Shown: piece after piece, positions 1 to 64,000 of the stretch | How positions within the stretch are numbered: the first letter of the stretch is position 1 | Layout of the letters: each line of letters starts with the position of its first letter | Notes under the pieces: model-generated | Database searches by the model: none | Seen by the model: only the letters and a program-made list of their open reading frames with translations | Told to the model about the DNA's origin: nothing | NCBI GenBank assembly: GCA_943789445.1 | Contig: CALSUC010000002.1 | Span: 12,256-76,255, forward strand | DNA length: 64,000 nt | Direction: 5' to 3' | Origin: an uncultured Gammaproteobacteria bacterium | GTDB taxonomy: Bacteria > Pseudomonadota > Gammaproteobacteria > UBA4575 | Made by a program: the position numbers and the translations under genes

Positions 1-2521
1 TGCAGTGGGTGTCGCAGCGGCTGAGGCCAGCAAGGCCATTATCCACAGCACAGTACCGCTGACCATTACCCTGGACGATACAGCTCTGACAGCGGGTGAA
101 ACCGCAACGGTCACCTTTACCTTTCATGAGGCCGTCACTGATTTCGATAACAGTGATATAACCGTGGAAGGCGGCACGTTATCAACCGTGACTTCAGCGG
201 ATGATGGCATCACCTGGACAGCAACGTTCAGGCCGACAGCGGGCATCAAAGATGCCACTAACCTGATTAAAGTGGGCTACGACTGGACCTATGTTTCTTC
301 GGGTAATGCACCCGCTGTTGAGCATGGGCAGGTCAACGCAGCCTTTACTACGGTAGCGCCAGTGGGTGTGACTGTTTCTGGTATTGGTAACAGCATCACC
401 AAAACGGCGATGGGTGGCAGCGGTAATGCAGGCACCTTCTCGGATCAGGTCATCACTGCAGATGGCTCGGTATCGACTACGGTAGCTGAAACGAATACGG
501 CCCGTACGATTGGTCTTTCTGGCAGCGATACCGATGTAAGCTATAGCTCGATTGATTACGCGTTGATATGTGGGCCGATGGCTCGCTTCGTGTCTATGAA
601 AACCGCTCTAACAAGGGGTGGGTCGGTACTTATGCGACAGGCGATGAACTGAGTGTTGAGCGTACTGGCTCGACGATTACCTACCTGAAAAATGACGTAG
701 TACTCTACACCTCAAGAGTTGCTTCGACGGGTGATTTGCATGTGGATACCTCGCTTACTAGTAAAGGTGCTACATTGAACGACATCGTCATCAAAGGGGA
801 TAACCTGACTGCAGGCGCCACAGGCATCACTGCCAGTAGCGCTAATTTTTCGGTTGATACCGTCTACGCCACCGCTGACCATTACCCTGGACGATACAGC
901 TCTGACAGCGGGTGAAACCGCAACGGTCACCTTTACCTTTAATGAGGCCGTCACTGGTTTCGATAACAGTGATATAACCTTGGAAGGCGGCACGTTATCA
1001 GCCGTGACTTCAGCGGATGATGGCATCACCTGGACAGCAACGTTCACGCCGACAGCGGACATCAAAGATGCCACTAACCTGATTAAAGTGGGCTACGACT
1101 GGACCTATGTTTCTTCGGGTAACGCACCCGCTGTTGAGCAGGTCAACGCAGCCTTTACCACGGTAGCGCCAGTGGGTGTGACTGTTTCTGGTAACAGCAT
1201 CACCAAAACGGCGATGGGTGGCAGCGGTAATGCAGGCACCTTCTCGGATCAGGTCATCACTGCAGATGGCTCGGTATCGACTACGGTAGCTGAAACGAAT
1301 ACGGCCCGTACGATTGGTCTTTCTGGCAGCGATACCGATGTAAGCTATAGCTCGATTGATTACGCGTTGATATGCGGGCCGATGGCTCGCTTCGTGTCTA
1401 TGAAAACCGCTCTAACAAGGGGTGGGTCGGTACTTATGCGACAGGCGATGTACTGAGTGTTGAGCGTACTGGCTCGACGATTACCTACCTGAAAAATGAC
1501 GTAGTACTCTACACCTCAAGAGTTGCTTCGACGGGTGATTTGCATGTGGATACCTCGCTTACTAGTAAAGGTGCTACATTGAACGACATCGTCATCAAAG
1601 GGGATAACCTGACTGCAGGCGCCACAGACTTCATTACCAGTAGCGCTAATTTTTCGGTTGATACCGTCTCGCCACCGCTGACCATTACCCTGGACGATAC
1701 AGCTCTGGCAGCGGGTGAAACCGCAACGGTCACCTTTACCTTTAATGATGCCGTCACTGGTTTCGATAACAGTGATATAACCGTGGAAGGCGGCACGTTA
1801 TCAGCCGTGACTTCAGCGGATGATGGCATAACTTGGACAGCAACGTTCACGCCGACAGCGGACATCAGTGATAGCACTAACCTGATTAAAGTGGGCTACG
1901 ATTGGACCTATGTTTCTTCGGGTAACGCACCCGCTGTTGAGCAGGTCAACGCAGCCTTTACCACGGTAGCGCCAGTGGGTGTGACTGTTACTGGTAACAG
2001 CATCACCAAAACGGCGGGGAATGGCTGGGTAATGCAGGCACCTTCTCGGATCAGGTCATCACTGCAGATGGCTCGGTATCGACTACGGTAGCTGAAACGA
2101 ATACGCATCGTATGATTGGTCTTTCTGACAGCGATACCGATGCAAGCTATACCTCGATTGATTACGCGATTTATCTGCGGACGATGGTCGCTTGTGGTCT
2201 ATGAAAACGGCGCTAACAAGGGGCGTTCGGTAGCTATGCGACAGGCGATGTACTGAGTGTTGAGCGTACTGGCTCGACGATTACCTACCTGAAAAATGGC
2301 TCGGTATTCTACACCTCAACAGTTGCTTCGACGGGTGATTTGCATGTGGATACCTCGTTGTATACGACAGGTGCTACATTGAACGACATCGTCATCACTC
2401 AGGCGCCACAGACTTCATTGCCAGTAGCGCTAATTATGTTGTTAATACCGTCACGCCAACCATCACCATTGCTGATGTCGCGGGCGACAACACCATTAAC
2501 TACCTTGAAGACGATGTCACC

Positions 2522-3796
2522 GTGGCTATCTCAGGTACCACCACGGGGGTGGAAGATGGGCAAATTCTGACCGTGACACTGAATGGCAAGGATTACCAAG
2601 CGACGGTTTCAGGCAATGCCTGGAGTGTGGATGTGCCAGCAGCAGATGTGCAAGCATTAGCAGAGAGTAACCATAGCGTTACCGCCTTAGGAGAGAGTAA
2701 CCATAGCGTTACCGCCAATGTAACGAATGCAGTGGGTGTCGCAGCGGCTGAGGCCAGCAAGGCCATTATCCACAGCACAGCACCGCTGACCATTACCCTG
2801 GACGATACAGCTCTGACGGCGGGTGAGACCGCAACGGTCACCTTTACCTTTCATGAGGCCGTCACAGGTTTCGATAACAGTGATATAACCGTGGAAGGCG
2901 GCACGTTATCAACCGTGACTTCAGCGGATGATGGCATCACTTGGACAGCAACGTTCACGCCGACAGCGGACATCAAAGATGCCACTAACCTGATTAAAGT
3001 GGGCTACGACTGGACCTATGTTTCTTCGGGTAATGCACCCGCTGTTGAGCAGCTCAACGCAGCCTTTACCACGGTAGCGCCAGCGGGTGTGACTGTTTCT
3101 GGTATTGGTAACAGCATCACCAAAACGGCGCCTAGCTGGCATAATGCAGGCACCTTCTCGGATCAGGTCATCACTGCAGATGGCTCGGTATCGACTACGG
3201 TAGCTGAAACGAATACGGCCCGTACGATTGGTCTTTCTGACATCGATACCAATCTACTCTATAGCTCGATTGATTACGCGCTTCGTCTGAGGAGTGATGG
3301 CTCGCTTAGTGTCTATGAAAACGGCGATAATAGGGGGTGGTTCGGTACTTATTCGAGTGGCGATGTACTGAGTGTTGAGCGTACTGGCTCGACGATTACC
3401 TACCTGAAAAATGGCTCGGTATTCTACACCTCAACAGTTGCTTCGACGGGTGATTTGCATGTGGATACCTCGCTTTCTAGTGAAGGTGCTACATTGAACG
3501 ACATCGTCATCAAAGGGGATAACCTGACTGCAGGCGCCACAGACTTCACTGCCAATAGCGCTAATTTTTCGGTTGATACCGTCACGCCACCGCTGACCAT
3601 TACCCTGGACGATACAGCTCTGGCAGCGGGTGAAACCGCAACGGTCACCTTTACCTTTAATGATGCCGTCACTGGTTTCGATAACAGTGATATAACCGTG
3701 GAAGGCGGCACGTTATCAGCCGTGACTTCAGCGGATGATGGCATCACTTGGACAGCAACGTTCACGCCGACAGCGGACATCAGTGATAGCCACTAA
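2522..3796 (+). CDS. Longest intact adhesin fragment ORF in gene 1 (424 aa). It covers a module C tail, module A, module B and the next module A.
   Basis: ORF track. It contains a 24-nt internal micro-duplication (ESNHSVTALGESNHSVTA) at 2661..2715. Confidence 0.5.
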   Translation: MAISGTTTGVEDGQILTVTLNGKDYQATVSGNAWSVDVPAADVQALAESNHSVTALGESNHSVTANVTNAVGVAAAEASKAIIHSTAPLTITLDDTALTAGETATVTFTFHEAVTGFDNSDITVEGGTLSTVTSADDGITWTATFTPTADIKDATNLIKVGYDWTYVSSGNAPAVEQLNAAFTTVAPAGVTVSGIGNSITKTAPSWHNAGTFSDQVITADGSVSTTVAETNTARTIGLSDIDTNLLYSSIDYALRLRSDGSLSVYENGDNRGWFGTYSSGDVLSVERTGSTITYLKNGSVFYTSTVASTGDLHVDTSLSSEGATLNDIVIKGDNLTAGATDFTANSANFSVDTVTPPLTITLDDTALAAGETATVTFTFNDAVTGFDNSDITVEGGTLSAVTSADDGITWTATFTPTADISDSH

Positions 3797-4439
3797 CCTG
3801 ATTAAAGTGGGCTACGATTGGACCTATGTTTCTTCGGGTAACGCACCCGCTGTTGAGCAGGTCAACGCAGCCTTTACCACGGTAGCGCCAGTGGGTGTGA
3901 CTGTTACTGGTAACAGCATCACCAAAACGGCGGCGGATGGCTGGGTAATGCAGGCACCTTCTCGGATCAGGTCATCACTGCAGATGGCTCGGTATCGACT
4001 ACGGTAGCTGAAACGAATACGCATCGTATGATTGGTCTTTCTGACAGCGATACCAATGCAAGCTATAGCTCGATTGATTACGCGATTTATCTGCGGAACG
4101 ATGGCTCGCTTGTTGTCTATGAAAACGGCGCTAACAAGGGGCGTTCGGTAGCTTATTCGAGTGGCGATGTACTGAGTGTTGAGCGTACTGGCTCGACGAT
4201 TACCTACCTGAAAAATGGCTCGGTATTCTACACCTCAACAGTTGCTTCGACGGGTGATTTGCATGTGGATACCTCGTTGATACGACAGGTGCTACATTGA
4301 ACGACATCGTCATCACTCAGGCGCCACAGACTTCATTGCCAGTAGCGCTAATTATGTTGTTAATACCGTCACGCCAACCATCACCATTGCTGATGTCGCG
4401 GGCGACAACACCATTAACTACCTTGAAGACGATGTCACC

Positions 4440-5267
4440 GTGGCTATCTCAGGTACCACCACGGGGGTGGAAGATGGGCAAGTTCTGACCGTGACACTGA
4501 ATGGCAAGGATTACCAAGCGACGGTTTCAGGCAATGCCTGGAGTGTGGATGTGCCAGCAGCAGATGTGCAAGCATTAGCAGAGGGTAACCATAGCGTTAC
4601 CGCCAATGTAACGAATGCAGTGGGTGTCGCAGCGGCTGAGGCCAGCAAGGCCATTATCCACAGCACAGCACCGCTGACCATTACCCTGGACGATACAGCT
4701 CTGACGGCGGGTGAGACCGCAACGGTCACCTTTACCTTTCATGAGGCCGTCACTGATTTCGATAACAGTGATATAACCGTGGAAGGCGGCACGTTATCAA
4801 CCGTGACTTCAGCGGATGATGGCATCACCTGGACAGCAACGTTCACGCCGACAGCGGGCATCAAAGATGCCACTAACCTGATTAAAGTGGGCTACGACTG
4901 GACCTATGTTTCTTCGGGTAATGCACCCGCTGTTGAGCATGGGCAGGTCAACGCAGCCTTTACCACGGTAGCGCCAGTGGGTGTGACTGTTTCTGGTATT
5001 GGTAACAGCATCACCAAAACGGCGATGGGTGGCAGCGGTAATGCAGGCACCTTCTCGGATCAGGTCATCACTGCAGATGGCTCGGTATCGACTACGGTAG
5101 CTGAAACGAATACGGCCCGTACGATTGGTCTTTCTGGCAGCGATACCGATGTAAGCTATAGCTCGATTGATTACGCGTTGATATGCGGGCCGATGGCTCG
5201 CTTCGTGTCTATGAAAACCGCTCTAACAAGGGGTGGGTCGGTACTTATGCGACAGGCGATGTACTGA
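4440..5267 (+). CDS. Adhesin fragment ORF (275 aa) covering modules C, A and part of B.
   Basis: ORF track. Same repeat protein. Confidence 0.45.
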   Translation: MAISGTTTGVEDGQVLTVTLNGKDYQATVSGNAWSVDVPAADVQALAEGNHSVTANVTNAVGVAAAEASKAIIHSTAPLTITLDDTALTAGETATVTFTFHEAVTDFDNSDITVEGGTLSTVTSADDGITWTATFTPTAGIKDATNLIKVGYDWTYVSSGNAPAVEHGQVNAAFTTVAPVGVTVSGIGNSITKTAMGGSGNAGTFSDQVITADGSVSTTVAETNTARTIGLSGSDTDVSYSSIDYALICGPMARFVSMKTALTRGGSVLMRQAMY

Positions 5268-8200
5268 GTGTTGAGCGTACTGGCTCGACGATTACCTACC
5301 TGAAAAATGACGTAGTACTCTACACCTCAAGAGTTGCTTCGACGGGTGATTTGCATGTGGATACCTCGCTTACTAGTAAAGGTGCTACATTGAACGACAT
5401 CGTCATCAAAGGGGATAACCTGACTGCAGGCGCCACAGGCATCACTGCCAGTAGCGCTAATTTTTCGGTTGATACCGTCACGCCACCGCTGACCATTACC
5501 CTGGACGATACAGCTCTGACAGCGGGTGAGACCGCAACGGTCACCTTTACCTTTAATGAGGCCGTCACTGGTTTCGATAACAGTGATATAACCTTGGAAG
5601 GCGGCACGTTATCAGCCGTGACTTCAGCGGATGATGGCATCACCTGGACAGCAACGTTCACGCCGACAGCGGACATCAAAGATGCCACTAACCTGATTAA
5701 AGTGGGCTACGACTGGACCTATGTTTCTTCGGGTAACGCACCCGCTGTTGAGCAGGTCAACGCAGCCTTTACCACGGTAGCGCCAGTGGGTGTGACTGTT
5801 ACTGGTAACAGCATCACCAAAACGGCGGGGATGGCGCGGTAATGCAGGCACCTTCTCGGATCAGGTCATCACTGCAGATGGCTCGGTATCGACTACGGTA
5901 GCTGAAACGAATACGGCCCGTACGATTGGTCTTTCTGACAGCGATACCGATGTAAGCTATAGCTCGATTGATTACGCGTTGATATGCTGGGCCGATGGCT
6001 CGCTTCGTGTCTATGAAAACGGCTCTAACAAGGGGTGGGTCGGTACTTATGCGACAGGCGATGTACTGAGTGTTGAGCGTACTGGCTCGACGATTACCTA
6101 CCTGAAAAATGGCGTCGGTATTCTACACCTCAAGAGTTGCTTCGACGGGTGATTTGCATGTGGATACCTCGCTTTCTAGTACAGGTGCTACATTGAACGA
6201 CATCGTCATCAAAGGGGATAACCTGACTGCAGGCGCCACAGACTTCATTACCAGTAGCGCTAATTTTTCGGTTGATACCGTCGTCACGCCACCGCCGACC
6301 ATTACCCTGGACGATACAGCTCTGACGGTGGGTGAAACCGCAACGGTCACCTTTACCTTTAATGAGGCCGTCACTGGTTTCGATAACAGTGATATAACCG
6401 TGGAAGGCGGCACGTTATCAGCCGTGACTTCAGCGGATGATGGCATCACCTTGGACAGCAACGTTCACGCCGACAGCGGACATCAATGATGCCACTAACC
6501 TGATTAAAGTGGGCTACGATTGGACCTATGTTTCTTCGGGTAACGCACCCGCTGTTGAGCAGGTCAACGCAGCCTTTACCACGGTAGCGCCAGTGGGTGT
6601 GACTGTTACTGGTAACAGCATCACCAAAACGGCGGGGATGGCTGGTAATGCAGGCACCTTCTCGGATCAGGTCATCACTGCAGATGGCTCGGTATCGACT
6701 ACGGTAGCTGAAACGAATACGCATCGTATGATTGGTCTTTCTGACAGCGATACCGATGTAAGCTATACCTCGATTGATTACGCGTTGTATCTGGCGAACG
6801 ATGGTCGATTGGGGTCTATGAAAACGGCGCTAACAAGGGGAGTTCGGTACTTATGCGACAGGCGATGTACTGAGTGTTGAGCGTACTGGCTCGACGATTA
6901 CCTACCTGAAAAATGGCTCGGTATTCTACACCTCAACAGTTGCTTCGACGGGTGATTTGCATGTGGATACCTCGTTGTTAGTACAGGTGCTACATTGAAC
7001 GACATCGTCATCAAAGGGGATAACCTGACTGCAGGCGCCACAGACTTCATTGCCAGTAGCGCTAATTTTTCGGTTGATACCGTCACGCCACCGCTGACCA
7101 TTACCCTGGACGATACAGCTCTGACGGCGGGTGAAACCGCAACGGTCACCTTTACCTTTAATGAGGCCGTCACCGGTTTCGATAACAGTGATATAACCGT
7201 GGAAGGCGGCACGTTATCAGCCGTGACTTCAGCGGATGATGGCATCACCTGGACAGCAACGTTCACGCCGACAGCGGACATCAATGATGCCACTAACCTG
7301 ATTAAAGTGGGCTACGATTGGACCTATGTTTCTTCGGGTAACGCACCCGCTGTTGAGCAGGTCAACGCAGCCTTTACCACGGTAGCGCCAGTGGGTGTGA
7401 CTGTTACTGGTAACAGCATCACCAAAACGGCGGCGGATGGCTGGGTAATGCAGGCACCTTCTCGGATCAGGTCATCACTGCAGATGGCTCGGTATCGACT
7501 ACGGTAGCTGAAACGAATACGGCTCGTATGATTGGTCTTTCTGACAGCGATACCAATGTAAGCTATACCTCGATTGATTACGCGATTTATCTGCGGAACG
7601 ATGGTCGCTTGTGGTCTATGAAAACGGCGCTAACAAGGGGACGTTCGGTAGCTTATGCGACAGGCGATGTACTGAGTGTTGAGCGTACTGGCTCGACGAT
7701 TACCTACCTGAAAAATGGCTCGGTATTCTACACCTCAACAGTTGCTTCGACGGGTGATTTGCATGTGGATACCTCGTTGTATACGACAGGTGCTACATTG
7801 AACGACATCGTCATCAAAGGGGATAACCTGACTGCAGGCGCCACAGACTTCATTGCCAGTAGCGCTAATTTTTCGGTTGATACCTAGCCACCGCTGACCA
7901 TTACCCTGGACGATACAGCTCTGACGGCGGGTGAAACCGCAACGGTCACCTTTACCTTTAATGAGGCCGTCACTGGTTTCGATAACAGTGATATAACCTT
8001 GGAAGGCGGCACGTTATCAGCCGTGACTTCAGCGGATGATGGCATAACTTGGACAGCAACGTTCACGCCGACAGCGGACATCAATGATGCCACTAACCTG
8101 ATTAAAGTGGGCTACGATTGGACCTATGTTTCTTCGGGTAACGCACCCGCTGTTGAGCAGGTCAACGCAGCCTTTACCACGGTAGCGCCAGTGGGTGTGA

Positions 8201-9356
8201 CTGTTACTGGTAACAGCATCACCAAAACGGCGGCGGTGGCTGGGTAATGCAGGCACCTTCTCGGATCAGGTCATCACTGCAGATGGCTCGGTAGTCGACT
8301 ACGGTAGCTGAAACGAATACGGCTCGTATGATTGGTCTTTCTGACAGCGATACCGATGCAAGCTATACCACGATTGATTACGCGATTTTTCTGCGGAACG
8401 ATGGTCGCTTGTGGTCTTTGAAAACGGCGCTACAAGGGGACGTTCGGTAGCTTATGCGACAGGCGATGTACTGAGTGTTGAGCGTACTGGCTCGACGATT
8501 ACCTACCTGAAAAATGGCTCGGTATTCTACACCTCAACAGTTGCTTCGACGGGTGATTTGCATGTGGATACCTCGTTGTATACGACAGGTGCTACATTGA
8601 ACGACATCGTCATCAAAGGGGATAACCTGACTGCAGGCGCCACAGACTTCATTGCCAGTAGCGCTAATTTTTCGGTTGATACCTCTGCCACCGCTGACCA
8701 TTACCCTGGACGATACAGCTCTGGCGGCGGGTGAAACCGCAACGGTCACCTTTACCTTTAATGAGGCCGTCACTGGTTTCGATAACAGTGATATAACCTT
8801 GGAAGGCGGCACGTTATCAGCCGTGACTTCAGCGGATGATGGCATCACCTGGACAGCAACGTTCACGCCGACAGCGGACATCAGTGATAGCCACTAACCT
8901 GATTAAAGTGGGCTACGACTGGACCTATGTTTCTTCGGGTAACGCACCCGCTGTTGAGCAGGTCAACGCAACCTTTACCACGGTAGCGCCAGTGGGTGTG
9001 ACTGTTACTGGTAACGACATCACCAAAACGGCGGCGTGGCTGGGTAATGCAGGCACCTTCTCGGATCAGGTCATCACTGCAGATGGCTTTATGTCGACTA
9101 CGGTAGCTGAAACGAATACGTATCGTATGATTGGTCTTTCTGACAGCGATACCGATGTAAGCTATACCACGATTGATTACGCGATTTTTCTGGCGAACAA
9201 TGGTGCGCTTCTTGTCTTTGAAAACGGCGCTTACAAGGGGGGTTCGGTAGCTATGCGACAGGCGATGTACTGAGTGTTGAGCGTACTGGCTCGACGATTA
9301 CCTACCTGAAAAATGGCTCGGTATTCTACACCTCAACAGTTGCTTCGACGGGTGAT

Positions 9357-9908
9357 TTGCATGTGGATACCTCGTTGTATACGACAGGTGCTACATTGAA
9401 CGACATCGTCATCAAAGGGGATAACCTGACTGCAGGCGCCACAGACTTCATTGCCTCTAGCGCTAATTTTTCGGTTGATACAGCAGGTACAGCAGCTATT
9501 GTAGGTACTTCAGGAGCAGATACCCTTGTAGGTGATGCAAATGATAATATCATCACAGGTGGTGATGGAGACGATACGATGACTGGTAGTGGTGGTCATG
9601 ATATCTTTGATTTCAATCTTTCGACCTTAGGGAATACAGATACGATATCTGATTTCATACTGGGAGCTGAAGCAACAGCGGATACGGATAAATTAGATTT
9701 AAGTGACTTACTCTCTTATACAACCGGTGATGACTTGGCACACTTTATTCAAGTGCTAGATGGTGGTACAGATGTCACGCTAAACATTGATAAAGATGGT
9801 GAATCTGATTTTACGACCCCTGAGCAGATAATTATTTTAGAAGGTATTGGAACAGGTTCTTTGGACTTGGCTGCTTTGACAGCGGACGATAATCTAGTCG
9901 TTTTATAA
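9357..9908 (+). CDS. C-terminal fragment of adhesin 1. RTX calcium-binding nonapeptide repeats plus the T1SS C-terminal target domain occupy 9483..9908.
   Basis: GGxGxDxxx repeats and the DLSDLL motif are present. A stop at 9906-9908 is followed by the terminator. Confidence 0.7.
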   Translation: MHVDTSLYTTGATLNDIVIKGDNLTAGATDFIASSANFSVDTAGTAAIVGTSGADTLVGDANDNIITGGDGDDTMTGSGGHDIFDFNLSTLGNTDTISDFILGAEATADTDKLDLSDLLSYTTGDDLAHFIQVLDGGTDVTLNIDKDGESDFTTPEQIIILEGIGTGSLDLAALTADDNLVVL

Positions 9909-10047
9909 AAAGTAGCGATAAATAAAAGCCCTCACTAACGTTGTTGTTTGGTGAGGGCTTTTTTTTTGTAGTACAAGCAACGTATCATAAGTAATTACTC
10001 GGTAATGCCGAGGGCTACTAGTGATTGAATAAGATTGATACTGCCCT
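9909..10047. repeat. Copy 1 of an identical ~139-bp direct repeat forming the 3' flank of an adhesin gene. It contains a terminator.
   Basis: The string 'aaagtagcgataaataaaagccctcactaacgttgttgtttggtgagggcttttttttt...gattgatactgccct' is identical to 19169..19307. The flanks diverge immediately after (10048 'ttcggg' versus 19308 'aaacat'). Confidence 0.9.
9928..9967 (+). terminator. Rho-independent terminator of adhesin 1.
   Basis: Stem gccctcac(9928-9935)/gtgagggc(9951-9958) followed by a T9 run. Confidence 0.85.
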
Positions 10048-13030
10048 TTCGGGTGCTCACCTAATGCCTTTATTATCCGCTGCCCCAGAGCGACCACAAG
10101 TCGTCGATCTACGCGCTCAAGGGCATGCGCCGGTCAATGTGATTATTTCTTGTTACATGACTGGAGTTACCTGCTTTTCCAAATATAGTCAAAGATAACC
10201 TAACTTAATTTTGGTGAGGTTTGACCGCTCAGTTCGGACTTTAAGACGGATTAAAGTGCTCTTCTTTATTTGGTTAATATATAATTTTTTTGTTTTTATG
10301 GGGCTCCAGTTAATGCGAGCTGCCGCTGAATAAAAATAATCTATAAAACAATATGTAACAGATAGCGGGCATGGGGAGATCCACATTGCCTAGGATTTAG
10401 AATTCAGCCGATGGTGGCAGGCCTAGTATGGCCGCTTACCTAAAAGATGCGAGTTGGCTACTCGGAGATAGTGGACTGCGTATTAATTATTGTACTTTTT
10501 AACAGTTCACTAAATATTATAAAAATTAAAGGTAGCATGGTTATGAGTGAAAAAATTCAAGAAGCGACCAGCTCAATGTATAAGAATTCAAGGGGTGTCG
10601 CAGCGGCTGAGCAGCAAGGCCATTATCTATCACAGCACAGCACCGCTGACCATTACCCTGGACGATACAGCTCTGACGGCGGGTGAAACCGCAACGGTCA
10701 CCTTTACCTTTAATGAGGCCGTCACCGGTTTCGATAACAGTGATATAAGCTTGGAAGGCGGCACGTTATCAGCCGTGACTTCAGCGGATGATGGCATCAC
10801 CTGGACAGCAACGTTCACGCCGACAGCGGACATCAAAGATGCCACTAACCTGATTAAAGTGGGCTACGACTGGACCTATGTTTCTTCGGGTAACGCACCC
10901 GCTGTTGAGCAGCTCAACGCAGCCTTTACCACGGTAGCGCCAGTGGGTGTGACTGTTACTGGTAACAACATCACCAAAACGGCGGGGGAGGCTGGGCTAA
11001 TGCAGGCGCCTTCTCGGATCAGGTCATCACTGCAGATGGCTCGGTAGTCGACTACGGTAGCTGAAACGAATACGGCCCGTATGATTGGTCTTTCTGACAG
11101 CGATACCGATGCAAGCTATGCCACGATTGATTACGCGATTTATTTGCGGAACGATGGCTGCGCTTGTGTCTTTGAAAACGGCGCTAGCAAGGGGACGTTC
11201 GGTACTTATTCGAGTGGCGATGTACTGAGTGTTGAGCGTACTGGCTCGACGATTACCTACCTGAAAAATGGCTCGGTATTCTACACCTCAGCGGTTGCTT
11301 CGACGGGTGATTTGCATGTGGATACCTCGTTGCATACGACAGGTGCTACATTGAACGACATCGTCATCAAAGGGGATAACCTGACTGCAGGCGCCACAGA
11401 CTTCATTGCCTCTAGCGCTAATTTTTCGGTTGATACCGTCAGCCACCGCTGACCATTACCCTGGACGATACAGCTCTGACGGCGGGTGAAACCGCAACGG
11501 TCACCTTTACCTTTAATGAGGCCGTCACCGGTTTCGATAACAGTGATATAACCGTGGAAGGCGGCACGTTATCAGCCGTGACTTCAGCGGATGATGGCAT
11601 CACTTGGACAGCAACGTTCACGCCGACAGCGGACATCAATGATGCCACTAACCTGATTAAAGTGGGCTACGATTGGACCTATGTTTCTTCGGGTAACGCA
11701 CCCGCTGTTGAGCAGCTCAACGCAGCCTTTACCACGGTAGCGCCAGTGGGTGTGACTGTTACTGGTAACAGCATCACCAAAACGGCGGGGGTGGCTGGGC
11801 TAATGCAGGCACCTTCTCGGATCAGGTCATCACTGCAGATGGCTCGGTAGTCGACTACGGTAGCTGAAACGAATACGGCTCGTATGATTGGTCTTTCTGA
11901 CAGCGATACCGATGCAAGCTATAGCCACGATTGATTACGCGATTTATCTGCGGAACGATGGTGCGCTTGTGGTCTTTGAAAACGGCGCTAGCAAGGGGAC
12001 GTTCGGTACTTATTCGAGTGGCGATGTACTGAGTGTTGAGCGTACTGGCTCGACGATTACCTACCTGAAAAATGGCTCGGTATTCTACACCTCAACGGTT
12101 GCTTCGACGGGTGATTTGCATGTGGATACCTCGTTGCATACGACAGGTGCTACATTGAACGACATCGTCATCAAAGGGGATAACCTGACTGCAGGCGCCA
12201 CAGACTTCATTGCCAGTAGCGCTAATTTTTCGGTTGATACCATCACCACCGCTGACCATTACCCTGGACGATACAGCTCTGACGGCGGGTGAAACCGCAA
12301 CGGTCACCTTTACCTTTAATGAGGCCGTCACTGGTTTCGATAACAGTGATATAACCGTGGAAGGCGGCACGTTATCAGCCGTGACTTCAGCGGATGATGG
12401 CATAACTTGGACAGCAACGTTCACGCCGACAGCGGACATCAATGATGCCACTAACCTGATTAAAGTGGGCTACGATTGGACCTATGTTTCTTCGGGTAAC
12501 GCACCCGCTGTTGAGCAGGTCAACGCAGCCTTTACCACGGTAGCGCCAGTGGGTGTGACTGTTACTGGTAACAGCATCACCAAAACGGCGGCGATGGCTG
12601 GGCTAATGCAGGCACCTTCTCGGATCAGGTCATCACTGCAGATGGCTCGGTATCGACTACGGTAGCTGAAACGAATACGGCTCGTATGATTGGTCTTTCT
12701 GACAGCGATACCGATGCAAGCTATACCACGATTGATTACGCGATTTATCTGCGGAACAATGGCTCGCTTGGGGTCTTTGAAAACGGCGCTAACAAGGGGA
12801 CGTTCGGTAGCTTATGCGACAGGCGATGTACTGAGTGTTGAGCGTACTGGCTCGACGATTACCTACCTGAAAAATGGCTCGGTATTCTACACCTCAACAG
12901 TTGCTTCGACGGGTGATTTGCATGTGGATACCTCGTTGCATACGACAGGTGCTACATTGAACGACATCGTCATCAAAGGGGATAACCTGACTGCAGGCGC
13001 CACAGACTTCATTGCCTCTAGCGCTAATTT

Positions 13031-13837
13031 TTGGTTAATACCGTCACGCCAACCATCACCATTGCTGATGTCGCGGGCGACAACACCATTAACTACCTTG
13101 AAGACGATGTCGACGTGGCTATCTCAGGTACCACCACGGGGGTGGAAGATGGGCAAGTTCTGACCGTGACACTGAATGGCAAGGATTACCAAGCGACGGT
13201 TTCAGGCGATGCCTGGAGTGTGGATGTGCCAGCAGCAGATGTGCAAGCATTAGCAGAGGGTAACCATAGCGTTACCGCCAATGTAACGAATGCAGTGGGT
13301 GTCGCAGCGGCTGAGGCCAGCAAGGCCATTATCCATAACAGCACAGCACCGCTGACCATTACCCTGGACGATACAGCTCTGGCGGCGGGTGAAACCGCAA
13401 CGGTCACCTTTACCTTTAATGAGGCCGTCACTGGTTTCGATAACAGTGATATAACCGTGGAAGGCGGCACGTTATCAGCCGTGACTTCAGCGGATGATGG
13501 CATCACTTGGACAGCAACGTTCACGCCGACAGCGGACATCAATGATGCCACTAACCTGATTAAAGTGGGCTACGATTGGACCTATGTTTCTTCGGGTAAC
13601 GCACCCGCTGTTGAGCAGGTCAACGCAGCCTTTACCACGGTAGCGCCAGTGGGTGTGACTGTTACTGGTAACAGCATCACCAAAACGGCGGCGAATGGCT
13701 GGACTAATGCAGGCACCTTCTCGGATCAGGTCATCACTGCAGATGGCTCGGTATCGACTACGGTAGCTGAAACGAATACGGATCGTATGATTGGTCTTTC
13801 TGACAGCGATACCAATGCTAAGCTATACCACGATTGA
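13031..13837 (+). CDS. Adhesin 2 fragment ORF (268 aa) covering modules C, A and the start of B.
   Basis: ORF track. Confidence 0.45.
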   Translation: MVNTVTPTITIADVAGDNTINYLEDDVDVAISGTTTGVEDGQVLTVTLNGKDYQATVSGDAWSVDVPAADVQALAEGNHSVTANVTNAVGVAAAEASKAIIHNSTAPLTITLDDTALAAGETATVTFTFNEAVTGFDNSDITVEGGTLSAVTSADDGITWTATFTPTADINDATNLIKVGYDWTYVSSGNAPAVEQVNAAFTTVAPVGVTVTGNSITKTAANGWTNAGTFSDQVITADGSVSTTVAETNTDRMIGLSDSDTNAKLYHD

Positions 13838-14648
13838 TTACGCGATTTATCTGCGGAACAATGGTGCGCTTGGGGTCTATGAAAACGGCGCTAACAAGGG
13901 GACGTTCGGTAGCTATGCGACAGGCGATGTACTGAGTGTTGAGCGTACTGGCTCGACGATTACCTACCTGAAAAATGGCTCGGTATTCTACACCTCAACA
14001 GTTGCTTCGACGGGTGATTTGCATGTGGATACCTCGTTGTATACGACAGGTGCTACATTGAACGACATCGTCATCAAAGGGGATAACCTGACTGCAGGCG
14101 CCACAGACTTCATTGCCTCTAGCGCTAATTTTTCGGTTAATACCGTCACGCCAACCATCACCATTGCTGATGTCGCGGGCGACAACACCATTAACTACCT
14201 TGAAGACGATGTCGACGTGGCTATCTCAGGTACCACCACGGGGGTGGAAGATGGGCAAGTTCTGACCGTGACACTGAATGGCAAGGATTACCAAGCGACG
14301 GTTTCAGGCGATGCCTGGAGTGTGGATGTGCCAGCAGCAGATGTGCAAGCATTAGCAGAGGGTAACCATAGCGTTACCGCCAATGTAACGAATGCAGTGG
14401 GTGTCGCAGCGGCTGAGGCCAGCAAGGCCATTATCCATAACAGCACAGCACCGCTGACCATTACCCTGGACGATACAGCTCTGGCGGCGGGTGAAACCGC
14501 AACGGTCACCTTTACCTTTAATGAGGCCGTCACTGGTTTCGATAACAGTGATATAACCGTGGAAGGCGGCACGTTATCAGCCGTGACTTCAGCGGATGAT
14601 GGCATCACCTTGGACAGCAACGTTCACGCCGACAGCGGACATCAATGA
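13791..14648 (+). CDS. Adhesin 2 fragment ORF (285 aa) covering modules B, C and A.
   Basis: ORF track. Confidence 0.45.
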   Translation: MVFLTAIPMLSYTTIDYAIYLRNNGALGVYENGANKGTFGSYATGDVLSVERTGSTITYLKNGSVFYTSTVASTGDLHVDTSLYTTGATLNDIVIKGDNLTAGATDFIASSANFSVNTVTPTITIADVAGDNTINYLEDDVDVAISGTTTGVEDGQVLTVTLNGKDYQATVSGDAWSVDVPAADVQALAEGNHSVTANVTNAVGVAAAEASKAIIHNSTAPLTITLDDTALAAGETATVTFTFNEAVTGFDNSDITVEGGTLSAVTSADDGITLDSNVHADSGHQ

Positions 14649-16876
14649 TACCACTAACCTGATTAAAGTGGGCTACGATTGGACCTATGTTTCTTCGGGT
14701 AACGCACCCGCTGTTGAGCAGGTCAACGCAGCCTTTACCACGGTAGCGCCAGTGGGTGTGACTGTTACTGGTAACAGCATCACCAAAACGGCGGCGGATG
14801 GCTGGTAATGCAGGCACCTTCTCGGATCAGGTCATCACTGCAGATGGCTCGGTATTCGACTACGGTAGCTGAAACGAATACGCATCGTATGATTGGTCTT
14901 TCTGACAGCGATACCAATGCTAAGCTATACCTCGATTGATTACGCGATTTATCTGCGGACAATGGTGCGCTTGGGTCTATGAAAACGGCGCTAACAAGGG
15001 GACGTTCGGTACTTATGCGACAGGCGATGTACTGAGTGTTCAGCGTACTGGCTCGACGATTACCTACCTGAAAAATGGCTCGGTATTCTACACCTCAACA
15101 GTTGCTTCGACGGGTGATTTGCATGTGGATACCTCGTTGATACGACAGGTGCTACATTGAACGACATCGTCATCGACTCAGGCGCCACAGACTTCATTGC
15201 CACTAGCGCTAATTATTTGGTTAATACCGTCACGCCAACCATCACCATTGCTGATGTCGCGGGCGACAACACCATTAACTACCTTGAAGACGATGTCGAC
15301 GTGGCTATCTCAGGTACCACCACGGGGGTGGAAGATGGGCAAGTTCTGACCGTGACACTGAATGGCAAGGATTACCAAGCGACGGTTTCAGGCGATGCCT
15401 GGAGTGTGGATGTGCCAGCAGCAGATGTGCAAGCATTAGCAGAGGGTAACCATAGCGTTACCGCCAATGTAACGAATGCAGTGGGTGTCGCAGCGGCTGA
15501 GGCCAGCAAGGCCATTATCTATAACAGCACAGCACCGCTGACCATTACCCTGGACGATACAGCTCTGGCGGCGGGTGAAACCGCAACGGTCACCTTTACC
15601 TTTAATGAGGCCGTCACTGGTTTCGATAACAGTGATATAACCGTGGAAGGCGGCACGTTATCAGCCGTGACTTCAGCGGATGATGGCATCACCTTGGACA
15701 GCAACGTTCACGCCGACAGCGGACATCAATGATACCACTAACCTGATTAAAGTGGGCTACGATTGGACCTATGTTTCTTCGGGTAACGCACCCGCTGTTG
15801 AGCAGGTCAACGCAGCCTTTACCACGGTAGCGCCAGTGGGTGTGACTGTTACTGGTAACAGCATCACCAAAACGGCGGCGGATGGCTGGTAATGCAGGCA
15901 CCTTCTCGGATCAGGTCATCACTGCAGATGGCTCGGTATCGACTACGGTAGCTGAAACGAATACGCATCGTATGATTGGTCTTTCTGACAGCGATACCAA
16001 TGTAAGCTATACCTCGATTGATTACGCGATTTATCTGCGGACAATGGTGCGCTTGTGGTCTATGAAAACGGCGCTAACAAGGGGACGTTCGGTACTTATG
16101 CGACTGGCGATGTACTGAGTGTTCAGCGTACTGGCTCGACGATTACCTACCTGAAAAATGGCTCGGTATTCTACACCTCAACAGTTGCTTCGACGGGTGA
16201 TTTGCATGTGGATACCTCGTTGATACGACAGGTGCTACATTGAACGACATCGTCATCAAAGCGGATAACCTGACTGCAGGCGCCACAGACTTCATTGCCA
16301 GTAGCGCTAATTTTTCGGTTAATACCATCACGCCAACCATCACCATTGCTGATGTCGCGGGCGACAACACCATTAACTACCTTGAAGACGATGTCAACGT
16401 GGCTATCTCAGGTACCACCACGGCGGTGGAAGATGGGCAAGTTCTGACCGTGACACTGAATGGCAAGGATTACCAAGCGACGGTTTCAGGCAATGCCTGG
16501 AGTGTGGTGTGCCAGCAGCAGATGTGCAAGCATTAGCAGAGGGTAACCATAGCGTTACCGCCAATGTAACGAATGCAGTGGGTGTCGCAGCGGCTGAGGC
16601 CAGCAAGGCCATTATCTATAACAGCACAGCACCGCTGACCATTACCCTGGACGATACAGCTCTGACGGCGGGTGAAACCACTCAGGTTACCTTTACCTTT
16701 CATGAGGCCGTCACGTGGAAAATTTTGACATCAATGATATTGCGGTTGAAAACGGCACCCGTTCATCGAGTCCTGTCGACTTCAGATGATGTGGAATAAC
16801 TTCACAGCAACATTAACGCCAGATTCTGCCGCGGCCGATAGCACCAATAAAATTTCCGTGGGTAATCGCTGGAACT

Positions 16877-18220
16877 TTGTTGGGTCTGCTCCTGAATCGG
16901 GTAATAAACCGGTTGTGTTTGTATCAGAAGTTGGTGTGGACACGATTGGTAATAATATTTTTAAAACGGCGGCGACTGGCTGGTAATGCAGGCACCTTCT
17001 CGGATCAGGTCATCACTGCAGATGGCTCGGTATCGACTACGGTAGCTGAAACGAATACGCATCGTATGATTGGTCTTTCTGACAGCGATACCAATGTAAG
17101 CTTTACCTCGATTGATTACGCGATTTATCTGAGGAGCAATGGTGCGCTTGCGGTCTTTGAAAACGGCGCTAACAAGGGGGAGTTCGGTACTTATTCGAGT
17201 GGCGATGTACTGAGTGTTGAGCGCTTCGGCTCGACGATTACCTACCTGAAAAATGGCTCGGTATTCTACACCTCAACAGTTGCTTCGACGGGTGATTTGC
17301 ATGTGGATACCTCGTTGCATACGACAGGTGCTACATTGCAAAATGTGGTTATCAATAATGGCGAGTTGGTTAGCAGTAATAATTATGCGGTGAACACTCT
17401 GACGCCAACCATTAATATTGATGCGATTGCCACAGATAATGTTTTGGATTTCGTTGAAGATAATCACTCGTTGCTTGTCACCGGTACAACCACCAACGTA
17501 TCAGATGGGCAAGTGGTGACTGTGACTATCGCCGGTGTCGAGTATACGAGCAGTGTGACGGGTAATGTATGGGGCGTTAAGGTGCCGCAGGCGGTTGCTG
17601 CGGCGCTATCCTCAAGCGTTACGGTGGCTGTGAGTGTCAGTAACGCATCAGGCGTTAACGCAACGGCCAATACGACTTTCACTCACACTACTGATGAGCC
17701 TGTGGTCATTACTATCAGTGATAATGATATAGATTCATCAGAAACGGCCGTGGTTACCTTCCGGTTCAAGGAGGCTGTTACAGACTTCGAGCTTGCTGAT
17801 ATTAATGTGGATTCAGGCACCTTATCTAATCTTGTTAGCACGGATGGCGGTACAACCTTCACCGCGACCTTTACACCAACACCGGGTGTGAAGAGCGACG
17901 TCAGCAAAATCTCGATTGGTTCCAATTGGACGTATCAGTCGTCTGGTGCATCGCCTGTAGTATCAGACATCAAGGTCGCCTTTGAAAATGAAGTGGGTGT
18001 TGATGTAACTACTAATAATATTGTCAAAACAGGATTTGCTGGTTGGACTTCAGGTGCCTTTTCTGAGAATTCCCTGGCAGGGGATGGTTACGTTGCAACT
18101 ACGGTAGCTGAAACGAATACGCATCGTATGATTGGTCTTTCTGACAGCGATACCAATGTAAGCTTTGACACGATTGATTACGCGTTTATCTGCGTGCAAT
18201 GGTGCGCTTGTGGTCTTTGA
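16877..18220 (+). CDS. Adhesin 2 fragment ORF (447 aa) spanning the diverged repeat copies B, C', A'' and B'.
   Basis: ORF track. It is ~50% identical to the homogenised copies (TVAETNTHRMIGLSDSDTNVSF is retained). Confidence 0.5.
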   Translation: MLGLLLNRVINRLCLYQKLVWTRLVIIFLKRRRLAGNAGTFSDQVITADGSVSTTVAETNTHRMIGLSDSDTNVSFTSIDYAIYLRSNGALAVFENGANKGEFGTYSSGDVLSVERFGSTITYLKNGSVFYTSTVASTGDLHVDTSLHTTGATLQNVVINNGELVSSNNYAVNTLTPTINIDAIATDNVLDFVEDNHSLLVTGTTTNVSDGQVVTVTIAGVEYTSSVTGNVWGVKVPQAVAAALSSSVTVAVSVSNASGVNATANTTFTHTTDEPVVITISDNDIDSSETAVVTFRFKEAVTDFELADINVDSGTLSNLVSTDGGTTFTATFTPTPGVKSDVSKISIGSNWTYQSSGASPVVSDIKVAFENEVGVDVTTNNIVKTGFAGWTSGAFSENSLAGDGYVATTVAETNTHRMIGLSDSDTNVSFDTIDYAFICVQWCACGL

Positions 18221-18448
18221 AAACGGCATTAGCAAGGGGGCGTTCGGTAGCTATGCGACAGGCGATGTACTGAGTGTTCAGCGTACTGGCTCGACGATTA
18301 CCTACCTGAAAAATGGCTCGGTATTCTACACCTCAACAGTTGCTTCGACGGGTGATTTGCATGTGGATACCTCGTTGGATACGACAGGCAGTACATTAAA
18401 GAATATTGTGATCAGCGATGGAAGGCTTGCACCAGCAGCGATTACAGC

Positions 18449-19153
18449 GTGGATACGCAGTTTAGTCTTGAAAATGCTAGCGTGGCGGGTAATCAAGTTG
18501 TGCTCACCTTTGATGCGACGATTAATGCACTTAGCACTCCGTCACTTCAATCTTTTGATATTCAGGTTGATGGCGCGACCAGAAACGTTACGGCGATTTC
18601 CTTTTCGGGCAATACGGCTACGTTAACCATTGATGGAAAAGCGGTGGTTGATACTGATTCAGTCGAATTCTCTTATAGTCAGCTAGGTTCTGCTGGTTTT
18701 GAGAGTGCTGCGGGAGCTGTTGTTGCTAATAACAACATTGAGGCTGTGTTTGGCACCACAGGTAATAATGCTATTTCTGGAACCTCTGCCAGTGAATATG
18801 TGTTTGGTGGCAGTGGTAATGATACTATTACTGGTGGTGCTGGGAATGATATTCTGACAGGTGGCGCTGGTAGCGATACTTTTGATTACAACAACACTAC
18901 AGATGGCAGCGACACCATTACCGACTTTACCGTGGGGAGTGGTGGTGACAGCTTAGATTTACGTGACCTTTTAGATTACGCTAGTGGTGATACCTTAGCT
19001 GACTACATTGAATTGACAAACGATGGGACAGACGTCACCTTAAAAATAGATAAAGACGGGGGCGGTGATGAATTTACCAGCCCTGATGTAACAATTACTC
19101 TACAAGGGATCAATGATGCAGCAGGTTACTTTGGCATCACTAGAGACCGATAA
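18449..19153 (+). CDS. C-terminal fragment of adhesin 2. It carries a unique beta-rich region, RTX repeats and the T1SS C-terminal target domain.
   Basis: Contains GGSGNDTITGGAGNDILTGGAGSDTFDY and DSLDLRDLLDY. The stop is followed by the terminator copy. Confidence 0.7.
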   Translation: MDTQFSLENASVAGNQVVLTFDATINALSTPSLQSFDIQVDGATRNVTAISFSGNTATLTIDGKAVVDTDSVEFSYSQLGSAGFESAAGAVVANNNIEAVFGTTGNNAISGTSASEYVFGGSGNDTITGGAGNDILTGGAGSDTFDYNNTTDGSDTITDFTVGSGGDSLDLRDLLDYASGDTLADYIELTNDGTDVTLKIDKDGGGDEFTSPDVTITLQGINDAAGYFGITRDR

Positions 19154-19168
19154 CTTAGCCGTATTGTA

Positions 19169-19307
19169 AAAGTAGCGATAAATAAAAGCCCTCACTAACG
19201 TTGTTGTTTGGTGAGGGCTTTTTTTTTGTAGTACAAGCAACGTATCATAAGTAATTACTCGGTAATGCCGAGGGCTACTAGTGATTGAATAAGATTGATA
19301 CTGCCCT
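19169..19307. repeat. Copy 2 of the ~139-bp direct repeat (3' flank of adhesin 2).
   Basis: Identical to 9909..10047. Confidence 0.9.
19188..19227 (+). terminator. Rho-independent terminator of adhesin 2 (identical to the 9928..9967 copy).
   Basis: Same hairpin and T-run. Confidence 0.85.
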
Positions 19308-19470
19308 AAACATGTGTCTCAGGATGTAAGTCCTCAGTGTTTGAGTATTTTTGCGAATAAATAACCAAAAAAGATATTGAGGTATAGGAAACTTATAAAC
19401 GCGCCAGCCGTTTCTAATGGCTGGATTGGTTTATACTGAGTGCTCTTTAAATTTATAGCCCAGCAAAATC

Positions 19471-20973
19471 TTGATCTCACAGCAGCTTTCTTTATTAGCC
19501 AAGGGACATGCGCAACGCTATTTGCGTATTGGCCAAGTTGGTATCGAGAAGGAATCTCTACGTACTGATCCACAGGCTAATATCGCGCAAAGCGATCATC
19601 CGTCTGAATTGGGTGCGACCTTAACCCATCCTTTTATTACCACTGATTACTCTGAAGCCCTATTAGAGTTTGTGACGCCACCGCTGCCTGATAGTGGGCA
19701 AGCCTTGGCGTTTCTTGATGACATCCATCGTTTTGTTTATCCAAGGATAGGTCAAGAGTCTCTATGGCCGGGGAGTATGCCACCGCGTTTGGCGGGCGAG
19801 CAGAGTATTCGTATTGCACATTATGGCAGCAGTAATCTGGGGCAAATGAAAGAGGTCTATCGCCGTGGTTTAGGTTATCGCTATGGTAAGATCATGCAGG
19901 TGATTGCTGGTATCCATGTCAATTTATCCATTGATGAGGCCTTTTGGCCGCGCTGGCAGGCACTGAAGAATGATTCATCTGCATTGCGTGATTTTGTAGA
20001 CCAACAATACTTTATTCAGATCCGTAATCTACAGCGTATAGGCTGGTTAATTCCTTATTTGTTCGGCGCCTCACCGGTGGTGGATGAGAGCTTTAGGCAT
20101 GCCGGTGCTGGTATGCTGGCAGAGTTTGATCGCCATACCCGTATTGTTGAGGATGCCACCTCGCTGCGGTTGGGTGATATTGGCTATACCAATCAGCGTG
20201 AAAATGAAATTGGTATTAAGGCCTGCTATAGCAGCTTGCCAGAATATGTGCGTTGTTTGGCCGGTGCAATCAGTAAACCCTACAGGCCATATGAAGAGAT
20301 TGGCGTCTGCGTCGATGGTGCCTATCGCCAGCTGAATGCAAACATATTGCAGATTGAAAATGAGTACTACAGTAATGTGAGGCCCAAGCAAATAACGCGT
20401 GAGAATGAAAAGCCAACACATGCCTTGCTGCATCGTGGTGTGCGTTATGTCGAGATTCGTTCCTTAGATCTCAATCCATTCTCAGCCCTTGGCGTGGAAC
20501 AGGAGCAGTTGGATTTTATTGAGTTATTGTTCCTTTATTGTTTATTGGCAGATGATCGTAGTATCGATAGACGGCAACGTGAAGAGATTGATATTAATGC
20601 CTATGAGGTCAGTCACCATGGCCGTCGACCAAATCTAGAATTGCGGCTTGATGGTGAAAGTGTGGCTTTGACGCAATGGGGCGAGTCTATTTTTTCTGAG
20701 ATGCGCCAGCTTGCAGAGTTATTAGATAAGCCGAATTATATCGCTGCGCTGAATCGCTATGAGCCGGTATTGCGTGACCCTGACGAGAGCCTCTCGGCGC
20801 GTATATTAAAAGAGATGAGATTGAAGTCATCGACTTATCTTGAGTTGATCCATGACTATGCTAAAACCTACCAAGCCGCCACACAGCCTCTAGCGCCCGA
20901 GCGCGAAAAAGAATTTATGCGTATAGCGGCCGAGAGCTTGACTAAACAAAGAACAAATAGAAGCGGCCGATAG
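19471..20973 (+). CDS. gshA: Glutamate--cysteine ligase.
   Basis: The 500-aa ORF is collinear with E. coli GshA from memory (..LRTD..HPxxLGxxLTH..ITTDxxEALLEFxTP..; NLQRIGWLIPYLFGASP; LRLGDIGYTN; NILQIENEYYS; VEIRSLDLNPFS). Confidence 0.9.
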   Translation: MISQQLSLLAKGHAQRYLRIGQVGIEKESLRTDPQANIAQSDHPSELGATLTHPFITTDYSEALLEFVTPPLPDSGQALAFLDDIHRFVYPRIGQESLWPGSMPPRLAGEQSIRIAHYGSSNLGQMKEVYRRGLGYRYGKIMQVIAGIHVNLSIDEAFWPRWQALKNDSSALRDFVDQQYFIQIRNLQRIGWLIPYLFGASPVVDESFRHAGAGMLAEFDRHTRIVEDATSLRLGDIGYTNQRENEIGIKACYSSLPEYVRCLAGAISKPYRPYEEIGVCVDGAYRQLNANILQIENEYYSNVRPKQITRENEKPTHALLHRGVRYVEIRSLDLNPFSALGVEQEQLDFIELLFLYCLLADDRSIDRRQREEIDINAYEVSHHGRRPNLELRLDGESVALTQWGESIFSEMRQLAELLDKPNYIAALNRYEPVLRDPDESLSARILKEMRLKSSTYLELIHDYAKTYQAATQPLAPEREKEFMRIAAESLTKQRTNRSGR

Positions 20974-21070
20974 CCTGCCTTTTGCCGATTTCTTGAGCGA
21001 GTATTTTGCACGTCAATAAGATCGCACTTAATGATTTAAGCGATGCCGTTTAAAGGTATGGAGATAAAAA

Positions 21071-21484
21071 ATGTATAAGAAATATATCGTGATGCTGGCC
21101 CTGTTTTTGTGTACGAGTGTGGTGCAGGCCGAGTTGGAACATATTACGGTGCAGCAGCTGTCGGCATTGATGGAAGAAGGCATCACTGTTATCGATATCC
21201 GTACCCCTGAAGAATGGCAACAAACTGGCATTGTCGAGGGCAGTCATCCGATTATGTTTTTTGATCAAAAGGGTAAGCCACATATCGAAGAATGGATGCA
21301 GCAAACCGATGACTTAATTAATCCTGAGCAAGCAGTGATCTTGATCTGTCGTTCGGGTAATCGCACTACGAGTGTCGGCACTTTTCTCAGCAAACAATTG
21401 GGTTTTAAACAGGTGTATAGCGTGAAGGGTGGTATTAACAGTTGGTTGAAGGCAGGGAACAAGACACAGCCGCTTGAACCATAG
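21071..21484 (+). CDS. Single-domain rhodanese-like sulfurtransferase with an N-terminal signal peptide.
   Basis: Has a hydrophobic leader (MYKKYIVMLALFLCTSVVQA), an active-site loop CRSGNRT and a GGAG RBS. Confidence 0.8.
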   Translation: MYKKYIVMLALFLCTSVVQAELEHITVQQLSALMEEGITVIDIRTPEEWQQTGIVEGSHPIMFFDQKGKPHIEEWMQQTDDLINPEQAVILICRSGNRTTSVGTFLSKQLGFKQVYSVKGGINSWLKAGNKTQPLEP

Positions 21485-21489
21485 GGGGA

Positions 21490-24400
21490 CTAGTTGTTTC
21501 TACGCAGCGTGCGACGCCAATCAAACTGCAATAGGCTTGGGATTAAGATCAGTGTAAAGAGTGTACTGACAATCATGCCACCGACAATCACTGCGGCCAA
21601 ACCGCGATAGAGCTCAGAGCCAGCGCCAGCAAATAAGACTAAAGGCAGCATGCCAAAGACAGTAGTCGTAGTGCTCATTAAGATAGGGCGTAAACGGGTA
21701 CGCACGGCTGTGCGCACAGCATCTAGGCGATTAGCACCGGCACGTTCTGCATTGCGTGCTTGGTAGACTAATAAGATCGCATTGTTTACCACTAGACCTA
21801 ATAAAATAATGAAGCCGATCATGGTTAAGAGGTCGGCTGATAACCCAAGGATGTGTAATGCTGCAACGCCACCAATGGTCGCTAAAGGTAATGCCATCAT
21901 TACTAGTAGGCTGTCTGTGAACGAGCGGAATAGCGCGGCCATCAGTAGTAATAAGATAATCAATGCGATGGTGAAGCTACCACTGAGGTTCTTGATCGCT
22001 ATGCTCAGGCTATCGGCTGAGCCACCATAGAGGATCACACCATCAGCGGGTAATAGTGGTTCTAATAAGGGTTCTATCTCTGATTTAATAATAGTGATGG
22101 CCTGTTCTAATGGGACATCTTCCGGTGGCGTGACCTCTAGTGTCACGGTGCGTCGTCGATCTAGGCGGCGGATCTGACTGGCGCCAGCGGTGCGTTCGAT
22201 GCTGGCTAATTCGGCAAAGGGTACAACACTACCGTTAGCCGTCGATAGTGGGATGGCGGCAATTTCTTCAGGCGTGTGCCACTGTGGAATTTTCAGGATA
22301 ACGTCTAGGCGTTCTTCACCATCGAAATACTCACCAACCTTGAGGCCATCACCTAAGACCTGCGTGACCTTAGCCAATGTTTGTCGGTTCCAGCCAGCTT
22401 CTTGCAGACGGTCATCATGTGGCTTGAATTGTAATTCAGGCTCGGCTAACTCCAAGCCAGGGCGTGGCCGCACTCTGGCGCCAGGTATCTTTTGTGGAAT
22501 GGCGGTAAAACCTACCCGTGCGGCCTCGAGTAAGGCGTCAATATTGCGCCCTTGAATGTTGATCTCAATCTCACGATTGGCACCAAAGCCTGAGAATAAA
22601 GAGGCCTTGCGCACGACTGCAAAGGTATCAGGAAAACCACTGACCGCCTGACTTAATACCTTGACCAGTTCATCGACTTTATTCGGGTCTTCTGCCCGGC
22701 CACCGATAAAGATCGAGCCAGAGCGTGCAACAAAAAAGTATTGTTTAATCTTTGGCTCTTTCTCGCCAGTCATATAAGGCTGGATGCGATCAGCAATGAT
22801 GTCGCCCATCTCATCTTTAATATGATTAATATTGACACCCGGTGGCGGCAGGATGAAGCCAAAGGCAAGATTGCGATTGCCGGTAGGGAGGTAATCGCGC
22901 TCAGGGAAAAACTGCCATGAGCTGGCTATCGGTATGATGATTAAGCCAGCGACTAAGGCGATGCGTAGTTTCGGTGAGCGCGTCAGATTGACTATTTTAT
23001 TACTTGCTGAATCCCATTTTGTGGCGAGGTGGTCTTCAAATTTTGCTCGACGTAACCAGACCATGCTGGCGGCTGGAATCAAGATAGTGGCAACCAACAT
23101 AGAGGCGATGATAGCGGCAGTAATCGCAATCGCTAAATCAGAAAACAGTTGGCCACTTTGATCACGTAAAAACAGGATCGGTAAGAAGATCGCGACTGTG
23201 GTTGCGGTGGAAGCGAGTAAGGCCGGCCAGACTTCTTGCGTGCCTTTTAAGGCGGCATCAAAACCCGAGTAACCTTTTTCACGTAATCGTACAATGTTCT
23301 CCAGTACGATGATCGCGGCATCCATTACCATGCCGACGGCAAAGGCGAGGCCGGCAAGTGAAACGACATTGATCGATTTACCGACGCCTAAGATGACTAC
23401 AAAGGCGATGCAAAGACACAGAGGGATGGTGATGGTGACAACCAGAGTGGCACGGAAGTGACGTAAGAAAAACCAGAGTATGACGACCGCTAGTAAAATG
23501 CCGATACCGAGATTGCCACGTAGTAATTCAATCGCGCTATGGATGTAAACCGTTTCGTCATAGACCTGTTCAATGCTGAGCTCAGCGCGTTTTAATGGGC
23601 CCTGACGTAGCTCGTTCATGGCGAGATCTAAATCGCGCATCACATCTAAAACGTTAACACCATTTTCGCGATAGGCATTGACCGCAATGGCGGCTTTACC
23701 CCGGGTGATGACGAAATTATCGCGTTTGGCATTGCGCACTTCTACCGTTGCGATATCGCGTAGGTAGATAGGCTTGCCATCACGCCATTCTAAGATCAGG
23801 TTTTGTAGGTCCTGTGGTGAGAGACCGCCAATATAACGCAGTGTGTATCGGCGCTTGCCGACATCGGCACTGCCGCCAGAAACATCATCATTGCCACCAA
23901 CTAGCTGTACCGTCTTGCTTAGATCAACACCTTTGCCTGCGGCTAGGTAGGGGTCGACAGTGATGCGAATCTGTTGTTGGTTGCCACCGCGTATCTCAGA
24001 CATGGCGACACCGGGTACCCGTTCAAAACGTGACTGAATGACTTCTTCTACGTAGTCGCGGTAGTCCTCAATATCATTTTCATTTTCGGCCGTGGGCTTA
24101 ATAATGAACCAAGCAATCGGACGACTACGGCCACCGGCGGTACTGAGGATCGGCTCGTCGGCGTCATCGGGGTAGCTGGAGACGCGGTTTAAGCGGTTGA
24201 TGACCTCAATCAGCCCACGCTGTAAATCAAAGTCGACATCAAAGGCGATGGATATTTTGCCTTGGCCCTGACGTGCCTCAGAGAGTAGCTCGGTCATGCC
24301 GGGCAGGCCACGCAGTTGTTGTTCCTGCGGCTCTATGATTTCTGATTCAACTTCTTCGGGTGCCGCTGCACGCCAATTGGTTTTGATGGTGATCTCTGGG

Positions 24401-24525
24401 CGTTCCACCTCAGGGGTGAGTTGTACCGGTAGCTTGTCTAAGGCGAGTAGGCCAAAGAGGATCACCAGTAGGCCGGCTACTAGGCCAGCGGTGGGGTTGC
24501 TTAAGGCGCCGCGAGTGAGACTCAT
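21490..24525 (-). CDS. RND family efflux permease (AcrB/HAE-type, 1011 aa).
   Basis: 12-TM RND topology with large periplasmic loops. It is translationally adjacent to the membrane fusion protein (MFP) upstream. Confidence 0.9.
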   Translation of the reverse strand: MSLTRGALSNPTAGLVAGLLVILFGLLALDKLPVQLTPEVERPEITIKTNWRAAAPEEVESEIIEPQEQQLRGLPGMTELLSEARQGQGKISIAFDVDFDLQRGLIEVINRLNRVSSYPDDADEPILSTAGGRSRPIAWFIIKPTAENENDIEDYRDYVEEVIQSRFERVPGVAMSEIRGGNQQQIRITVDPYLAAGKGVDLSKTVQLVGGNDDVSGGSADVGKRRYTLRYIGGLSPQDLQNLILEWRDGKPIYLRDIATVEVRNAKRDNFVITRGKAAIAVNAYRENGVNVLDVMRDLDLAMNELRQGPLKRAELSIEQVYDETVYIHSAIELLRGNLGIGILLAVVILWFFLRHFRATLVVTITIPLCLCIAFVVILGVGKSINVVSLAGLAFAVGMVMDAAIIVLENIVRLREKGYSGFDAALKGTQEVWPALLASTATTVAIFLPILFLRDQSGQLFSDLAIAITAAIIASMLVATILIPAASMVWLRRAKFEDHLATKWDSASNKIVNLTRSPKLRIALVAGLIIIPIASSWQFFPERDYLPTGNRNLAFGFILPPPGVNINHIKDEMGDIIADRIQPYMTGEKEPKIKQYFFVARSGSIFIGGRAEDPNKVDELVKVLSQAVSGFPDTFAVVRKASLFSGFGANREIEINIQGRNIDALLEAARVGFTAIPQKIPGARVRPRPGLELAEPELQFKPHDDRLQEAGWNRQTLAKVTQVLGDGLKVGEYFDGEERLDVILKIPQWHTPEEIAAIPLSTANGSVVPFAELASIERTAGASQIRRLDRRRTVTLEVTPPEDVPLEQAITIIKSEIEPLLEPLLPADGVILYGGSADSLSIAIKNLSGSFTIALIILLLLMAALFRSFTDSLLVMMALPLATIGGVAALHILGLSADLLTMIGFIILLGLVVNNAILLVYQARNAERAGANRLDAVRTAVRTRLRPILMSTTTTVFGMLPLVLFAGAGSELYRGLAAVIVGGMIVSTLFTLILIPSLLQFDWRRTLRRNN

Positions 24526-24531
24526 GTTGTT

Positions 24532-25587
24532 TTATTTGTTCGCTTTGAAGACAGTACTAGTGACGCTAGTGCCTGCGCGCAAGCGTTCGCCACCGCGTAC
24601 AACAATGGCGTCGCCAGCAGCGATATCACCAATCGCTTCAATGTAGTCGCCATCACCCATGCCGATCTCTATAACGACCTGTTCGGCAATATTATCGGCA
24701 TTGACTTTAAACACCGTGGTGCTGCCTTTGCGTAGTACTAAGGCGTCACGGTGTATTGAGACAACATTACGTGCCGCTGTAAAAGGCAGTCTGACACGAA
24801 CCAATGTACCTGGTGCAATGGCCTTTTCTGGGGTTAAGCGTACTTCAAATAGACGTGAGCTATTGATGCTGGCTGGTACGATTGAATGCACAATTGCACT
24901 GCTGGATTGTTGGTTTAGCAAGACTTCGAGCTGGCTGTTGATCTGGATTAGACCGATCATCTGCGCTGCGATATAGACTTGGATTTCATTACTGTTTAGG
25001 TCGACAAAACGTACCACGGTATCGCCTGTCTTTAGCCATTCACCTATTTGAACCGTGCGTTCTGTTACTACACCGTCGTAGGGTGCAATGATCTTGGAGC
25101 GTTTAATACGCTCTTCAATTTGCATTAAACGGGCTTGAGCAGCACGCATATCACTTTGTGCGATCTGCAGGGAGGTCTGTGTTTGATCTAGTTGGTCGCG
25201 TGCCACACTGTTCGATTTGAGTAGCGCTTGATAACGCCGCACCTGTTTTTTAAATAGTGCGACACTGGCTTGCTCACTGGCGACGGTGGCTAGCTGTTCT
25301 TCTCTTTGTTGTTGTAAGAAGACGTCATCCAGAGTGGCAATGGCTTGGCCTTTTTTTAGCGCAGTGCCGACTTCAACAATAGCGGTTAGGCGGCCTTCAA
25401 TTTCGGCGGCTATGCGAATGTCATTCTTGCTCAGGCTGATACCGGTATAAAGTACGGTAGGCGCTAATTGACGGATCTCGGCGGTATCGACAACCACTGG
25501 CTTGCTGCGACCCGCGGCGAAGCTGAGATTGCTACAAATTAGGAGCGCGCTAACAAGCGTCGTGAGAATGATCTTCATGGTAATCAA
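24532..25587 (-). CDS. RND efflux membrane fusion (periplasmic adaptor) protein.
   Basis: Has a signal/TM anchor, coiled-coil hairpin and beta-barrel domains. It lies 7 bp upstream of the RND gene. Confidence 0.85.
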   Translation of the reverse strand: MITMKIILTTLVSALLICSNLSFAAGRSKPVVVDTAEIRQLAPTVLYTGISLSKNDIRIAAEIEGRLTAIVEVGTALKKGQAIATLDDVFLQQQREEQLATVASEQASVALFKKQVRRYQALLKSNSVARDQLDQTQTSLQIAQSDMRAAQARLMQIEERIKRSKIIAPYDGVVTERTVQIGEWLKTGDTVVRFVDLNSNEIQVYIAAQMIGLIQINSQLEVLLNQQSSSAIVHSIVPASINSSRLFEVRLTPEKAIAPGTLVRVRLPFTAARNVVSIHRDALVLRKGSTTVFKVNADNIAEQVVIEIGMGDGDYIEAIGDIAAGDAIVVRGGERLRAGTSVTSTVFKANK

Positions 25588-25658
25588 CGGTTAGTTCCTT
25601 CGATCTGAACAATATCATACAACCGACTTTGTCTTATATAACAAGATGGTTCAGGAAG

Positions 25659-25708
25659 GGCCTAAACCCAGTGCTCGTACTGTCGCACTAAGGCAGGAAT
25701 TTTAGGCC
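25659..25708 (-). terminator. Nested hairpin immediately after the radical SAM gene stop (ggcctaaa...tttaggcc with an inner agtgc/gcact stem). It is a possible terminator or processing structure with no clear U-run.
   Basis: An 8-bp perfect inverted repeat plus an inner 5-bp stem. It is located between the rSAM stop (25715) and the MFP start. Confidence 0.3.
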
Positions 25709-25714
25709 TATGAG

Positions 25715-26680
25715 TTAATCTTCACTAAGTGCACCAGAACAACTACTGCCCTGACCCGCAGTGCAGCCATAACAGTGTTGTCCAATCATAATTTCGGCAT
25801 TATCTAGACTGTTTTCTAATAGCATAGATAGATGCTTTTTCGATTGATCGGGGTTTTCTAGGGGCATCTCTAGCATCTGATTGAAGTCGCAGTCATATAA
25901 GTAGCCCTGCCAATCAACACTGATGGTGTCACGGCACATGACGTTGTCGATATTATCGATTTGGTGGGCATTTTTTAGCGTATCTAGATAACTATGAAAG
26001 TTACCCTTAGCCGCCAAGGTGCTGCCAAAACGCTTGATAGGCATGTTGGTGATGACAAATAACTGATTGAATTTTATAGAGAATCTTTCATCTAGCTGGG
26101 TTTTGTAATCCATTTCTAGGGCCGCTTGTGGTGGCGGTAATACGGCACCAATGGGGTTATACACTAGATGCAGGCGACGCTCGTTGTCGATGGCATAACC
26201 TAGGCTATTGAGTAGTTTAAGTGCCTCGATACTCTTGCTAAAAACACCTTTGCCACGCTGTAGGTCAACATTCAGCTCTGAGTAGCAGGGCAATGAGGCA
26301 ACCACCTCTACCTGTTGCTCGGCTAGAAATTCAGCAAGACCTTCTTCCCCTGGCTCAAATAGCACGGTGAGATTGCAGCGATCACGCACATTCAGCCCAG
26401 CCTGTCGGGCATGACGCACTAAGGCGCGAAATTGTGGGTGTAGCTCGGGTGCACCACCGGTTAGATCTAATAGTTTAAAGCGGCCGGAGGCGATCACCTT
26501 AAATAAGATCGCCATATTCTCATCATCCATCATCTCGGTACGTGTGGGACCGGCGTTGACGTGGCAGTGAACACAGCTTTGATTGCAACGATAACCCAGA
26601 TTGACCTGCAAAGTATCACTGGATTGTCTGCGGATTTGGGGGAAATCGCTGGGGAATAATAGGGGTTTAGTTTCGCGCAT
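25715..26680 (-). CDS. Radical SAM/Cys-rich domain protein of the ArsS family (TIGR04167-like, 'arsenosugar biosynthesis radical SAM protein'-type).
   Basis: N-terminal CNQSCVHCHV (a CxxxCxxC radical SAM cluster motif) and a C-terminal Cys-rich tail (C..C..HCYGCTAGQGSSCSG) typical of DUF3641. Confidence 0.75.
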   Translation of the reverse strand: MRETKPLLFPSDFPQIRRQSSDTLQVNLGYRCNQSCVHCHVNAGPTRTEMMDDENMAILFKVIASGRFKLLDLTGGAPELHPQFRALVRHARQAGLNVRDRCNLTVLFEPGEEGLAEFLAEQQVEVVASLPCYSELNVDLQRGKGVFSKSIEALKLLNSLGYAIDNERRLHLVYNPIGAVLPPPQAALEMDYKTQLDERFSIKFNQLFVITNMPIKRFGSTLAAKGNFHSYLDTLKNAHQIDNIDNVMCRDTISVDWQGYLYDCDFNQMLEMPLENPDQSKKHLSMLLENSLDNAEIMIGQHCYGCTAGQGSSCSGALSED

Positions 26681-26699
26681 AAGTTACGTTACTAGATCA

Positions 26700-28826
26700 C
26701 TAGCCTAAGCGCCATGCTTGATAGCGTTGTAGTAATTGTTTGGCTCGGTCGCTAAAGCGTTCGCGTCGCCATTTTCCAGCAACAAAGCGATTGATTTCAC
26801 TGCGACTTGGGTAGAGGTGGATGCTTTGTAGAATCTTGTTCAAACCTAGGCCGTGGGTTCTAGCGAGGACAAATTCATGGATCAGTTCGCTGGCGCCTTC
26901 TGACACTATCTGTACACCTAGTATCTTGTCGCTGTTAACTGGTGTTAAGACCTTAATAAAGCCTGAATCGTGCTCATCGGTGATGGCACGATCAATCTCA
27001 TCCATATCAAAGCGCGTAACCGTATAATCGATTTTTTGTTGTTTGGCGGCTTCTTCATTCAGGCCTAAGGAGGCTATCTCTGGATCGGTAAAGATCGCCA
27101 GCGGTACGTGATCTAGGCTGCAGCGAAAGCGCTTAAACGGGGCGAAGCTGGCGTTGGCTGCAGCGTACCAGCCTTGATGTGCAGCGACATGGGTGTAATT
27201 AAGTGGGCTGGTGACATCACCACAGGCATAGACATTATTAAAGCGTGTCTGTAGATAGTTGTTGCTGACTAGGCGTCCCTGTTCATTAGTTTCTAGGGCT
27301 AGGGCTTCTAGGCCAGTCAGGTTGGCTTGTCGCCCTACGGCTACTAGTAGGTGGCTGAACTCGACCTGTAGGCTGTTGCCATATTGTTCACCAATAAGGC
27401 GTGAACCTGCATCTGTTGTTTCATAACGCAGGCTTTTAAAGCCTGGGAACAGTTTCACACCATCGGCGATTAAGGCTTGTTCTACCACTGCTGCGAGTTC
27501 GGGGTCTTCACGGTTTAAGATATGCTCAGATGGAAAAATCATGCTGACTTCTGCACCTAGGCGTTGAAAAGCCTGCGCCAGTTCACAGCCTATCGGGCCA
27601 GCACCGATGATTAATAGCTGTTGCGGTAATGTCTGTAATGACCAAATATTATCGCTGGTGTAATAGTTGATCTCGCTGATGCCAGGTAAATCTAAGGTGT
27701 TGGGGCGTGCGCCAGTGGCGATGGTAATGTTGCGGGTATTGAGTACCTTGCCATTGACCTCAACCTGCCAAGGTGAGATGACTTTGGCCTGACCTTGGAT
27801 GCAATCGACTCCTAGTTCACGGTAGCGTTGGCGTGAGTCTTTTGGTGCGATGCGGGCGATTTTATTCATGATGCGTTGTCTAACATCACCAAACTGTAGC
27901 TGGTAGTCGACTTGGGCTACGCCATAGTGCTGCGCTTGATTCAAGCTATGTACGTATTTCGCACTGCGTAAGATCGATTTTGACGGTACACAGCCAGTAT
28001 TTAAGCAATCACCACCCATATCGGAGGCTTCAATTAAGGCAACTTTGGCTTGTAGCGTGGCACTGCTATAAGCGGCGACTAGGCCGCCGGCACCACCACC
28101 GATGACGATGTTGTGATAGTCAAACTGCTTGGGTCGTTGAAAACCTCGATAGGCCCTACGCTGGCGCAGGATCTGCATAAATTTGTTGGCGGTTAGTGGG
28201 AACAGGCCTAGTAATAAGAAACTAAGAATCAGCTTCAGCGAGAGGATATCCTGAGCTGATCGGATGCTAGCCAGCTGCACACCGGCATTTACATAGACCA
28301 TGGTCGCTGGCAGCATGCCGAGCTGGCTGACCCAATAATAAGTGCTTAGACGTATTGGCGTCATTGCGGTGACGACATTGACCAGGCCAAACGGGAACAG
28401 TGGGACCATGCGTAAGAAGAACAGATATAAGGCACCTTCTTCTTCAACCTTTTGATTAATCTTTTTTAAGGTCTCGGCATAGCGTGTTTGGATCCAGTCA
28501 CGGGCGATATAACGAGCGATCAAGAAGGCTAGACTAGCGCCAATAGTGGAGGCGAAGGAGACAATAAACAGGCCTTTGCTAAAGCCAAATATGGCACCTG
28601 CAGCTAGCGTCATGATGGCCGCCATCGGTAGGGAGAACGCCGTCACGATGACATAGAATGCAAAAAACAGGCTAGCAAATTGCACAGGCTGGTCGTGAAA
28701 TGCCTGCGCCAGTTCACTTTGCCGATCTTGCAGACCAGCGAGACTCCAATCAATGTTGGATGCTGAGAGTAAAATGAAGGTAAAGCAAGAGATAGCTGCA
28801 ATCAGTAAAAGAGCTTTTTTCATCAT
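26700..28826 (-). CDS. Bifunctional TVP38/TMEM64 (DedA-like) membrane domain fused to a class-I pyridine nucleotide-disulfide oxidoreductase (mercuric reductase/dihydrolipoamide dehydrogenase-like).
   Basis: The N-terminal ~220 aa are polytopic membrane. Then come a GGGAGG FAD motif, the redox-active disulfide GGDCLNTGCVPSK, a second GAGPIG NAD motif and a C-terminal dimerisation domain. It lies 19 bp upstream of the rSAM gene on the same strand. Confidence 0.8.
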   Translation of the reverse strand: MMKKALLLIAAISCFTFILLSASNIDWSLAGLQDRQSELAQAFHDQPVQFASLFFAFYVIVTAFSLPMAAIMTLAAGAIFGFSKGLFIVSFASTIGASLAFLIARYIARDWIQTRYAETLKKINQKVEEEGALYLFFLRMVPLFPFGLVNVVTAMTPIRLSTYYWVSQLGMLPATMVYVNAGVQLASIRSAQDILSLKLILSFLLLGLFPLTANKFMQILRQRRAYRGFQRPKQFDYHNIVIGGGAGGLVAAYSSATLQAKVALIEASDMGGDCLNTGCVPSKSILRSAKYVHSLNQAQHYGVAQVDYQLQFGDVRQRIMNKIARIAPKDSRQRYRELGVDCIQGQAKVISPWQVEVNGKVLNTRNITIATGARPNTLDLPGISEINYYTSDNIWSLQTLPQQLLIIGAGPIGCELAQAFQRLGAEVSMIFPSEHILNREDPELAAVVEQALIADGVKLFPGFKSLRYETTDAGSRLIGEQYGNSLQVEFSHLLVAVGRQANLTGLEALALETNEQGRLVSNNYLQTRFNNVYACGDVTSPLNYTHVAAHQGWYAAANASFAPFKRFRCSLDHVPLAIFTDPEIASLGLNEEAAKQQKIDYTVTRFDMDEIDRAITDEHDSGFIKVLTPVNSDKILGVQIVSEGASELIHEFVLARTHGLGLNKILQSIHLYPSRSEINRFVAGKWRRERFSDRAKQLLQRYQAWRLG

Positions 28827-28902
28827 AGGCTTCCACGGGGTCAGAGGTATCGGATGAGGCTTTAAATTACCGCAATGCTTACATCCACGTGAACTAGGAT
28901 GT

Positions 28903-29835
28903 ATGATTTTGCCTTTATTATCCAGTCATGCAGTGAGTCATATGCGTTTAATTAGTTATCATTTTCAAGGAAAAGTTCAGCTTGCAGTTGAACTGGGTCA
29001 AAAAGTATTTTTACCACTACTAGATAGCCGCTGGGATCAGAGGATTGATTCTATGTTGGCGTTGATCGATGCTGGTGATGCTGCATTGGCACAGTTGAAA
29101 ATACTAGCTGCTGAGCCTGAAGCTGCCAGTCTATGTGCATTTGCCCCAGAACAGCTTAGCTCACCGATCCCACGACCACGACAAAACGTGATGTGCCTAG
29201 GCCTGAATTACAAGGATCATGTGGCGGAAACTAATACGGATCCAACACAGGAGGTCAAATTACCACGCTCACCGATTGTCTTTACTAAGGCGGCCAATAG
29301 TATGAATGGGCCTTATAGTGATATCGCAATTGATACAGCTATCTCAGCGAAGATGGACTGGGAGTCTGAGCTGGCGGTGATTATTGGTAAGGGTGGCATC
29401 GGTATTAGAGAAGAAGATGCGATGCAGCATGTCTTTGGTTACAGTGTATTGAATGATGTCACTGCCAGAGATCGCCAAAAATGGCATAAACAGTTTTTTA
29501 TCGGTAAGAGTTATGCTGGTTGTTGCCCGATGGGGCCGGCTATTGTGACCGCCGATGAGATTGCTGATCCACATGACTTGGCTATTCGTAGTTGGGTTAA
29601 TGGTGATCTCAAACAAGAATCGAATACCTGTCACCAAATCTTCAGTATCGCGAATGTTATTGCAGTTTTGTCACAGGGTATGCAGTTAGAAGCAGGTGAT
29701 ATCATTGCTACCGGGACGCCAGAGGGTGTTGGCTATGCCCGTACACCGCCAGAGTATTTAATGCCTGGTGACGTGGTTGAATGCGAAGTAGAAGGGATTG
29801 GCAAGATCGCAAACCGCATAACGCAAAGAACGTAA
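28903..29835 (+). CDS. Fumarylacetoacetate hydrolase (FAH) family protein. The start may instead be the Met at 28942.
   Basis: C-terminal FAH fold motifs (..VFGYSVLNDVTARD.., GKS, GTPEGVG). Confidence 0.7.
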   Translation: MILPLLSSHAVSHMRLISYHFQGKVQLAVELGQKVFLPLLDSRWDQRIDSMLALIDAGDAALAQLKILAAEPEAASLCAFAPEQLSSPIPRPRQNVMCLGLNYKDHVAETNTDPTQEVKLPRSPIVFTKAANSMNGPYSDIAIDTAISAKMDWESELAVIIGKGGIGIREEDAMQHVFGYSVLNDVTARDRQKWHKQFFIGKSYAGCCPMGPAIVTADEIADPHDLAIRSWVNGDLKQESNTCHQIFSIANVIAVLSQGMQLEAGDIIATGTPEGVGYARTPPEYLMPGDVVECEVEGIGKIANRITQRT

Positions 29836-29869
29836 GTTCGGCCATGATCAGCTGATAAATGGCTGAGGG

Positions 29870-31018
29870 GTGTTTGCTATGAACGCTAGTCAATCGTTTC
29901 AATTTCGAGGTGAAGCGGCTGAGTATTTCCGCATTTGGATTGTGAATCTATTCCTCTCCATTGTTACTTTGGGGATTTACTCGGCCTGGGCCAAGGTGCG
30001 TAATAAGCAGTATTTTTACGGTAATACGATGGTTGCCGGTAGTGCCTTTGAATACAGTGCAGACCCAATTATGATCTTGAAGGGTCGATTGTTGGTGGTG
30101 GCTATACTGTTATTGTTTTCTTTTCTTGCTCGTTATTACCCACTCTTAGATCTGCTTTATTCGCCACTGTTTTTATTCATTCTGCCGTGGCTAGTATTGC
30201 GTGGCCTGATGTTTAATGCGCGTTATTCTAGTTATCGTAACCTGCATTTTGCTTTTGTTGGCGGCCTTGGCAAGACTTATGCCGTAGTGCTTGGTCTGGG
30301 TATGATAACGCCCATGTTAATTATACTGGCCTCGTATTCTCTACTGGGGCCAGTGCTCGGTGTTGGGCAGGATGCAGTATCAAGGAGCGGGGTGGTGTTT
30401 ATTTTAGGCACCACGCTACTGTTGTTGTTTATCTGGTGGGTCTTGTCTAGCTATTATTTGCAGCACTATTACGTCAATCATTCTCACTATGGTCGCTTGT
30501 CATTCGCGATGATGGCCTCTCTGAAACAGTTCTTTATATTTTTTAGTATTGCTGCGCTAGGATTCTCGGTCGCATTGATACTATTTCTATCGTTTAAATT
30601 TAGTGTTGATGCAGGTGATTTTGTAATAGATCTTGAGCTGACTTATACGTTAATAGTTGTTTCCATTATGTTGCTTTATCTACGCGCCTATCTGAAGGTG
30701 CGGGTGTTTAATCAAGTGTGGAGTATGACGCGTTTAATGGATGCCGCTGATCAACCGCCAACGCAGCTTATGAGTTTTCACACAGAGCTTAAGGTGAATC
30801 CACTCTTCTTCGTTTATCTGACCAATATCATCGCCTCAGCAATCAGTTTAGGTTTGCTTATCCCATGGGCTAGGGTGCGTTTAGCGCGTTATCAAATTAA
30901 TCGGATGACACTGTTAATGCATGGTGATCTCGATCGTATTATCGCCGATGAGAAAATGAAGGTGGGTAGCTTCGGTGGTGAGATGGGCGATCTCTTGGAT
31001 ATCGATATCGGCTTATGA
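29870..31018 (+). CDS. DUF898 (YjgN-like) inner membrane protein.
   Basis: N-terminal F.F.G...EYFRIWIVN.FL..VTLGIYS.WAKVR motif and a duplicated polytopic architecture. Confidence 0.75.
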   Translation: MFAMNASQSFQFRGEAAEYFRIWIVNLFLSIVTLGIYSAWAKVRNKQYFYGNTMVAGSAFEYSADPIMILKGRLLVVAILLLFSFLARYYPLLDLLYSPLFLFILPWLVLRGLMFNARYSSYRNLHFAFVGGLGKTYAVVLGLGMITPMLIILASYSLLGPVLGVGQDAVSRSGVVFILGTTLLLLFIWWVLSSYYLQHYYVNHSHYGRLSFAMMASLKQFFIFFSIAALGFSVALILFLSFKFSVDAGDFVIDLELTYTLIVVSIMLLYLRAYLKVRVFNQVWSMTRLMDAADQPPTQLMSFHTELKVNPLFFVYLTNIIASAISLGLLIPWARVRLARYQINRMTLLMHGDLDRIIADEKMKVGSFGGEMGDLLDIDIGL

Positions 31019-32037
31019 TGAAGACTTCAGTCAATTATTTTGATGGCCATTCTGCATCAAGTGTCGAGGCCGAACTGCGGCTACAAGAAAATGGTGACTG
31101 CCAATTACTGTCGGATGATTTGCAGTATGATTTTGTTTGGGCCGAGGCTAAGTTAAGCCCAGCATTAGCTAAGACCGCACGTAGTTTAAAGCTACCCAAT
31201 GGTGCCAAATGTGAGATCTCTGATCTTGCAGTATTAGCATGGATGGAGGCGCAGCAAGATGCTAAACAAAAAAGCAGAGGCTTGCTCTATTGGGTAAATT
31301 TGATGGAGTCGCGTTGGCATTTTGTGCTGATAACAGCGGTGCTTGTGATTGTCTTTGCCTTCAGTATGGTCACTTACGGTTTGCCTGCCTTGTCGAAGGG
31401 TGTAGCGCTTGCGTTGCCATTGTCTATCGATCAGCAGTTGTCAGAGGGTGCCAGTAGTTTGCTTGAGAGTAAATTGCTCAAGCCCAGTGAGATTCCACTA
31501 GAACGTCAGCAGGTGATAGCGACTGAATTTACGCGGATTATTAATCAGCTGGATGATGGGCATAGCTTTAGTCTGATTTTTCGTAAGGGCTTGGGTGCGA
31601 ATGCCTTTGCCTTTCCCTCTGGCATTATTCTTGTCACTGATGGTTTGGTGAATTTAGCGCAGACTGATGCCGAGGTCGTTAGTGTGTTGTTGCATGAGAT
31701 GGGCCATGTGGTGAATCGCCATGGACTGCGTCTGTTATTACAGGGTTCGGCATTGACCCTATTGATAACAGTAGTCACTGGAGACTTTAGTGCCAGCACT
31801 GGTTTTATTGCGGCGCTGCCAGTCATGTTATTAGAGCAGGGCTACTCGAGAGATCTTGAGCGTGAGGCAGACGACTTCAGTCTAAACTATATGCAAGCCC
31901 AAGGTTTAAGTACGCAGGCATTTGCCGATATTCTGCAACGCATTAGTGGTGATGATCAAAATTCAGTTTGGCAATACGCGTCTAGCCACCCAACCACGGC
32001 TGAGCGAATCCGTCGATTTCAACAGACAACACCATGA
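31015..32037 (+). CDS. M48 family zinc metallopeptidase with an N-terminal cytoplasmic domain and a TM segment.
   Basis: LLHEMGHVVNRH (HExxH) motif. It overlaps the DUF898 gene by 4 bp (ATGA). Confidence 0.8.
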   Translation: MMKTSVNYFDGHSASSVEAELRLQENGDCQLLSDDLQYDFVWAEAKLSPALAKTARSLKLPNGAKCEISDLAVLAWMEAQQDAKQKSRGLLYWVNLMESRWHFVLITAVLVIVFAFSMVTYGLPALSKGVALALPLSIDQQLSEGASSLLESKLLKPSEIPLERQQVIATEFTRIINQLDDGHSFSLIFRKGLGANAFAFPSGIILVTDGLVNLAQTDAEVVSVLLHEMGHVVNRHGLRLLLQGSALTLLITVVTGDFSASTGFIAALPVMLLEQGYSRDLEREADDFSLNYMQAQGLSTQAFADILQRISGDDQNSVWQYASSHPTTAERIRRFQQTTP

Positions 32038-33443
32038 GTGCAGTTTCTCTGCGCGCACGCTTTCTGCATCGATGGTCTAGCCCGGCCGGTTATCGTGAGG
32101 TCTTGCAAATCGCCTTGCCAATGATTTTAAGCACTGGGGCTTGGGGCTTTTTATTGTTTTTTGATCGGATGTTCTTGGCCTGGTATTCGCCCGAGGCGGT
32201 GGCGGCTGCGATGCCAGCCGGTATGACTAGCTTTGCCTTGCTGGCTTTTTTTATCGGCATATCTGCCTTTGTGAATACCTTTGTTGCACAGTATTTTGGT
32301 GCTGATGAATACACTGAGATTGGCGCTATTATTTGGCAGGGTGTGTATCTCAGTCTGTTGTCCTTGCTACTTATTGTGCCTATGTATTTTCTCGCTGAAG
32401 CTTTATTTGCCGCCGCGGGACATGGGGCTGCGGTGCAAGAACTTGAGGTGATTTATTTCAAGACGCTGTTGTACTCAGCAGTGTTCCAAGTGATGAATAA
32501 TGCACTCTCTAGTTTCTTTTCTGGGACGGGGAGAACGCTAGTGTTGATGTGGGTCAGCCTGCTGATATTAGTGATTAATCTGGTCTTAGACTACGCCTTG
32601 ATATTCGGTCATTGGGGATTCCCTGAGTTGGGTATTCGTGGTGCAGCTATTGCGACTAATATTGGTATCATTGCCGGTTTTTTCACCTTCGTTTTTCTGA
32701 TCACTTCTAAGGTCAGCCGAGATAGGTTTCACACGCTTAAGCGCTGGCGCTTTGATGCCTCTTTGTTTCTTCGTCTGATTCGTTTTGGTCTGCCAAATGG
32801 CGTGCGTCTATTTATTGATATGTCTGCCTTTGCTGCTTTTTTATTATTGGTTGGGTTGCTCGGTACGCTTGAGTTAGTGGCGAGTAATATCGCATTTAAT
32901 ATTAATGCGCTGTCTTTCTTGCCGATGGTCGGCATGATGGTTGCGGTATCGGTATTAGTTGGTCAGCGCTTAGGTCAAGGTGAGCCAGAGCTGGCCGAGC
33001 GCTCAGTCTGGTCTGCTATTCATATATCATTTGTATTTTTTACGATTCTGGGTACAGCCTATATTTTAATACCCGAATTTTTTATTTGGCCTTTCACGCA
33101 ACAGGGAGGCTTGGATAGGCTCAATGGCAGCCATGAGCTGGTGGTTGTTCTGTTACGCTTTATTGCCTTCTTTGGACTCTTTGATGCGATGTTTTTGGTC
33201 TTGTTGGGTGCGCTAGAAGGGGCTGGAGATACGCGTTTTATTATGCGCAGTAGTTTTTTATTATCGTTTTTATTGTTGATTTTACCCTGTTACTTTTATG
33301 TTCAGAGTGGGGCCGCAACAGTGACTTTATTGTGGCTGATTATCACGCTAAATATTGTTGCTTACTGTGCGCTATATTACTGGCGCTTTCGTGCGGCTGG
33401 CTGGAAAAAGCTACGAGTGATTAACGATTCAAAAGAATCATGA
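32034..33443 (+). CDS. MATE family efflux transporter.
   Basis: 469 aa and 12 TM segments. It overlaps the M48 gene by 4 bp. Confidence 0.8.
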   Translation: MSAVSLRARFLHRWSSPAGYREVLQIALPMILSTGAWGFLLFFDRMFLAWYSPEAVAAAMPAGMTSFALLAFFIGISAFVNTFVAQYFGADEYTEIGAIIWQGVYLSLLSLLLIVPMYFLAEALFAAAGHGAAVQELEVIYFKTLLYSAVFQVMNNALSSFFSGTGRTLVLMWVSLLILVINLVLDYALIFGHWGFPELGIRGAAIATNIGIIAGFFTFVFLITSKVSRDRFHTLKRWRFDASLFLRLIRFGLPNGVRLFIDMSAFAAFLLLVGLLGTLELVASNIAFNINALSFLPMVGMMVAVSVLVGQRLGQGEPELAERSVWSAIHISFVFFTILGTAYILIPEFFIWPFTQQGGLDRLNGSHELVVVLLRFIAFFGLFDAMFLVLLGALEGAGDTRFIMRSSFLLSFLLLILPCYFYVQSGAATVTLLWLIITLNIVAYCALYYWRFRAAGWKKLRVINDSKES

Positions 33444-33472
33444 ATTACAGTGGCGAGTTATCAGCGCGGCTA

Positions 33473-34513
33473 TTAGTTGAGTATGAAGGGTCGCATGCGA
33501 CTGCTGAATGTTTTGACGTAACCTTTTTCTTCTCGCGTGATTAAGAGTACGGCCAGATCGTTTTCTTCGGCATAGGCATAAGCCTCTTGTGGCCCTAAGA
33601 CTAATAGTGCAGTAGCCCATGCATCGGCCACTGTAGTTGACTCATGTAGCACCGTGACCGAGGCCAAGTTATGTTGAACCGGGTAGCCTGTGCGAGGGTC
33701 GATCGTGTGTGAATAGCTCTGACCTTCATGCTCAAAGTAATTGCGATAGTCACCTGAAGTGGCAACGCCTAAATTATCTAGGCCGATGACAGCTTCCACG
33801 CTACGGCCTGCATGCATCGGTGTTTCTATACCTATACGCCAAGCAGCACCATGTTCGGCAATGCCCTTGGCCTTAATTTCCCCACCAATCTCGACCATGT
33901 AGTTTTTAACGCCAAAATTATCTAAGAGCATGGCCAGCTGGTCGACGCCATAGCCCTTGGCGATTGCCGATAAATCGACATAGACATTTTCTGCTGGCTT
34001 GAAAATACTAAGCGGTTGTTGTCGGGTTTGAATGCGATCCCAGCCCAAGGTCAGTCTTGCAATACGCACCTCAGTTGCACTAGGAAAGGCAAACCCTTCC
34101 AGCTTGGCACCAAAGCCCCATAAGTTTACTAGTGGCCCAACAGTGATATCAAAGGCACCCTTGCTGGCTTGGCTGACGCTGTAGGCACGATCTAAAACGT
34201 AGATCAGTTCGGCATCGGCAGCGAACCAACCACTATGGTCCTGCGCATTGAACAGGCTGAGTTGTGAGTCTGGGATATAGGTCGACATCAATTGGTTGAT
34301 CTCGGCGAGTCTTTGTTCTGCGGCTAGACGTACCGTTTTTATTTTTAGTGTGCTGGCCTGCCCATGCCACTGCATGGTGTAGCTGGTGCCCATGGTTTCA
34401 CCACTGACTTGTGGGCCATGGTTTTCTTTACCGCAGGCGCTGAGTAATAGCAGTAGGCCAAGTGCTGCAGTTAGCGCAAAGTGATTTCGAAATGAGGGCT
34501 TGCTAGGGGACAT
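33473..34513 (-). CDS. apbE: FAD:protein FMN transferase (ApbE family) lipoprotein.
   Basis: Lipobox LLSAC. Has the ApbE motifs GVATSGDYRNYFE and HTIDPRTGYP. Confidence 0.85.
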   Translation of the reverse strand: MSPSKPSFRNHFALTAALGLLLLLSACGKENHGPQVSGETMGTSYTMQWHGQASTLKIKTVRLAAEQRLAEINQLMSTYIPDSQLSLFNAQDHSGWFAADAELIYVLDRAYSVSQASKGAFDITVGPLVNLWGFGAKLEGFAFPSATEVRIARLTLGWDRIQTRQQPLSIFKPAENVYVDLSAIAKGYGVDQLAMLLDNFGVKNYMVEIGGEIKAKGIAEHGAAWRIGIETPMHAGRSVEAVIGLDNLGVATSGDYRNYFEHEGQSYSHTIDPRTGYPVQHNLASVTVLHESTTVADAWATALLVLGPQEAYAYAEENDLAVLLITREEKGYVKTFSSRMRPFILN

Positions 34514-34641
34514 CTTGTTTGGGCTCGGCGGTTAACACGTCGGAGCCAAAAGCATACAAGAGTTGGTCTGGATTTTATATCGTTTGGGGTTGTACCACAG
34601 GCCTAAGAGGGTCTGTGGTACGGATGTTGCTGTTGAGTGAC

Positions 34642-35190
34642 TTAGATTTTTCCGTCTAGGCCCATCTGATAGTACTTGTGCGTGATCTTTTCTTGGTTCT
34701 CAAGTAACCAGTCGATATCCGGCTCATTGTTCATGGCCTTGTGGATCGCGTTAGACATTGCTTTGCGATGAATGTCGAATAAGACCTTGTGATCTAGGTC
34801 ATCGGCTGTGGCAACCATTGGGTTTAACCAAACCGAAACGATAATACCTAGGTCGTTGGCTTTTTCTTTTGGAATGTCACCAGCACGTACAGCATCTAAT
34901 ACACCGTTTGCGATTGCGGCTTGCACAGTACCCATGAGGATATTGGTGTAACGCTCATCTTTAACCGTGACCTTGGAGACCATCAAGGTTGCAGGACGCA
35001 CTTGGATGTCGGTATTCAGGATAGCCAATACGCGGCTATGCCCCTTAACTTGATCGCCAAGTAGGGTAGCAAAAGCAGTTCCAACTGGACCGTCTAGCTC
35101 ACCGATAATAACTTCTGGCTCAGCCGCGGTGCCTGCAGGGCCTCCAGCAACTAGAGATTCACCGACTCGCATTACAATTCTTTCTGACAT
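34642..35190 (-). CDS. fae: Formaldehyde-activating enzyme (Fae) family protein.
   Basis: Recalled Fae features are conserved: V/MRVGESLVAGG, IIGE.DGP..TAF, HSRVLAILNTDIQVRPATLMVSKVTVKDERY, IPKEKANDLGIIVSVW. Confidence 0.7.
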   Translation of the reverse strand: MSERIVMRVGESLVAGGPAGTAAEPEVIIGELDGPVGTAFATLLGDQVKGHSRVLAILNTDIQVRPATLMVSKVTVKDERYTNILMGTVQAAIANGVLDAVRAGDIPKEKANDLGIIVSVWLNPMVATADDLDHKVLFDIHRKAMSNAIHKAMNNEPDIDWLLENQEKITHKYYQMGLDGKI

Positions 35191-35374
35191 GATGATATTT
35201 CTCCTGATCAGTCTTGGGTAATATAAAACATAGGGGGGTAACTTTGGCGGCTATTCTACATGATCAGCTTGCCAGAACAATTTAAGGCGACACATTTATA
35301 TGGCAATTTTGAGCCACTATTTAATGTAATAATGGGTAGAGCATCTGTAGCCGTGATTTCATCGATAGTTAAGA

Positions 35375-35872
35375 ATGACTAAAATATTAAGTATCTTCAG
35401 ACACGCTGAGGCGAAGTATAATCCTCGCTGTAGTGACCATCTGCGCCCCTTAAGCCTCAACGGCGTGGCCGATGCTGGGCGTATGGCGAAGCATTTAACT
35501 GGCATGGTGGCGCCGATTGATAGGGTTTTTTGTAGCGATGCAGGGCGTACGCTGGAGACCTGGCAGATCTTGAATCAGACGCTATCGGTTAGTGCTGAAC
35601 ACATTATTTTTGATCCCAGTCTGTATCTTGCAAATTCGGCTGACCTGATTGCGCGCGTTGAGACCCTATCTAATGAGTGGCAGCACGTTGCCCTAGTTGG
35701 ACATAATCCGGGATTAACCAGCCTGTGTAATTTTTATACTGGCGATGCGCTCTGTGATTTGCCGACTGGCAGCCACTATTGTGTCGGTTTTGAAGTCGAT
35801 GATTGGCGCGCTACCAGCCGTTTGATGGGTGTATTACTGAATTTTACCGTACCGCAGCAACTCAAGCCTTAA
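35375..35872 (+). CDS. SixA-type phosphohistidine phosphatase (histidine phosphatase superfamily).
   Basis: N-terminal RHAEA motif and a ~160-aa single domain. Confidence 0.65.
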   Translation: MTKILSIFRHAEAKYNPRCSDHLRPLSLNGVADAGRMAKHLTGMVAPIDRVFCSDAGRTLETWQILNQTLSVSAEHIIFDPSLYLANSADLIARVETLSNEWQHVALVGHNPGLTSLCNFYTGDALCDLPTGSHYCVGFEVDDWRATSRLMGVLLNFTVPQQLKP

Positions 35873-35909
35873 ATCAGCGAAATGCTTGAGTTGTTGCGAT
35901 GTGGAGCGG

Positions 35910-36653
35910 TTACCAGTAATTTTCGGTGCTGATGCTACCTGGGGTACGTCTCAGGTTTTTGGTCAAGCCACGCTCTTGTAGCAGTTCACGCGTATCTTTC
36001 ACCATGTCTGGATTACCGCAGAGCATAATCTGCGACTTGCCTTCTTCGACCTTAATTCCAGCACGTTTTTCTAGTGAACCATTCTTAAATCCAGCTGGGA
36101 TACGTCCCGGTAGGCTGAAGTCGGTCTTTTCACGGCTGACGAAGGGGACATAGCAGAATTGATCAGGGTGTTTTGCACTGAGCTCATCAATCAGCTCGCG
36201 ATAAGCCAGTTCAGCGGCATTTCTTACAGCATGCACCAACACCAGTTTGTTGAAGCGTGTCCAAGCTTGATCGGTTTTTAGGATCGACAAGAACGGTCCA
36301 ATGCCGGTGCCGGTAGACAACATCCAAAGGTCTTCGCTTTCAGGGATTTCATCTAGGATCAGGAAACCATTCGGTTTTTTACCGAGGTAGACGTGATCAC
36401 CGGCCTTAAGCTCGGCCAGTCGCGGGGATAGGGCGCCTTCTGCGACATTGATGGAATAAAATTCATGGAAGCCCTCATCTGGTGCGCTGACGAAGGAATA
36501 GGGGCGGCCGATGATTTCATCATCAATTTCTAAGCCTAAACGTCCAAATTGGCCGGCCTTATAAGGCTGTACATCACCTTCTACACGTAGGCTGTAGAGA
36601 GTATCGGTCCAGTGGATATTCTCGATTACCTTGCCATCAATCCAATTCGACAT
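35910..36653 (-). CDS. fpr: Ferredoxin--NADP(+) reductase.
   Basis: Strongly collinear with E. coli Fpr (W.DGKV..I..WTD.L.SL..., RPYSF, LSPRLA.LK.GD, WMLSTGTGIGP). Confidence 0.85.
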   Translation of the reverse strand: MSNWIDGKVIENIHWTDTLYSLRVEGDVQPYKAGQFGRLGLEIDDEIIGRPYSFVSAPDEGFHEFYSINVAEGALSPRLAELKAGDHVYLGKKPNGFLILDEIPESEDLWMLSTGTGIGPFLSILKTDQAWTRFNKLVLVHAVRNAAELAYRELIDELSAKHPDQFCYVPFVSREKTDFSLPGRIPAGFKNGSLEKRAGIKVEEGKSQIMLCGNPDMVKDTRELLQERGLTKNLRRTPGSISTENYW

Positions 36654-37023
36654 ATTTGTTCTACCTTAGAGTGTCTCTTTTCAGCGCGTATCTTAACTAA
36701 GCCGAAGTGATTTTTGAACAATTCCCATGGGGTAGGCAGTTCATGTGCAAAACAAATACATTATGAGGGTAATTATTAAGAATGATTTCTAGTTGATGTT
36801 GTATATCGACTGGCACACATTTAGACGCCTATCTCGGAGTGTTCTATCACTTGTGATTCCGCTGAGTCGCTATCAAAATGGCTCGTGCTATGACAAAATG
36901 CGCAGGAATTTCGGTACAGCTTTACCCGCTGCGCCCTATCAGCAGAATTTATTGGCGCGTCGAGTTTCGACGGCAATAATTATAAGGCCCGCTCATTGTA
37001 AGCAGGGCTAACTTAACAACGAA
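36654..37023 (+). promoter_or_regulatory. A ~370-nt structured leader/promoter region upstream of the molybdoenzyme operon. It is a candidate cis-regulatory RNA (for example a Moco-type riboswitch), which I have not verified.
   Basis: The intergenic region is unusually long and has several perfect short hairpins (cgtcga/tcgacg, gcgcag..ctgcgc, ggcccgct..agcagggc). There is no convincing SD at the ATG. Confidence 0.25.
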
Positions 37024-39999
37024 ATGAAAGAGACAGCTATGGCCTCAACTTTTAAGGGACTACCAATCGCCCTCAACCTGCCGCAGTTCGAAAACCACGA
37101 GAAGCAAGAAGGAAAGTACACCACCTGTTATATGTGTGCTTGTCGCTGTGGTATCAAAGTAACTGTCGAAGATAACGAAGTACGATTTATCCAGGGTAAC
37201 AAGAACCATCCAGTGAATAAGGGTGTGCTCTGTGCCAAGGGTAATGCAGGCATTATGAAGCAAAAATCGCCGGCTAAATTACAGCAGCCGATGATGCGTA
37301 AGAAAGGCAGCGAGCGTGGTACCGGTGAGTTTGAGCCAGTATCATGGGATGTCGCGCTAGATTATTTATCAGAGCGTTTAGAAAAGATCCGTAATACTGA
37401 TCCTAAGAAGCTTGCATTCTTTACTGGTCGTGACCAGATGCAGGCTTTAAGTGGTCTTTGGGCACAACAGTACGGCACCATTAACTGGGCGGCCCATGGT
37501 GGTTTCTGTTCAGTCAATATGGCGGCAGCAGGACTCTACTCGATTGGTCATGCATTCTGGGAATTTGGTGATCCTGATTGGGATAACACTAAGTACTTCA
37601 TGCTTTGGGGCGTGGCCGAAGATCATGCATCCAATCCAATTAAAATTGGTTTAGAAAAGATTAAGCGCCGTGGCGCTAAGTTTGTCTCGATTAACCCAGT
37701 ACGTACGGGTTATCAGGCGATTGCCGATGAATGGGTGCCTATTAAGCCGGGTACTGATGCGATTCTCGCGCTGTCGATGATTCACGTTTTGATGAAGAAT
37801 GATTTATTCGATTGGGAATATTTGGTTCGATACACCAATTCACCTTACTTGGTTTACAACACACCAGGCGAAAGCACCGATGGTTTGATCTGTCGCGATG
37901 CTGAAGGCAATCCACAGTCTTGGGATCTTGAGAAAGAAGCCCTAGTGGATGGTAGTCTGCCTGAGATTAAGCCTGCTCTATTTGGTGAATACACTTCAGC
38001 CGACGGTAAGGCGCTGAAGACAGTATTTACACTATTAGCAGAACGCTACTTAGATGATCAGTACTCACCAGCAGAAGCCAGCAAAGTATGTGGTGTTGCA
38101 GCTGATGACATCGAACGCATGGCCTTAGAAATGGCGCATGTTGCGTTTGAAGAGACGATTGAGATTAATTGTGAATGGACTGACTGGGCCGGTCGTAAGC
38201 ACGACAAGTTCATTGGTCGTCCTGTGTCTATGCACGCGATGCGTGGTATTTCAGCGCATTCCAACGGCTTCCAAGCCTGTCGTGCGATTCACTTATTACA
38301 AATTATGTTGGGTTCAGTGGATGTTCCAGGTGGTCACTTGGCCAAGCCTCCATTCCCGAAACATATTGTGCCACCGATCAAGCCGGCCAAGCCGACTTCG
38401 CCGGGGCAGCCGCTTAACTCACCACCTTTAGGTTTCCCAACCTGTCCTGAAGATTTGGTTATCGATGATGATGGTAAGCCATTGCGAATCGATAAGGCCT
38501 ATTCATGGGATGCACCGATTGCTAATCATGGCTTGATGCATATGGTGATTACCAATGCGGTCAAAGGCGATCCCTACCCGATTGATACCCTGATCATCTT
38601 TATGGCGAACATGAGTTGGAACTCAACCATGAACACCAGCTCAGTGCGCGATATGCTGACCGAGAAAGATGAGAGCGGTGAAAAAGATGAGAATGGCGAC
38701 TATAAATACAAGCTACCGTTCTTAGTCGTAGCCGATGCCTTCCATTCTGAAATGACAGCCTTTGCTGACTTGATCCTTCCAGATACAACGTACTTAGAGC
38801 GATACGATACGATTTCGATTCTCGATCGTCCGATCTCTGAGCCTCACGCTGTCTGTGATGCGATTCGTGCGCCAGTGATTGAGCCTGATCGTGATGTACG
38901 ACCATGGCAGGAAGTGTTGGTTGATTTAGCGACTCGTCTGAAGTTCCCAGCCTTTACGAAGGAAGATGGTAGCCCGAAATATGAAGGCTATAACGATTTC
39001 GTTATTAATTATGAGAAGGCACCAGGTCTTGGCTTCCTCGCCGGTTGGCGTGGTGAAGACGGTAGCAAATCATTGCGTGGTGAGCCGAATCAAAACCAAT
39101 GGCAAGACTATATCGATAACGAATGTTTCTTTGAGCATAAGTTACCGAAGGAGCATCACTACTACCGCTTCGCTAATAAAGGGTATTTAGAGTTTGCCAA
39201 AGAGTCTGGCTTTATTGGTTCATCTAAGCCGATTATTATGGAGCTGTACTCTGAGTCCTTGCAGAAGTTCCGTCTTGCAGGTCAGGGTTTATATGATGGT
39301 CCTCAACCAAAGAATGATTACGATAAGCATCGCATGGTGACTTATTTTGATCCGCTACCGGATTACTATGAGCCGTTAGAGCAGCAAGCGACTTCATCGA
39401 CTGAATATCCGTTCTTTGCGATTACCCAGCGTCCAATGATGATGTATCACTCATGGGATTCGCAGAATGCCTGGTTACGTCAGATTTTGGCTCAAAACTA
39501 TATGTACATGAACCGCCAGAAAGCGGAAGAAATGGGTATTGTTGATCTGTCATGGATTTGGGTTGAGTCTGAAAATGGCAAGATCCGCGTTCAAGTAAAA
39601 TTGATGGAAGGTGTTGAGAGCAACACCATCTGGACGTGGAATGCGATTGGTAAACAACGAGGTGCTTGGGGATTAGATCCTACGGCGAACGAATCGAATG
39701 ATGGCTTCTTGCTGAATCATTTGATCAGTGAGCATCTACCGTCTAAGTCGGCCGATCGCGCAGTGACTAACTCTGATCCAATTACGGGGCAAGCAGCTTG
39801 GTATGATTTGCAAGTGAAGATCTATCCAGCGGCAGCAGGCGAAACAGGTACATGGCCTACTTTCGATACGATTAAGCCGATGCCAGGTGCAGAAAAGCCG
39901 GTGTCTAAGCTTCAATATCAAACACATAAAGCAGTTGGACTGCATCGTTCGATGCGCGACATTCTGACTCGCGGCAAGACTAAAAGGGATGATTCATGA
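37024..39999 (+). CDS. soeA: DMSO reductase-family (CISM) molybdopterin oxidoreductase catalytic subunit with no Tat signal. It is a candidate SoeA (cytoplasmic sulfite dehydrogenase large subunit).
   Basis: 991 aa. An N-terminal C-x2-C-x3-C-x27-C [4Fe-4S] motif (CYMCACRC...GVLCAKG) is present. There is no RR motif and no possible N-terminal extension, because an in-frame TAA sits 9 nt upstream. It is followed by an FeS subunit and a DmsC-type anchor, which is the architecture of SoeABC. Confidence 0.5.
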   Translation: MKETAMASTFKGLPIALNLPQFENHEKQEGKYTTCYMCACRCGIKVTVEDNEVRFIQGNKNHPVNKGVLCAKGNAGIMKQKSPAKLQQPMMRKKGSERGTGEFEPVSWDVALDYLSERLEKIRNTDPKKLAFFTGRDQMQALSGLWAQQYGTINWAAHGGFCSVNMAAAGLYSIGHAFWEFGDPDWDNTKYFMLWGVAEDHASNPIKIGLEKIKRRGAKFVSINPVRTGYQAIADEWVPIKPGTDAILALSMIHVLMKNDLFDWEYLVRYTNSPYLVYNTPGESTDGLICRDAEGNPQSWDLEKEALVDGSLPEIKPALFGEYTSADGKALKTVFTLLAERYLDDQYSPAEASKVCGVAADDIERMALEMAHVAFEETIEINCEWTDWAGRKHDKFIGRPVSMHAMRGISAHSNGFQACRAIHLLQIMLGSVDVPGGHLAKPPFPKHIVPPIKPAKPTSPGQPLNSPPLGFPTCPEDLVIDDDGKPLRIDKAYSWDAPIANHGLMHMVITNAVKGDPYPIDTLIIFMANMSWNSTMNTSSVRDMLTEKDESGEKDENGDYKYKLPFLVVADAFHSEMTAFADLILPDTTYLERYDTISILDRPISEPHAVCDAIRAPVIEPDRDVRPWQEVLVDLATRLKFPAFTKEDGSPKYEGYNDFVINYEKAPGLGFLAGWRGEDGSKSLRGEPNQNQWQDYIDNECFFEHKLPKEHHYYRFANKGYLEFAKESGFIGSSKPIIMELYSESLQKFRLAGQGLYDGPQPKNDYDKHRMVTYFDPLPDYYEPLEQQATSSTEYPFFAITQRPMMMYHSWDSQNAWLRQILAQNYMYMNRQKAEEMGIVDLSWIWVESENGKIRVQVKLMEGVESNTIWTWNAIGKQRGAWGLDPTANESNDGFLLNHLISEHLPSKSADRAVTNSDPITGQAAWYDLQVKIYPAAAGETGTWPTFDTIKPMPGAEKPVSKLQYQTHKAVGLHRSMRDILTRGKTKRDDS

Positions 40000-40688
40000 A
40001 ATTAGGATTAGTTGTCGATCTAGACACTTGTGTCGGCTGTAATGCCTGTGCAGTTGCGTGTAAGCAGTGGAATACTTCGGGTACCACTGGGCCGTTAACT
40101 GATTTGGAACCTTACGGCAAAGACCCAACGGGTGTTTGGTTTAACCGTATTCGTAACTATGAGCTGGGCGACTACCCAGATAACAAGACTGTGCATTTCC
40201 CAATGTCTTGTATGCATTGCGAAGATGCGGCTTGTGTCACGGTATGTCCTACAGGCGCTTCTTATAAGCGTGAAGAAGACGGTATCGTTTTAGTCGATCA
40301 AGATAAATGTATGGGTTGTAACCTCTGTGCATGGGCCTGTCCTTATGGCGCACGTGAGCTTGATCCTGAAGAAGGCGTGATGAAGAAGTGCACCCTTTGT
40401 GTCGATCGAATTTATGACGAAGCCTTGCCAGAAGATGAGCGTCAACCAGCCTGTGTTATGACCTGTCCTGCACATGCACGATTCTTTGGTGACTTTGATG
40501 ATCCAAACTCAGAAGTTTCTAGACTCTCTCGTGAGCGTGGTGGTGAACATTTAATGCCAGAGCTTGGTTACAAGCCGGTGAATACTTATCTACCACCGCG
40601 TAATAAGCCAAATATTCCAACTTACAAAAACGAAACTAATCCAATTGAAAAAGTGAAAGATTGGGTTAACCGTTTAGTTGCACGATAA
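39996..40688 (+). CDS. soeB: Four-cluster 4Fe-4S ferredoxin-type subunit (DmsB-like) with no Tat signal. Candidate SoeB.
   Basis: Has CxxCxxCxxxC groups (CVGCNAC, CMHCEDAAC, CMGCNLCAWAC, CTLC..). It overlaps the catalytic-subunit gene by 4 bp. Confidence 0.5.
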   Translation: MKLGLVVDLDTCVGCNACAVACKQWNTSGTTGPLTDLEPYGKDPTGVWFNRIRNYELGDYPDNKTVHFPMSCMHCEDAACVTVCPTGASYKREEDGIVLVDQDKCMGCNLCAWACPYGARELDPEEGVMKKCTLCVDRIYDEALPEDERQPACVMTCPAHARFFGDFDDPNSEVSRLSRERGGEHLMPELGYKPVNTYLPPRNKPNIPTYKNETNPIEKVKDWVNRLVAR

Positions 40689-40700
40689 AAAGGAATCCAG

Positions 40701-41645
40701 ATGCATCCAGCATTCTCAGTTATATTTTTTACGGTCACCTCAGGTGCCGGCTATGGTTTGATCGCAATCACTGCAATCTACAGTGCTTTTGATTTCTCCC
40801 AGCCTATGACAGGTGCGCAAACATTGATGTTATCAGCGGTTGCCTTAGCCTTGATTACCAGCGGCCTGATTTCTTCTACTTTTCACTTGGCGAATCCAAA
40901 GAATGCATGGCGTGCGTTTAGTCGTGTGCGTACTTCGTGGTTGGCGCGTGAGGGTTTATTAGCGATCTTGTTCTACCCAATCGTTATGCTTTATGTCTAC
41001 TTAGTGTGGCGTGGTGTTGATGCAAGTTCCTCAACAGCGATGACCACCTTGGCATTGATTACCGGTGTATGGGCGATTGTAACGGTGTTCTCAACGGGCA
41101 TGATTTACGCTTCATTGAAGACGATTCGACAATGGAATAATGCATTGACCCCAGTGAACTACATCAGCCTAGGCTTAATGTTAGGCGGCTTGTTGTTCTC
41201 ATGGTTGTTGTCTTTGTCTGGCAATGTGTCGGCTAACCTGACTATGGTTGCAAGCTACATGGTTGTGATCGCAGCGACGATTAAGATCGTTTATTTCTTT
41301 TGGATCGGAACGCCAGCAGGCCCAACTATTAATACGGCAACCTCGTTTACTGCACGGACAGTAAGGTTGTTAGATGTAGGTCATACCGCAGGCACCTTCT
41401 TAACCGATGAGTTTGGTTATCAAGTTGCGCGTGATCGCCTCGTTGCATTACGTTGGATTGCGATAATCTTAGGCTTTGTGCTGCCATCATTGATCATTTG
41501 GTTCGGTCTGGGTGAGGGCGACAATACCTTAATGCTAGGTGCTGCTGTGATTAGCGCCTTTGCTGGTGTTGCGGTTGAGCGGTGGTTGTTCTTTGCCGAA
41601 GCTCGCCATGTGGTGAATCTATACCACGGTGCGCAACAGTGCTAA
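40701..41645 (+). CDS. soeC: DmsC/NrfD-type integral membrane quinone-interacting anchor subunit. Candidate SoeC.
   Basis: 314 aa with ~8 TM helices. The N-terminal FFTV..GAG..IAI resembles DmsC. Confidence 0.5.
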   Translation: MHPAFSVIFFTVTSGAGYGLIAITAIYSAFDFSQPMTGAQTLMLSAVALALITSGLISSTFHLANPKNAWRAFSRVRTSWLAREGLLAILFYPIVMLYVYLVWRGVDASSSTAMTTLALITGVWAIVTVFSTGMIYASLKTIRQWNNALTPVNYISLGLMLGGLLFSWLLSLSGNVSANLTMVASYMVVIAATIKIVYFFWIGTPAGPTINTATSFTARTVRLLDVGHTAGTFLTDEFGYQVARDRLVALRWIAIILGFVLPSLIIWFGLGEGDNTLMLGAAVISAFAGVAVERWLFFAEARHVVNLYHGAQQC

Positions 41646-41675
41646 CAAGGCGGTAATCAATCCTTGTTAGAACCT

Positions 41676-41706
41676 AAAAGGCGAGTCAATGACTCGCCTT
41701 TTTTGT
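41676..41706. terminator. Bidirectional rho-independent terminator shared by the molybdoenzyme operon (+) and the Rieske gene (-).
   Basis: 'aaaaggcgagtcaatgactcgccttttttg': a stem ggcgagtc/gactcgcc flanked by an A-run and a T-run. Confidence 0.8.
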
Positions 41707-41730
41707 GTCCATCTACTTTTTATCTGGGTG

Positions 41731-42048
41731 CTAGTTTAGGGCGAGCCAAATCTCATCGTCCTGGATTGTAACCGCATAGGTCTGTAGGGCTTCATCCGCA
41801 GGGTCTTCCGACGGCTCACCATCAACGACACTAAACCAGCTGCCATGTAAGGTGCACTTGACCTTGTCACCACGTAGACAGCCTAAGGCTAGAGAAGAGT
41901 CTTCGTGGGTGCAGGTGTCATCCACTGCATAGATGGTGCCTTCGACATTGGCTAATAAGATCGGGGCTCGGCCGGGCATGCAAATCTTCTTTGTCGTTCC
42001 CGCTGTGACTTCAGCCAATTTGGCTGCAAATGTGTTTTTGTTTTCCAT
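41731..42048 (-). CDS. Small Rieske [2Fe-2S] ferredoxin.
   Basis: Has the CTH..(x)..CLHGSWF Rieske ligand boxes (CTHEDSSLALGC...CTLHGSWF). 105 aa. Confidence 0.75.
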   Translation of the reverse strand: MENKNTFAAKLAEVTAGTTKKICMPGRAPILLANVEGTIYAVDDTCTHEDSSLALGCLRGDKVKCTLHGSWFSVVDGEPSEDPADEALQTYAVTIQDDEIWLALN

Positions 42049-42232
42049 AGCGTTACTTTAAAAAATACAGCAAAACACTTCAATAACTCTTAGGGAGGGC
42101 ATATTTCTGCTCTCAGCCTTGGCGTTGTCGGGGATGTCTTGCTCAGAGAAGGGCGCTTATATCATTCGGTAGTATTTCCAAGCAGCAAAGGGGATGGTTA
42201 AATAGCTCGCTTCACTACTCAGGTTTTAGATT

Positions 42233-42463
42233 ATGCCTTACTTTGTATTTCACCTCGTACGCGATGGCCGTATGCGTTTAGACGAGATTAATCTCGTGGA
42301 TCAGTTTGATGCCTATAAAGAGGCCAAACAATTTGCTCGTGCGCAACGTGAGCTCGATACCGGTAAAGAAATTAAAATCATGTTCGAAGAAGATGCATCG
42401 ATGGCCGAGAGTAAGCTGGCAGAGCAACGCGATGCACCTATTCTGAGGGAATGGGAAAAATAA
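42233..42463 (+). CDS. Hypothetical small protein (76 aa).
   Basis: ORF with no recognisable motif. It is divergent from the Rieske gene. Confidence 0.4.
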   Translation: MPYFVFHLVRDGRMRLDEINLVDQFDAYKEAKQFARAQRELDTGKEIKIMFEEDASMAESKLAEQRDAPILREWEK

Positions 42464-42470
42464 CTTAGGC

Positions 42471-42932
42471 ATGGACGAGACCCACTATCGCTCAACCTAT
42501 GCTGAGATCAACCCGATTAAATGTGCCTTTGAAAAGGCAATTAATTCGCGTGTCTGTAATTGTTCGAAGTCATCCCGTTTTAACCTTGCTGATCGTGAAG
42601 GAGTGGCCTGTGAATCTGCCGCCAGTCATGGCCTGTGTCAGGAGCTATTAGAGCTACTGCGAGAAAAGGCACGCTTTGCCTTGCAGCAAACCCAAGTCGA
42701 TGGGCCATTACCACATAATGCTGAAATTAAGATTCAGTGTGGTGGCGTGAAGGGCTTAATCGAGCTGCTCAAGGGATTGCATCCTGATCAGACAAATGCG
42801 GCAGAAGACGATGTCTATGCCGTGATCCAGCAGGCACTAGGCGACTTTGAACGCCTTAATGCCCTGCCTTTCAGTCAAATCATGCAACAAGTCACAGCCT
42901 ATCAAGGGCGCAAGCGGCGCGGGGCTAAATAG
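42471..42932 (+). CDS. Hypothetical protein (153 aa).
   Basis: ORF only. Confidence 0.4.
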   Translation: MDETHYRSTYAEINPIKCAFEKAINSRVCNCSKSSRFNLADREGVACESAASHGLCQELLELLREKARFALQQTQVDGPLPHNAEIKIQCGGVKGLIELLKGLHPDQTNAAEDDVYAVIQQALGDFERLNALPFSQIMQQVTAYQGRKRRGAK

Positions 42933-42944
42933 CCTGTCCGGTGA

Positions 42945-43988
42945 TTAACCTTTATTGCTGTTGTACTGCTGGCTAAACATGGCCCAGATGGCGAGAAAGA
43001 ATGCCGCAATCACAGGACCTAAGACAAAACCCGAAATGCCGATCATGGCAATGCCACCCAGGGTGCTGAGTAGGATTAAGTAGTCTGGCATTTGTGTGTC
43101 GCGTCCAACCAGGATAGGGCGTAAGACATTGTCGACCATGCCAATCACAAAGACCCCAACCAAAATCAAAATAATGGCCGCAGTCATTTGCTCATTTGCC
43201 AATAGGTAGATAGCTGCTGGCAGCCAAATCAGGGCCGCACCCACGGCAGGCAGTACCGATAAGATGGTCATTACTGCAGCCCAGAACAAGGCTGATTGAA
43301 TCCCTAATAATGCAAAGCTGATACCACCAATAGCACCCTGTATACCGCCAACCACTAGGGTGCCTTTAATCGTAGCGCGTGATACTGCAGCAAATTTGTT
43401 GAGCAATAAACGCTCGTTATGATCACCTAGGGGTAAGGTTTCAACTAACTTATTGAGCAAGGTATCGCCGTCACGGATACAGAAAAATAAGAGATACAGC
43501 ATTAAGAAAAATAACAGGGTGAATTGCAGTGCATCCTGACCAAAACTGAGCAGATAAGCGCCTAAGGCTTGGCTGAGTTGCATCGCGCTGTTACTGATCT
43601 TGGTTTCTAGATCGGCTAATGAGAGATCGCCGTACTGAAGTAACTGTTCTAATGCAGGCAGGCTGCTTTGTAGCCATTGAATGCCGTGCGCTAGATTGAT
43701 ATCACCAGCAGTAATCGCCTGATATAGACCAACACCCTCTTTGGCTACCGCAATACTTAGAAATAGGGCCGGCGCAATGGCGCAGATCAGAATAATGAAC
43801 ACACTGAGCAGCGCCGTGCTGTTTTGACGCTGATTGCCTAGATGGTGCTGTAAGAAGTGATGTAAGCCACGAAACAGGACTGCCAGCGTGATGGCCCATA
43901 ACAAAGGTTGGAAAAAAGGCGCGAGTAGACCGGCAAAGGCTGCAGTTGCGGCAGCTAGCAGGATGAAAAAGAAGGTATTTTGGATCAC
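42945..43988 (-). CDS. AI-2E family transporter (PerM/YhhT-like).
   Basis: 347 aa polytopic membrane protein with the characteristic C-terminal GxxG-rich TM core. Confidence 0.75.
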   Translation of the reverse strand: MIQNTFFFILLAAATAAFAGLLAPFFQPLLWAITLAVLFRGLHHFLQHHLGNQRQNSTALLSVFIILICAIAPALFLSIAVAKEGVGLYQAITAGDINLAHGIQWLQSSLPALEQLLQYGDLSLADLETKISNSAMQLSQALGAYLLSFGQDALQFTLLFFLMLYLLFFCIRDGDTLLNKLVETLPLGDHNERLLLNKFAAVSRATIKGTLVVGGIQGAIGGISFALLGIQSALFWAAVMTILSVLPAVGAALIWLPAAIYLLANEQMTAAIILILVGVFVIGMVDNVLRPILVGRDTQMPDYLILLSTLGGIAMIGISGFVLGPVIAAFFLAIWAMFSQQYNSNKG

Positions 43989-44196
43989 GACATTCCCTGT
44001 TTTGTTTAGGACCGCACTGAAAAAGGCTGATTCTTGGCTTAAGTTGTTATTTTAGAGCTAGTTTTTAGGAAAAAGGGGATTTGTACAAGGGCTCTTTAGG
44101 CTTACCTTAAATAAGTACTTGCTTATATTAGAAAATTATACTATTCTGATCTCATCAAATTTAAACCTTATCTGAAATTTAATTAGGAGAACGCAA

Positions 44197-44310
44197 ATGA
44201 CACGTTTTACTTCATTCTTTGATAAAGGCATCTCTGTGATGTGTGCTGAAACAGCTATATTTATTTCAGGTCTGATTGCTTTATTCGCTATTGTGATTGC
44301 CTTGTTTTAA
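44197..44310 (+). CDS. Small hydrophobic protein (37 aa: MTRFTSFFDKGISVMCAETAIFISGLIALFAIVIALF). It is not in the supplied ORF track.
   Basis: An AGGAGA RBS lies 6 nt upstream of the ATG. There is a single predicted TM helix. It is followed at 44345..44376 by a strong rho-independent terminator. Confidence 0.45.
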   Translation: MTRFTSFFDKGISVMCAETAIFISGLIALFAIVIALF

Positions 44311-44344
44311 ACCGCTTTTCATATCTACCTCCACGTAGACTTTT

Positions 44345-44376
44345 ACGCCGACATCTCTTGTCGGCGTTTTTTTTGC
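44345..44376 (+). terminator. Rho-independent terminator.
   Basis: Stem acgccgaca/tgtcggcgt followed by T9. Confidence 0.8.
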
Positions 44377-44446
44377 CTAAAATTTAGTTGTATCGTCTAG
44401 TGGCTGGGTTATTGAGTGTCGTGTGACAGGCCAGATTATAGCGAGA

Positions 44447-45295
44447 TTAAAATACTGAAGAGCTTAGTTCGTTAACCGCTGAAAGCATCTCTGGATCATC
44501 ACTAAGGGCTTGAGATATTGAGCTCCTACAGGCCGTTACTGGGTTAATGCCAGTAGCGATTAATTTTCCAGCATGTACCAATAGACGGGTACTAGCGCCT
44601 TCATCTAAACCACTGCCTTTCAAGTTGCGTGTCATCTGTGCAAACCTCACCAGCTGTTTAGCGGTTACATTATCAACCCCGGTCTCGGTTTCAATAATCT
44701 TTTGCTCAGTGGCGGCATCTGGATAATCAAATTCTAAGGCAACAAACCGTTGTCGAGTACTTTGCTTTAGGTCTTTTAAGACGCTTTGATAGCCAGGGTT
44801 ATAAGAGATCGCCATACAGAAGTCTTCTGGTGCCTCTAATAATTCGCCCAGCTTCTCGATGGGTAATACACGGCGATCATCACACAGCGGGTGAATGACG
44901 ACAGTGGTATCTTTTCGTGCCTCAACAATCTCATCTAAGTAACAAATGCTGCCGGTACGGACGGCACGTGCGAGTGGGCCATCGACCCAAACGGTTTCGC
45001 CACCGGTCACTAGATAGCGGCCGACCAAGTCAGAGGCGGTTAAGTCATCATGACAGGAGACGGTAATCAGTGGTCTTTGCAGACGCCAGCCGATGTATTC
45101 CATGAAGCGTGTCTTACCACAGCCGGTAGGCCCTTTCAGTAAAACAGGGAGTTTGTTTTTATAGGCGGCCTCAAAGACTTCAATCTCGTCAGCGACTGGC
45201 TCGTAATAAGGCTCGTCAGTAACAAAATATTCTTCGGGCTTATAGCTTTTTGCAATGTTCTTGGCATCCATTTCGGTATTCACGCTGATATTCAT
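44447..45295 (-). CDS. CbbQ/NirQ/NorQ family AAA+ (MoxR-class) ATPase.
   Basis: Walker [14 protein letters not shown] and Walker B ICYLDEI. It is ~270 aa core, collinear with CbbQ/NorQ. Confidence 0.8.
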
Positions 45296-45389
45296 GTGCC
45301 AGCCAGCTTACCCGTATATAAGGCCCGTGCAAGTTTAGGTGTGCACGGACGATATACAGGTTTTGTTCTACAGGATGCTAAGGGGCAGA

Positions 45390-46037
45390 CTAAGTCTGTA
45401 GGTAGATAGTGTCACCATCAAGAGTCACGTCACCACTCTTCTTTAGATCTTGGATGGTGCGACTAACCGATTCTCTCGAACAGCCTATAAGACTGGCAAG
45501 TTCACGATGCGTAGCAAAGTTAGCCACTTTTTTGCCAGCCACTTCTTGTGCGTTGTTGCGTAAAGCCCAAAGTACACGCTGATGGATGCTGCCCAATGCG
45601 ATCTCTTTCAGGTGCTGTGAGATGTTCGCAATCTCTGAGGAGAGCCGTGTGGCAATACAGTGCATGAAGTCAGGGTGATCTGCGTAAAACTGGCTGAAGT
45701 CAGCATGCTGGATAGTGAGGATGTTGCAGGGTTCTTTGGTGATCACGCTGGCGAACTGTTTGCCATCATTTAACCAAGCGGTTTCACCAAAGGATTCGCC
45801 TTGGCTTAACTTATATAGGGTGACTTCTTTGCCTTGCTGGTTTTCTTTAAAGACCCTGACAGTCCCTTTTAGGATGAAGTAGACCGACTGTAAGATGTCG
45901 CCATCCATACAGATGATGGTGTTTTTACGTAGCGCTCGAATACTACTGCGCTTGGCTAGTGGTTGTAAGCATTCAACACTATAGCGTTTAAAACATTGAG
46001 TGCGTTGTAGGTCAAAGGTTAGGAGATCTATAGTCAT
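45390..46037 (-). CDS. Crp/Fnr family transcriptional regulator (Dnr/NnrR-like; lacks the FNR N-terminal Cys cluster).
   Basis: cNMP-binding beta-roll plus a C-terminal HTH (RELASLIGCSRESVSRTI). Confidence 0.75.
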   Translation of the reverse strand: MTIDLLTFDLQRTQCFKRYSVECLQPLAKRSSIRALRKNTIICMDGDILQSVYFILKGTVRVFKENQQGKEVTLYKLSQGESFGETAWLNDGKQFASVITKEPCNILTIQHADFSQFYADHPDFMHCIATRLSSEIANISQHLKEIALGSIHQRVLWALRNNAQEVAGKKVANFATHRELASLIGCSRESVSRTIQDLKKSGDVTLDGDTIYLQT

Positions 46038-46372
46038 AGTATTTTTAGTCTGGGTTAGCTCCTTGTCCCGGTCACCCTGGACTGTTGTAAAAAAGACACA
46101 ACTCGATATGAACTCGAAAGATGATAATCCTTAAACACCTTTCAGCCTTTCTTCGTCAGAAATGGGCACAGCCCTTATGTGACAATAATTACGAAAGTGT
46201 ATCGTTATAATACACTGAATATAAATTAAAATAACTATTAAATAGCCTATCTCTACTGATTGGGAAGAAATTTTTTCACTTTCAGCGGTTTAGATAGGGA
46301 AGTTAACTTATTGTATTGAGTTCTTCTCTGTTGCAAAAATACAACATTACTAAATAAACGAGAGGAAACTCA

Positions 46373-47622
46373 ATGAAACAACTAGTTAAAGCTTCTGCTC
46401 TAGCGCTAAGCCTAGTGGCTGCATCTGCAGCACACGCAGGTGGTGTTGCTGGTGGCAATGCAAACTCAAACTGGACAATCTATGGCTGGCAGAACTGGTC
46501 TTTAGAGTCTGTTGATAATGGTGCACGTGATACAACTCGCATTAACAACAACGCTGCAAACATCGGCTTCTCAGCTGCTGTTGACACTGGCATGATGGTC
46601 GGTGGTGAAGCAATGATGGTTAATTTCCGTTGTGAGCAGTTCACTTTCCATAACCGTTTCTAATGGCTCATACTAACTGGTGTAACCGTAACTCAAAGAT
46701 CTCTTTAAGCGGTTCTTTCGGTGAGATCATGTTCGGCCAATGGTTACTTCCATACAACGAAATGGTTGCACAATGGGTTGATCCATTCTACGACGCAGGC
46801 GCTGATTCACATACTTCACTGATGGGTAACATCGGTTATGGTAATCAGTTCTTCTACAATGGTTCATTTGGTCAGTCTGATTCTTTCAACCGTCGTCAAG
46901 AAGAAGTGATCCAGTACTTCAGCCCTAACATGAACGGTGTAACTTTCCGTATTGCTACAACTAACGCTAACCAGTCTGGTTCTGGCGAAGAAGTTACTAA
47001 AACAGGTGCAGGTGGCGCTACTGAACTAGATCCACGTATCTGGTCTATGGGTGTTGCGTACGAAACTACGCTAGATTCAGGCGACAACGTCTGGTTAGCA
47101 GCAACTTACCAGTCTCACGACGAATGGTCTGCTGTAACTTACTCTTGTGATGATTCAGACGATAAGTCTTACCGTCTAGCGGGTCGTTACATCAAGCAAT
47201 GGGGCCAAGGTCAATCAACTCAAGTTTCTGCAATGTGGGAAACTCTTGAGTACGATTGGGAAGGCTGTGCAAGCGCTCCTGCTGCTATGTCTGCTGTTAT
47301 GACTGGAAACAATGTAGACGTGGAACGTGATGCATTCATGCTTTCTGCTAAGCAGACTTTCGGTAACGGTTTCGACATGCGCCTTTCTTACATGGACGCA
47401 GACGAGCTAGAAGTTAACGGTGACGATCTTAACAATTCTGATGCTACGGCTTACAACATCGGTATGTTCTACACAATGCCGGCTGGCACAGAGCTACGTT
47501 TAACCTACTCTAAGGTTGATAACGAAGACGCTTCTAACTACGACTTCGGTATTGGTGGTTCAGGCGCAGCAGTTGGTGAAGACGCCAAGATGTGGGCACT
47601 AGGTATTGTTCAGTGGTTCTAA
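46373..47622 (+). pseudogene. Outer-membrane general porin (Neisseria-type, Porin_4) interrupted by a -1 frameshift near 46610-46660. This is either a pseudogene or a sequencing error.
   Basis: ORF 46373..46663 gives the signal peptide plus the porin N-terminus (WTIYGWQNWSLESVDNG). ORF 46663..47622 continues in another frame and ends with the C-terminal ...WALGIVQWF (terminal Phe). There is a GAGAGGA RBS. Confidence 0.6.
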
Positions 47623-47700
47623 GTTGTTTTTAGAAACATAAAGAGGTACTCGAGTAGTCGGTGAATGTACGGAAGAAATTGATTTCATTGACCTCTCACT

Positions 47701-47733
47701 AAACGCCCCCTGTCTCGGCAGGGGGCGTTTTTT
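47701..47733 (+). terminator. Rho-independent terminator after the porin gene.
   Basis: Stem cgccccctg/cagggggcg followed by T6. Confidence 0.85.
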
Positions 47734-47903
47734 ATGGGGCCTAATTTTTTCTATCCCCTGATGTCTCACGGCTCTCTTCTGAGCTATCGCTAATGGGTAG
47801 GAAACTGCTCTATTGCATAATCTATGGCAGGCTTTCATTGACTCACCTGTAGCAAGTAAGATACTTTACTAAGTTACTTATTTATCAAAAGTTTTTAGAC
47901 AAA

Positions 47904-49757
47904 ATGCAAAGCGCAGCAGAACAAGCAGAAGAGATTCAACAGGCCTCGGATCACCCTCTAGCTGGAACTGAAATGTCCGGCTCCGATATGATCGTGCAGG
48001 TCCTTGCCCAAGAACAGACCGACGTCATCTTCGGTTACAGTGGTGGCGCAATCTTGCCTACCTATGACGCCGTTTTTCGTTATAACAAAGAGCATAACGA
48101 CGCGATGCCACTGATCGTCCCAGCGAACGAGCAGGGTGCCGGTTTCATGGCCTCTGGCTATGCCCGTGCCTGCGGTAAGGTCGGTGTGGTGATGGTGACT
48201 TCAGGACCAGGCGCGACGAACACGGTAACGCCGGTACGCGACTGCATGGCAGATTCTATTCCAATCGTTGTGATCAGTGGCCAAGTGCCAACTGCGGCGA
48301 TCGGCAGTGATGGTTTCCAAGAGGCACCGATTGCTAACCTGATGGGCGCAATTGCTAAGCATATTTTCTTGGTTACCGATCCAACTAAATTAGAGGCAAC
48401 GCTGCGTACGGCATTTGAGATTGCACGCACCGGTCGGCCGGGGCCAGTGGTAGTTGATATCCCTAAAGATGTGCAGAACTGGGTAGGGACATTCGAAGGC
48501 CATGGTCGCTTGCCGATCCGCGGTTATCGTGAACGTATTCATAGTGTCTTAGCTAACCCACTACCAGTTGAGAAGTGTCAGCAATTCTATGACGCCTTAA
48601 GCCGAGCCAAGAAACCACTGCTGTATGTTGGTGGCGGTGCAATCAATGCTGAGGTCTCTAAAGAATTAACTGAATTTGCCGATGCCTTTGGCATCCCGGT
48701 GGTCTCTACTCTGATGGGTATTGGTGCCTATGACACGACTCGCTCGCGGGCATTACATATGCTCGGTATGCACGGTACTGCATTTGCCAATTACGCGACT
48801 GATGATTGTGATTTCTTGATTGCAGTGGGTGCACGTTTTGATGATCGAGTAGCGGCTGTGCCGACTCAGTTTGCCCCAACGGCTAAATTTATTGCGCATT
48901 TTGATATCGATCCTTCAGAGATCGATAAGGTCAAATCAGTCGATTGGCACCATGTGGGTTTGTTACCACAGAGTCTGACTCGGTTGCTGAACTATGGCCA
49001 AAAAGATTATAAGTTTGAAGCTGATTACAGTGAGTGGCATGCGCATGTGGCTGATCTGAAATCAACCTATGCGATGAACTACGATCGTGAGAGTGAGCAT
49101 ATCCAGCCCTATGCGGTGATTGAAGAGATTAATAAGATCACTAAAGGCGAGGCGATTGTCAGTACAGGTGTTGGCCAACATCAAATGTGGGCGGCGCAGT
49201 ACTTTGATTTTAAGCATCCGCGATTATGGATGACCTCTGGCAGTATGGGGACTATGGGGTTTGGTCTGCCAGCAGCGATTGGTGCACAGTTTGCTAAGCC
49301 AGATGCGATGGTGATTGATATTGATGGTGATGCCAGTATTCGTATGAATCTGGGTGATCTTGAAACAGTGACAACCTATGACCTGCCGGTGAAGACGGTG
49401 GTGCTGAATAATTTCGGTGACGGCATGGTTAAGCAATGGCAGAAGCTATTCTTCAAGGGTCGCCTATCTGCCAGTGATAAATCATTGCATAAAAAGAACT
49501 TCGTTAAGGCTGCTGAAGCAGATGGCTTTGAATATGCAGTGCGTCTAGATAAGAAAGAAGATCTGGAGCGTGTTGTACGAGAGTTTATTGCATATCCAGG
49601 GCCTGCTTTCTTAGAGGTGATTATTGATCCTGATGCTGGGGTTTATCCGATGGTTGGCCCGGGTAGCTGTTATGCCGAAATGATCACTGGACCTTTTATT
49701 CCAACTCGAGATGGGCATGATCCTGTGACCGAAGTGGATGCCTCTGAGATGTTCTAG
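47904..49757 (+). CDS. Thiamine-diphosphate-dependent enzyme of the acetolactate synthase large-subunit family. There is no adjacent small subunit, so it could be an ALS, glyoxylate carboligase or sulfoacetaldehyde acetyltransferase-type enzyme. The start may instead be the internal Met at ~47970.
   Basis: GYSGGAILP, VMVTSGPGATN and GRPGPVVVDIPKDV are present. The TPP-binding GDG..(N) motif GDASIRMNLGDLET...NN is present. Confidence 0.7.
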   Translation: MQSAAEQAEEIQQASDHPLAGTEMSGSDMIVQVLAQEQTDVIFGYSGGAILPTYDAVFRYNKEHNDAMPLIVPANEQGAGFMASGYARACGKVGVVMVTSGPGATNTVTPVRDCMADSIPIVVISGQVPTAAIGSDGFQEAPIANLMGAIAKHIFLVTDPTKLEATLRTAFEIARTGRPGPVVVDIPKDVQNWVGTFEGHGRLPIRGYRERIHSVLANPLPVEKCQQFYDALSRAKKPLLYVGGGAINAEVSKELTEFADAFGIPVVSTLMGIGAYDTTRSRALHMLGMHGTAFANYATDDCDFLIAVGARFDDRVAAVPTQFAPTAKFIAHFDIDPSEIDKVKSVDWHHVGLLPQSLTRLLNYGQKDYKFEADYSEWHAHVADLKSTYAMNYDRESEHIQPYAVIEEINKITKGEAIVSTGVGQHQMWAAQYFDFKHPRLWMTSGSMGTMGFGLPAAIGAQFAKPDAMVIDIDGDASIRMNLGDLETVTTYDLPVKTVVLNNFGDGMVKQWQKLFFKGRLSASDKSLHKKNFVKAAEADGFEYAVRLDKKEDLERVVREFIAYPGPAFLEVIIDPDAGVYPMVGPGSCYAEMITGPFIPTRDGHDPVTEVDASEMF

Positions 49758-49780
49758 CTAACAGCTAAATCTAGTCCAAA

Positions 49781-49820
49781 AAAAAACGCGGCACCTCGAA
49801 AGGTGGCCGCGTTTTTTTTT
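49781..49820. terminator. Bidirectional rho-independent terminator between convergent genes.
   Basis: A9-cgcggccacc..ggtggccgcg-T9. Confidence 0.85.
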
Positions 49821-49834
49821 CAGTGTAACTTTGA

Positions 49835-50602
49835 TTAGAAGTCAGTAATAACGACATCCTTAATCGTATTGCTTTGTACGTCAGCTACAGTAGGTAACAA
49901 GCTGGTAGCGATCAACGCTTGGCCACAGTTACTCTTCTTTGCACGTAGCGTTCCCATCCAAGCCTTAACTTTAGCGCGTTGCTCGATAAGGTCATTGGCA
50001 GGTGTCAGGCTAAGTAGGTGTAGCTGAGCCATCCAGTAAATGTCAGCCAGTGAGAAGTTCTTGCCAGCAACGAATTTATTCTTCGTTAGACGTTGCTCAA
50101 GATCATCTAATAATGGGCCTAGTACGGCTTTCGCCGCATCGATGGTGGCCGCATCATTACTCGCTTTGACTAAGGTCTCGTTTACGATGGCTGAGATATG
50201 TGGGCCTGCTTGATTGCGTGCAATAGCACAGCAATCATCTTGCTCAGCGGCCAGCGTAACGTTTTTAGGAATTAGTGAAAAACCTAGTCCGCGTGCATTC
50301 ACATACTCAGTGATCGACTTTACGCCATAGCTGAAAAAGTCATTCTCTTTTAGAGCCGGCAACATGCCAAACTCAGAAATCGCAATAAAATCAGCAGATT
50401 GGTTTTCACCACCAGCGACGTCGATGGTGCCGGTATTCATTTCCATACCTTGTTCTGCGGCGACTAAGATGCACTTTAGCGTGTCGGCACAATAGGCTGC
50501 ACCTAGTAGCTGAAGTACGTACTGGGTTTTCTTCATTTCACCAGAAAGGCCGTATTCGCCCGCATCGGCATCACCTGCTGCGCGTTGGTCAAATAAATCC
50601 AT
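49835..50602 (-). CDS. GST-like (thioredoxin-fold plus helical GST C-terminal domain) protein with a 22-aa acidic N-terminal extension. It is paralog 1 of a tandem pair.
   Basis: Strong RBS AAGAGGAAA. The N-terminal domain carries Cys (..AYCADTLKCILVAAE..). C-terminal GST-C-like helices are present. Confidence 0.55.
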   Translation of the reverse strand: MDLFDQRAAGDADAGEYGLSGEMKKTQYVLQLLGAAYCADTLKCILVAAEQGMEMNTGTIDVAGGENQSADFIAISEFGMLPALKENDFFSYGVKSITEYVNARGLGFSLIPKNVTLAAEQDDCCAIARNQAGPHISAIVNETLVKASNDAATIDAAKAVLGPLLDDLEQRLTKNKFVAGKNFSLADIYWMAQLHLLSLTPANDLIEQRAKVKAWMGTLRAKKSNCGQALIATSLLPTVADVQSNTIKDVVITDF

Positions 50603-50646
50603 GGAGGTTTCCTCTTAAATAAATTTTGTTTCTATCGTGAATGGGA

Positions 50647-51213
50647 TTAGCTGACTTGAGACATGGCGCTTGCACGTATGCCTTCAGGGACTACCTGCTC
50701 AACACGGCTTAACCATGCATCAACATGGCTTAGACCCTGTGGGCAGCTGCCTGCTTTCTTTAGCTGTAAAACGCCTGCGGCTACTGGGCCGTCAGCCTGC
50801 GTTATTGGGCCAGCTAGATAGTCATTGGTCGCTAGGATTTCATCCATGCGACGTAAAATCTTTTCTATCTGTAGGTTGTTATCCAGTAATTCATTGGCAA
50901 CTGCTAACCAATAATTCTGATCACCTAAGTGACGTGCCTTCTTGGGCCGTAGTGGAGCACCATCACCTTTTACATCAAGGTAGGTATAAATTGCATTTTC
51001 ACTATTGATCTTGACTGGACCGTGCGACATTTCTAATTGCTTGCCATCACCGAGGTCTAGCTCTAAGGCTACTCCGCGTACTGCCGCTGCCATAATGCAG
51101 CGAGCACTGCTGGCATTGTTTGGGCCGCTGAGTGCGAAGTTGTCATTCTTGCTGGCAACCGCAGCTTTTTCTTTGCTTTTACCAAATCCAAATAATCCCA
51201 TTTTTGACTCCAA
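50647..51213 (-). CDS. GST-like protein, paralog 2 (same architecture, with a conserved Cys in ..SSARCIMAAAV..).
   Basis: Parallel motif order with the upstream paralog. Confidence 0.5.
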   Translation of the reverse strand: MESKMGLFGFGKSKEKAAVASKNDNFALSGPNNASSARCIMAAAVRGVALELDLGDGKQLEMSHGPVKINSENAIYTYLDVKGDGAPLRPKKARHLGDQNYWLAVANELLDNNLQIEKILRRMDEILATNDYLAGPITQADGPVAAGVLQLKKAGSCPQGLSHVDAWLSRVEQVVPEGIRASAMSQVS

Positions 51214-51493
51214 GGAATTTGAGCGCCCTAGTGGCGCTAGTTTCGACTGAGCTGCGTGGCATAAATAGGTGTTTGACCCTGAATTGTTTCACGCAGGCAG
51301 GTGATTATCTCAGATTCACCTTAAAACGTAATCCCTTAGATTGAATAAATTAGACAAACTTGTATAGATAATTCTATATATTTCAGTTGTTAGCCCAAAA
51401 ATCACAACAAAGGGTCTGGACACTGTCCTGTTAGAAAGATCGCAATTCTCGATCAGGTCACTACAATGACAGAATACTCATTCTTACATAACT

Positions 51494-52027
51494 ATGGCTT
51501 ACCCCAACGATTTTGCTACCCGCGTAGGGCGCTGGATGATCTCACTGGCTTGGATTGGCATTCTGCTGCTGCTCACTATGCTGTTCTCAAAATTTCTAGA
51601 GAATAAGCGTGAGGCGCAGGAACAGGTTGTTAGCCAAGTATCAGCCGTCGGTGATCGCCAAGTGGTTTTACGTGGCGGTGCATCGGGGCACTATATTGCG
51701 AAGGGTAAGATTAATCGCCAGACGGTTCGCTTCTTAGTCGATACAGGGGCTAGTTATGTGACCGTGCCAGCGACGGTTGCTGCTCGACTAGGTTTGCAAA
51801 AAGGCATGGAGATGCAGGCAAATACTGCGAATGGCATGATTACAGTCTATGCCACGCGGTTGAACTCAATTAGTCTCGGTGAGATCACGTTGCGTAATGT
51901 GCGCGCCAGTATTAATCCCTATATGCAGGGTGAGGAAATACTACTGGGGATGTCATTTTTAGGTCAGCTTTCGGTTAATCACGAGCGTGGGCGCATGACG
52001 ATCACCCAACGCTCATCTGATTTTTAA
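51494..52027 (+). CDS. Membrane-anchored retropepsin-like (clan AA, TIGR02281-type) aspartic protease.
   Basis: N-terminal TM helix. Catalytic FLVDTGASYVTVP. Confidence 0.75.
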   Translation: MAYPNDFATRVGRWMISLAWIGILLLLTMLFSKFLENKREAQEQVVSQVSAVGDRQVVLRGGASGHYIAKGKINRQTVRFLVDTGASYVTVPATVAARLGLQKGMEMQANTANGMITVYATRLNSISLGEITLRNVRASINPYMQGEEILLGMSFLGQLSVNHERGRMTITQRSSDF

Positions 52028-52031
52028 GGCC

Positions 52032-53294
52032 TTATGGCGTGAACTCGTCAGCCAGTTTTTTTGTAACGGCTACATTTTTTAGAGTGACATATTGCGGTAG
52101 GCCATCTTTGTAAGGTGGGTAGTCTTCACCCTTGATCAATGGGGCTAGATAGTCACGACACTTCTGAGTAATGCTAAAGCCATCTTTACTGATAAAGCTC
52201 TTAGGCATCATTTTTTCGACATTGGCGACGCGTGAAAGCTTTGCGCTACCGATCTTCCAACGATATGGCTTATTTGAGCTGCGAATAATGGTTGGCATGA
52301 CTGCAGTTTCACCAGCAAGGGCCAGTTCTACCGCTGCCTTACCCATGGCATAAGCCTGCTCTACATCTGTCTTAGAGGCGATATGGCGCGCTGAGCGTTG
52401 TAAATAATCGGCTACTGCCCAATGGTATTTAAACCCAGTCTCGTCTTTGATCATCTGTGCCAGTACCGGGGCAACACCGCCTAGCTGTTTATGTCCAAAG
52501 GCATCGGTATTGCCAGCGTCGGCGAGGAACGTACCATCGGCATAATGTGCGCCTTCAGAAACAACAATGGCACAATAGCCATAATCGGCGACGGATTTTT
52601 TTACCTTGGCCATAAAGGCTTTACGCTCAAAGGCGACCTCTGGGAATATAATAATATGTGGGGCATCACCCTTATTTTCAGCGGCTAAACCACCTGCGGC
52701 GGCAATCCAGCCGGCATGGCGGCCCATCACTTCCATCACAAAGACCTTGGTTGAGGTTTTTGCCATCGAGGCGACATCAAAGCCTGCTTCACGGATAGAT
52801 ACGGCAACATACTTGGCTACTGAGCCGAAACCAGGGCAGTTATCGGTAACAGGTAAGTCGTTATCGACTGTTTTTGGGATACCAATGCATTGGATTGGAT
52901 AGCCCATTTTCTTGCTTAGCTGCGAGACTTTATTTGAAGTGTCTTGCGAGTCACCACCACCGTTATAGAAAAAGTAACCGATGTTATGGGCCTTAAAGAC
53001 TTCAATTAAGCGCTCGTATTGGGCGCGATCTTCTTCAATGCTTTTTAACTTATAACGACAGGAGCCAAATGCGCCGGAAGGTGTATGGCGTAAGGCGGCA
53101 ATCGCACGTGCCGATTCTTTCGAGGTATCGATTAGATCCTCGGTCAGTGCACCAATAATACCGTTACGACCGGCATATACTTTAGCGATCACATCTTTAT
53201 GTTTGCGGGCAGTTTCAATCAGGCCGCAGGCGCTGGCATTGATAACGGCAGTGACACCGCCGGACTGGGCATAGAAGGCGTTCTTTTTAGTCAT
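52032..53294 (-). CDS. pfp: Pyrophosphate-dependent 6-phosphofructokinase (PPi-PFK, ~420-aa type).
   Basis: PFK family motifs (GGDGS-like GGGDSQD, PKTVDNDL, MGR). At 420 aa it is longer than ATP-PFK (320 aa). Confidence 0.65.
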   Translation of the reverse strand: MTKKNAFYAQSGGVTAVINASACGLIETARKHKDVIAKVYAGRNGIIGALTEDLIDTSKESARAIAALRHTPSGAFGSCRYKLKSIEEDRAQYERLIEVFKAHNIGYFFYNGGGDSQDTSNKVSQLSKKMGYPIQCIGIPKTVDNDLPVTDNCPGFGSVAKYVAVSIREAGFDVASMAKTSTKVFVMEVMGRHAGWIAAAGGLAAENKGDAPHIIIFPEVAFERKAFMAKVKKSVADYGYCAIVVSEGAHYADGTFLADAGNTDAFGHKQLGGVAPVLAQMIKDETGFKYHWAVADYLQRSARHIASKTDVEQAYAMGKAAVELALAGETAVMPTIIRSSNKPYRWKIGSAKLSRVANVEKMMPKSFISKDGFSITQKCRDYLAPLIKGEDYPPYKDGLPQYVTLKNVAVTKKLADEFTP

Positions 53295-53343
53295 AGTGTG
53301 TTGCTTCCGTACTTAATAAAATGGGGGCAGTGTTATAGATTAA

Positions 53344-53724
53344 TTAGGCTGTCGCATTATCTGCAAACTCGGCTTGAGTCTGCAGTAGGGTGATCACGCA
53401 ATGGTTAATTTCGGTGAAATAATCTTGATCTGTCGCAAAATGCTCGCTATCTTCGTAAAAAAACAGTCCGCGGAATTCTTTTTTACCCGCTTTGACGATC
53501 AGAAAGGTGCAATCTTCAGCTTGCCATACCACGGTTGGGTAGGATGCACTTTCGGTGCTAATCTCGTTTAATTCTAGCTCGACATCTGCAATTTCTATAG
53601 CGATGACCTCGTCTGGCCAGCGTTGATCGATATGGCTCTGCACTTGCTGCGTTTCGATCGCGTCAAAGTCAGTGATTTTGGTCATAATTAATGAGTTGCG
53701 TTTAATACCGGCATGGGCAGCCAT
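53344..53724 (-). CDS. Hypothetical protein. The likely start is the Met at 53685.
   Basis: ORF only. Confidence 0.4.
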   Translation of the reverse strand: MAAHAGIKRNSLIMTKITDFDAIETQQVQSHIDQRWPDEVIAIEIADVELELNEISTESASYPTVVWQAEDCTFLIVKAGKKEFRGLFFYEDSEHFATDQDYFTEINHCVITLLQTQAEFADNATA

Positions 53725-53772
53725 GTAGGTATATGTAAAATATTGGGCTACTGATTTAAATTAATCCGCTAA

Positions 53773-54444
<672 letters not shown>

Positions 54445-54466
54445 GGCCTAGGACAAAAGCTTAGGC

Positions 54467-54817
54467 ATGGACGTACTACTTACTTTAGCGATAGTCGTTG
54501 TATTGGTATGGCTGTGGCTAGATGGCACTCGTTCACGTGAGTTTGCAATACGGCATTGTCGTGAATTTAGTGAAGGCAATCGTGTGCAGTTCTTGGATCA
54601 GTCGATTCATCAGAGCAAAATGCGATTTGCCCGCGGACGTTCCGGCAGGATAGGGCTGAGACGCTTTTATGTGTTTGAGTTTAGTATCAACGGAGCCGAT
54701 CGTTATAGCGGTGTCGCAGTGGAGTTTGGTAACCGCATTGAATATCTCTCACTGTTACATCCACAGGGTGAGATTATCCAAGGTGATCGACGTTTAGCTG
54801 GACTACCGAGAGACTAA
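54467..54817 (+). CDS. DUF3301 family protein.
   Basis: N-terminal TM helix plus a basic core. Recalled DUF3301 pattern. Confidence 0.5.
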   Translation: MDVLLTLAIVVVLVWLWLDGTRSREFAIRHCREFSEGNRVQFLDQSIHQSKMRFARGRSGRIGLRRFYVFEFSINGADRYSGVAVEFGNRIEYLSLLHPQGEIIQGDRRLAGLPRD

Positions 54818-55011
54818 ATGTTTCTAGTACAGGCTTACTTTGAGAGCCGTTTTATTGTGTTAAGGTTATTTTATTCATGACCTAGGCTTGATCGCACTGC
54901 GATTAGCCGCAAGAGCATGTGTAATTAGTGACTAAACAGTATTAGTCACATCAAATTTAAGATTGGCTTAGACATCGCTCTAAGTCAGCGCATTAAAAGT
55001 AGAGGATAAGC

Positions 55012-55860
55012 ATGGCGTTTAATACGATTATTTCAGCACAAGAGCTGGCAAAGATTGTGGGCAATGAAGATGTACGTGTATTCGATTGTCGCTTTAGTTT
55101 GAAAGACCCTGAGGGTGGTTTAAAGGCCTACCAATCTGGGCATATCGCAGGCGCACAACGTGCTGATATGGATACTCAATTATCTTCAGCGATGACCGAG
55201 ACCTCAGGGCGTCACCCGATTCCACAGGCTGAGGTGTTGGCCGAGCAGTTACGTGCTTGGGGCATCAGTAAAGATACCCAAGTGATTGCCTATGACGATA
55301 TGTTTGGTGCCTTTGGTTCACGTCTATGGTGGCTTCTACGTTGGTTAGGCCACGAGAATGTTGCCGTATTAGATGGTGGTTTGAAGACTTGGCAGGAAGC
55401 TGGCATGGACTTGGTTACTGATGAAGCAAGCTATGCCGCTGGTGATTTTCAGGCAGCAGTCAATGACGCTTGGGTGATGGATGTTGATAGCGTCGAAGCC
55501 CAGCTAGCAGCAGGTGAAATCACCTTGGTTGATGCAAGGCCAGCAGATCGCTTTACGGGTAAGGATCAGCAAACGGATCCAGTGCCAGGGCATGTGCCGG
55601 GCGCGCAGAGTCTACCGTTTGGTGGCAATCTCACCAGTGATGGAAAGTTTCAGTCAGCTGAAGCATTGAATCAGCGTTTTGCTGAAGTGATCCCACAGGG
55701 TGATGTGGCTCAATTAGTCAATATGTGTGGTTCAGGTGTGACTGCTTGTCATAATCTATTGGCGCAAAAGATTGCTGGCTACCAGCCTGCACGATTATTT
55801 ATTGGTTCTTGGAGCCAGTGGATTCGTGATCCAAAGCGTGCGGTTGTTACCGACGTTTAA
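55012..55860 (+). CDS. sseA: 3-mercaptopyruvate sulfurtransferase (tandem rhodanese).
   Basis: Two rhodanese domains. The active-site loop CGSGVTACH matches E. coli SseA. Confidence 0.85.
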   Translation: MAFNTIISAQELAKIVGNEDVRVFDCRFSLKDPEGGLKAYQSGHIAGAQRADMDTQLSSAMTETSGRHPIPQAEVLAEQLRAWGISKDTQVIAYDDMFGAFGSRLWWLLRWLGHENVAVLDGGLKTWQEAGMDLVTDEASYAAGDFQAAVNDAWVMDVDSVEAQLAAGEITLVDARPADRFTGKDQQTDPVPGHVPGAQSLPFGGNLTSDGKFQSAEALNQRFAEVIPQGDVAQLVNMCGSGVTACHNLLAQKIAGYQPARLFIGSWSQWIRDPKRAVVTDV

Positions 55861-55872
55861 TTACTGGCATCG

Positions 55873-56493
55873 GTGTGTGGCGTTCTCTGTCCCACACCAC
55901 TAGCCCATAGTTTCGAGGAAAGAGTTGTGAAATTCTGTAGTCGCTGTGGTTCTGCTGAGATTGAATCAAAGATTCCTGATGGTGATAATCGGGCACGCTT
56001 CTGTTGTCCGGATTGCGGCATAATCTTTTATGAAAACCCAAAGATTGTTACCGGTTGCGTGGTCACCCACGAAGATAAAGTTCTGCTGTGTAAGCGAGCG
56101 ATAGAACCGCGTTTAGGTAGCTGGACCTTGCCAGCAGGTTTCATGGAAAATAATGAAACCATACAACAAGGTGCTGCACGTGAAACCTATGAGGAAGCAA
56201 CTGCAACAGTCGCTGATCTATCTTTATTTGCGGTCTATAACCTGACGCATATTAGTCAGGTCTATATGATGTTCCGTGCTGAGTTAGATCGGCCGGAAGC
56301 AAGCCCAGGTGTCGAAAGTTTAGAGACCGAGTTTGTATTAGAGCAAGATATCCCGTGGGATGACCTTGCATTCCCTGTCATCGATGAGACCTTGAAGTTA
56401 TTTTTTGCGGATCGAAAGGCGGGTGAGTACAACGTTCATCATGGTGAAATTACACGCTTAGCTGATCGTACGTTACGCACGACTCGATTCTAA
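55873..56493 (+). CDS. NUDIX hydrolase with an N-terminal zinc ribbon.
   Basis: CxxC...CxxC followed by the Nudix box GFMENNETIQQGAARETYEEA. Confidence 0.75.
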   Translation: MCGVLCPTPLAHSFEERVVKFCSRCGSAEIESKIPDGDNRARFCCPDCGIIFYENPKIVTGCVVTHEDKVLLCKRAIEPRLGSWTLPAGFMENNETIQQGAARETYEEATATVADLSLFAVYNLTHISQVYMMFRAELDRPEASPGVESLETEFVLEQDIPWDDLAFPVIDETLKLFFADRKAGEYNVHHGEITRLADRTLRTTRF

Positions 56494-56504
56494 TAGGCGC
56501 GGCG

Positions 56505-56897
56505 TTGAAGAAATTACTCTCAGTGATTGAGCTTGGTGGTTATGAGGACTTTTCTAGTCTTTATCAGGAGCTAGGCTATGAAGTCACGCAAGAGATTACG
56601 ACACGTAAAGCCATTTCACGGCTCAAACGTACCAGCTATGATGTTGTGGTCGCCGAGTTTAATTATCAACATACCTTTCGCGATCGTCTTAGTAATTTAG
56701 AATCAATTATTGCTGGCATTCAAAAGCAGAATGCAAAATGCATCGTGATTTACGAAAAAGAGTTTGAAAATCATTTAGCGACTTTACGACAGCAATTTGA
56801 TTTTAATGCCGAGCTCAGTCTGCCGATTGCCCGTGAGGATATGCGGCTGGCGTTGCAAGGTTTAGAAGGACGTGAGGCGAGTGCCGCAGTTGAGTAG
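56505..56897 (+). CDS. Hypothetical protein (130 aa), possibly a degenerate receiver-like fold.
   Basis: ORF only. Confidence 0.4.
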   Translation: MKKLLSVIELGGYEDFSSLYQELGYEVTQEITTRKAISRLKRTSYDVVVAEFNYQHTFRDRLSNLESIIAGIQKQNAKCIVIYEKEFENHLATLRQQFDFNAELSLPIAREDMRLALQGLEGREASAAVE

Positions 56898-56940
56898 GGT
56901 GTCGAACCAAACTTAATGGTTAGTGGCTTGAGTAGTGGTT

Positions 56941-57135
56941 TTAGGCATCGATATCTGGAATCATCTTAGATTCCATTCTTGTGATCAGGTCTTTAATAGC
57001 AAGCTTGCGTTTTTTTAGGCGTTTAATCTGGAGCTGATCAATATGATCATTGCTTGATAAGGCAATGATGGCGGCGTCTAGATCAGCATGCTCAATCTTT
57101 AATGCCATGATCTTCGTTACGAATTCATTCCCCAT
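56941..57135 (-). CDS. DUF465 (YdcH-like) small protein.
   Basis: 64 aa with the characteristic LK.EH.DLD..I motif. Confidence 0.6.
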   Translation of the reverse strand: MGNEFVTKIMALKIEHADLDAAIIALSSNDHIDQLQIKRLKKRKLAIKDLITRMESKMIPDIDA

Positions 57136-57161
57136 TTTTTGCTAGAGCATCCATTAGCTAT

Positions 57162-57473
57162 TTATTTCCCACCACCAAGGCAGGGTGGTGAATTTGGACT
57201 CAGGCCATTTTTCTCAGCCCATTCTGTAGGTGTATAGGTATGCATGGATAATGCATGCACTCCGGTGGCTAACTCGTCGGCTAACAATTGGTTGATTTTA
57301 CGCTGACGTTTAATCAGCATTTCACCTTCAAACGCTTCACAGACAACAATTAATTTAAAATGTGATTCTGATCCAGGTGGTACATTGTGCCTACTGCTTT
57401 CGTTATGCACCTCTAAGTGCTGAGGTGAGAATGCTTCCTGTAATTTACTGGTGATACTGTTTTGTACTTGCAT
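57162..57473 (-). CDS. bolA: BolA family transcriptional regulator.
   Basis: LEV.NES..H.....G.E.HF.L.VVS..F.G and the overall 103-aa BolA fold pattern. Confidence 0.8.
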   Translation of the reverse strand: MQVQNSITSKLQEAFSPQHLEVHNESSRHNVPPGSESHFKLIVVCEAFEGEMLIKRQRKINQLLADELATGVHALSMHTYTPTEWAEKNGLSPNSPPCLGGGK

Positions 57474-57499
57474 TGATTTCTACTCGGGTGGTTATCTTC

Positions 57500-58321
57500 T
57501 TATGACTCTTCTGGTACAGCGACCTGCTCTGTTTGTGTGAGTCCAAGAAAACGTAGTGCGTTGTCCATACTGTAACGGCAAAGTTCAAGCCTGTCATCGC
57601 CTCGATGGCGAGCGATATGTTCTGAGATATGCGGTAGATGGCAGGGCTCATTACGTGGATTTTTCGGTTTTGGCCGTAGGCTGCGTGGCAATAGATACGG
57701 TGCATCAGTCTCTATTAATAGCTTGTCTTGTGGGATCAAAGGCACTAATTCATGCAGGTGTTTTCCACGCCTTTCATCGCAGATCCAACCAGTGATGCCG
57801 ATATAAAAGCCCATCTCGATGTAGCATTCTAATGCGATGCGGTCACCGGTGAAGCAGTGCACAACGGTTGCTTGTAGCGCGCTATGGTATTCACTAATGA
57901 TTTCACGAAAGCGATCATGTGCATCACGTTCATGCAGGAATAGGGGCAGGCCTAACTCGATAGAGAGTTCGATCTGTTGTCTAAAGGCATGCTCTTGTTG
58001 TTCTTGTGTTGAGAGGTTGCGATGAAAGTCTAAGCCAGCTTCACCAATAGCCAATACTTCACTGCGCTGTGCTAATGCCTGTAAATTCGCTCGGGTATTA
58101 TCTTGCCAGCCCTTGGCATTGTGTGGGTGTACACCGACAGTCGCGTATAAGTTATGGCTATGTTGGCTACACAATTCAACGGCATGCTGGCTATCTGCAA
58201 GATCTGATCCAGCGATTAAGCAATGACTGACACCAGCATGTTTAGCTCGTTCAAGGATTAGCTCTTGGTCATCCTTGAACTGGCTGCTGGTGAGATTTAG
58301 ACAGAAATCAAATAGCGCCAT
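57500..58321 (-). CDS. tatD: TatD family metal-dependent hydrolase. The start is set at MALFDF; the ORF track extends to 58405.
   Basis: HCH/H..D metal ligands. FDFC.NLTS..F at the N-terminus as in E. coli TatD. Confidence 0.75.
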   Translation of the reverse strand: MALFDFCLNLTSSQFKDDQELILERAKHAGVSHCLIAGSDLADSQHAVELCSQHSHNLYATVGVHPHNAKGWQDNTRANLQALAQRSEVLAIGEAGLDFHRNLSTQEQQEHAFRQQIELSIELGLPLFLHERDAHDRFREIISEYHSALQATVVHCFTGDRIALECYIEMGFYIGITGWICDERRGKHLHELVPLIPQDKLLIETDAPYLLPRSLRPKPKNPRNEPCHLPHISEHIARHRGDDRLELCRYSMDNALRFLGLTQTEQVAVPEES

Positions 58322-59186
58322 GGTCGACCTGTTTACGTTGCTGACAGGCGGGGCATAGCTCACCCTCTGGCTTGCCAGACTCTGTTTCATCGTTAGCACT
58401 AGCAAACATACTGTCTTGTCCTTCTAAAGATACTTGGCATTCGAGACAAAGTCGCATTGGCTGCGTGCGCAGTTGGCTATCTATAGTGATACGTTCGTCG
58501 AAAACAAAACAGTTGCCTTGCCAGTGACTGCCACCAGTTTGGCGTAAATATTCAATGATGCCACCGTCTAATTGGTAAACCTGTTTAAAGCCTTGGCTCT
58601 CCATATAAGGCCCTGCTTTTTCACAACGGATGCCGCCGGTACAGAAGGTCACCATCGGTTTGTCTTTATCCAGTTGTGACATCTCTGTTTGGCGTTGCTT
58701 TAAGGTCTTGAATTTTTTTAGATTCAAATGTTTGGCTGTGGCAAAGCTACCGATCTCATATTCAAAGGTATTACGCATATCGATCAGATTGAAATCGCGC
58801 CCTTCATCCAGCCATCGCTTTAGCTTGGCTGGGCTCAAGTATTGGTGTTCAGATTCTCCAGCATGTACGGTTTCTACGCCTAAGGGCACTAGCTCTTTTT
58901 TGGTCTTGAAGTTGAGCTTGCTGTAAGGGATCTTCTGACAATAGGTTTCATGAAACTTAATGCCGCAAAAACGCGAGTCTTGATCTAGCCTTTGGCGGAA
59001 GGTGAGTACCGCCAACAGATTGCCAGCGATGCTGATATTAATGCCTTCACTGGCTAAAAATACGGTGCCGAGGATCCCTAGGCCATGTGAAAAGCCCTCA
59101 ATCTCTAATAGAGTGGCTTGTGTGTCCTCTACGGGCACGAAACGATAACCTGCGATATGAGTGACTATGGGCGTTAATTGCAGCAT
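58308..59186 (-). CDS. trhO: Rhodanese-related sulfurtransferase TrhO/YceA (tRNA U34 hydroxylase) with a C-terminal Cys-rich tail.
   Basis: CTGGIRCEKA and NCFVFDERI are collinear with E. coli YceA. Confidence 0.8.
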   Translation of the reverse strand: MLQLTPIVTHIAGYRFVPVEDTQATLLEIEGFSHGLGILGTVFLASEGINISIAGNLLAVLTFRQRLDQDSRFCGIKFHETYCQKIPYSKLNFKTKKELVPLGVETVHAGESEHQYLSPAKLKRWLDEGRDFNLIDMRNTFEYEIGSFATAKHLNLKKFKTLKQRQTEMSQLDKDKPMVTFCTGGIRCEKAGPYMESQGFKQVYQLDGGIIEYLRQTGGSHWQGNCFVFDERITIDSQLRTQPMRLCLECQVSLEGQDSMFASANDETESGKPEGELCPACQQRKQVDHGAI

Positions 59187-59253
59187 AGTAAAAGGGTCTC
59201 CCGGTGAAGGCTGGGCATAGTAACGTATTCAATTTGTAAGAAAAATAAAATCA

Positions 59254-61917
59254 ATGATGAAAGATGGAAATCCAAAAGCAATATTACTGCAAGATTATCA
59301 CGCACCTGACTACCGTATAGAGCAAGTAGCACTGTGTTTCAAATTATACGCTGAAAAGACCGTTGTAGAGTCGAAAATTGACCTTATAGCGAGTGATTTA
59401 GAGGCCGCCACCAGATCTCCATTGGTTTTGCATGGTGAGCAGCTAAGTTTGCAGCAAGTCATGTTGGATGGTGTCAGCTTGACTAGCGAGGCCTATCAGC
59501 TAGCAGACGATCAATTACTGATTGAGCAGGTACCTGCTCAATTTACCTTAGAGACGGTGGTTGAAATAGACCCTGCGAGTAATACTGCCTTGGAAGGGCT
59601 TTACCTCTCATCCGGTAATTACTGCACGCAATGTGAGGCCGAAGGCTTCCGCAAGATCACTTACTACCTTGATCGTCCCGATGTGATGGCGGTGTTCTCG
59701 GTGCGTATCGAGGCCGATGCTAAGGCATTTCCAGTGCTGTTATCCAACGGTAATCGGATACAGCAGGGTGAGCTTGCCGATGGTCGTCATTTTGCTGAAT
59801 GGCACGACCCATTTCCAAAGCCTAGTTATCTATTTGCCCTAGTCGCTGGTGACCTAAGTTGTAATAGCGCTAGCTTTACCACCATGAGTGGTCGGCAGAT
59901 TGATTTAGAGGTGTATACCGAGGCGCATAATGCCGATAAATGTGAACATGCGTTGCTGTCTTTACAGAAGGCGATGGCCTGGGATGAACAGACCTATGGT
60001 CTGGAATACGATCTGGATACTTATATGATCGTGGCGGTGGACGATTTCAATATGGGCGCTATGGAGAACAAAGGCCTTAATGTCTTTAACTCTAAATGTG
60101 TCTTAGCTAGTCCAGATACGGCGACCGATGCTGACTATATGACGATTGAGGCAGTTATCGCGCATGAGTACTTCCATAACTGGACGGGTAATCGTGTTAC
60201 TTGTCGTGATTGGTTCCAGCTCAGTTTGAAGGAAGGCCTAACAGTTTTTCGTGATCAGGAATTTACTTCTGATATGACCTCGCGTGCGGTCAAGCGAATT
60301 CAAGATGTACGCTTTTTCCGTACCCATCAGTTTGCTGAAGATGCTGGCCCAATGGCGCACCCAATCCGCCCAGCCTCCTATGTAGAGATTAATAATTTCT
60401 ACACCTTAACGGTGTATGAAAAAGGTGCCGAAGTGGTGCGTATGTACCAGACCTTACTGGGTAAAGCTGGGTTCAAAAAGGGTTTGCAACGGTACTTTGA
60501 AAAACATGATGGCCAAGCAGTGACGACAGATGATTTTGCGCAATCCATGGCAGAAGCCAATGCGACTGATCTGAGTGATTTTATGCCTTGGTATAGTCAG
60601 TTCGGTACACCGAGTATAAAAGTAGAATCGACTTATGATGCGCAGGCAAAAAGTTACACCCTGCAGTTTGAACAACAACTGGTGAGTAATGCACAACAGC
60701 CACAACCGCAGGCGCAATTAACGCCGATTACTGTTGCCTTGCTAGATGCACAGGGCCATGCGATGCCGCTGCAGCTAGCCGGTGATGAGGTTGGTTCAGT
60801 GTCAGAAATGACATTGCATTTAAATCAAATCAAACAACAGTTTTGTTTCCAGCAGGTTACAGAGGAACCGATCCCTTCTCTGTTGCGGGGCTACTCGGCA
60901 CCGGTGAAGTTGGACTATAACTACAGCGATGCGGATTATGCTTTTTTGATGGCGAAGGATAATGATAGCTTCAATCGTTGGGAGGCCGGTCAGCAATATG
61001 CGGTGAGTTGTATCCTGTGTTCAATCAAAGCCATACAATCGAAACAAGCGTTGCCCGAGCATCAAGATTTTTGCCAGGCATTGGCAAGCTTCTTTGCAGA
61101 ACAAGCGCAAGCCGATCCTGCCTATGTTGCAGAGATGATGATTTTACCGCCAGAGACTTATCTTGCAGAACTGATGACACCGATCGATGTGGATGCGATC
61201 TACCGTGCACGTAAGTTATTACAAGTGGCGATAGCAGAAAAGCTAGAGGCTTCATTGTTATCTTGTGTGCAGCAGTATATGAAGGCCTCTACAGCTAAGG
61301 CCTATCAATATAATGCACAAGACATGGGGCAGCGGCGTTTGATTGCGGTCTGTCTAAGCTATCTCTGTGCCTTGGATAAAGTGCAATACCATGATTTGGC
61401 GGCCGATTATTTCTCGACAGCTAATAATATGACGGCGAGCATGTCGGCATTGGATGCCTTGAATGATGTGGACTGTGTGCAACGACAACAGGCCTTAGAT
61501 AGTTTTGCTCAACGTTGGCAAAGCGATACCTTGGTGATGGATAAATGGTTTGCATTGCAGGCACGCGCGCGCACTGAAGATGCGTTGCAGGTGGTTAAAG
61601 GTCTCATGCAACATGAGGCCTTTGCGATGACCAATCCAAATAAGGTGCGTGCATTAATTGGCAGCTTTAGTATGGCCAATCCAACCACCTACCACGCCAA
61701 AGATGGTTCTGGTTATCGCTTCCTTGCAGATCAAGTGATAGCGCTGAATGCGATTAATCCACAGGTTGCCGCACGTCTGATTAAGCCACTTATCTCTTGG
61801 CATAAATATGATGAGCAGCGGCAAGCATTAATGTGTGCCGAGTTGCGTCGTATCTTAGATACAGAAGGGCTCAGTAGTGATGTGTTTGAATTGGTCGATC
61901 GTGGTCTGGCGCAGTAA
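59254..61917 (+). CDS. pepN: Aminopeptidase N.
   Basis: GAMEN and HEYFHNWTGN...E zinc motifs. 887 aa. Confidence 0.95.
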   Translation: MMKDGNPKAILLQDYHAPDYRIEQVALCFKLYAEKTVVESKIDLIASDLEAATRSPLVLHGEQLSLQQVMLDGVSLTSEAYQLADDQLLIEQVPAQFTLETVVEIDPASNTALEGLYLSSGNYCTQCEAEGFRKITYYLDRPDVMAVFSVRIEADAKAFPVLLSNGNRIQQGELADGRHFAEWHDPFPKPSYLFALVAGDLSCNSASFTTMSGRQIDLEVYTEAHNADKCEHALLSLQKAMAWDEQTYGLEYDLDTYMIVAVDDFNMGAMENKGLNVFNSKCVLASPDTATDADYMTIEAVIAHEYFHNWTGNRVTCRDWFQLSLKEGLTVFRDQEFTSDMTSRAVKRIQDVRFFRTHQFAEDAGPMAHPIRPASYVEINNFYTLTVYEKGAEVVRMYQTLLGKAGFKKGLQRYFEKHDGQAVTTDDFAQSMAEANATDLSDFMPWYSQFGTPSIKVESTYDAQAKSYTLQFEQQLVSNAQQPQPQAQLTPITVALLDAQGHAMPLQLAGDEVGSVSEMTLHLNQIKQQFCFQQVTEEPIPSLLRGYSAPVKLDYNYSDADYAFLMAKDNDSFNRWEAGQQYAVSCILCSIKAIQSKQALPEHQDFCQALASFFAEQAQADPAYVAEMMILPPETYLAELMTPIDVDAIYRARKLLQVAIAEKLEASLLSCVQQYMKASTAKAYQYNAQDMGQRRLIAVCLSYLCALDKVQYHDLAADYFSTANNMTASMSALDALNDVDCVQRQQALDSFAQRWQSDTLVMDKWFALQARARTEDALQVVKGLMQHEAFAMTNPNKVRALIGSFSMANPTTYHAKDGSGYRFLADQVIALNAINPQVAARLIKPLISWHKYDEQRQALMCAELRRILDTEGLSSDVFELVDRGLAQ

Positions 61918-61945
61918 GACATGACAGACACAAGGGGCTGACGAG

Positions 61946-63430
61946 ATGAGTAGCTTGCTGGATAAATTAGAGCGTGCTGGTAATCGCTTGCCTGATCCTA
62001 GCGTGCTATTTATTGCTGGGGCCCTGTTGATTGCCTTACTGGCAGAATTGGCGGTGGGCCTGCAATGGCAGGCAGTGCGTTGGTTGGGGCCAGATCAATC
62101 TGAGCTGGTGCTTGCGCGTAGCGTGCTACAAGGTGAGGGGGTCTGGTGGTGGCTGAGCACCATGGTGCAGAATTTTATTCAGTTCCCTCCCTTGGGAATC
62201 GTCTTGGTTGGCATGCTGGGTATTGGTTTAGCCGAGCGTTGCGGTCTACTGCCTGCATTGATCTGTGCCGCCGGCAATGCAATACAAGATAGGTACTTGA
62301 TTCCAGCGACACTGTTTATTGGTGTGATGTCTTCTTTGGCTATGGATGCGGGCTATGTTGTCTTGCCACCACTAGCTGCGACTTTATTTATGGCGGCTGG
62401 TCGTTCGCCAATCCTCGGTATTGTCACTAGCTTTGCAGGTGTCTCTGCGGGCTTTGGTGCGAATCTATTAATCACCAGTATCGACCCCTTACTCGCTGGC
62501 TTTACACAATCCGCTGCACAGATTATTACGCCAGATTATAAAGTGGCGGTTACCAGTAATTGGTGGTTCATGGCGGTGTCGACCATCGTACTAACCTTTA
62601 GTGGTTGGGCGATCACGCAGTATTGGGTAGCGCCGAGAACAGAGCGTCTGGCGTTTGATGCACAAGCCGCAGAACCGTTGTTGCAGTTAAGTGGCGAACA
62701 ACGCTCCGCGTTGCGTTGGGCGGCAGTGGCTTTTATTGTGGTTTTATTATCAGCGGTGATAGCAACACTATGGTCTGAAGGACCACTGCATGGCATGGGG
62801 ACACATTTTCCACGTTGGGTTGAAGCGACAGTGCCATTATTATTTTTGCTGTTTCTGCTCCCCGGTGTGGTTTACGGACTGCGTGTTGGTAGCATTCGTT
62901 CAAGTAAAGATGCAGCCGGTTTCATGGGGGCCACACTGGCAGATCTAGGCCCATATATCGTCCTGGCATTTTTTGCCGCACAGTTCATTGCGATCTTTAA
63001 ATACACACATTTGGGTGAGATGTTGGCCTTGACTGGTGGGGCTTGGTTAGCGGGGATGGAGCTGAATGTTTTTGTCTTGCTTTGTGCTTTCGTGTTGCTT
63101 GTGTGTTTGGGGAATTTGTTGATTGGTTCGATGTCGGCGAAGTATGCGTTTTATGCACCAGTCTTTGTACCTATGTTAATGCAAGCTGGGGTGAGTCCAG
63201 AGTTAACGCAGGTGGTATACCGTATTGGTGATTCTGTGACGAATGTTATTACGCCGTTTAATCCCTACATGATTATTATTTTGGCCTTGTTGCAGAAATA
63301 CCATCGTCAGGCAGGAGTTGGGACTTTGATCAGTTTGACGTTGCCATACAGTGTTGGCTTTTTACTGGCGTGGATGTTGCTGCTTTTATTCTGGCTGTTG
63401 CTGGCTCTGCCATTAGGGCCCAGCGCATAG
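61946..63430 (+). CDS. AbgT family transporter.
   Basis: 494 aa polytopic membrane protein with the AbgT-type N-terminus (MSSLLDKLERAGNRLPDP.VLF). Confidence 0.75.
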   Translation: MSSLLDKLERAGNRLPDPSVLFIAGALLIALLAELAVGLQWQAVRWLGPDQSELVLARSVLQGEGVWWWLSTMVQNFIQFPPLGIVLVGMLGIGLAERCGLLPALICAAGNAIQDRYLIPATLFIGVMSSLAMDAGYVVLPPLAATLFMAAGRSPILGIVTSFAGVSAGFGANLLITSIDPLLAGFTQSAAQIITPDYKVAVTSNWWFMAVSTIVLTFSGWAITQYWVAPRTERLAFDAQAAEPLLQLSGEQRSALRWAAVAFIVVLLSAVIATLWSEGPLHGMGTHFPRWVEATVPLLFLLFLLPGVVYGLRVGSIRSSKDAAGFMGATLADLGPYIVLAFFAAQFIAIFKYTHLGEMLALTGGAWLAGMELNVFVLLCAFVLLVCLGNLLIGSMSAKYAFYAPVFVPMLMQAGVSPELTQVVYRIGDSVTNVITPFNPYMIIILALLQKYHRQAGVGTLISLTLPYSVGFLLAWMLLLLFWLLLALPLGPSA

Positions 63431-63478
63431 ACCGCGCTAAGCCACAGTAATACAACTAATAGTGTATCGAGATGAGTG

Positions 63479-63994
63479 CTAAAAGTTATCGGTAGAAGTG
63501 AATAAGCCAACACGTAAATCTTTGGCATGATAGATCTCACGACCATCGACTGACATCACACCATCAGCGATACCTAATGCCAGCTTGCGTGAAATTACGC
63601 GTTTGATATCAATCTCATAGGTCACCATTTTTGCCGTTGGCAATACTTGGCCACTGAACTTCACATCACCCACACCAAGTGCACGACCACGACCTGGATT
63701 GTCCAGCCAAGCAAGATGAAAGCCAACTAACTGCCACATGGCATCTAAGCCTAAGCAGCCTGGCATGACGGGGTCCCCCGGGAAGTGACAAGCAAAAAAC
63801 CAAAGGTCAGGTTTGATGTCTAGTTCGGCGATGATTTTGCCTTTGCCGTAACTACCGCCATCTGAGTTAATCAGAGTGATGCGGTCGGCCATCAGCATAT
63901 TAGGTGCTGGTAGCTGTGCGTTGTTAGGGCCGAACATCTCACCTTTAGAGCAGGCGATTAGTTCTTCATAGGTATAACTTGAAGGGTTGGTCAT
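63479..63994 (-). CDS. fabA: 3-hydroxydecanoyl-[ACP] dehydratase/isomerase.
   Basis: 171 aa. Active-site [19 protein letters not shown]. Confidence 0.95.
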
Positions 63995-64000
63995 GCGTAT

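Follow-up and report, generated by a model that had tools for sequence, protein, structure and literature searches.

Three adjacent, co-directional genes in this DNA encode a molybdopterin subunit, an FeS subunit and an NrfD/PsrC-like membrane anchor, and genes for other redox proteins lie on either side of them. The locus raises the question of which enzyme the three genes encode and whether the neighboring genes serve it. The window analyzed is the whole stretch of 64,000 nucleotides from an uncultured gammaproteobacterium. The features that bear on the question are listed below, with the three genes named according to the assignment argued in this report.

33473-34513, minus strand: apbE, found in the window
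35910-36653, minus strand: fpr, ferredoxin-NADP+ reductase (NF008178, 8.5e-88, 294 bits, under the 390-bit cutoff)
36952-36980, plus strand: candidate sigma-70-type promoter of soeABC, TTGGCG-17-AATAAT, from a consensus scan
37039-39999, plus strand: soeA, catalytic Mo-bisPGD subunit, 986 aa from the probable start (991 aa from the ATG at 37024), no signal peptide
39996-40688, plus strand: soeB, FeS subunit, 230 aa, Pfam Fer4_11
40701-41645, plus strand: soeC, haem-free NrfD/DmsC-type membrane anchor, 314 aa, Pfam DmsC
41676-41704, both strands: bidirectional intrinsic terminator common to soeC and the convergent Rieske gene; 8-bp GC-rich stem, 3-nt loop
41731-42048, minus strand: Rieske [2Fe-2S] ferredoxin gene, 105 aa, Pfam Rieske; C46, H48, C65, H68

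The subunits and their operon

The catalytic subunit contains the Pfam domains Molybdop_Fe4S4 (PF04879), Molybdopterin (PF00384) and Molydop_binding (PF01568). As an earlier note on this DNA had claimed, its N-terminus carries the FS0 [4Fe-4S] motif (C35-x2-C38-x3-C42-x27-C70) and no twin-arginine (RR) leader. Residue C162 aligns with Cys173 of PsrA, a Mo ligand, and both this residue and the FS0 cysteines are invariant in 121 sequences. The same N-terminus is found on 21 independent metagenome contigs.

When the reading frame was checked, the open reading frame at 37024-39999 (plus strand) proved to encode the 991 aa reported previously, but the real start probably lies five codons downstream, at 37039. 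The shorter product of 986 aa is most likely because two strains whose SoeA is 98% identical have ATA in place of the first ATG (37024), because gene callers choose the second ATG (37039), and because an AAGAGA Shine-Dalgarno sequence is located 5′ of the latter. The note had also argued that an in-frame stop excludes a missed leader. This argument holds, since a TAA is present at 37009-37011 and no ATG, GTG or TTG occurs between it and the ATG at 37024, although the distance between stop and ATG is 12 nt rather than 9 nt.

The soeA and soeB reading frames overlap by ATGA, which suggests translational coupling. The 16 cysteines of SoeB fall into four groups of the ferredoxin type, which points to four [4Fe-4S] clusters. 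The first of these groups begins at residue 12, so there is no room for a leader, in agreement with the earlier description of this subunit. However, the leaderless SoeB is not diagnostic, since a leader is also absent from DmsB and other beta subunits whose enzymes are Tat-exported.

The anchor was correctly described as DmsC/NrfD-like: SoeC matches Pfam DmsC (4e-24) and has eight predicted transmembrane helices with an N-in/C-in topology. Positive-inside counts give 14 K+R on the N-terminal-side loops versus 1 on the other side. Among 64 SoeC orthologs the means are 16.8 and 1.4, whereas E. coli DmsC shows the reverse pattern (4 versus 8). The termini and long loops of SoeC are therefore predicted to be cytoplasmic, opposite to those of E. 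coli DmsC. An inverted orientation of SoeC has been proposed (PMC8076601), and our prediction agrees with it. Residues H62, S79, W80, R83 and E84 are invariant among the orthologs. Values of dN/dS (soeA, 0.013-0.025; soeB, 0.011-0.022; soeC, 0.04-0.07) show that all three genes are under strong purifying selection.

With a candidate promoter and a terminator of its own, the operon would be self-contained. The candidate promoter encloses a palindrome, CGTCGAGTTTCGACG, at 36958-36972 that is a possible operator, and strains whose SoeA is 97-100% identical have kept the promoter block. The terminator has the sequence A4-GGCGAGTC-AAT-GACTCGCC-T6 and a folding energy of -24.3 kcal/mol (z = -3.4). 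Its 3-nt loop and its extended A/T pairing hid it from the consensus scan, and it was detected by folding. The earlier observation that soeC shares this hairpin with a convergent gene for a 105-aa Rieske protein was correct. A giant repetitive adhesin region, not ribosomal genes, occupies 1-20 kb of the window.

Assignment to the SoeABC family

The three genes very probably encode SoeABC, a membrane-bound, cytoplasm-facing sulfite:quinone oxidoreductase, with the link to Allochromatium vinosum running through orthologs assigned in the literature. To judge from its sequence, this copy is a typical member of a known enzyme type, with all family hallmarks present. Orthology suggests that cytoplasmic sulfite would be oxidized to sulfate at the Mo center. 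To our knowledge, published support for the SoeABC family consists only of A. vinosum genetics and A. aeolicus biochemistry. The SoeABC reading, already put forward in the earlier note, is well supported by the A-B-C gene order, the Tat-less homologs, the predicted inverted anchor and the degree of identity to related proteins.

Homologs of SoeA in 80 genomes align with it over nearly the whole length at 64-80% identity. They represent the best 80 soeA loci of the genome scan; A. vinosum falls outside those 80. The soeB gene directly follows soeA in 77/80 loci, where SoeB is 71-88% identical and always directly 3′ of soeA, and soeC follows soeB in 74/80. In at least three of the cases without a detected gene, the locus breaks off too early. 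Many of the 80 loci belong to genera with documented soeABC. Identity is 66-74% to the homologs of Thioalkalivibrio, Acidithiobacillus, Thiohalospira, Leucothrix and Acidiferrobacter, whose soeABC genes were assigned with A. vinosum SoeABC as the reference (Thioalkalivibrio, PMC6382920; Acidithiobacillus, PMC6335251; the other three, PMC6397845).

The Tat motif was also sought in orthologs, as the earlier note had recommended. An RR before the FS0 motif was found in none of 120 SoeA homologs. In 14 related loci, RR dipeptides do occur ahead of soeA, and these were rejected as Tat motifs: they are untranslated, precede any start codon and are accompanied by no hydrophobic region. When 50%-identity representatives were searched, RR was lacking in the full-length relatives with at least 56% identity, and the nearest full-length relatives with clear RR Tat leaders (P0370, P0423 and P0473) were only 33-39% identical. 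SoeA is thereby placed inside a Tat-less clade that is well separated from Tat-dependent relatives, so that neither result named in the earlier note as refuting the SoeABC reading was obtained. This search and curated-HMM cutoffs were used in place of a reference phylogeny of CISM clades.

NCBIfam holds no curated SoeA HMM, and all 26 of its models that match the protein do so under their cutoffs. The best of them is PhsA (203 bits versus a cutoff of 694), and SoeA reaches 133 bits with the DmsA/YnfE model TIGR02166 (cutoff 778). Among solved structures there is none of SoeA, and the best PDB match is PsrA (2vpw, 3e-41 overall), which is confident over the N-terminal third (∼270 residues, 121 bits) and weak elsewhere. 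Compared with Psr/Phs polysulfide-thiosulfate reductases, the protein lies below the PhsA cutoff and the A subunit has no Tat leader. Compared with DmsABC/Ynf DMSO-selenate reductases, it lies below the TIGR02166 cutoff, has no Tat leader, and is paired with an anchor whose termini are not predicted to be periplasmic as those of DmsC are.

The complex could instead act mainly on another sulfur substrate, or act reductively; a reductase of sulfur, polysulfide or tetrathionate that faces the cytoplasm would be one example. The closest structure and the best NCBIfam model both represent polysulfide/thiosulfate reductases, the window contains no visible sulfite source, and the Aquifex complex now named SoeABC is said to have been described initially as a sulfur reductase. 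However, the resemblance to Psr and Phs is strong only over the N-terminal third, as the large shortfall from the PhsA cutoff reflects. Psr, Phs and Ttr enzymes, PsrA among them, are Tat-exported and face the periplasm, and neither is predicted for the complex here. The genes to which soeA is so closely related are, moreover, those of aerobic sulfur oxidizers, in which soeABC occurs alongside dsr or sHdr (PMC6397845). We consider a reductase of this kind unlikely. The chance is far smaller still, and practically negligible, that the genes encode a periplasmic, Tat-exported enzyme of the DMSO-reductase family (Dms-, Psr-, Ttr- or Arr-like) with a leader overlooked through a wrong start or an assembly error. 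The Pfam DmsC match of the anchor, and the similarity of the beta subunit to DmsB, NrfC and ArrB models at 1e-40, would fit such an enzyme. Against it stand the upstream stop codon with no alternative start, the recurrence of the same N-terminus on independent contigs, the lack of a leader in every homolog, the SoeC topology opposite to that of DmsC, and the failure of any curated family model to reach its cutoff.

The Rieske-fpr pair

In the earlier note, the Rieske gene was regarded as an orphan linked to the molybdoenzyme, and fpr and apbE were thought to complete a local electron-transfer neighborhood. Both of the latter genes are present, but the proposed links do not stand. Rather than being an orphan, the Rieske gene is the upstream partner of fpr in many other genomes, with a gap of only 6-84 nt. 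In ∼23 loci with a 50-66% identical Rieske protein, fpr lies downstream on the same strand and soeABC is absent. Conversely, Rieske, fpr, fae or apbE is found near soeABC in only 8/80 loci, which are the closest relatives, and in the other 72/80 neither Rieske nor fpr is nearby. Among the loci surveyed, soeABC is wedged between Rieske and fpr in one lineage only. One relative (L098) has lost soeAB and has kept Rieske, DUF4126 and fpr.

The distribution of these genes indicates that Rieske and fpr are an older, widespread adjacent pair that has been split by soeABC, and that neither is part of the Soe enzyme. The soeABC operon would thus have been inserted between the members of an older gene pair that is unrelated to it, and the co-occurrence of Rieske, fpr, fae and apbE with soeABC in the relatives reads as shared synteny, not functional linkage. 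It is very unlikely that a single electron-transfer module unites SoeABC with the Rieske ferredoxin, Fpr and ApbE, for example by exchanging electrons between NADPH and the molybdoenzyme. In favor of such a module, the genes lie near one another, a terminator is common to soeC and the Rieske gene, the arrangement is kept across a clade with 77-100% SoeA identity, and in Granulosicoccus an ApbE-family gene lies 16 nt after soeC. Nevertheless, the Rieske-fpr adjacency is older and wider than the presence of soeABC at this site, most soeABC loci have neither partner, the relative without soeAB retains both, and soeABC is antisense to the two genes and behind a terminator. In addition, the published SoeABC model needs no flavin or ferredoxin partner (PMC8076601). 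The case shows how a conserved gene pair can look functionally tied to an unrelated cassette that has been inserted between its members.

Assignment of the Rieske protein as an HcaC-type ferredoxin of a ring-hydroxylating dioxygenase was considered and rejected (80 bits versus a cutoff of 113). No oxygenase genes were found near the Rieske gene in the window or in relatives; its conserved neighbor is fpr.

Sulfite source and comparison with known systems

Around soeABC lie fpr, fae, transporter genes and the gene for the Rieske ferredoxin, with no sulfonate-degradation gene among them. Members of the family typically co-occur with a cytoplasmic pathway that yields sulfite, such as rDsr, sHdr or sulfonate desulfonation, although this trait does not strictly define the family. 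The 64-kb window was found to contain neither dsr, sHdr, sox or xsc nor any other gene for sulfite production, and a search of all its remaining ORFs likewise found no sulfite-producing or methylotrophy genes. Sulfite could come from inorganic sulfur oxidation or from organosulfur degradation. Because the lineage has Fae and no obvious sulfur-oxidation genes nearby, the substrate may be cytoplasmic sulfite released from organosulfur compounds. A more specific proposal is that SoeABC was recruited beside fae and the Rieske-Fpr pair to handle the formaldehyde and sulfite produced by a C1-organosulfur monooxygenase, which would be encoded elsewhere in the genome and have methanesulfonate, dimethylsulfone or DMS-derived compounds as its substrates. 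We regard this as improbable; if true, quinone-level energy conservation would be linked to the turnover of methylated sulfur in pelagic waters. Fae and PPi-PFK hint at a Methylophaga-like methylotroph, a conjecture only, and papers on Methylophaga gave no link to soeABC.

Exactly this SoeA sequence is indexed in 65 blocks of a public assembly collection, and near-identical loci are present on JGI and TARA ocean metagenome contigs. The locus thus shows that soeABC is present in a pelagic gammaproteobacterial lineage that is abundant and uncultured. SoeABC is routinely recognized in sulfur oxidizers and marine heterotrophs, and the assignment has little import beyond annotation.

The reference system is SoeABC of A. 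vinosum, Alvin_2491-2489 (Dahl et al. 2013, as cited in PMC6382920 and PMC6397845). It shares with the window the soeA-soeB-soeC operon, the FS0 molybdopterin subunit, the four-cluster FeS subunit, the NrfD-type anchor, the absence of signal peptides and the cytoplasmic orientation. Window SoeA and its counterparts in Ectothiorhodospira and Thioalkalivibrio share 68-72% identity, and the Thioalkalivibrio genes have been assigned as orthologs of the A. vinosum protein. In contrast to A. vinosum, the host here is a pelagic marine gammaproteobacterium without dsr, sox or sHdr in 64 kb, and its SoeA has a small lineage-specific insertion at residues ∼555-563.

SoeABC of Aquifex aeolicus, aq_1234/1232/1231 (Boughanemi et al. 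2020, as cited in PMC8076601), has the same subunit composition and a predicted inverted SoeC, but comes from a distant phylum with presumably much lower identity. H62, S79 and E84 of window SoeC may correspond to its quinone-site residues His65, Ser82 and Glu87, a match that is drawn from a constant offset of 3 and not from an alignment. Ruegeria pomeroyi (SPO3559-3557, PMC4334477) offers the same marine heterotroph setting, and SoeABC there disposes of organosulfonate-derived sulfite. Its soeABC genes adjoin pta (SPO3560) and tauR (SPO3562) for taurine degradation (PMC4334477), whereas the locus here has no such genes.

PsrABC of Thermus thermophilus (PDB 2VPZ/2VPW) resembles the complex in FS0, in the position of the Cys Mo ligand (C173, equivalent to C162) and in its A/B/NrfD-type C composition, but SoeA is ∼220 residues longer. 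With E. coli DmsABC, the complex shares an anchor in Pfam DmsC with eight transmembrane helices and a beta subunit similar to DmsB (1e-41). It differs from this system in that DmsA has a 45-residue RR leader and in the distribution of charge on the anchor, which is opposite in DmsC (4 versus 8) and SoeC (14 versus 1).

Organization of the operon and its flanking signals

Three genes on the forward strand encode the subunits of a molybdoenzyme of the SoeABC (membrane-bound sulfite:quinone oxidoreductase) pattern, and a Rieske gene converges on them.

Features of the candidate soeABC operon and the adjacent Rieske gene
37024-39999, + strand: soeA, catalytic subunit, 991 aa; Pfam Molybdop_Fe4S4, Molybdopterin and Molydop_binding
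39996-40688, + strand: soeB, FeS subunit, 230 aa; Pfam 4Fe-4S dicluster domains
40701-41645, + strand: soeC, anchor, 314 aa; Pfam DmsC, 4e-24
41731-42048, - strand: Rieske gene, 105 aa; Pfam Rieske

SoeA begins MKETAMASTFKGLPIALNLPQFENHEKQEGKYTTCYMCACRCG and carries the N-terminal [4Fe-4S] motif (FS0) as C35-x2-C38-x3-C42-x27-C70; no twin arginine was found in its N-terminus. An earlier note had described these features in a 991-aa protein preceded by an in-frame stop 9 nt upstream of the ATG. The motif, the missing leader and the stop (TAA, 37009-37011) are present as described, but the measured spacing is 12 nt, with no alternative start codon in this interval, and the protein is more likely shorter. 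In place of the first ATG (37024-37026), two strains with SoeA of 98% identity have ATA; the second ATG (37039) is the conserved start and is chosen by gene callers on 21 metagenome contigs, and AAGAGA sits ahead of it. Therefore, the true product is most likely 986 aa, beginning MASTFKG. This revision leaves the Tat argument unchanged.

An ATGA overlap joins soeA to soeB, and 12 nt separate soeB from soeC. Between soeC and the Rieske gene, a perfect 8-bp GC-rich hairpin with A4 and T6 flanks (41676-41704) is predicted to be a bidirectional intrinsic terminator. The folding of the 85-nt spacer (-24.3 kcal/mol, z = -3.4 versus shuffles) agrees with the earlier proposal that the convergent genes have a terminator in common. 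Upstream, the -35 and -10 hexamers of a candidate soeA promoter enclose a perfect palindrome, CGTCGA-GTT-TCGACG (36958-36972). Strains whose SoeA is 97-100% identical retain it with no more than one mismatch, and it is a candidate operator. Within SoeA, a short acidic/lysine-rich insertion, KDENGDYKY (residues ~555-563, about 38686-38712), is confined to this strain cluster and is missing in 119 of 121 aligned homologs.

Family assignment, export signals and anchor polarity

None of the curated NCBIfam models claims SoeA. The best, PhsA, reaches 203 bits where its cutoff is 694, the DmsA/YnfE, TtrA, ArrA, NarG and NapA models all fall far under their cutoffs, and no SoeA model is among the matches. 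The best 120 of 8000 matches are 69-100% identical to SoeA across 95-99% of its length. In a scan of GTDB species genomes, the 80 closest loci have SoeA identities of 63-80%; soeB lies directly 3' of soeA in 77 (67-91% identity) and soeC 3' of soeB in 74 (40-66%), and at least three of the loci lacking soeC stop too early to contain it. By these comparisons, the family appears to be very large and tight. Named organisms with relatives are Thermithiobacillus, Acidithiobacillus, Thioalkalivibrio, Ectothiorhodospira, Thiohalospira, Acidiferrobacter and Leucothrix, as well as Granulosicoccus, Thiomargarita, Candidatus Albibeggiatoa, Amphritea, Pontibacterium and Motiliproteus.

No RR occurs anywhere before FS0 in the best 120 of 8000 SoeA homologs (0/120), whose N-terminal extensions are hydrophilic and 17-50 residues long. 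The family boundary was located with phmmer, by searching exhaustively through 1.84 billion representatives clustered at 50% identity. At 64% and 56% identity, full-length relatives have the TTCYMCACRCGI motif in common and lack a leader. The next full-length relatives, P0370, P0423 and P0473 (33-39% identity), all carry classical Tat leaders, with the openings MSIRRRHFLQGAG, LTRRDFLKITGAA and SRRDFAKLVAG. The FS0 motif of P0370 and P0423 differs (CxxCLGRC), and P0473 showed no Cys motif of the FS0 type. Because leaders are missing down to 56% identity and appear at 33-39%, SoeA lies well inside a Tat-less clade, and the refuting outcome named earlier, orthologs with an RR leader, was not observed. 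E. coli DmsA, in contrast, has an SRRGLV leader at its start. An RR upstream of soeA in 14 related loci was rejected as a Tat motif, as it falls in untranslated GC-rich sequence before the start and has no hydrophobic region.

A hydropathy scan yields eight transmembrane helices for SoeC, which together with the Pfam DmsC match upholds the description of the anchor as DmsC/NrfD-like. Lys and Arg residues number 14 in the N-terminal-side loops versus one on the opposite side, and by the positive-inside rule the termini and long loops are predicted to be cytoplasmic. E. coli DmsC, analysed likewise, has the opposite polarity (4 versus 8). Eight helices are predicted for 64 of 74 SoeC orthologs; their mean counts are 16.8 versus 1.4. 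An inverted insertion of SoeC has been postulated because SoeAB is thought to face the N-side (PMC8076601), and the predicted polarity matches this arrangement. SoeC H62, S79, W80, R83 and E84 do not vary among 75 sequences. By a constant shift of 3 in numbering, inferred without alignment, H62, S79 and E84 would correspond to His65, Ser82 and Glu87, which are listed as quinone-site residues of A. aeolicus SoeC (PMC8076601).

The closest solved structure to SoeA is Thermus PsrA (2vpw, 3e-41), although the alignment is confident solely over ~270 N-terminal SoeA residues; no SoeABC structure was found in the PDB. In this alignment, SoeA C162 coincides with PsrA Cys173, which is reportedly the molybdenum ligand in the PsrABC structure. 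All 121 sequences compared retain SoeA C35, C38, C40, C42, C70 and C162, and the 16 cysteines of SoeB fall into four ferredoxin-type groups. Against strains that share 90-95% of their nucleotides, dN/dS is 0.013-0.025 for soeA, 0.011-0.022 for soeB and 0.04-0.07 for soeC. These low ratios place the operon under strong purifying selection, and it is certainly functional.

The Rieske-fpr pair

SoeABC, the Rieske protein, fpr (ferredoxin-NADP+ reductase) and apbE had been grouped as an electron-transfer neighbourhood, with the Rieske protein regarded as an orphan adjoining soeABC. Neither idea survives comparison. Of the 80 closest loci with soeABC, only the eight nearest relatives (SoeA identity 77-80%) also have homologs of Rieske, fpr, fae and sixA-like genes and close homologs of apbE; in these, soeC and the Rieske gene are about 0.5 to 2.7 kb apart. 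Apart from them, four Granulosicoccus loci (L030, L035, L037 and L047) have a distant ApbE-like gene next to soeC, which makes Granulosicoccus the sole other lineage among these 80 with ApbE near soeABC. There, an ApbE-family gene (in L035, 12583-13473; Pfam 1.9e-63) begins 16 nt past soeC in the same orientation, with a DUF3570 gene after it. In the window, apbE is 53% conserved and three unrelated genes separate it from soeABC. ApbE is a flavin transferase and is not known to serve flavin-free enzymes.

The Rieske homologs form a very conserved family (motif DDTCTHEDSSLxLGCL...CTLHGS), and a metagenome scan with the protein returned 80 loci. At 50-66% Rieske identity, ~14 loci have fpr immediately 3' of the Rieske gene in the same orientation (gap 6-84 nt); in ~9 others a DUF4126 gene intervenes and fpr is 0.8-1.0 kb away on the downstream side. 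None of these ~23 contains soeABC. At identities of at least 65%, soeCBA lies antisense between the Rieske gene and (DUF4126-)fpr, which are 5.1-6.3 kb apart. The window has no DUF4126 gene. The Rieske gene has a conserved partner, fpr, in loci without soeABC, so soeABC is a cassette inserted between the members of an old ferredoxin-reductase pair. Locus L098 has a frameshifted 3' soeC remnant (8938-9334, - strand) between its Rieske gene and DUF4126-fpr and no soeAB, a sign that this relative has secondarily lost the cassette. The proximity of soeABC to the Rieske-fpr pair is a historical accident and does not attest to coupling. The Rieske protein presumably works with Fpr.

Rieske-fpr adjacency is widespread in marine bacteria without soeABC (L089, L090 and L115-L150). 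The Rieske protein was also considered as an HcaC-type dioxygenase ferredoxin and rejected (80 bits versus a cutoff of 113, no oxygenase neighbour). On the other flank of the Rieske gene, two divergent small ORFs (42233-42463 and 42471-42932; 76 and 153 aa) are conserved and have no Pfam match.

Host, sulfite source and proposed mechanism

Identical SoeA is indexed in 65 blocks of a public assembly collection; both ENA and JGI metagenome assemblies are represented among the 21 contigs examined. Metagenome contigs from JGI and from TARA ocean samples also carry near-identical loci, and some related MAG records are labelled Thiotrichales. Genes for dsr, sHdr, sox, sulfonate desulfonation and methanesulfonate monooxygenase were not found within the 64-kb window. 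The window encodes a formaldehyde-activating enzyme (Fae), 91-96% conserved among relatives, and also a PPi-dependent phosphofructokinase, three rhodanese-domain proteins and a CRP/FNR regulator. C1-sulfonate oxygenases yield formaldehyde and sulfite jointly. A functional link between Fae and SoeABC, based on adjacency within one clade, is speculative.

Several other genes in the window are worth recording. A CbbQ/NorQ-type AAA ATPase (44447-46037, - strand; 87-95% conserved among relatives) adjoins the CRP/FNR-family regulator, with no CbbO/NorD-like partner detected next to it. Downstream of the regulator is a porin gene (46663-47622, + strand) whose length and frame vary among near-identical strains (L081-L086; called products ~220 to ~350 aa), which points to a surface protein that is hypervariable or phase-variable. 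At 25715-28826 (- strand), a radical-SAM/DUF3641 protein (321 aa) adjoins a 708-aa fusion in which an N-terminal VTT/DedA membrane domain is unusually paired with a MerA/Lpd-like pyridine-nucleotide-disulfide oxidoreductase. Over positions 1-19153 (+ strand), nearly identical coding repeats form a very long array that alternates two module types, one Big/cadherin-like; RTX-like GGxGxD ends lie near 9357-9908 and 18449-19153, and the reading frame is split into dozens of fragments. The region amounts to one or two giant genes for RTX-type adhesins that are either degraded or mis-assembled across the repeats.

Three features that bear on the mechanism are shown by the sequences: the motifs that bind the cofactors, the absence of export signals and the predicted polarity of SoeC. 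If the enzyme acts as its family does, then sulfite would be oxidized to sulfate at a cytoplasmic Mo-bisPGD centre, and electrons would pass through FS0 and the four SoeB clusters to a quinone site in SoeC helices 1-4, near the cytoplasmic face. The quinol would then feed the respiratory chain.

Assignments of soeABC have been published for all 75 Thioalkalivibrio strains studied (A. vinosum queries ADC63403.1-ADC63401.1; PMC6382920) and, with A. vinosum SoeABC as reference, for Acidithiobacillus (PMC6335251) and for Thiohalospira, Leucothrix and Acidiferrobacter (PMC6397845). The main caveat is that the tie to experimentally studied SoeA (A. vinosum, Aquifex, Ruegeria) is indirect, through these literature-assigned genera. 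The Tat-less clade, the A-B-C gene order, the anchor polarity and the literature-assigned relatives support the original identification, and the operon is very probably SoeABC in family membership and mechanism jointly. SoeABC and its Tat-less, cytoplasm-facing design are already established (PMC8076601, PMC6397845, PMC4334477), and the operon described here adds one more copy of this known enzyme type.
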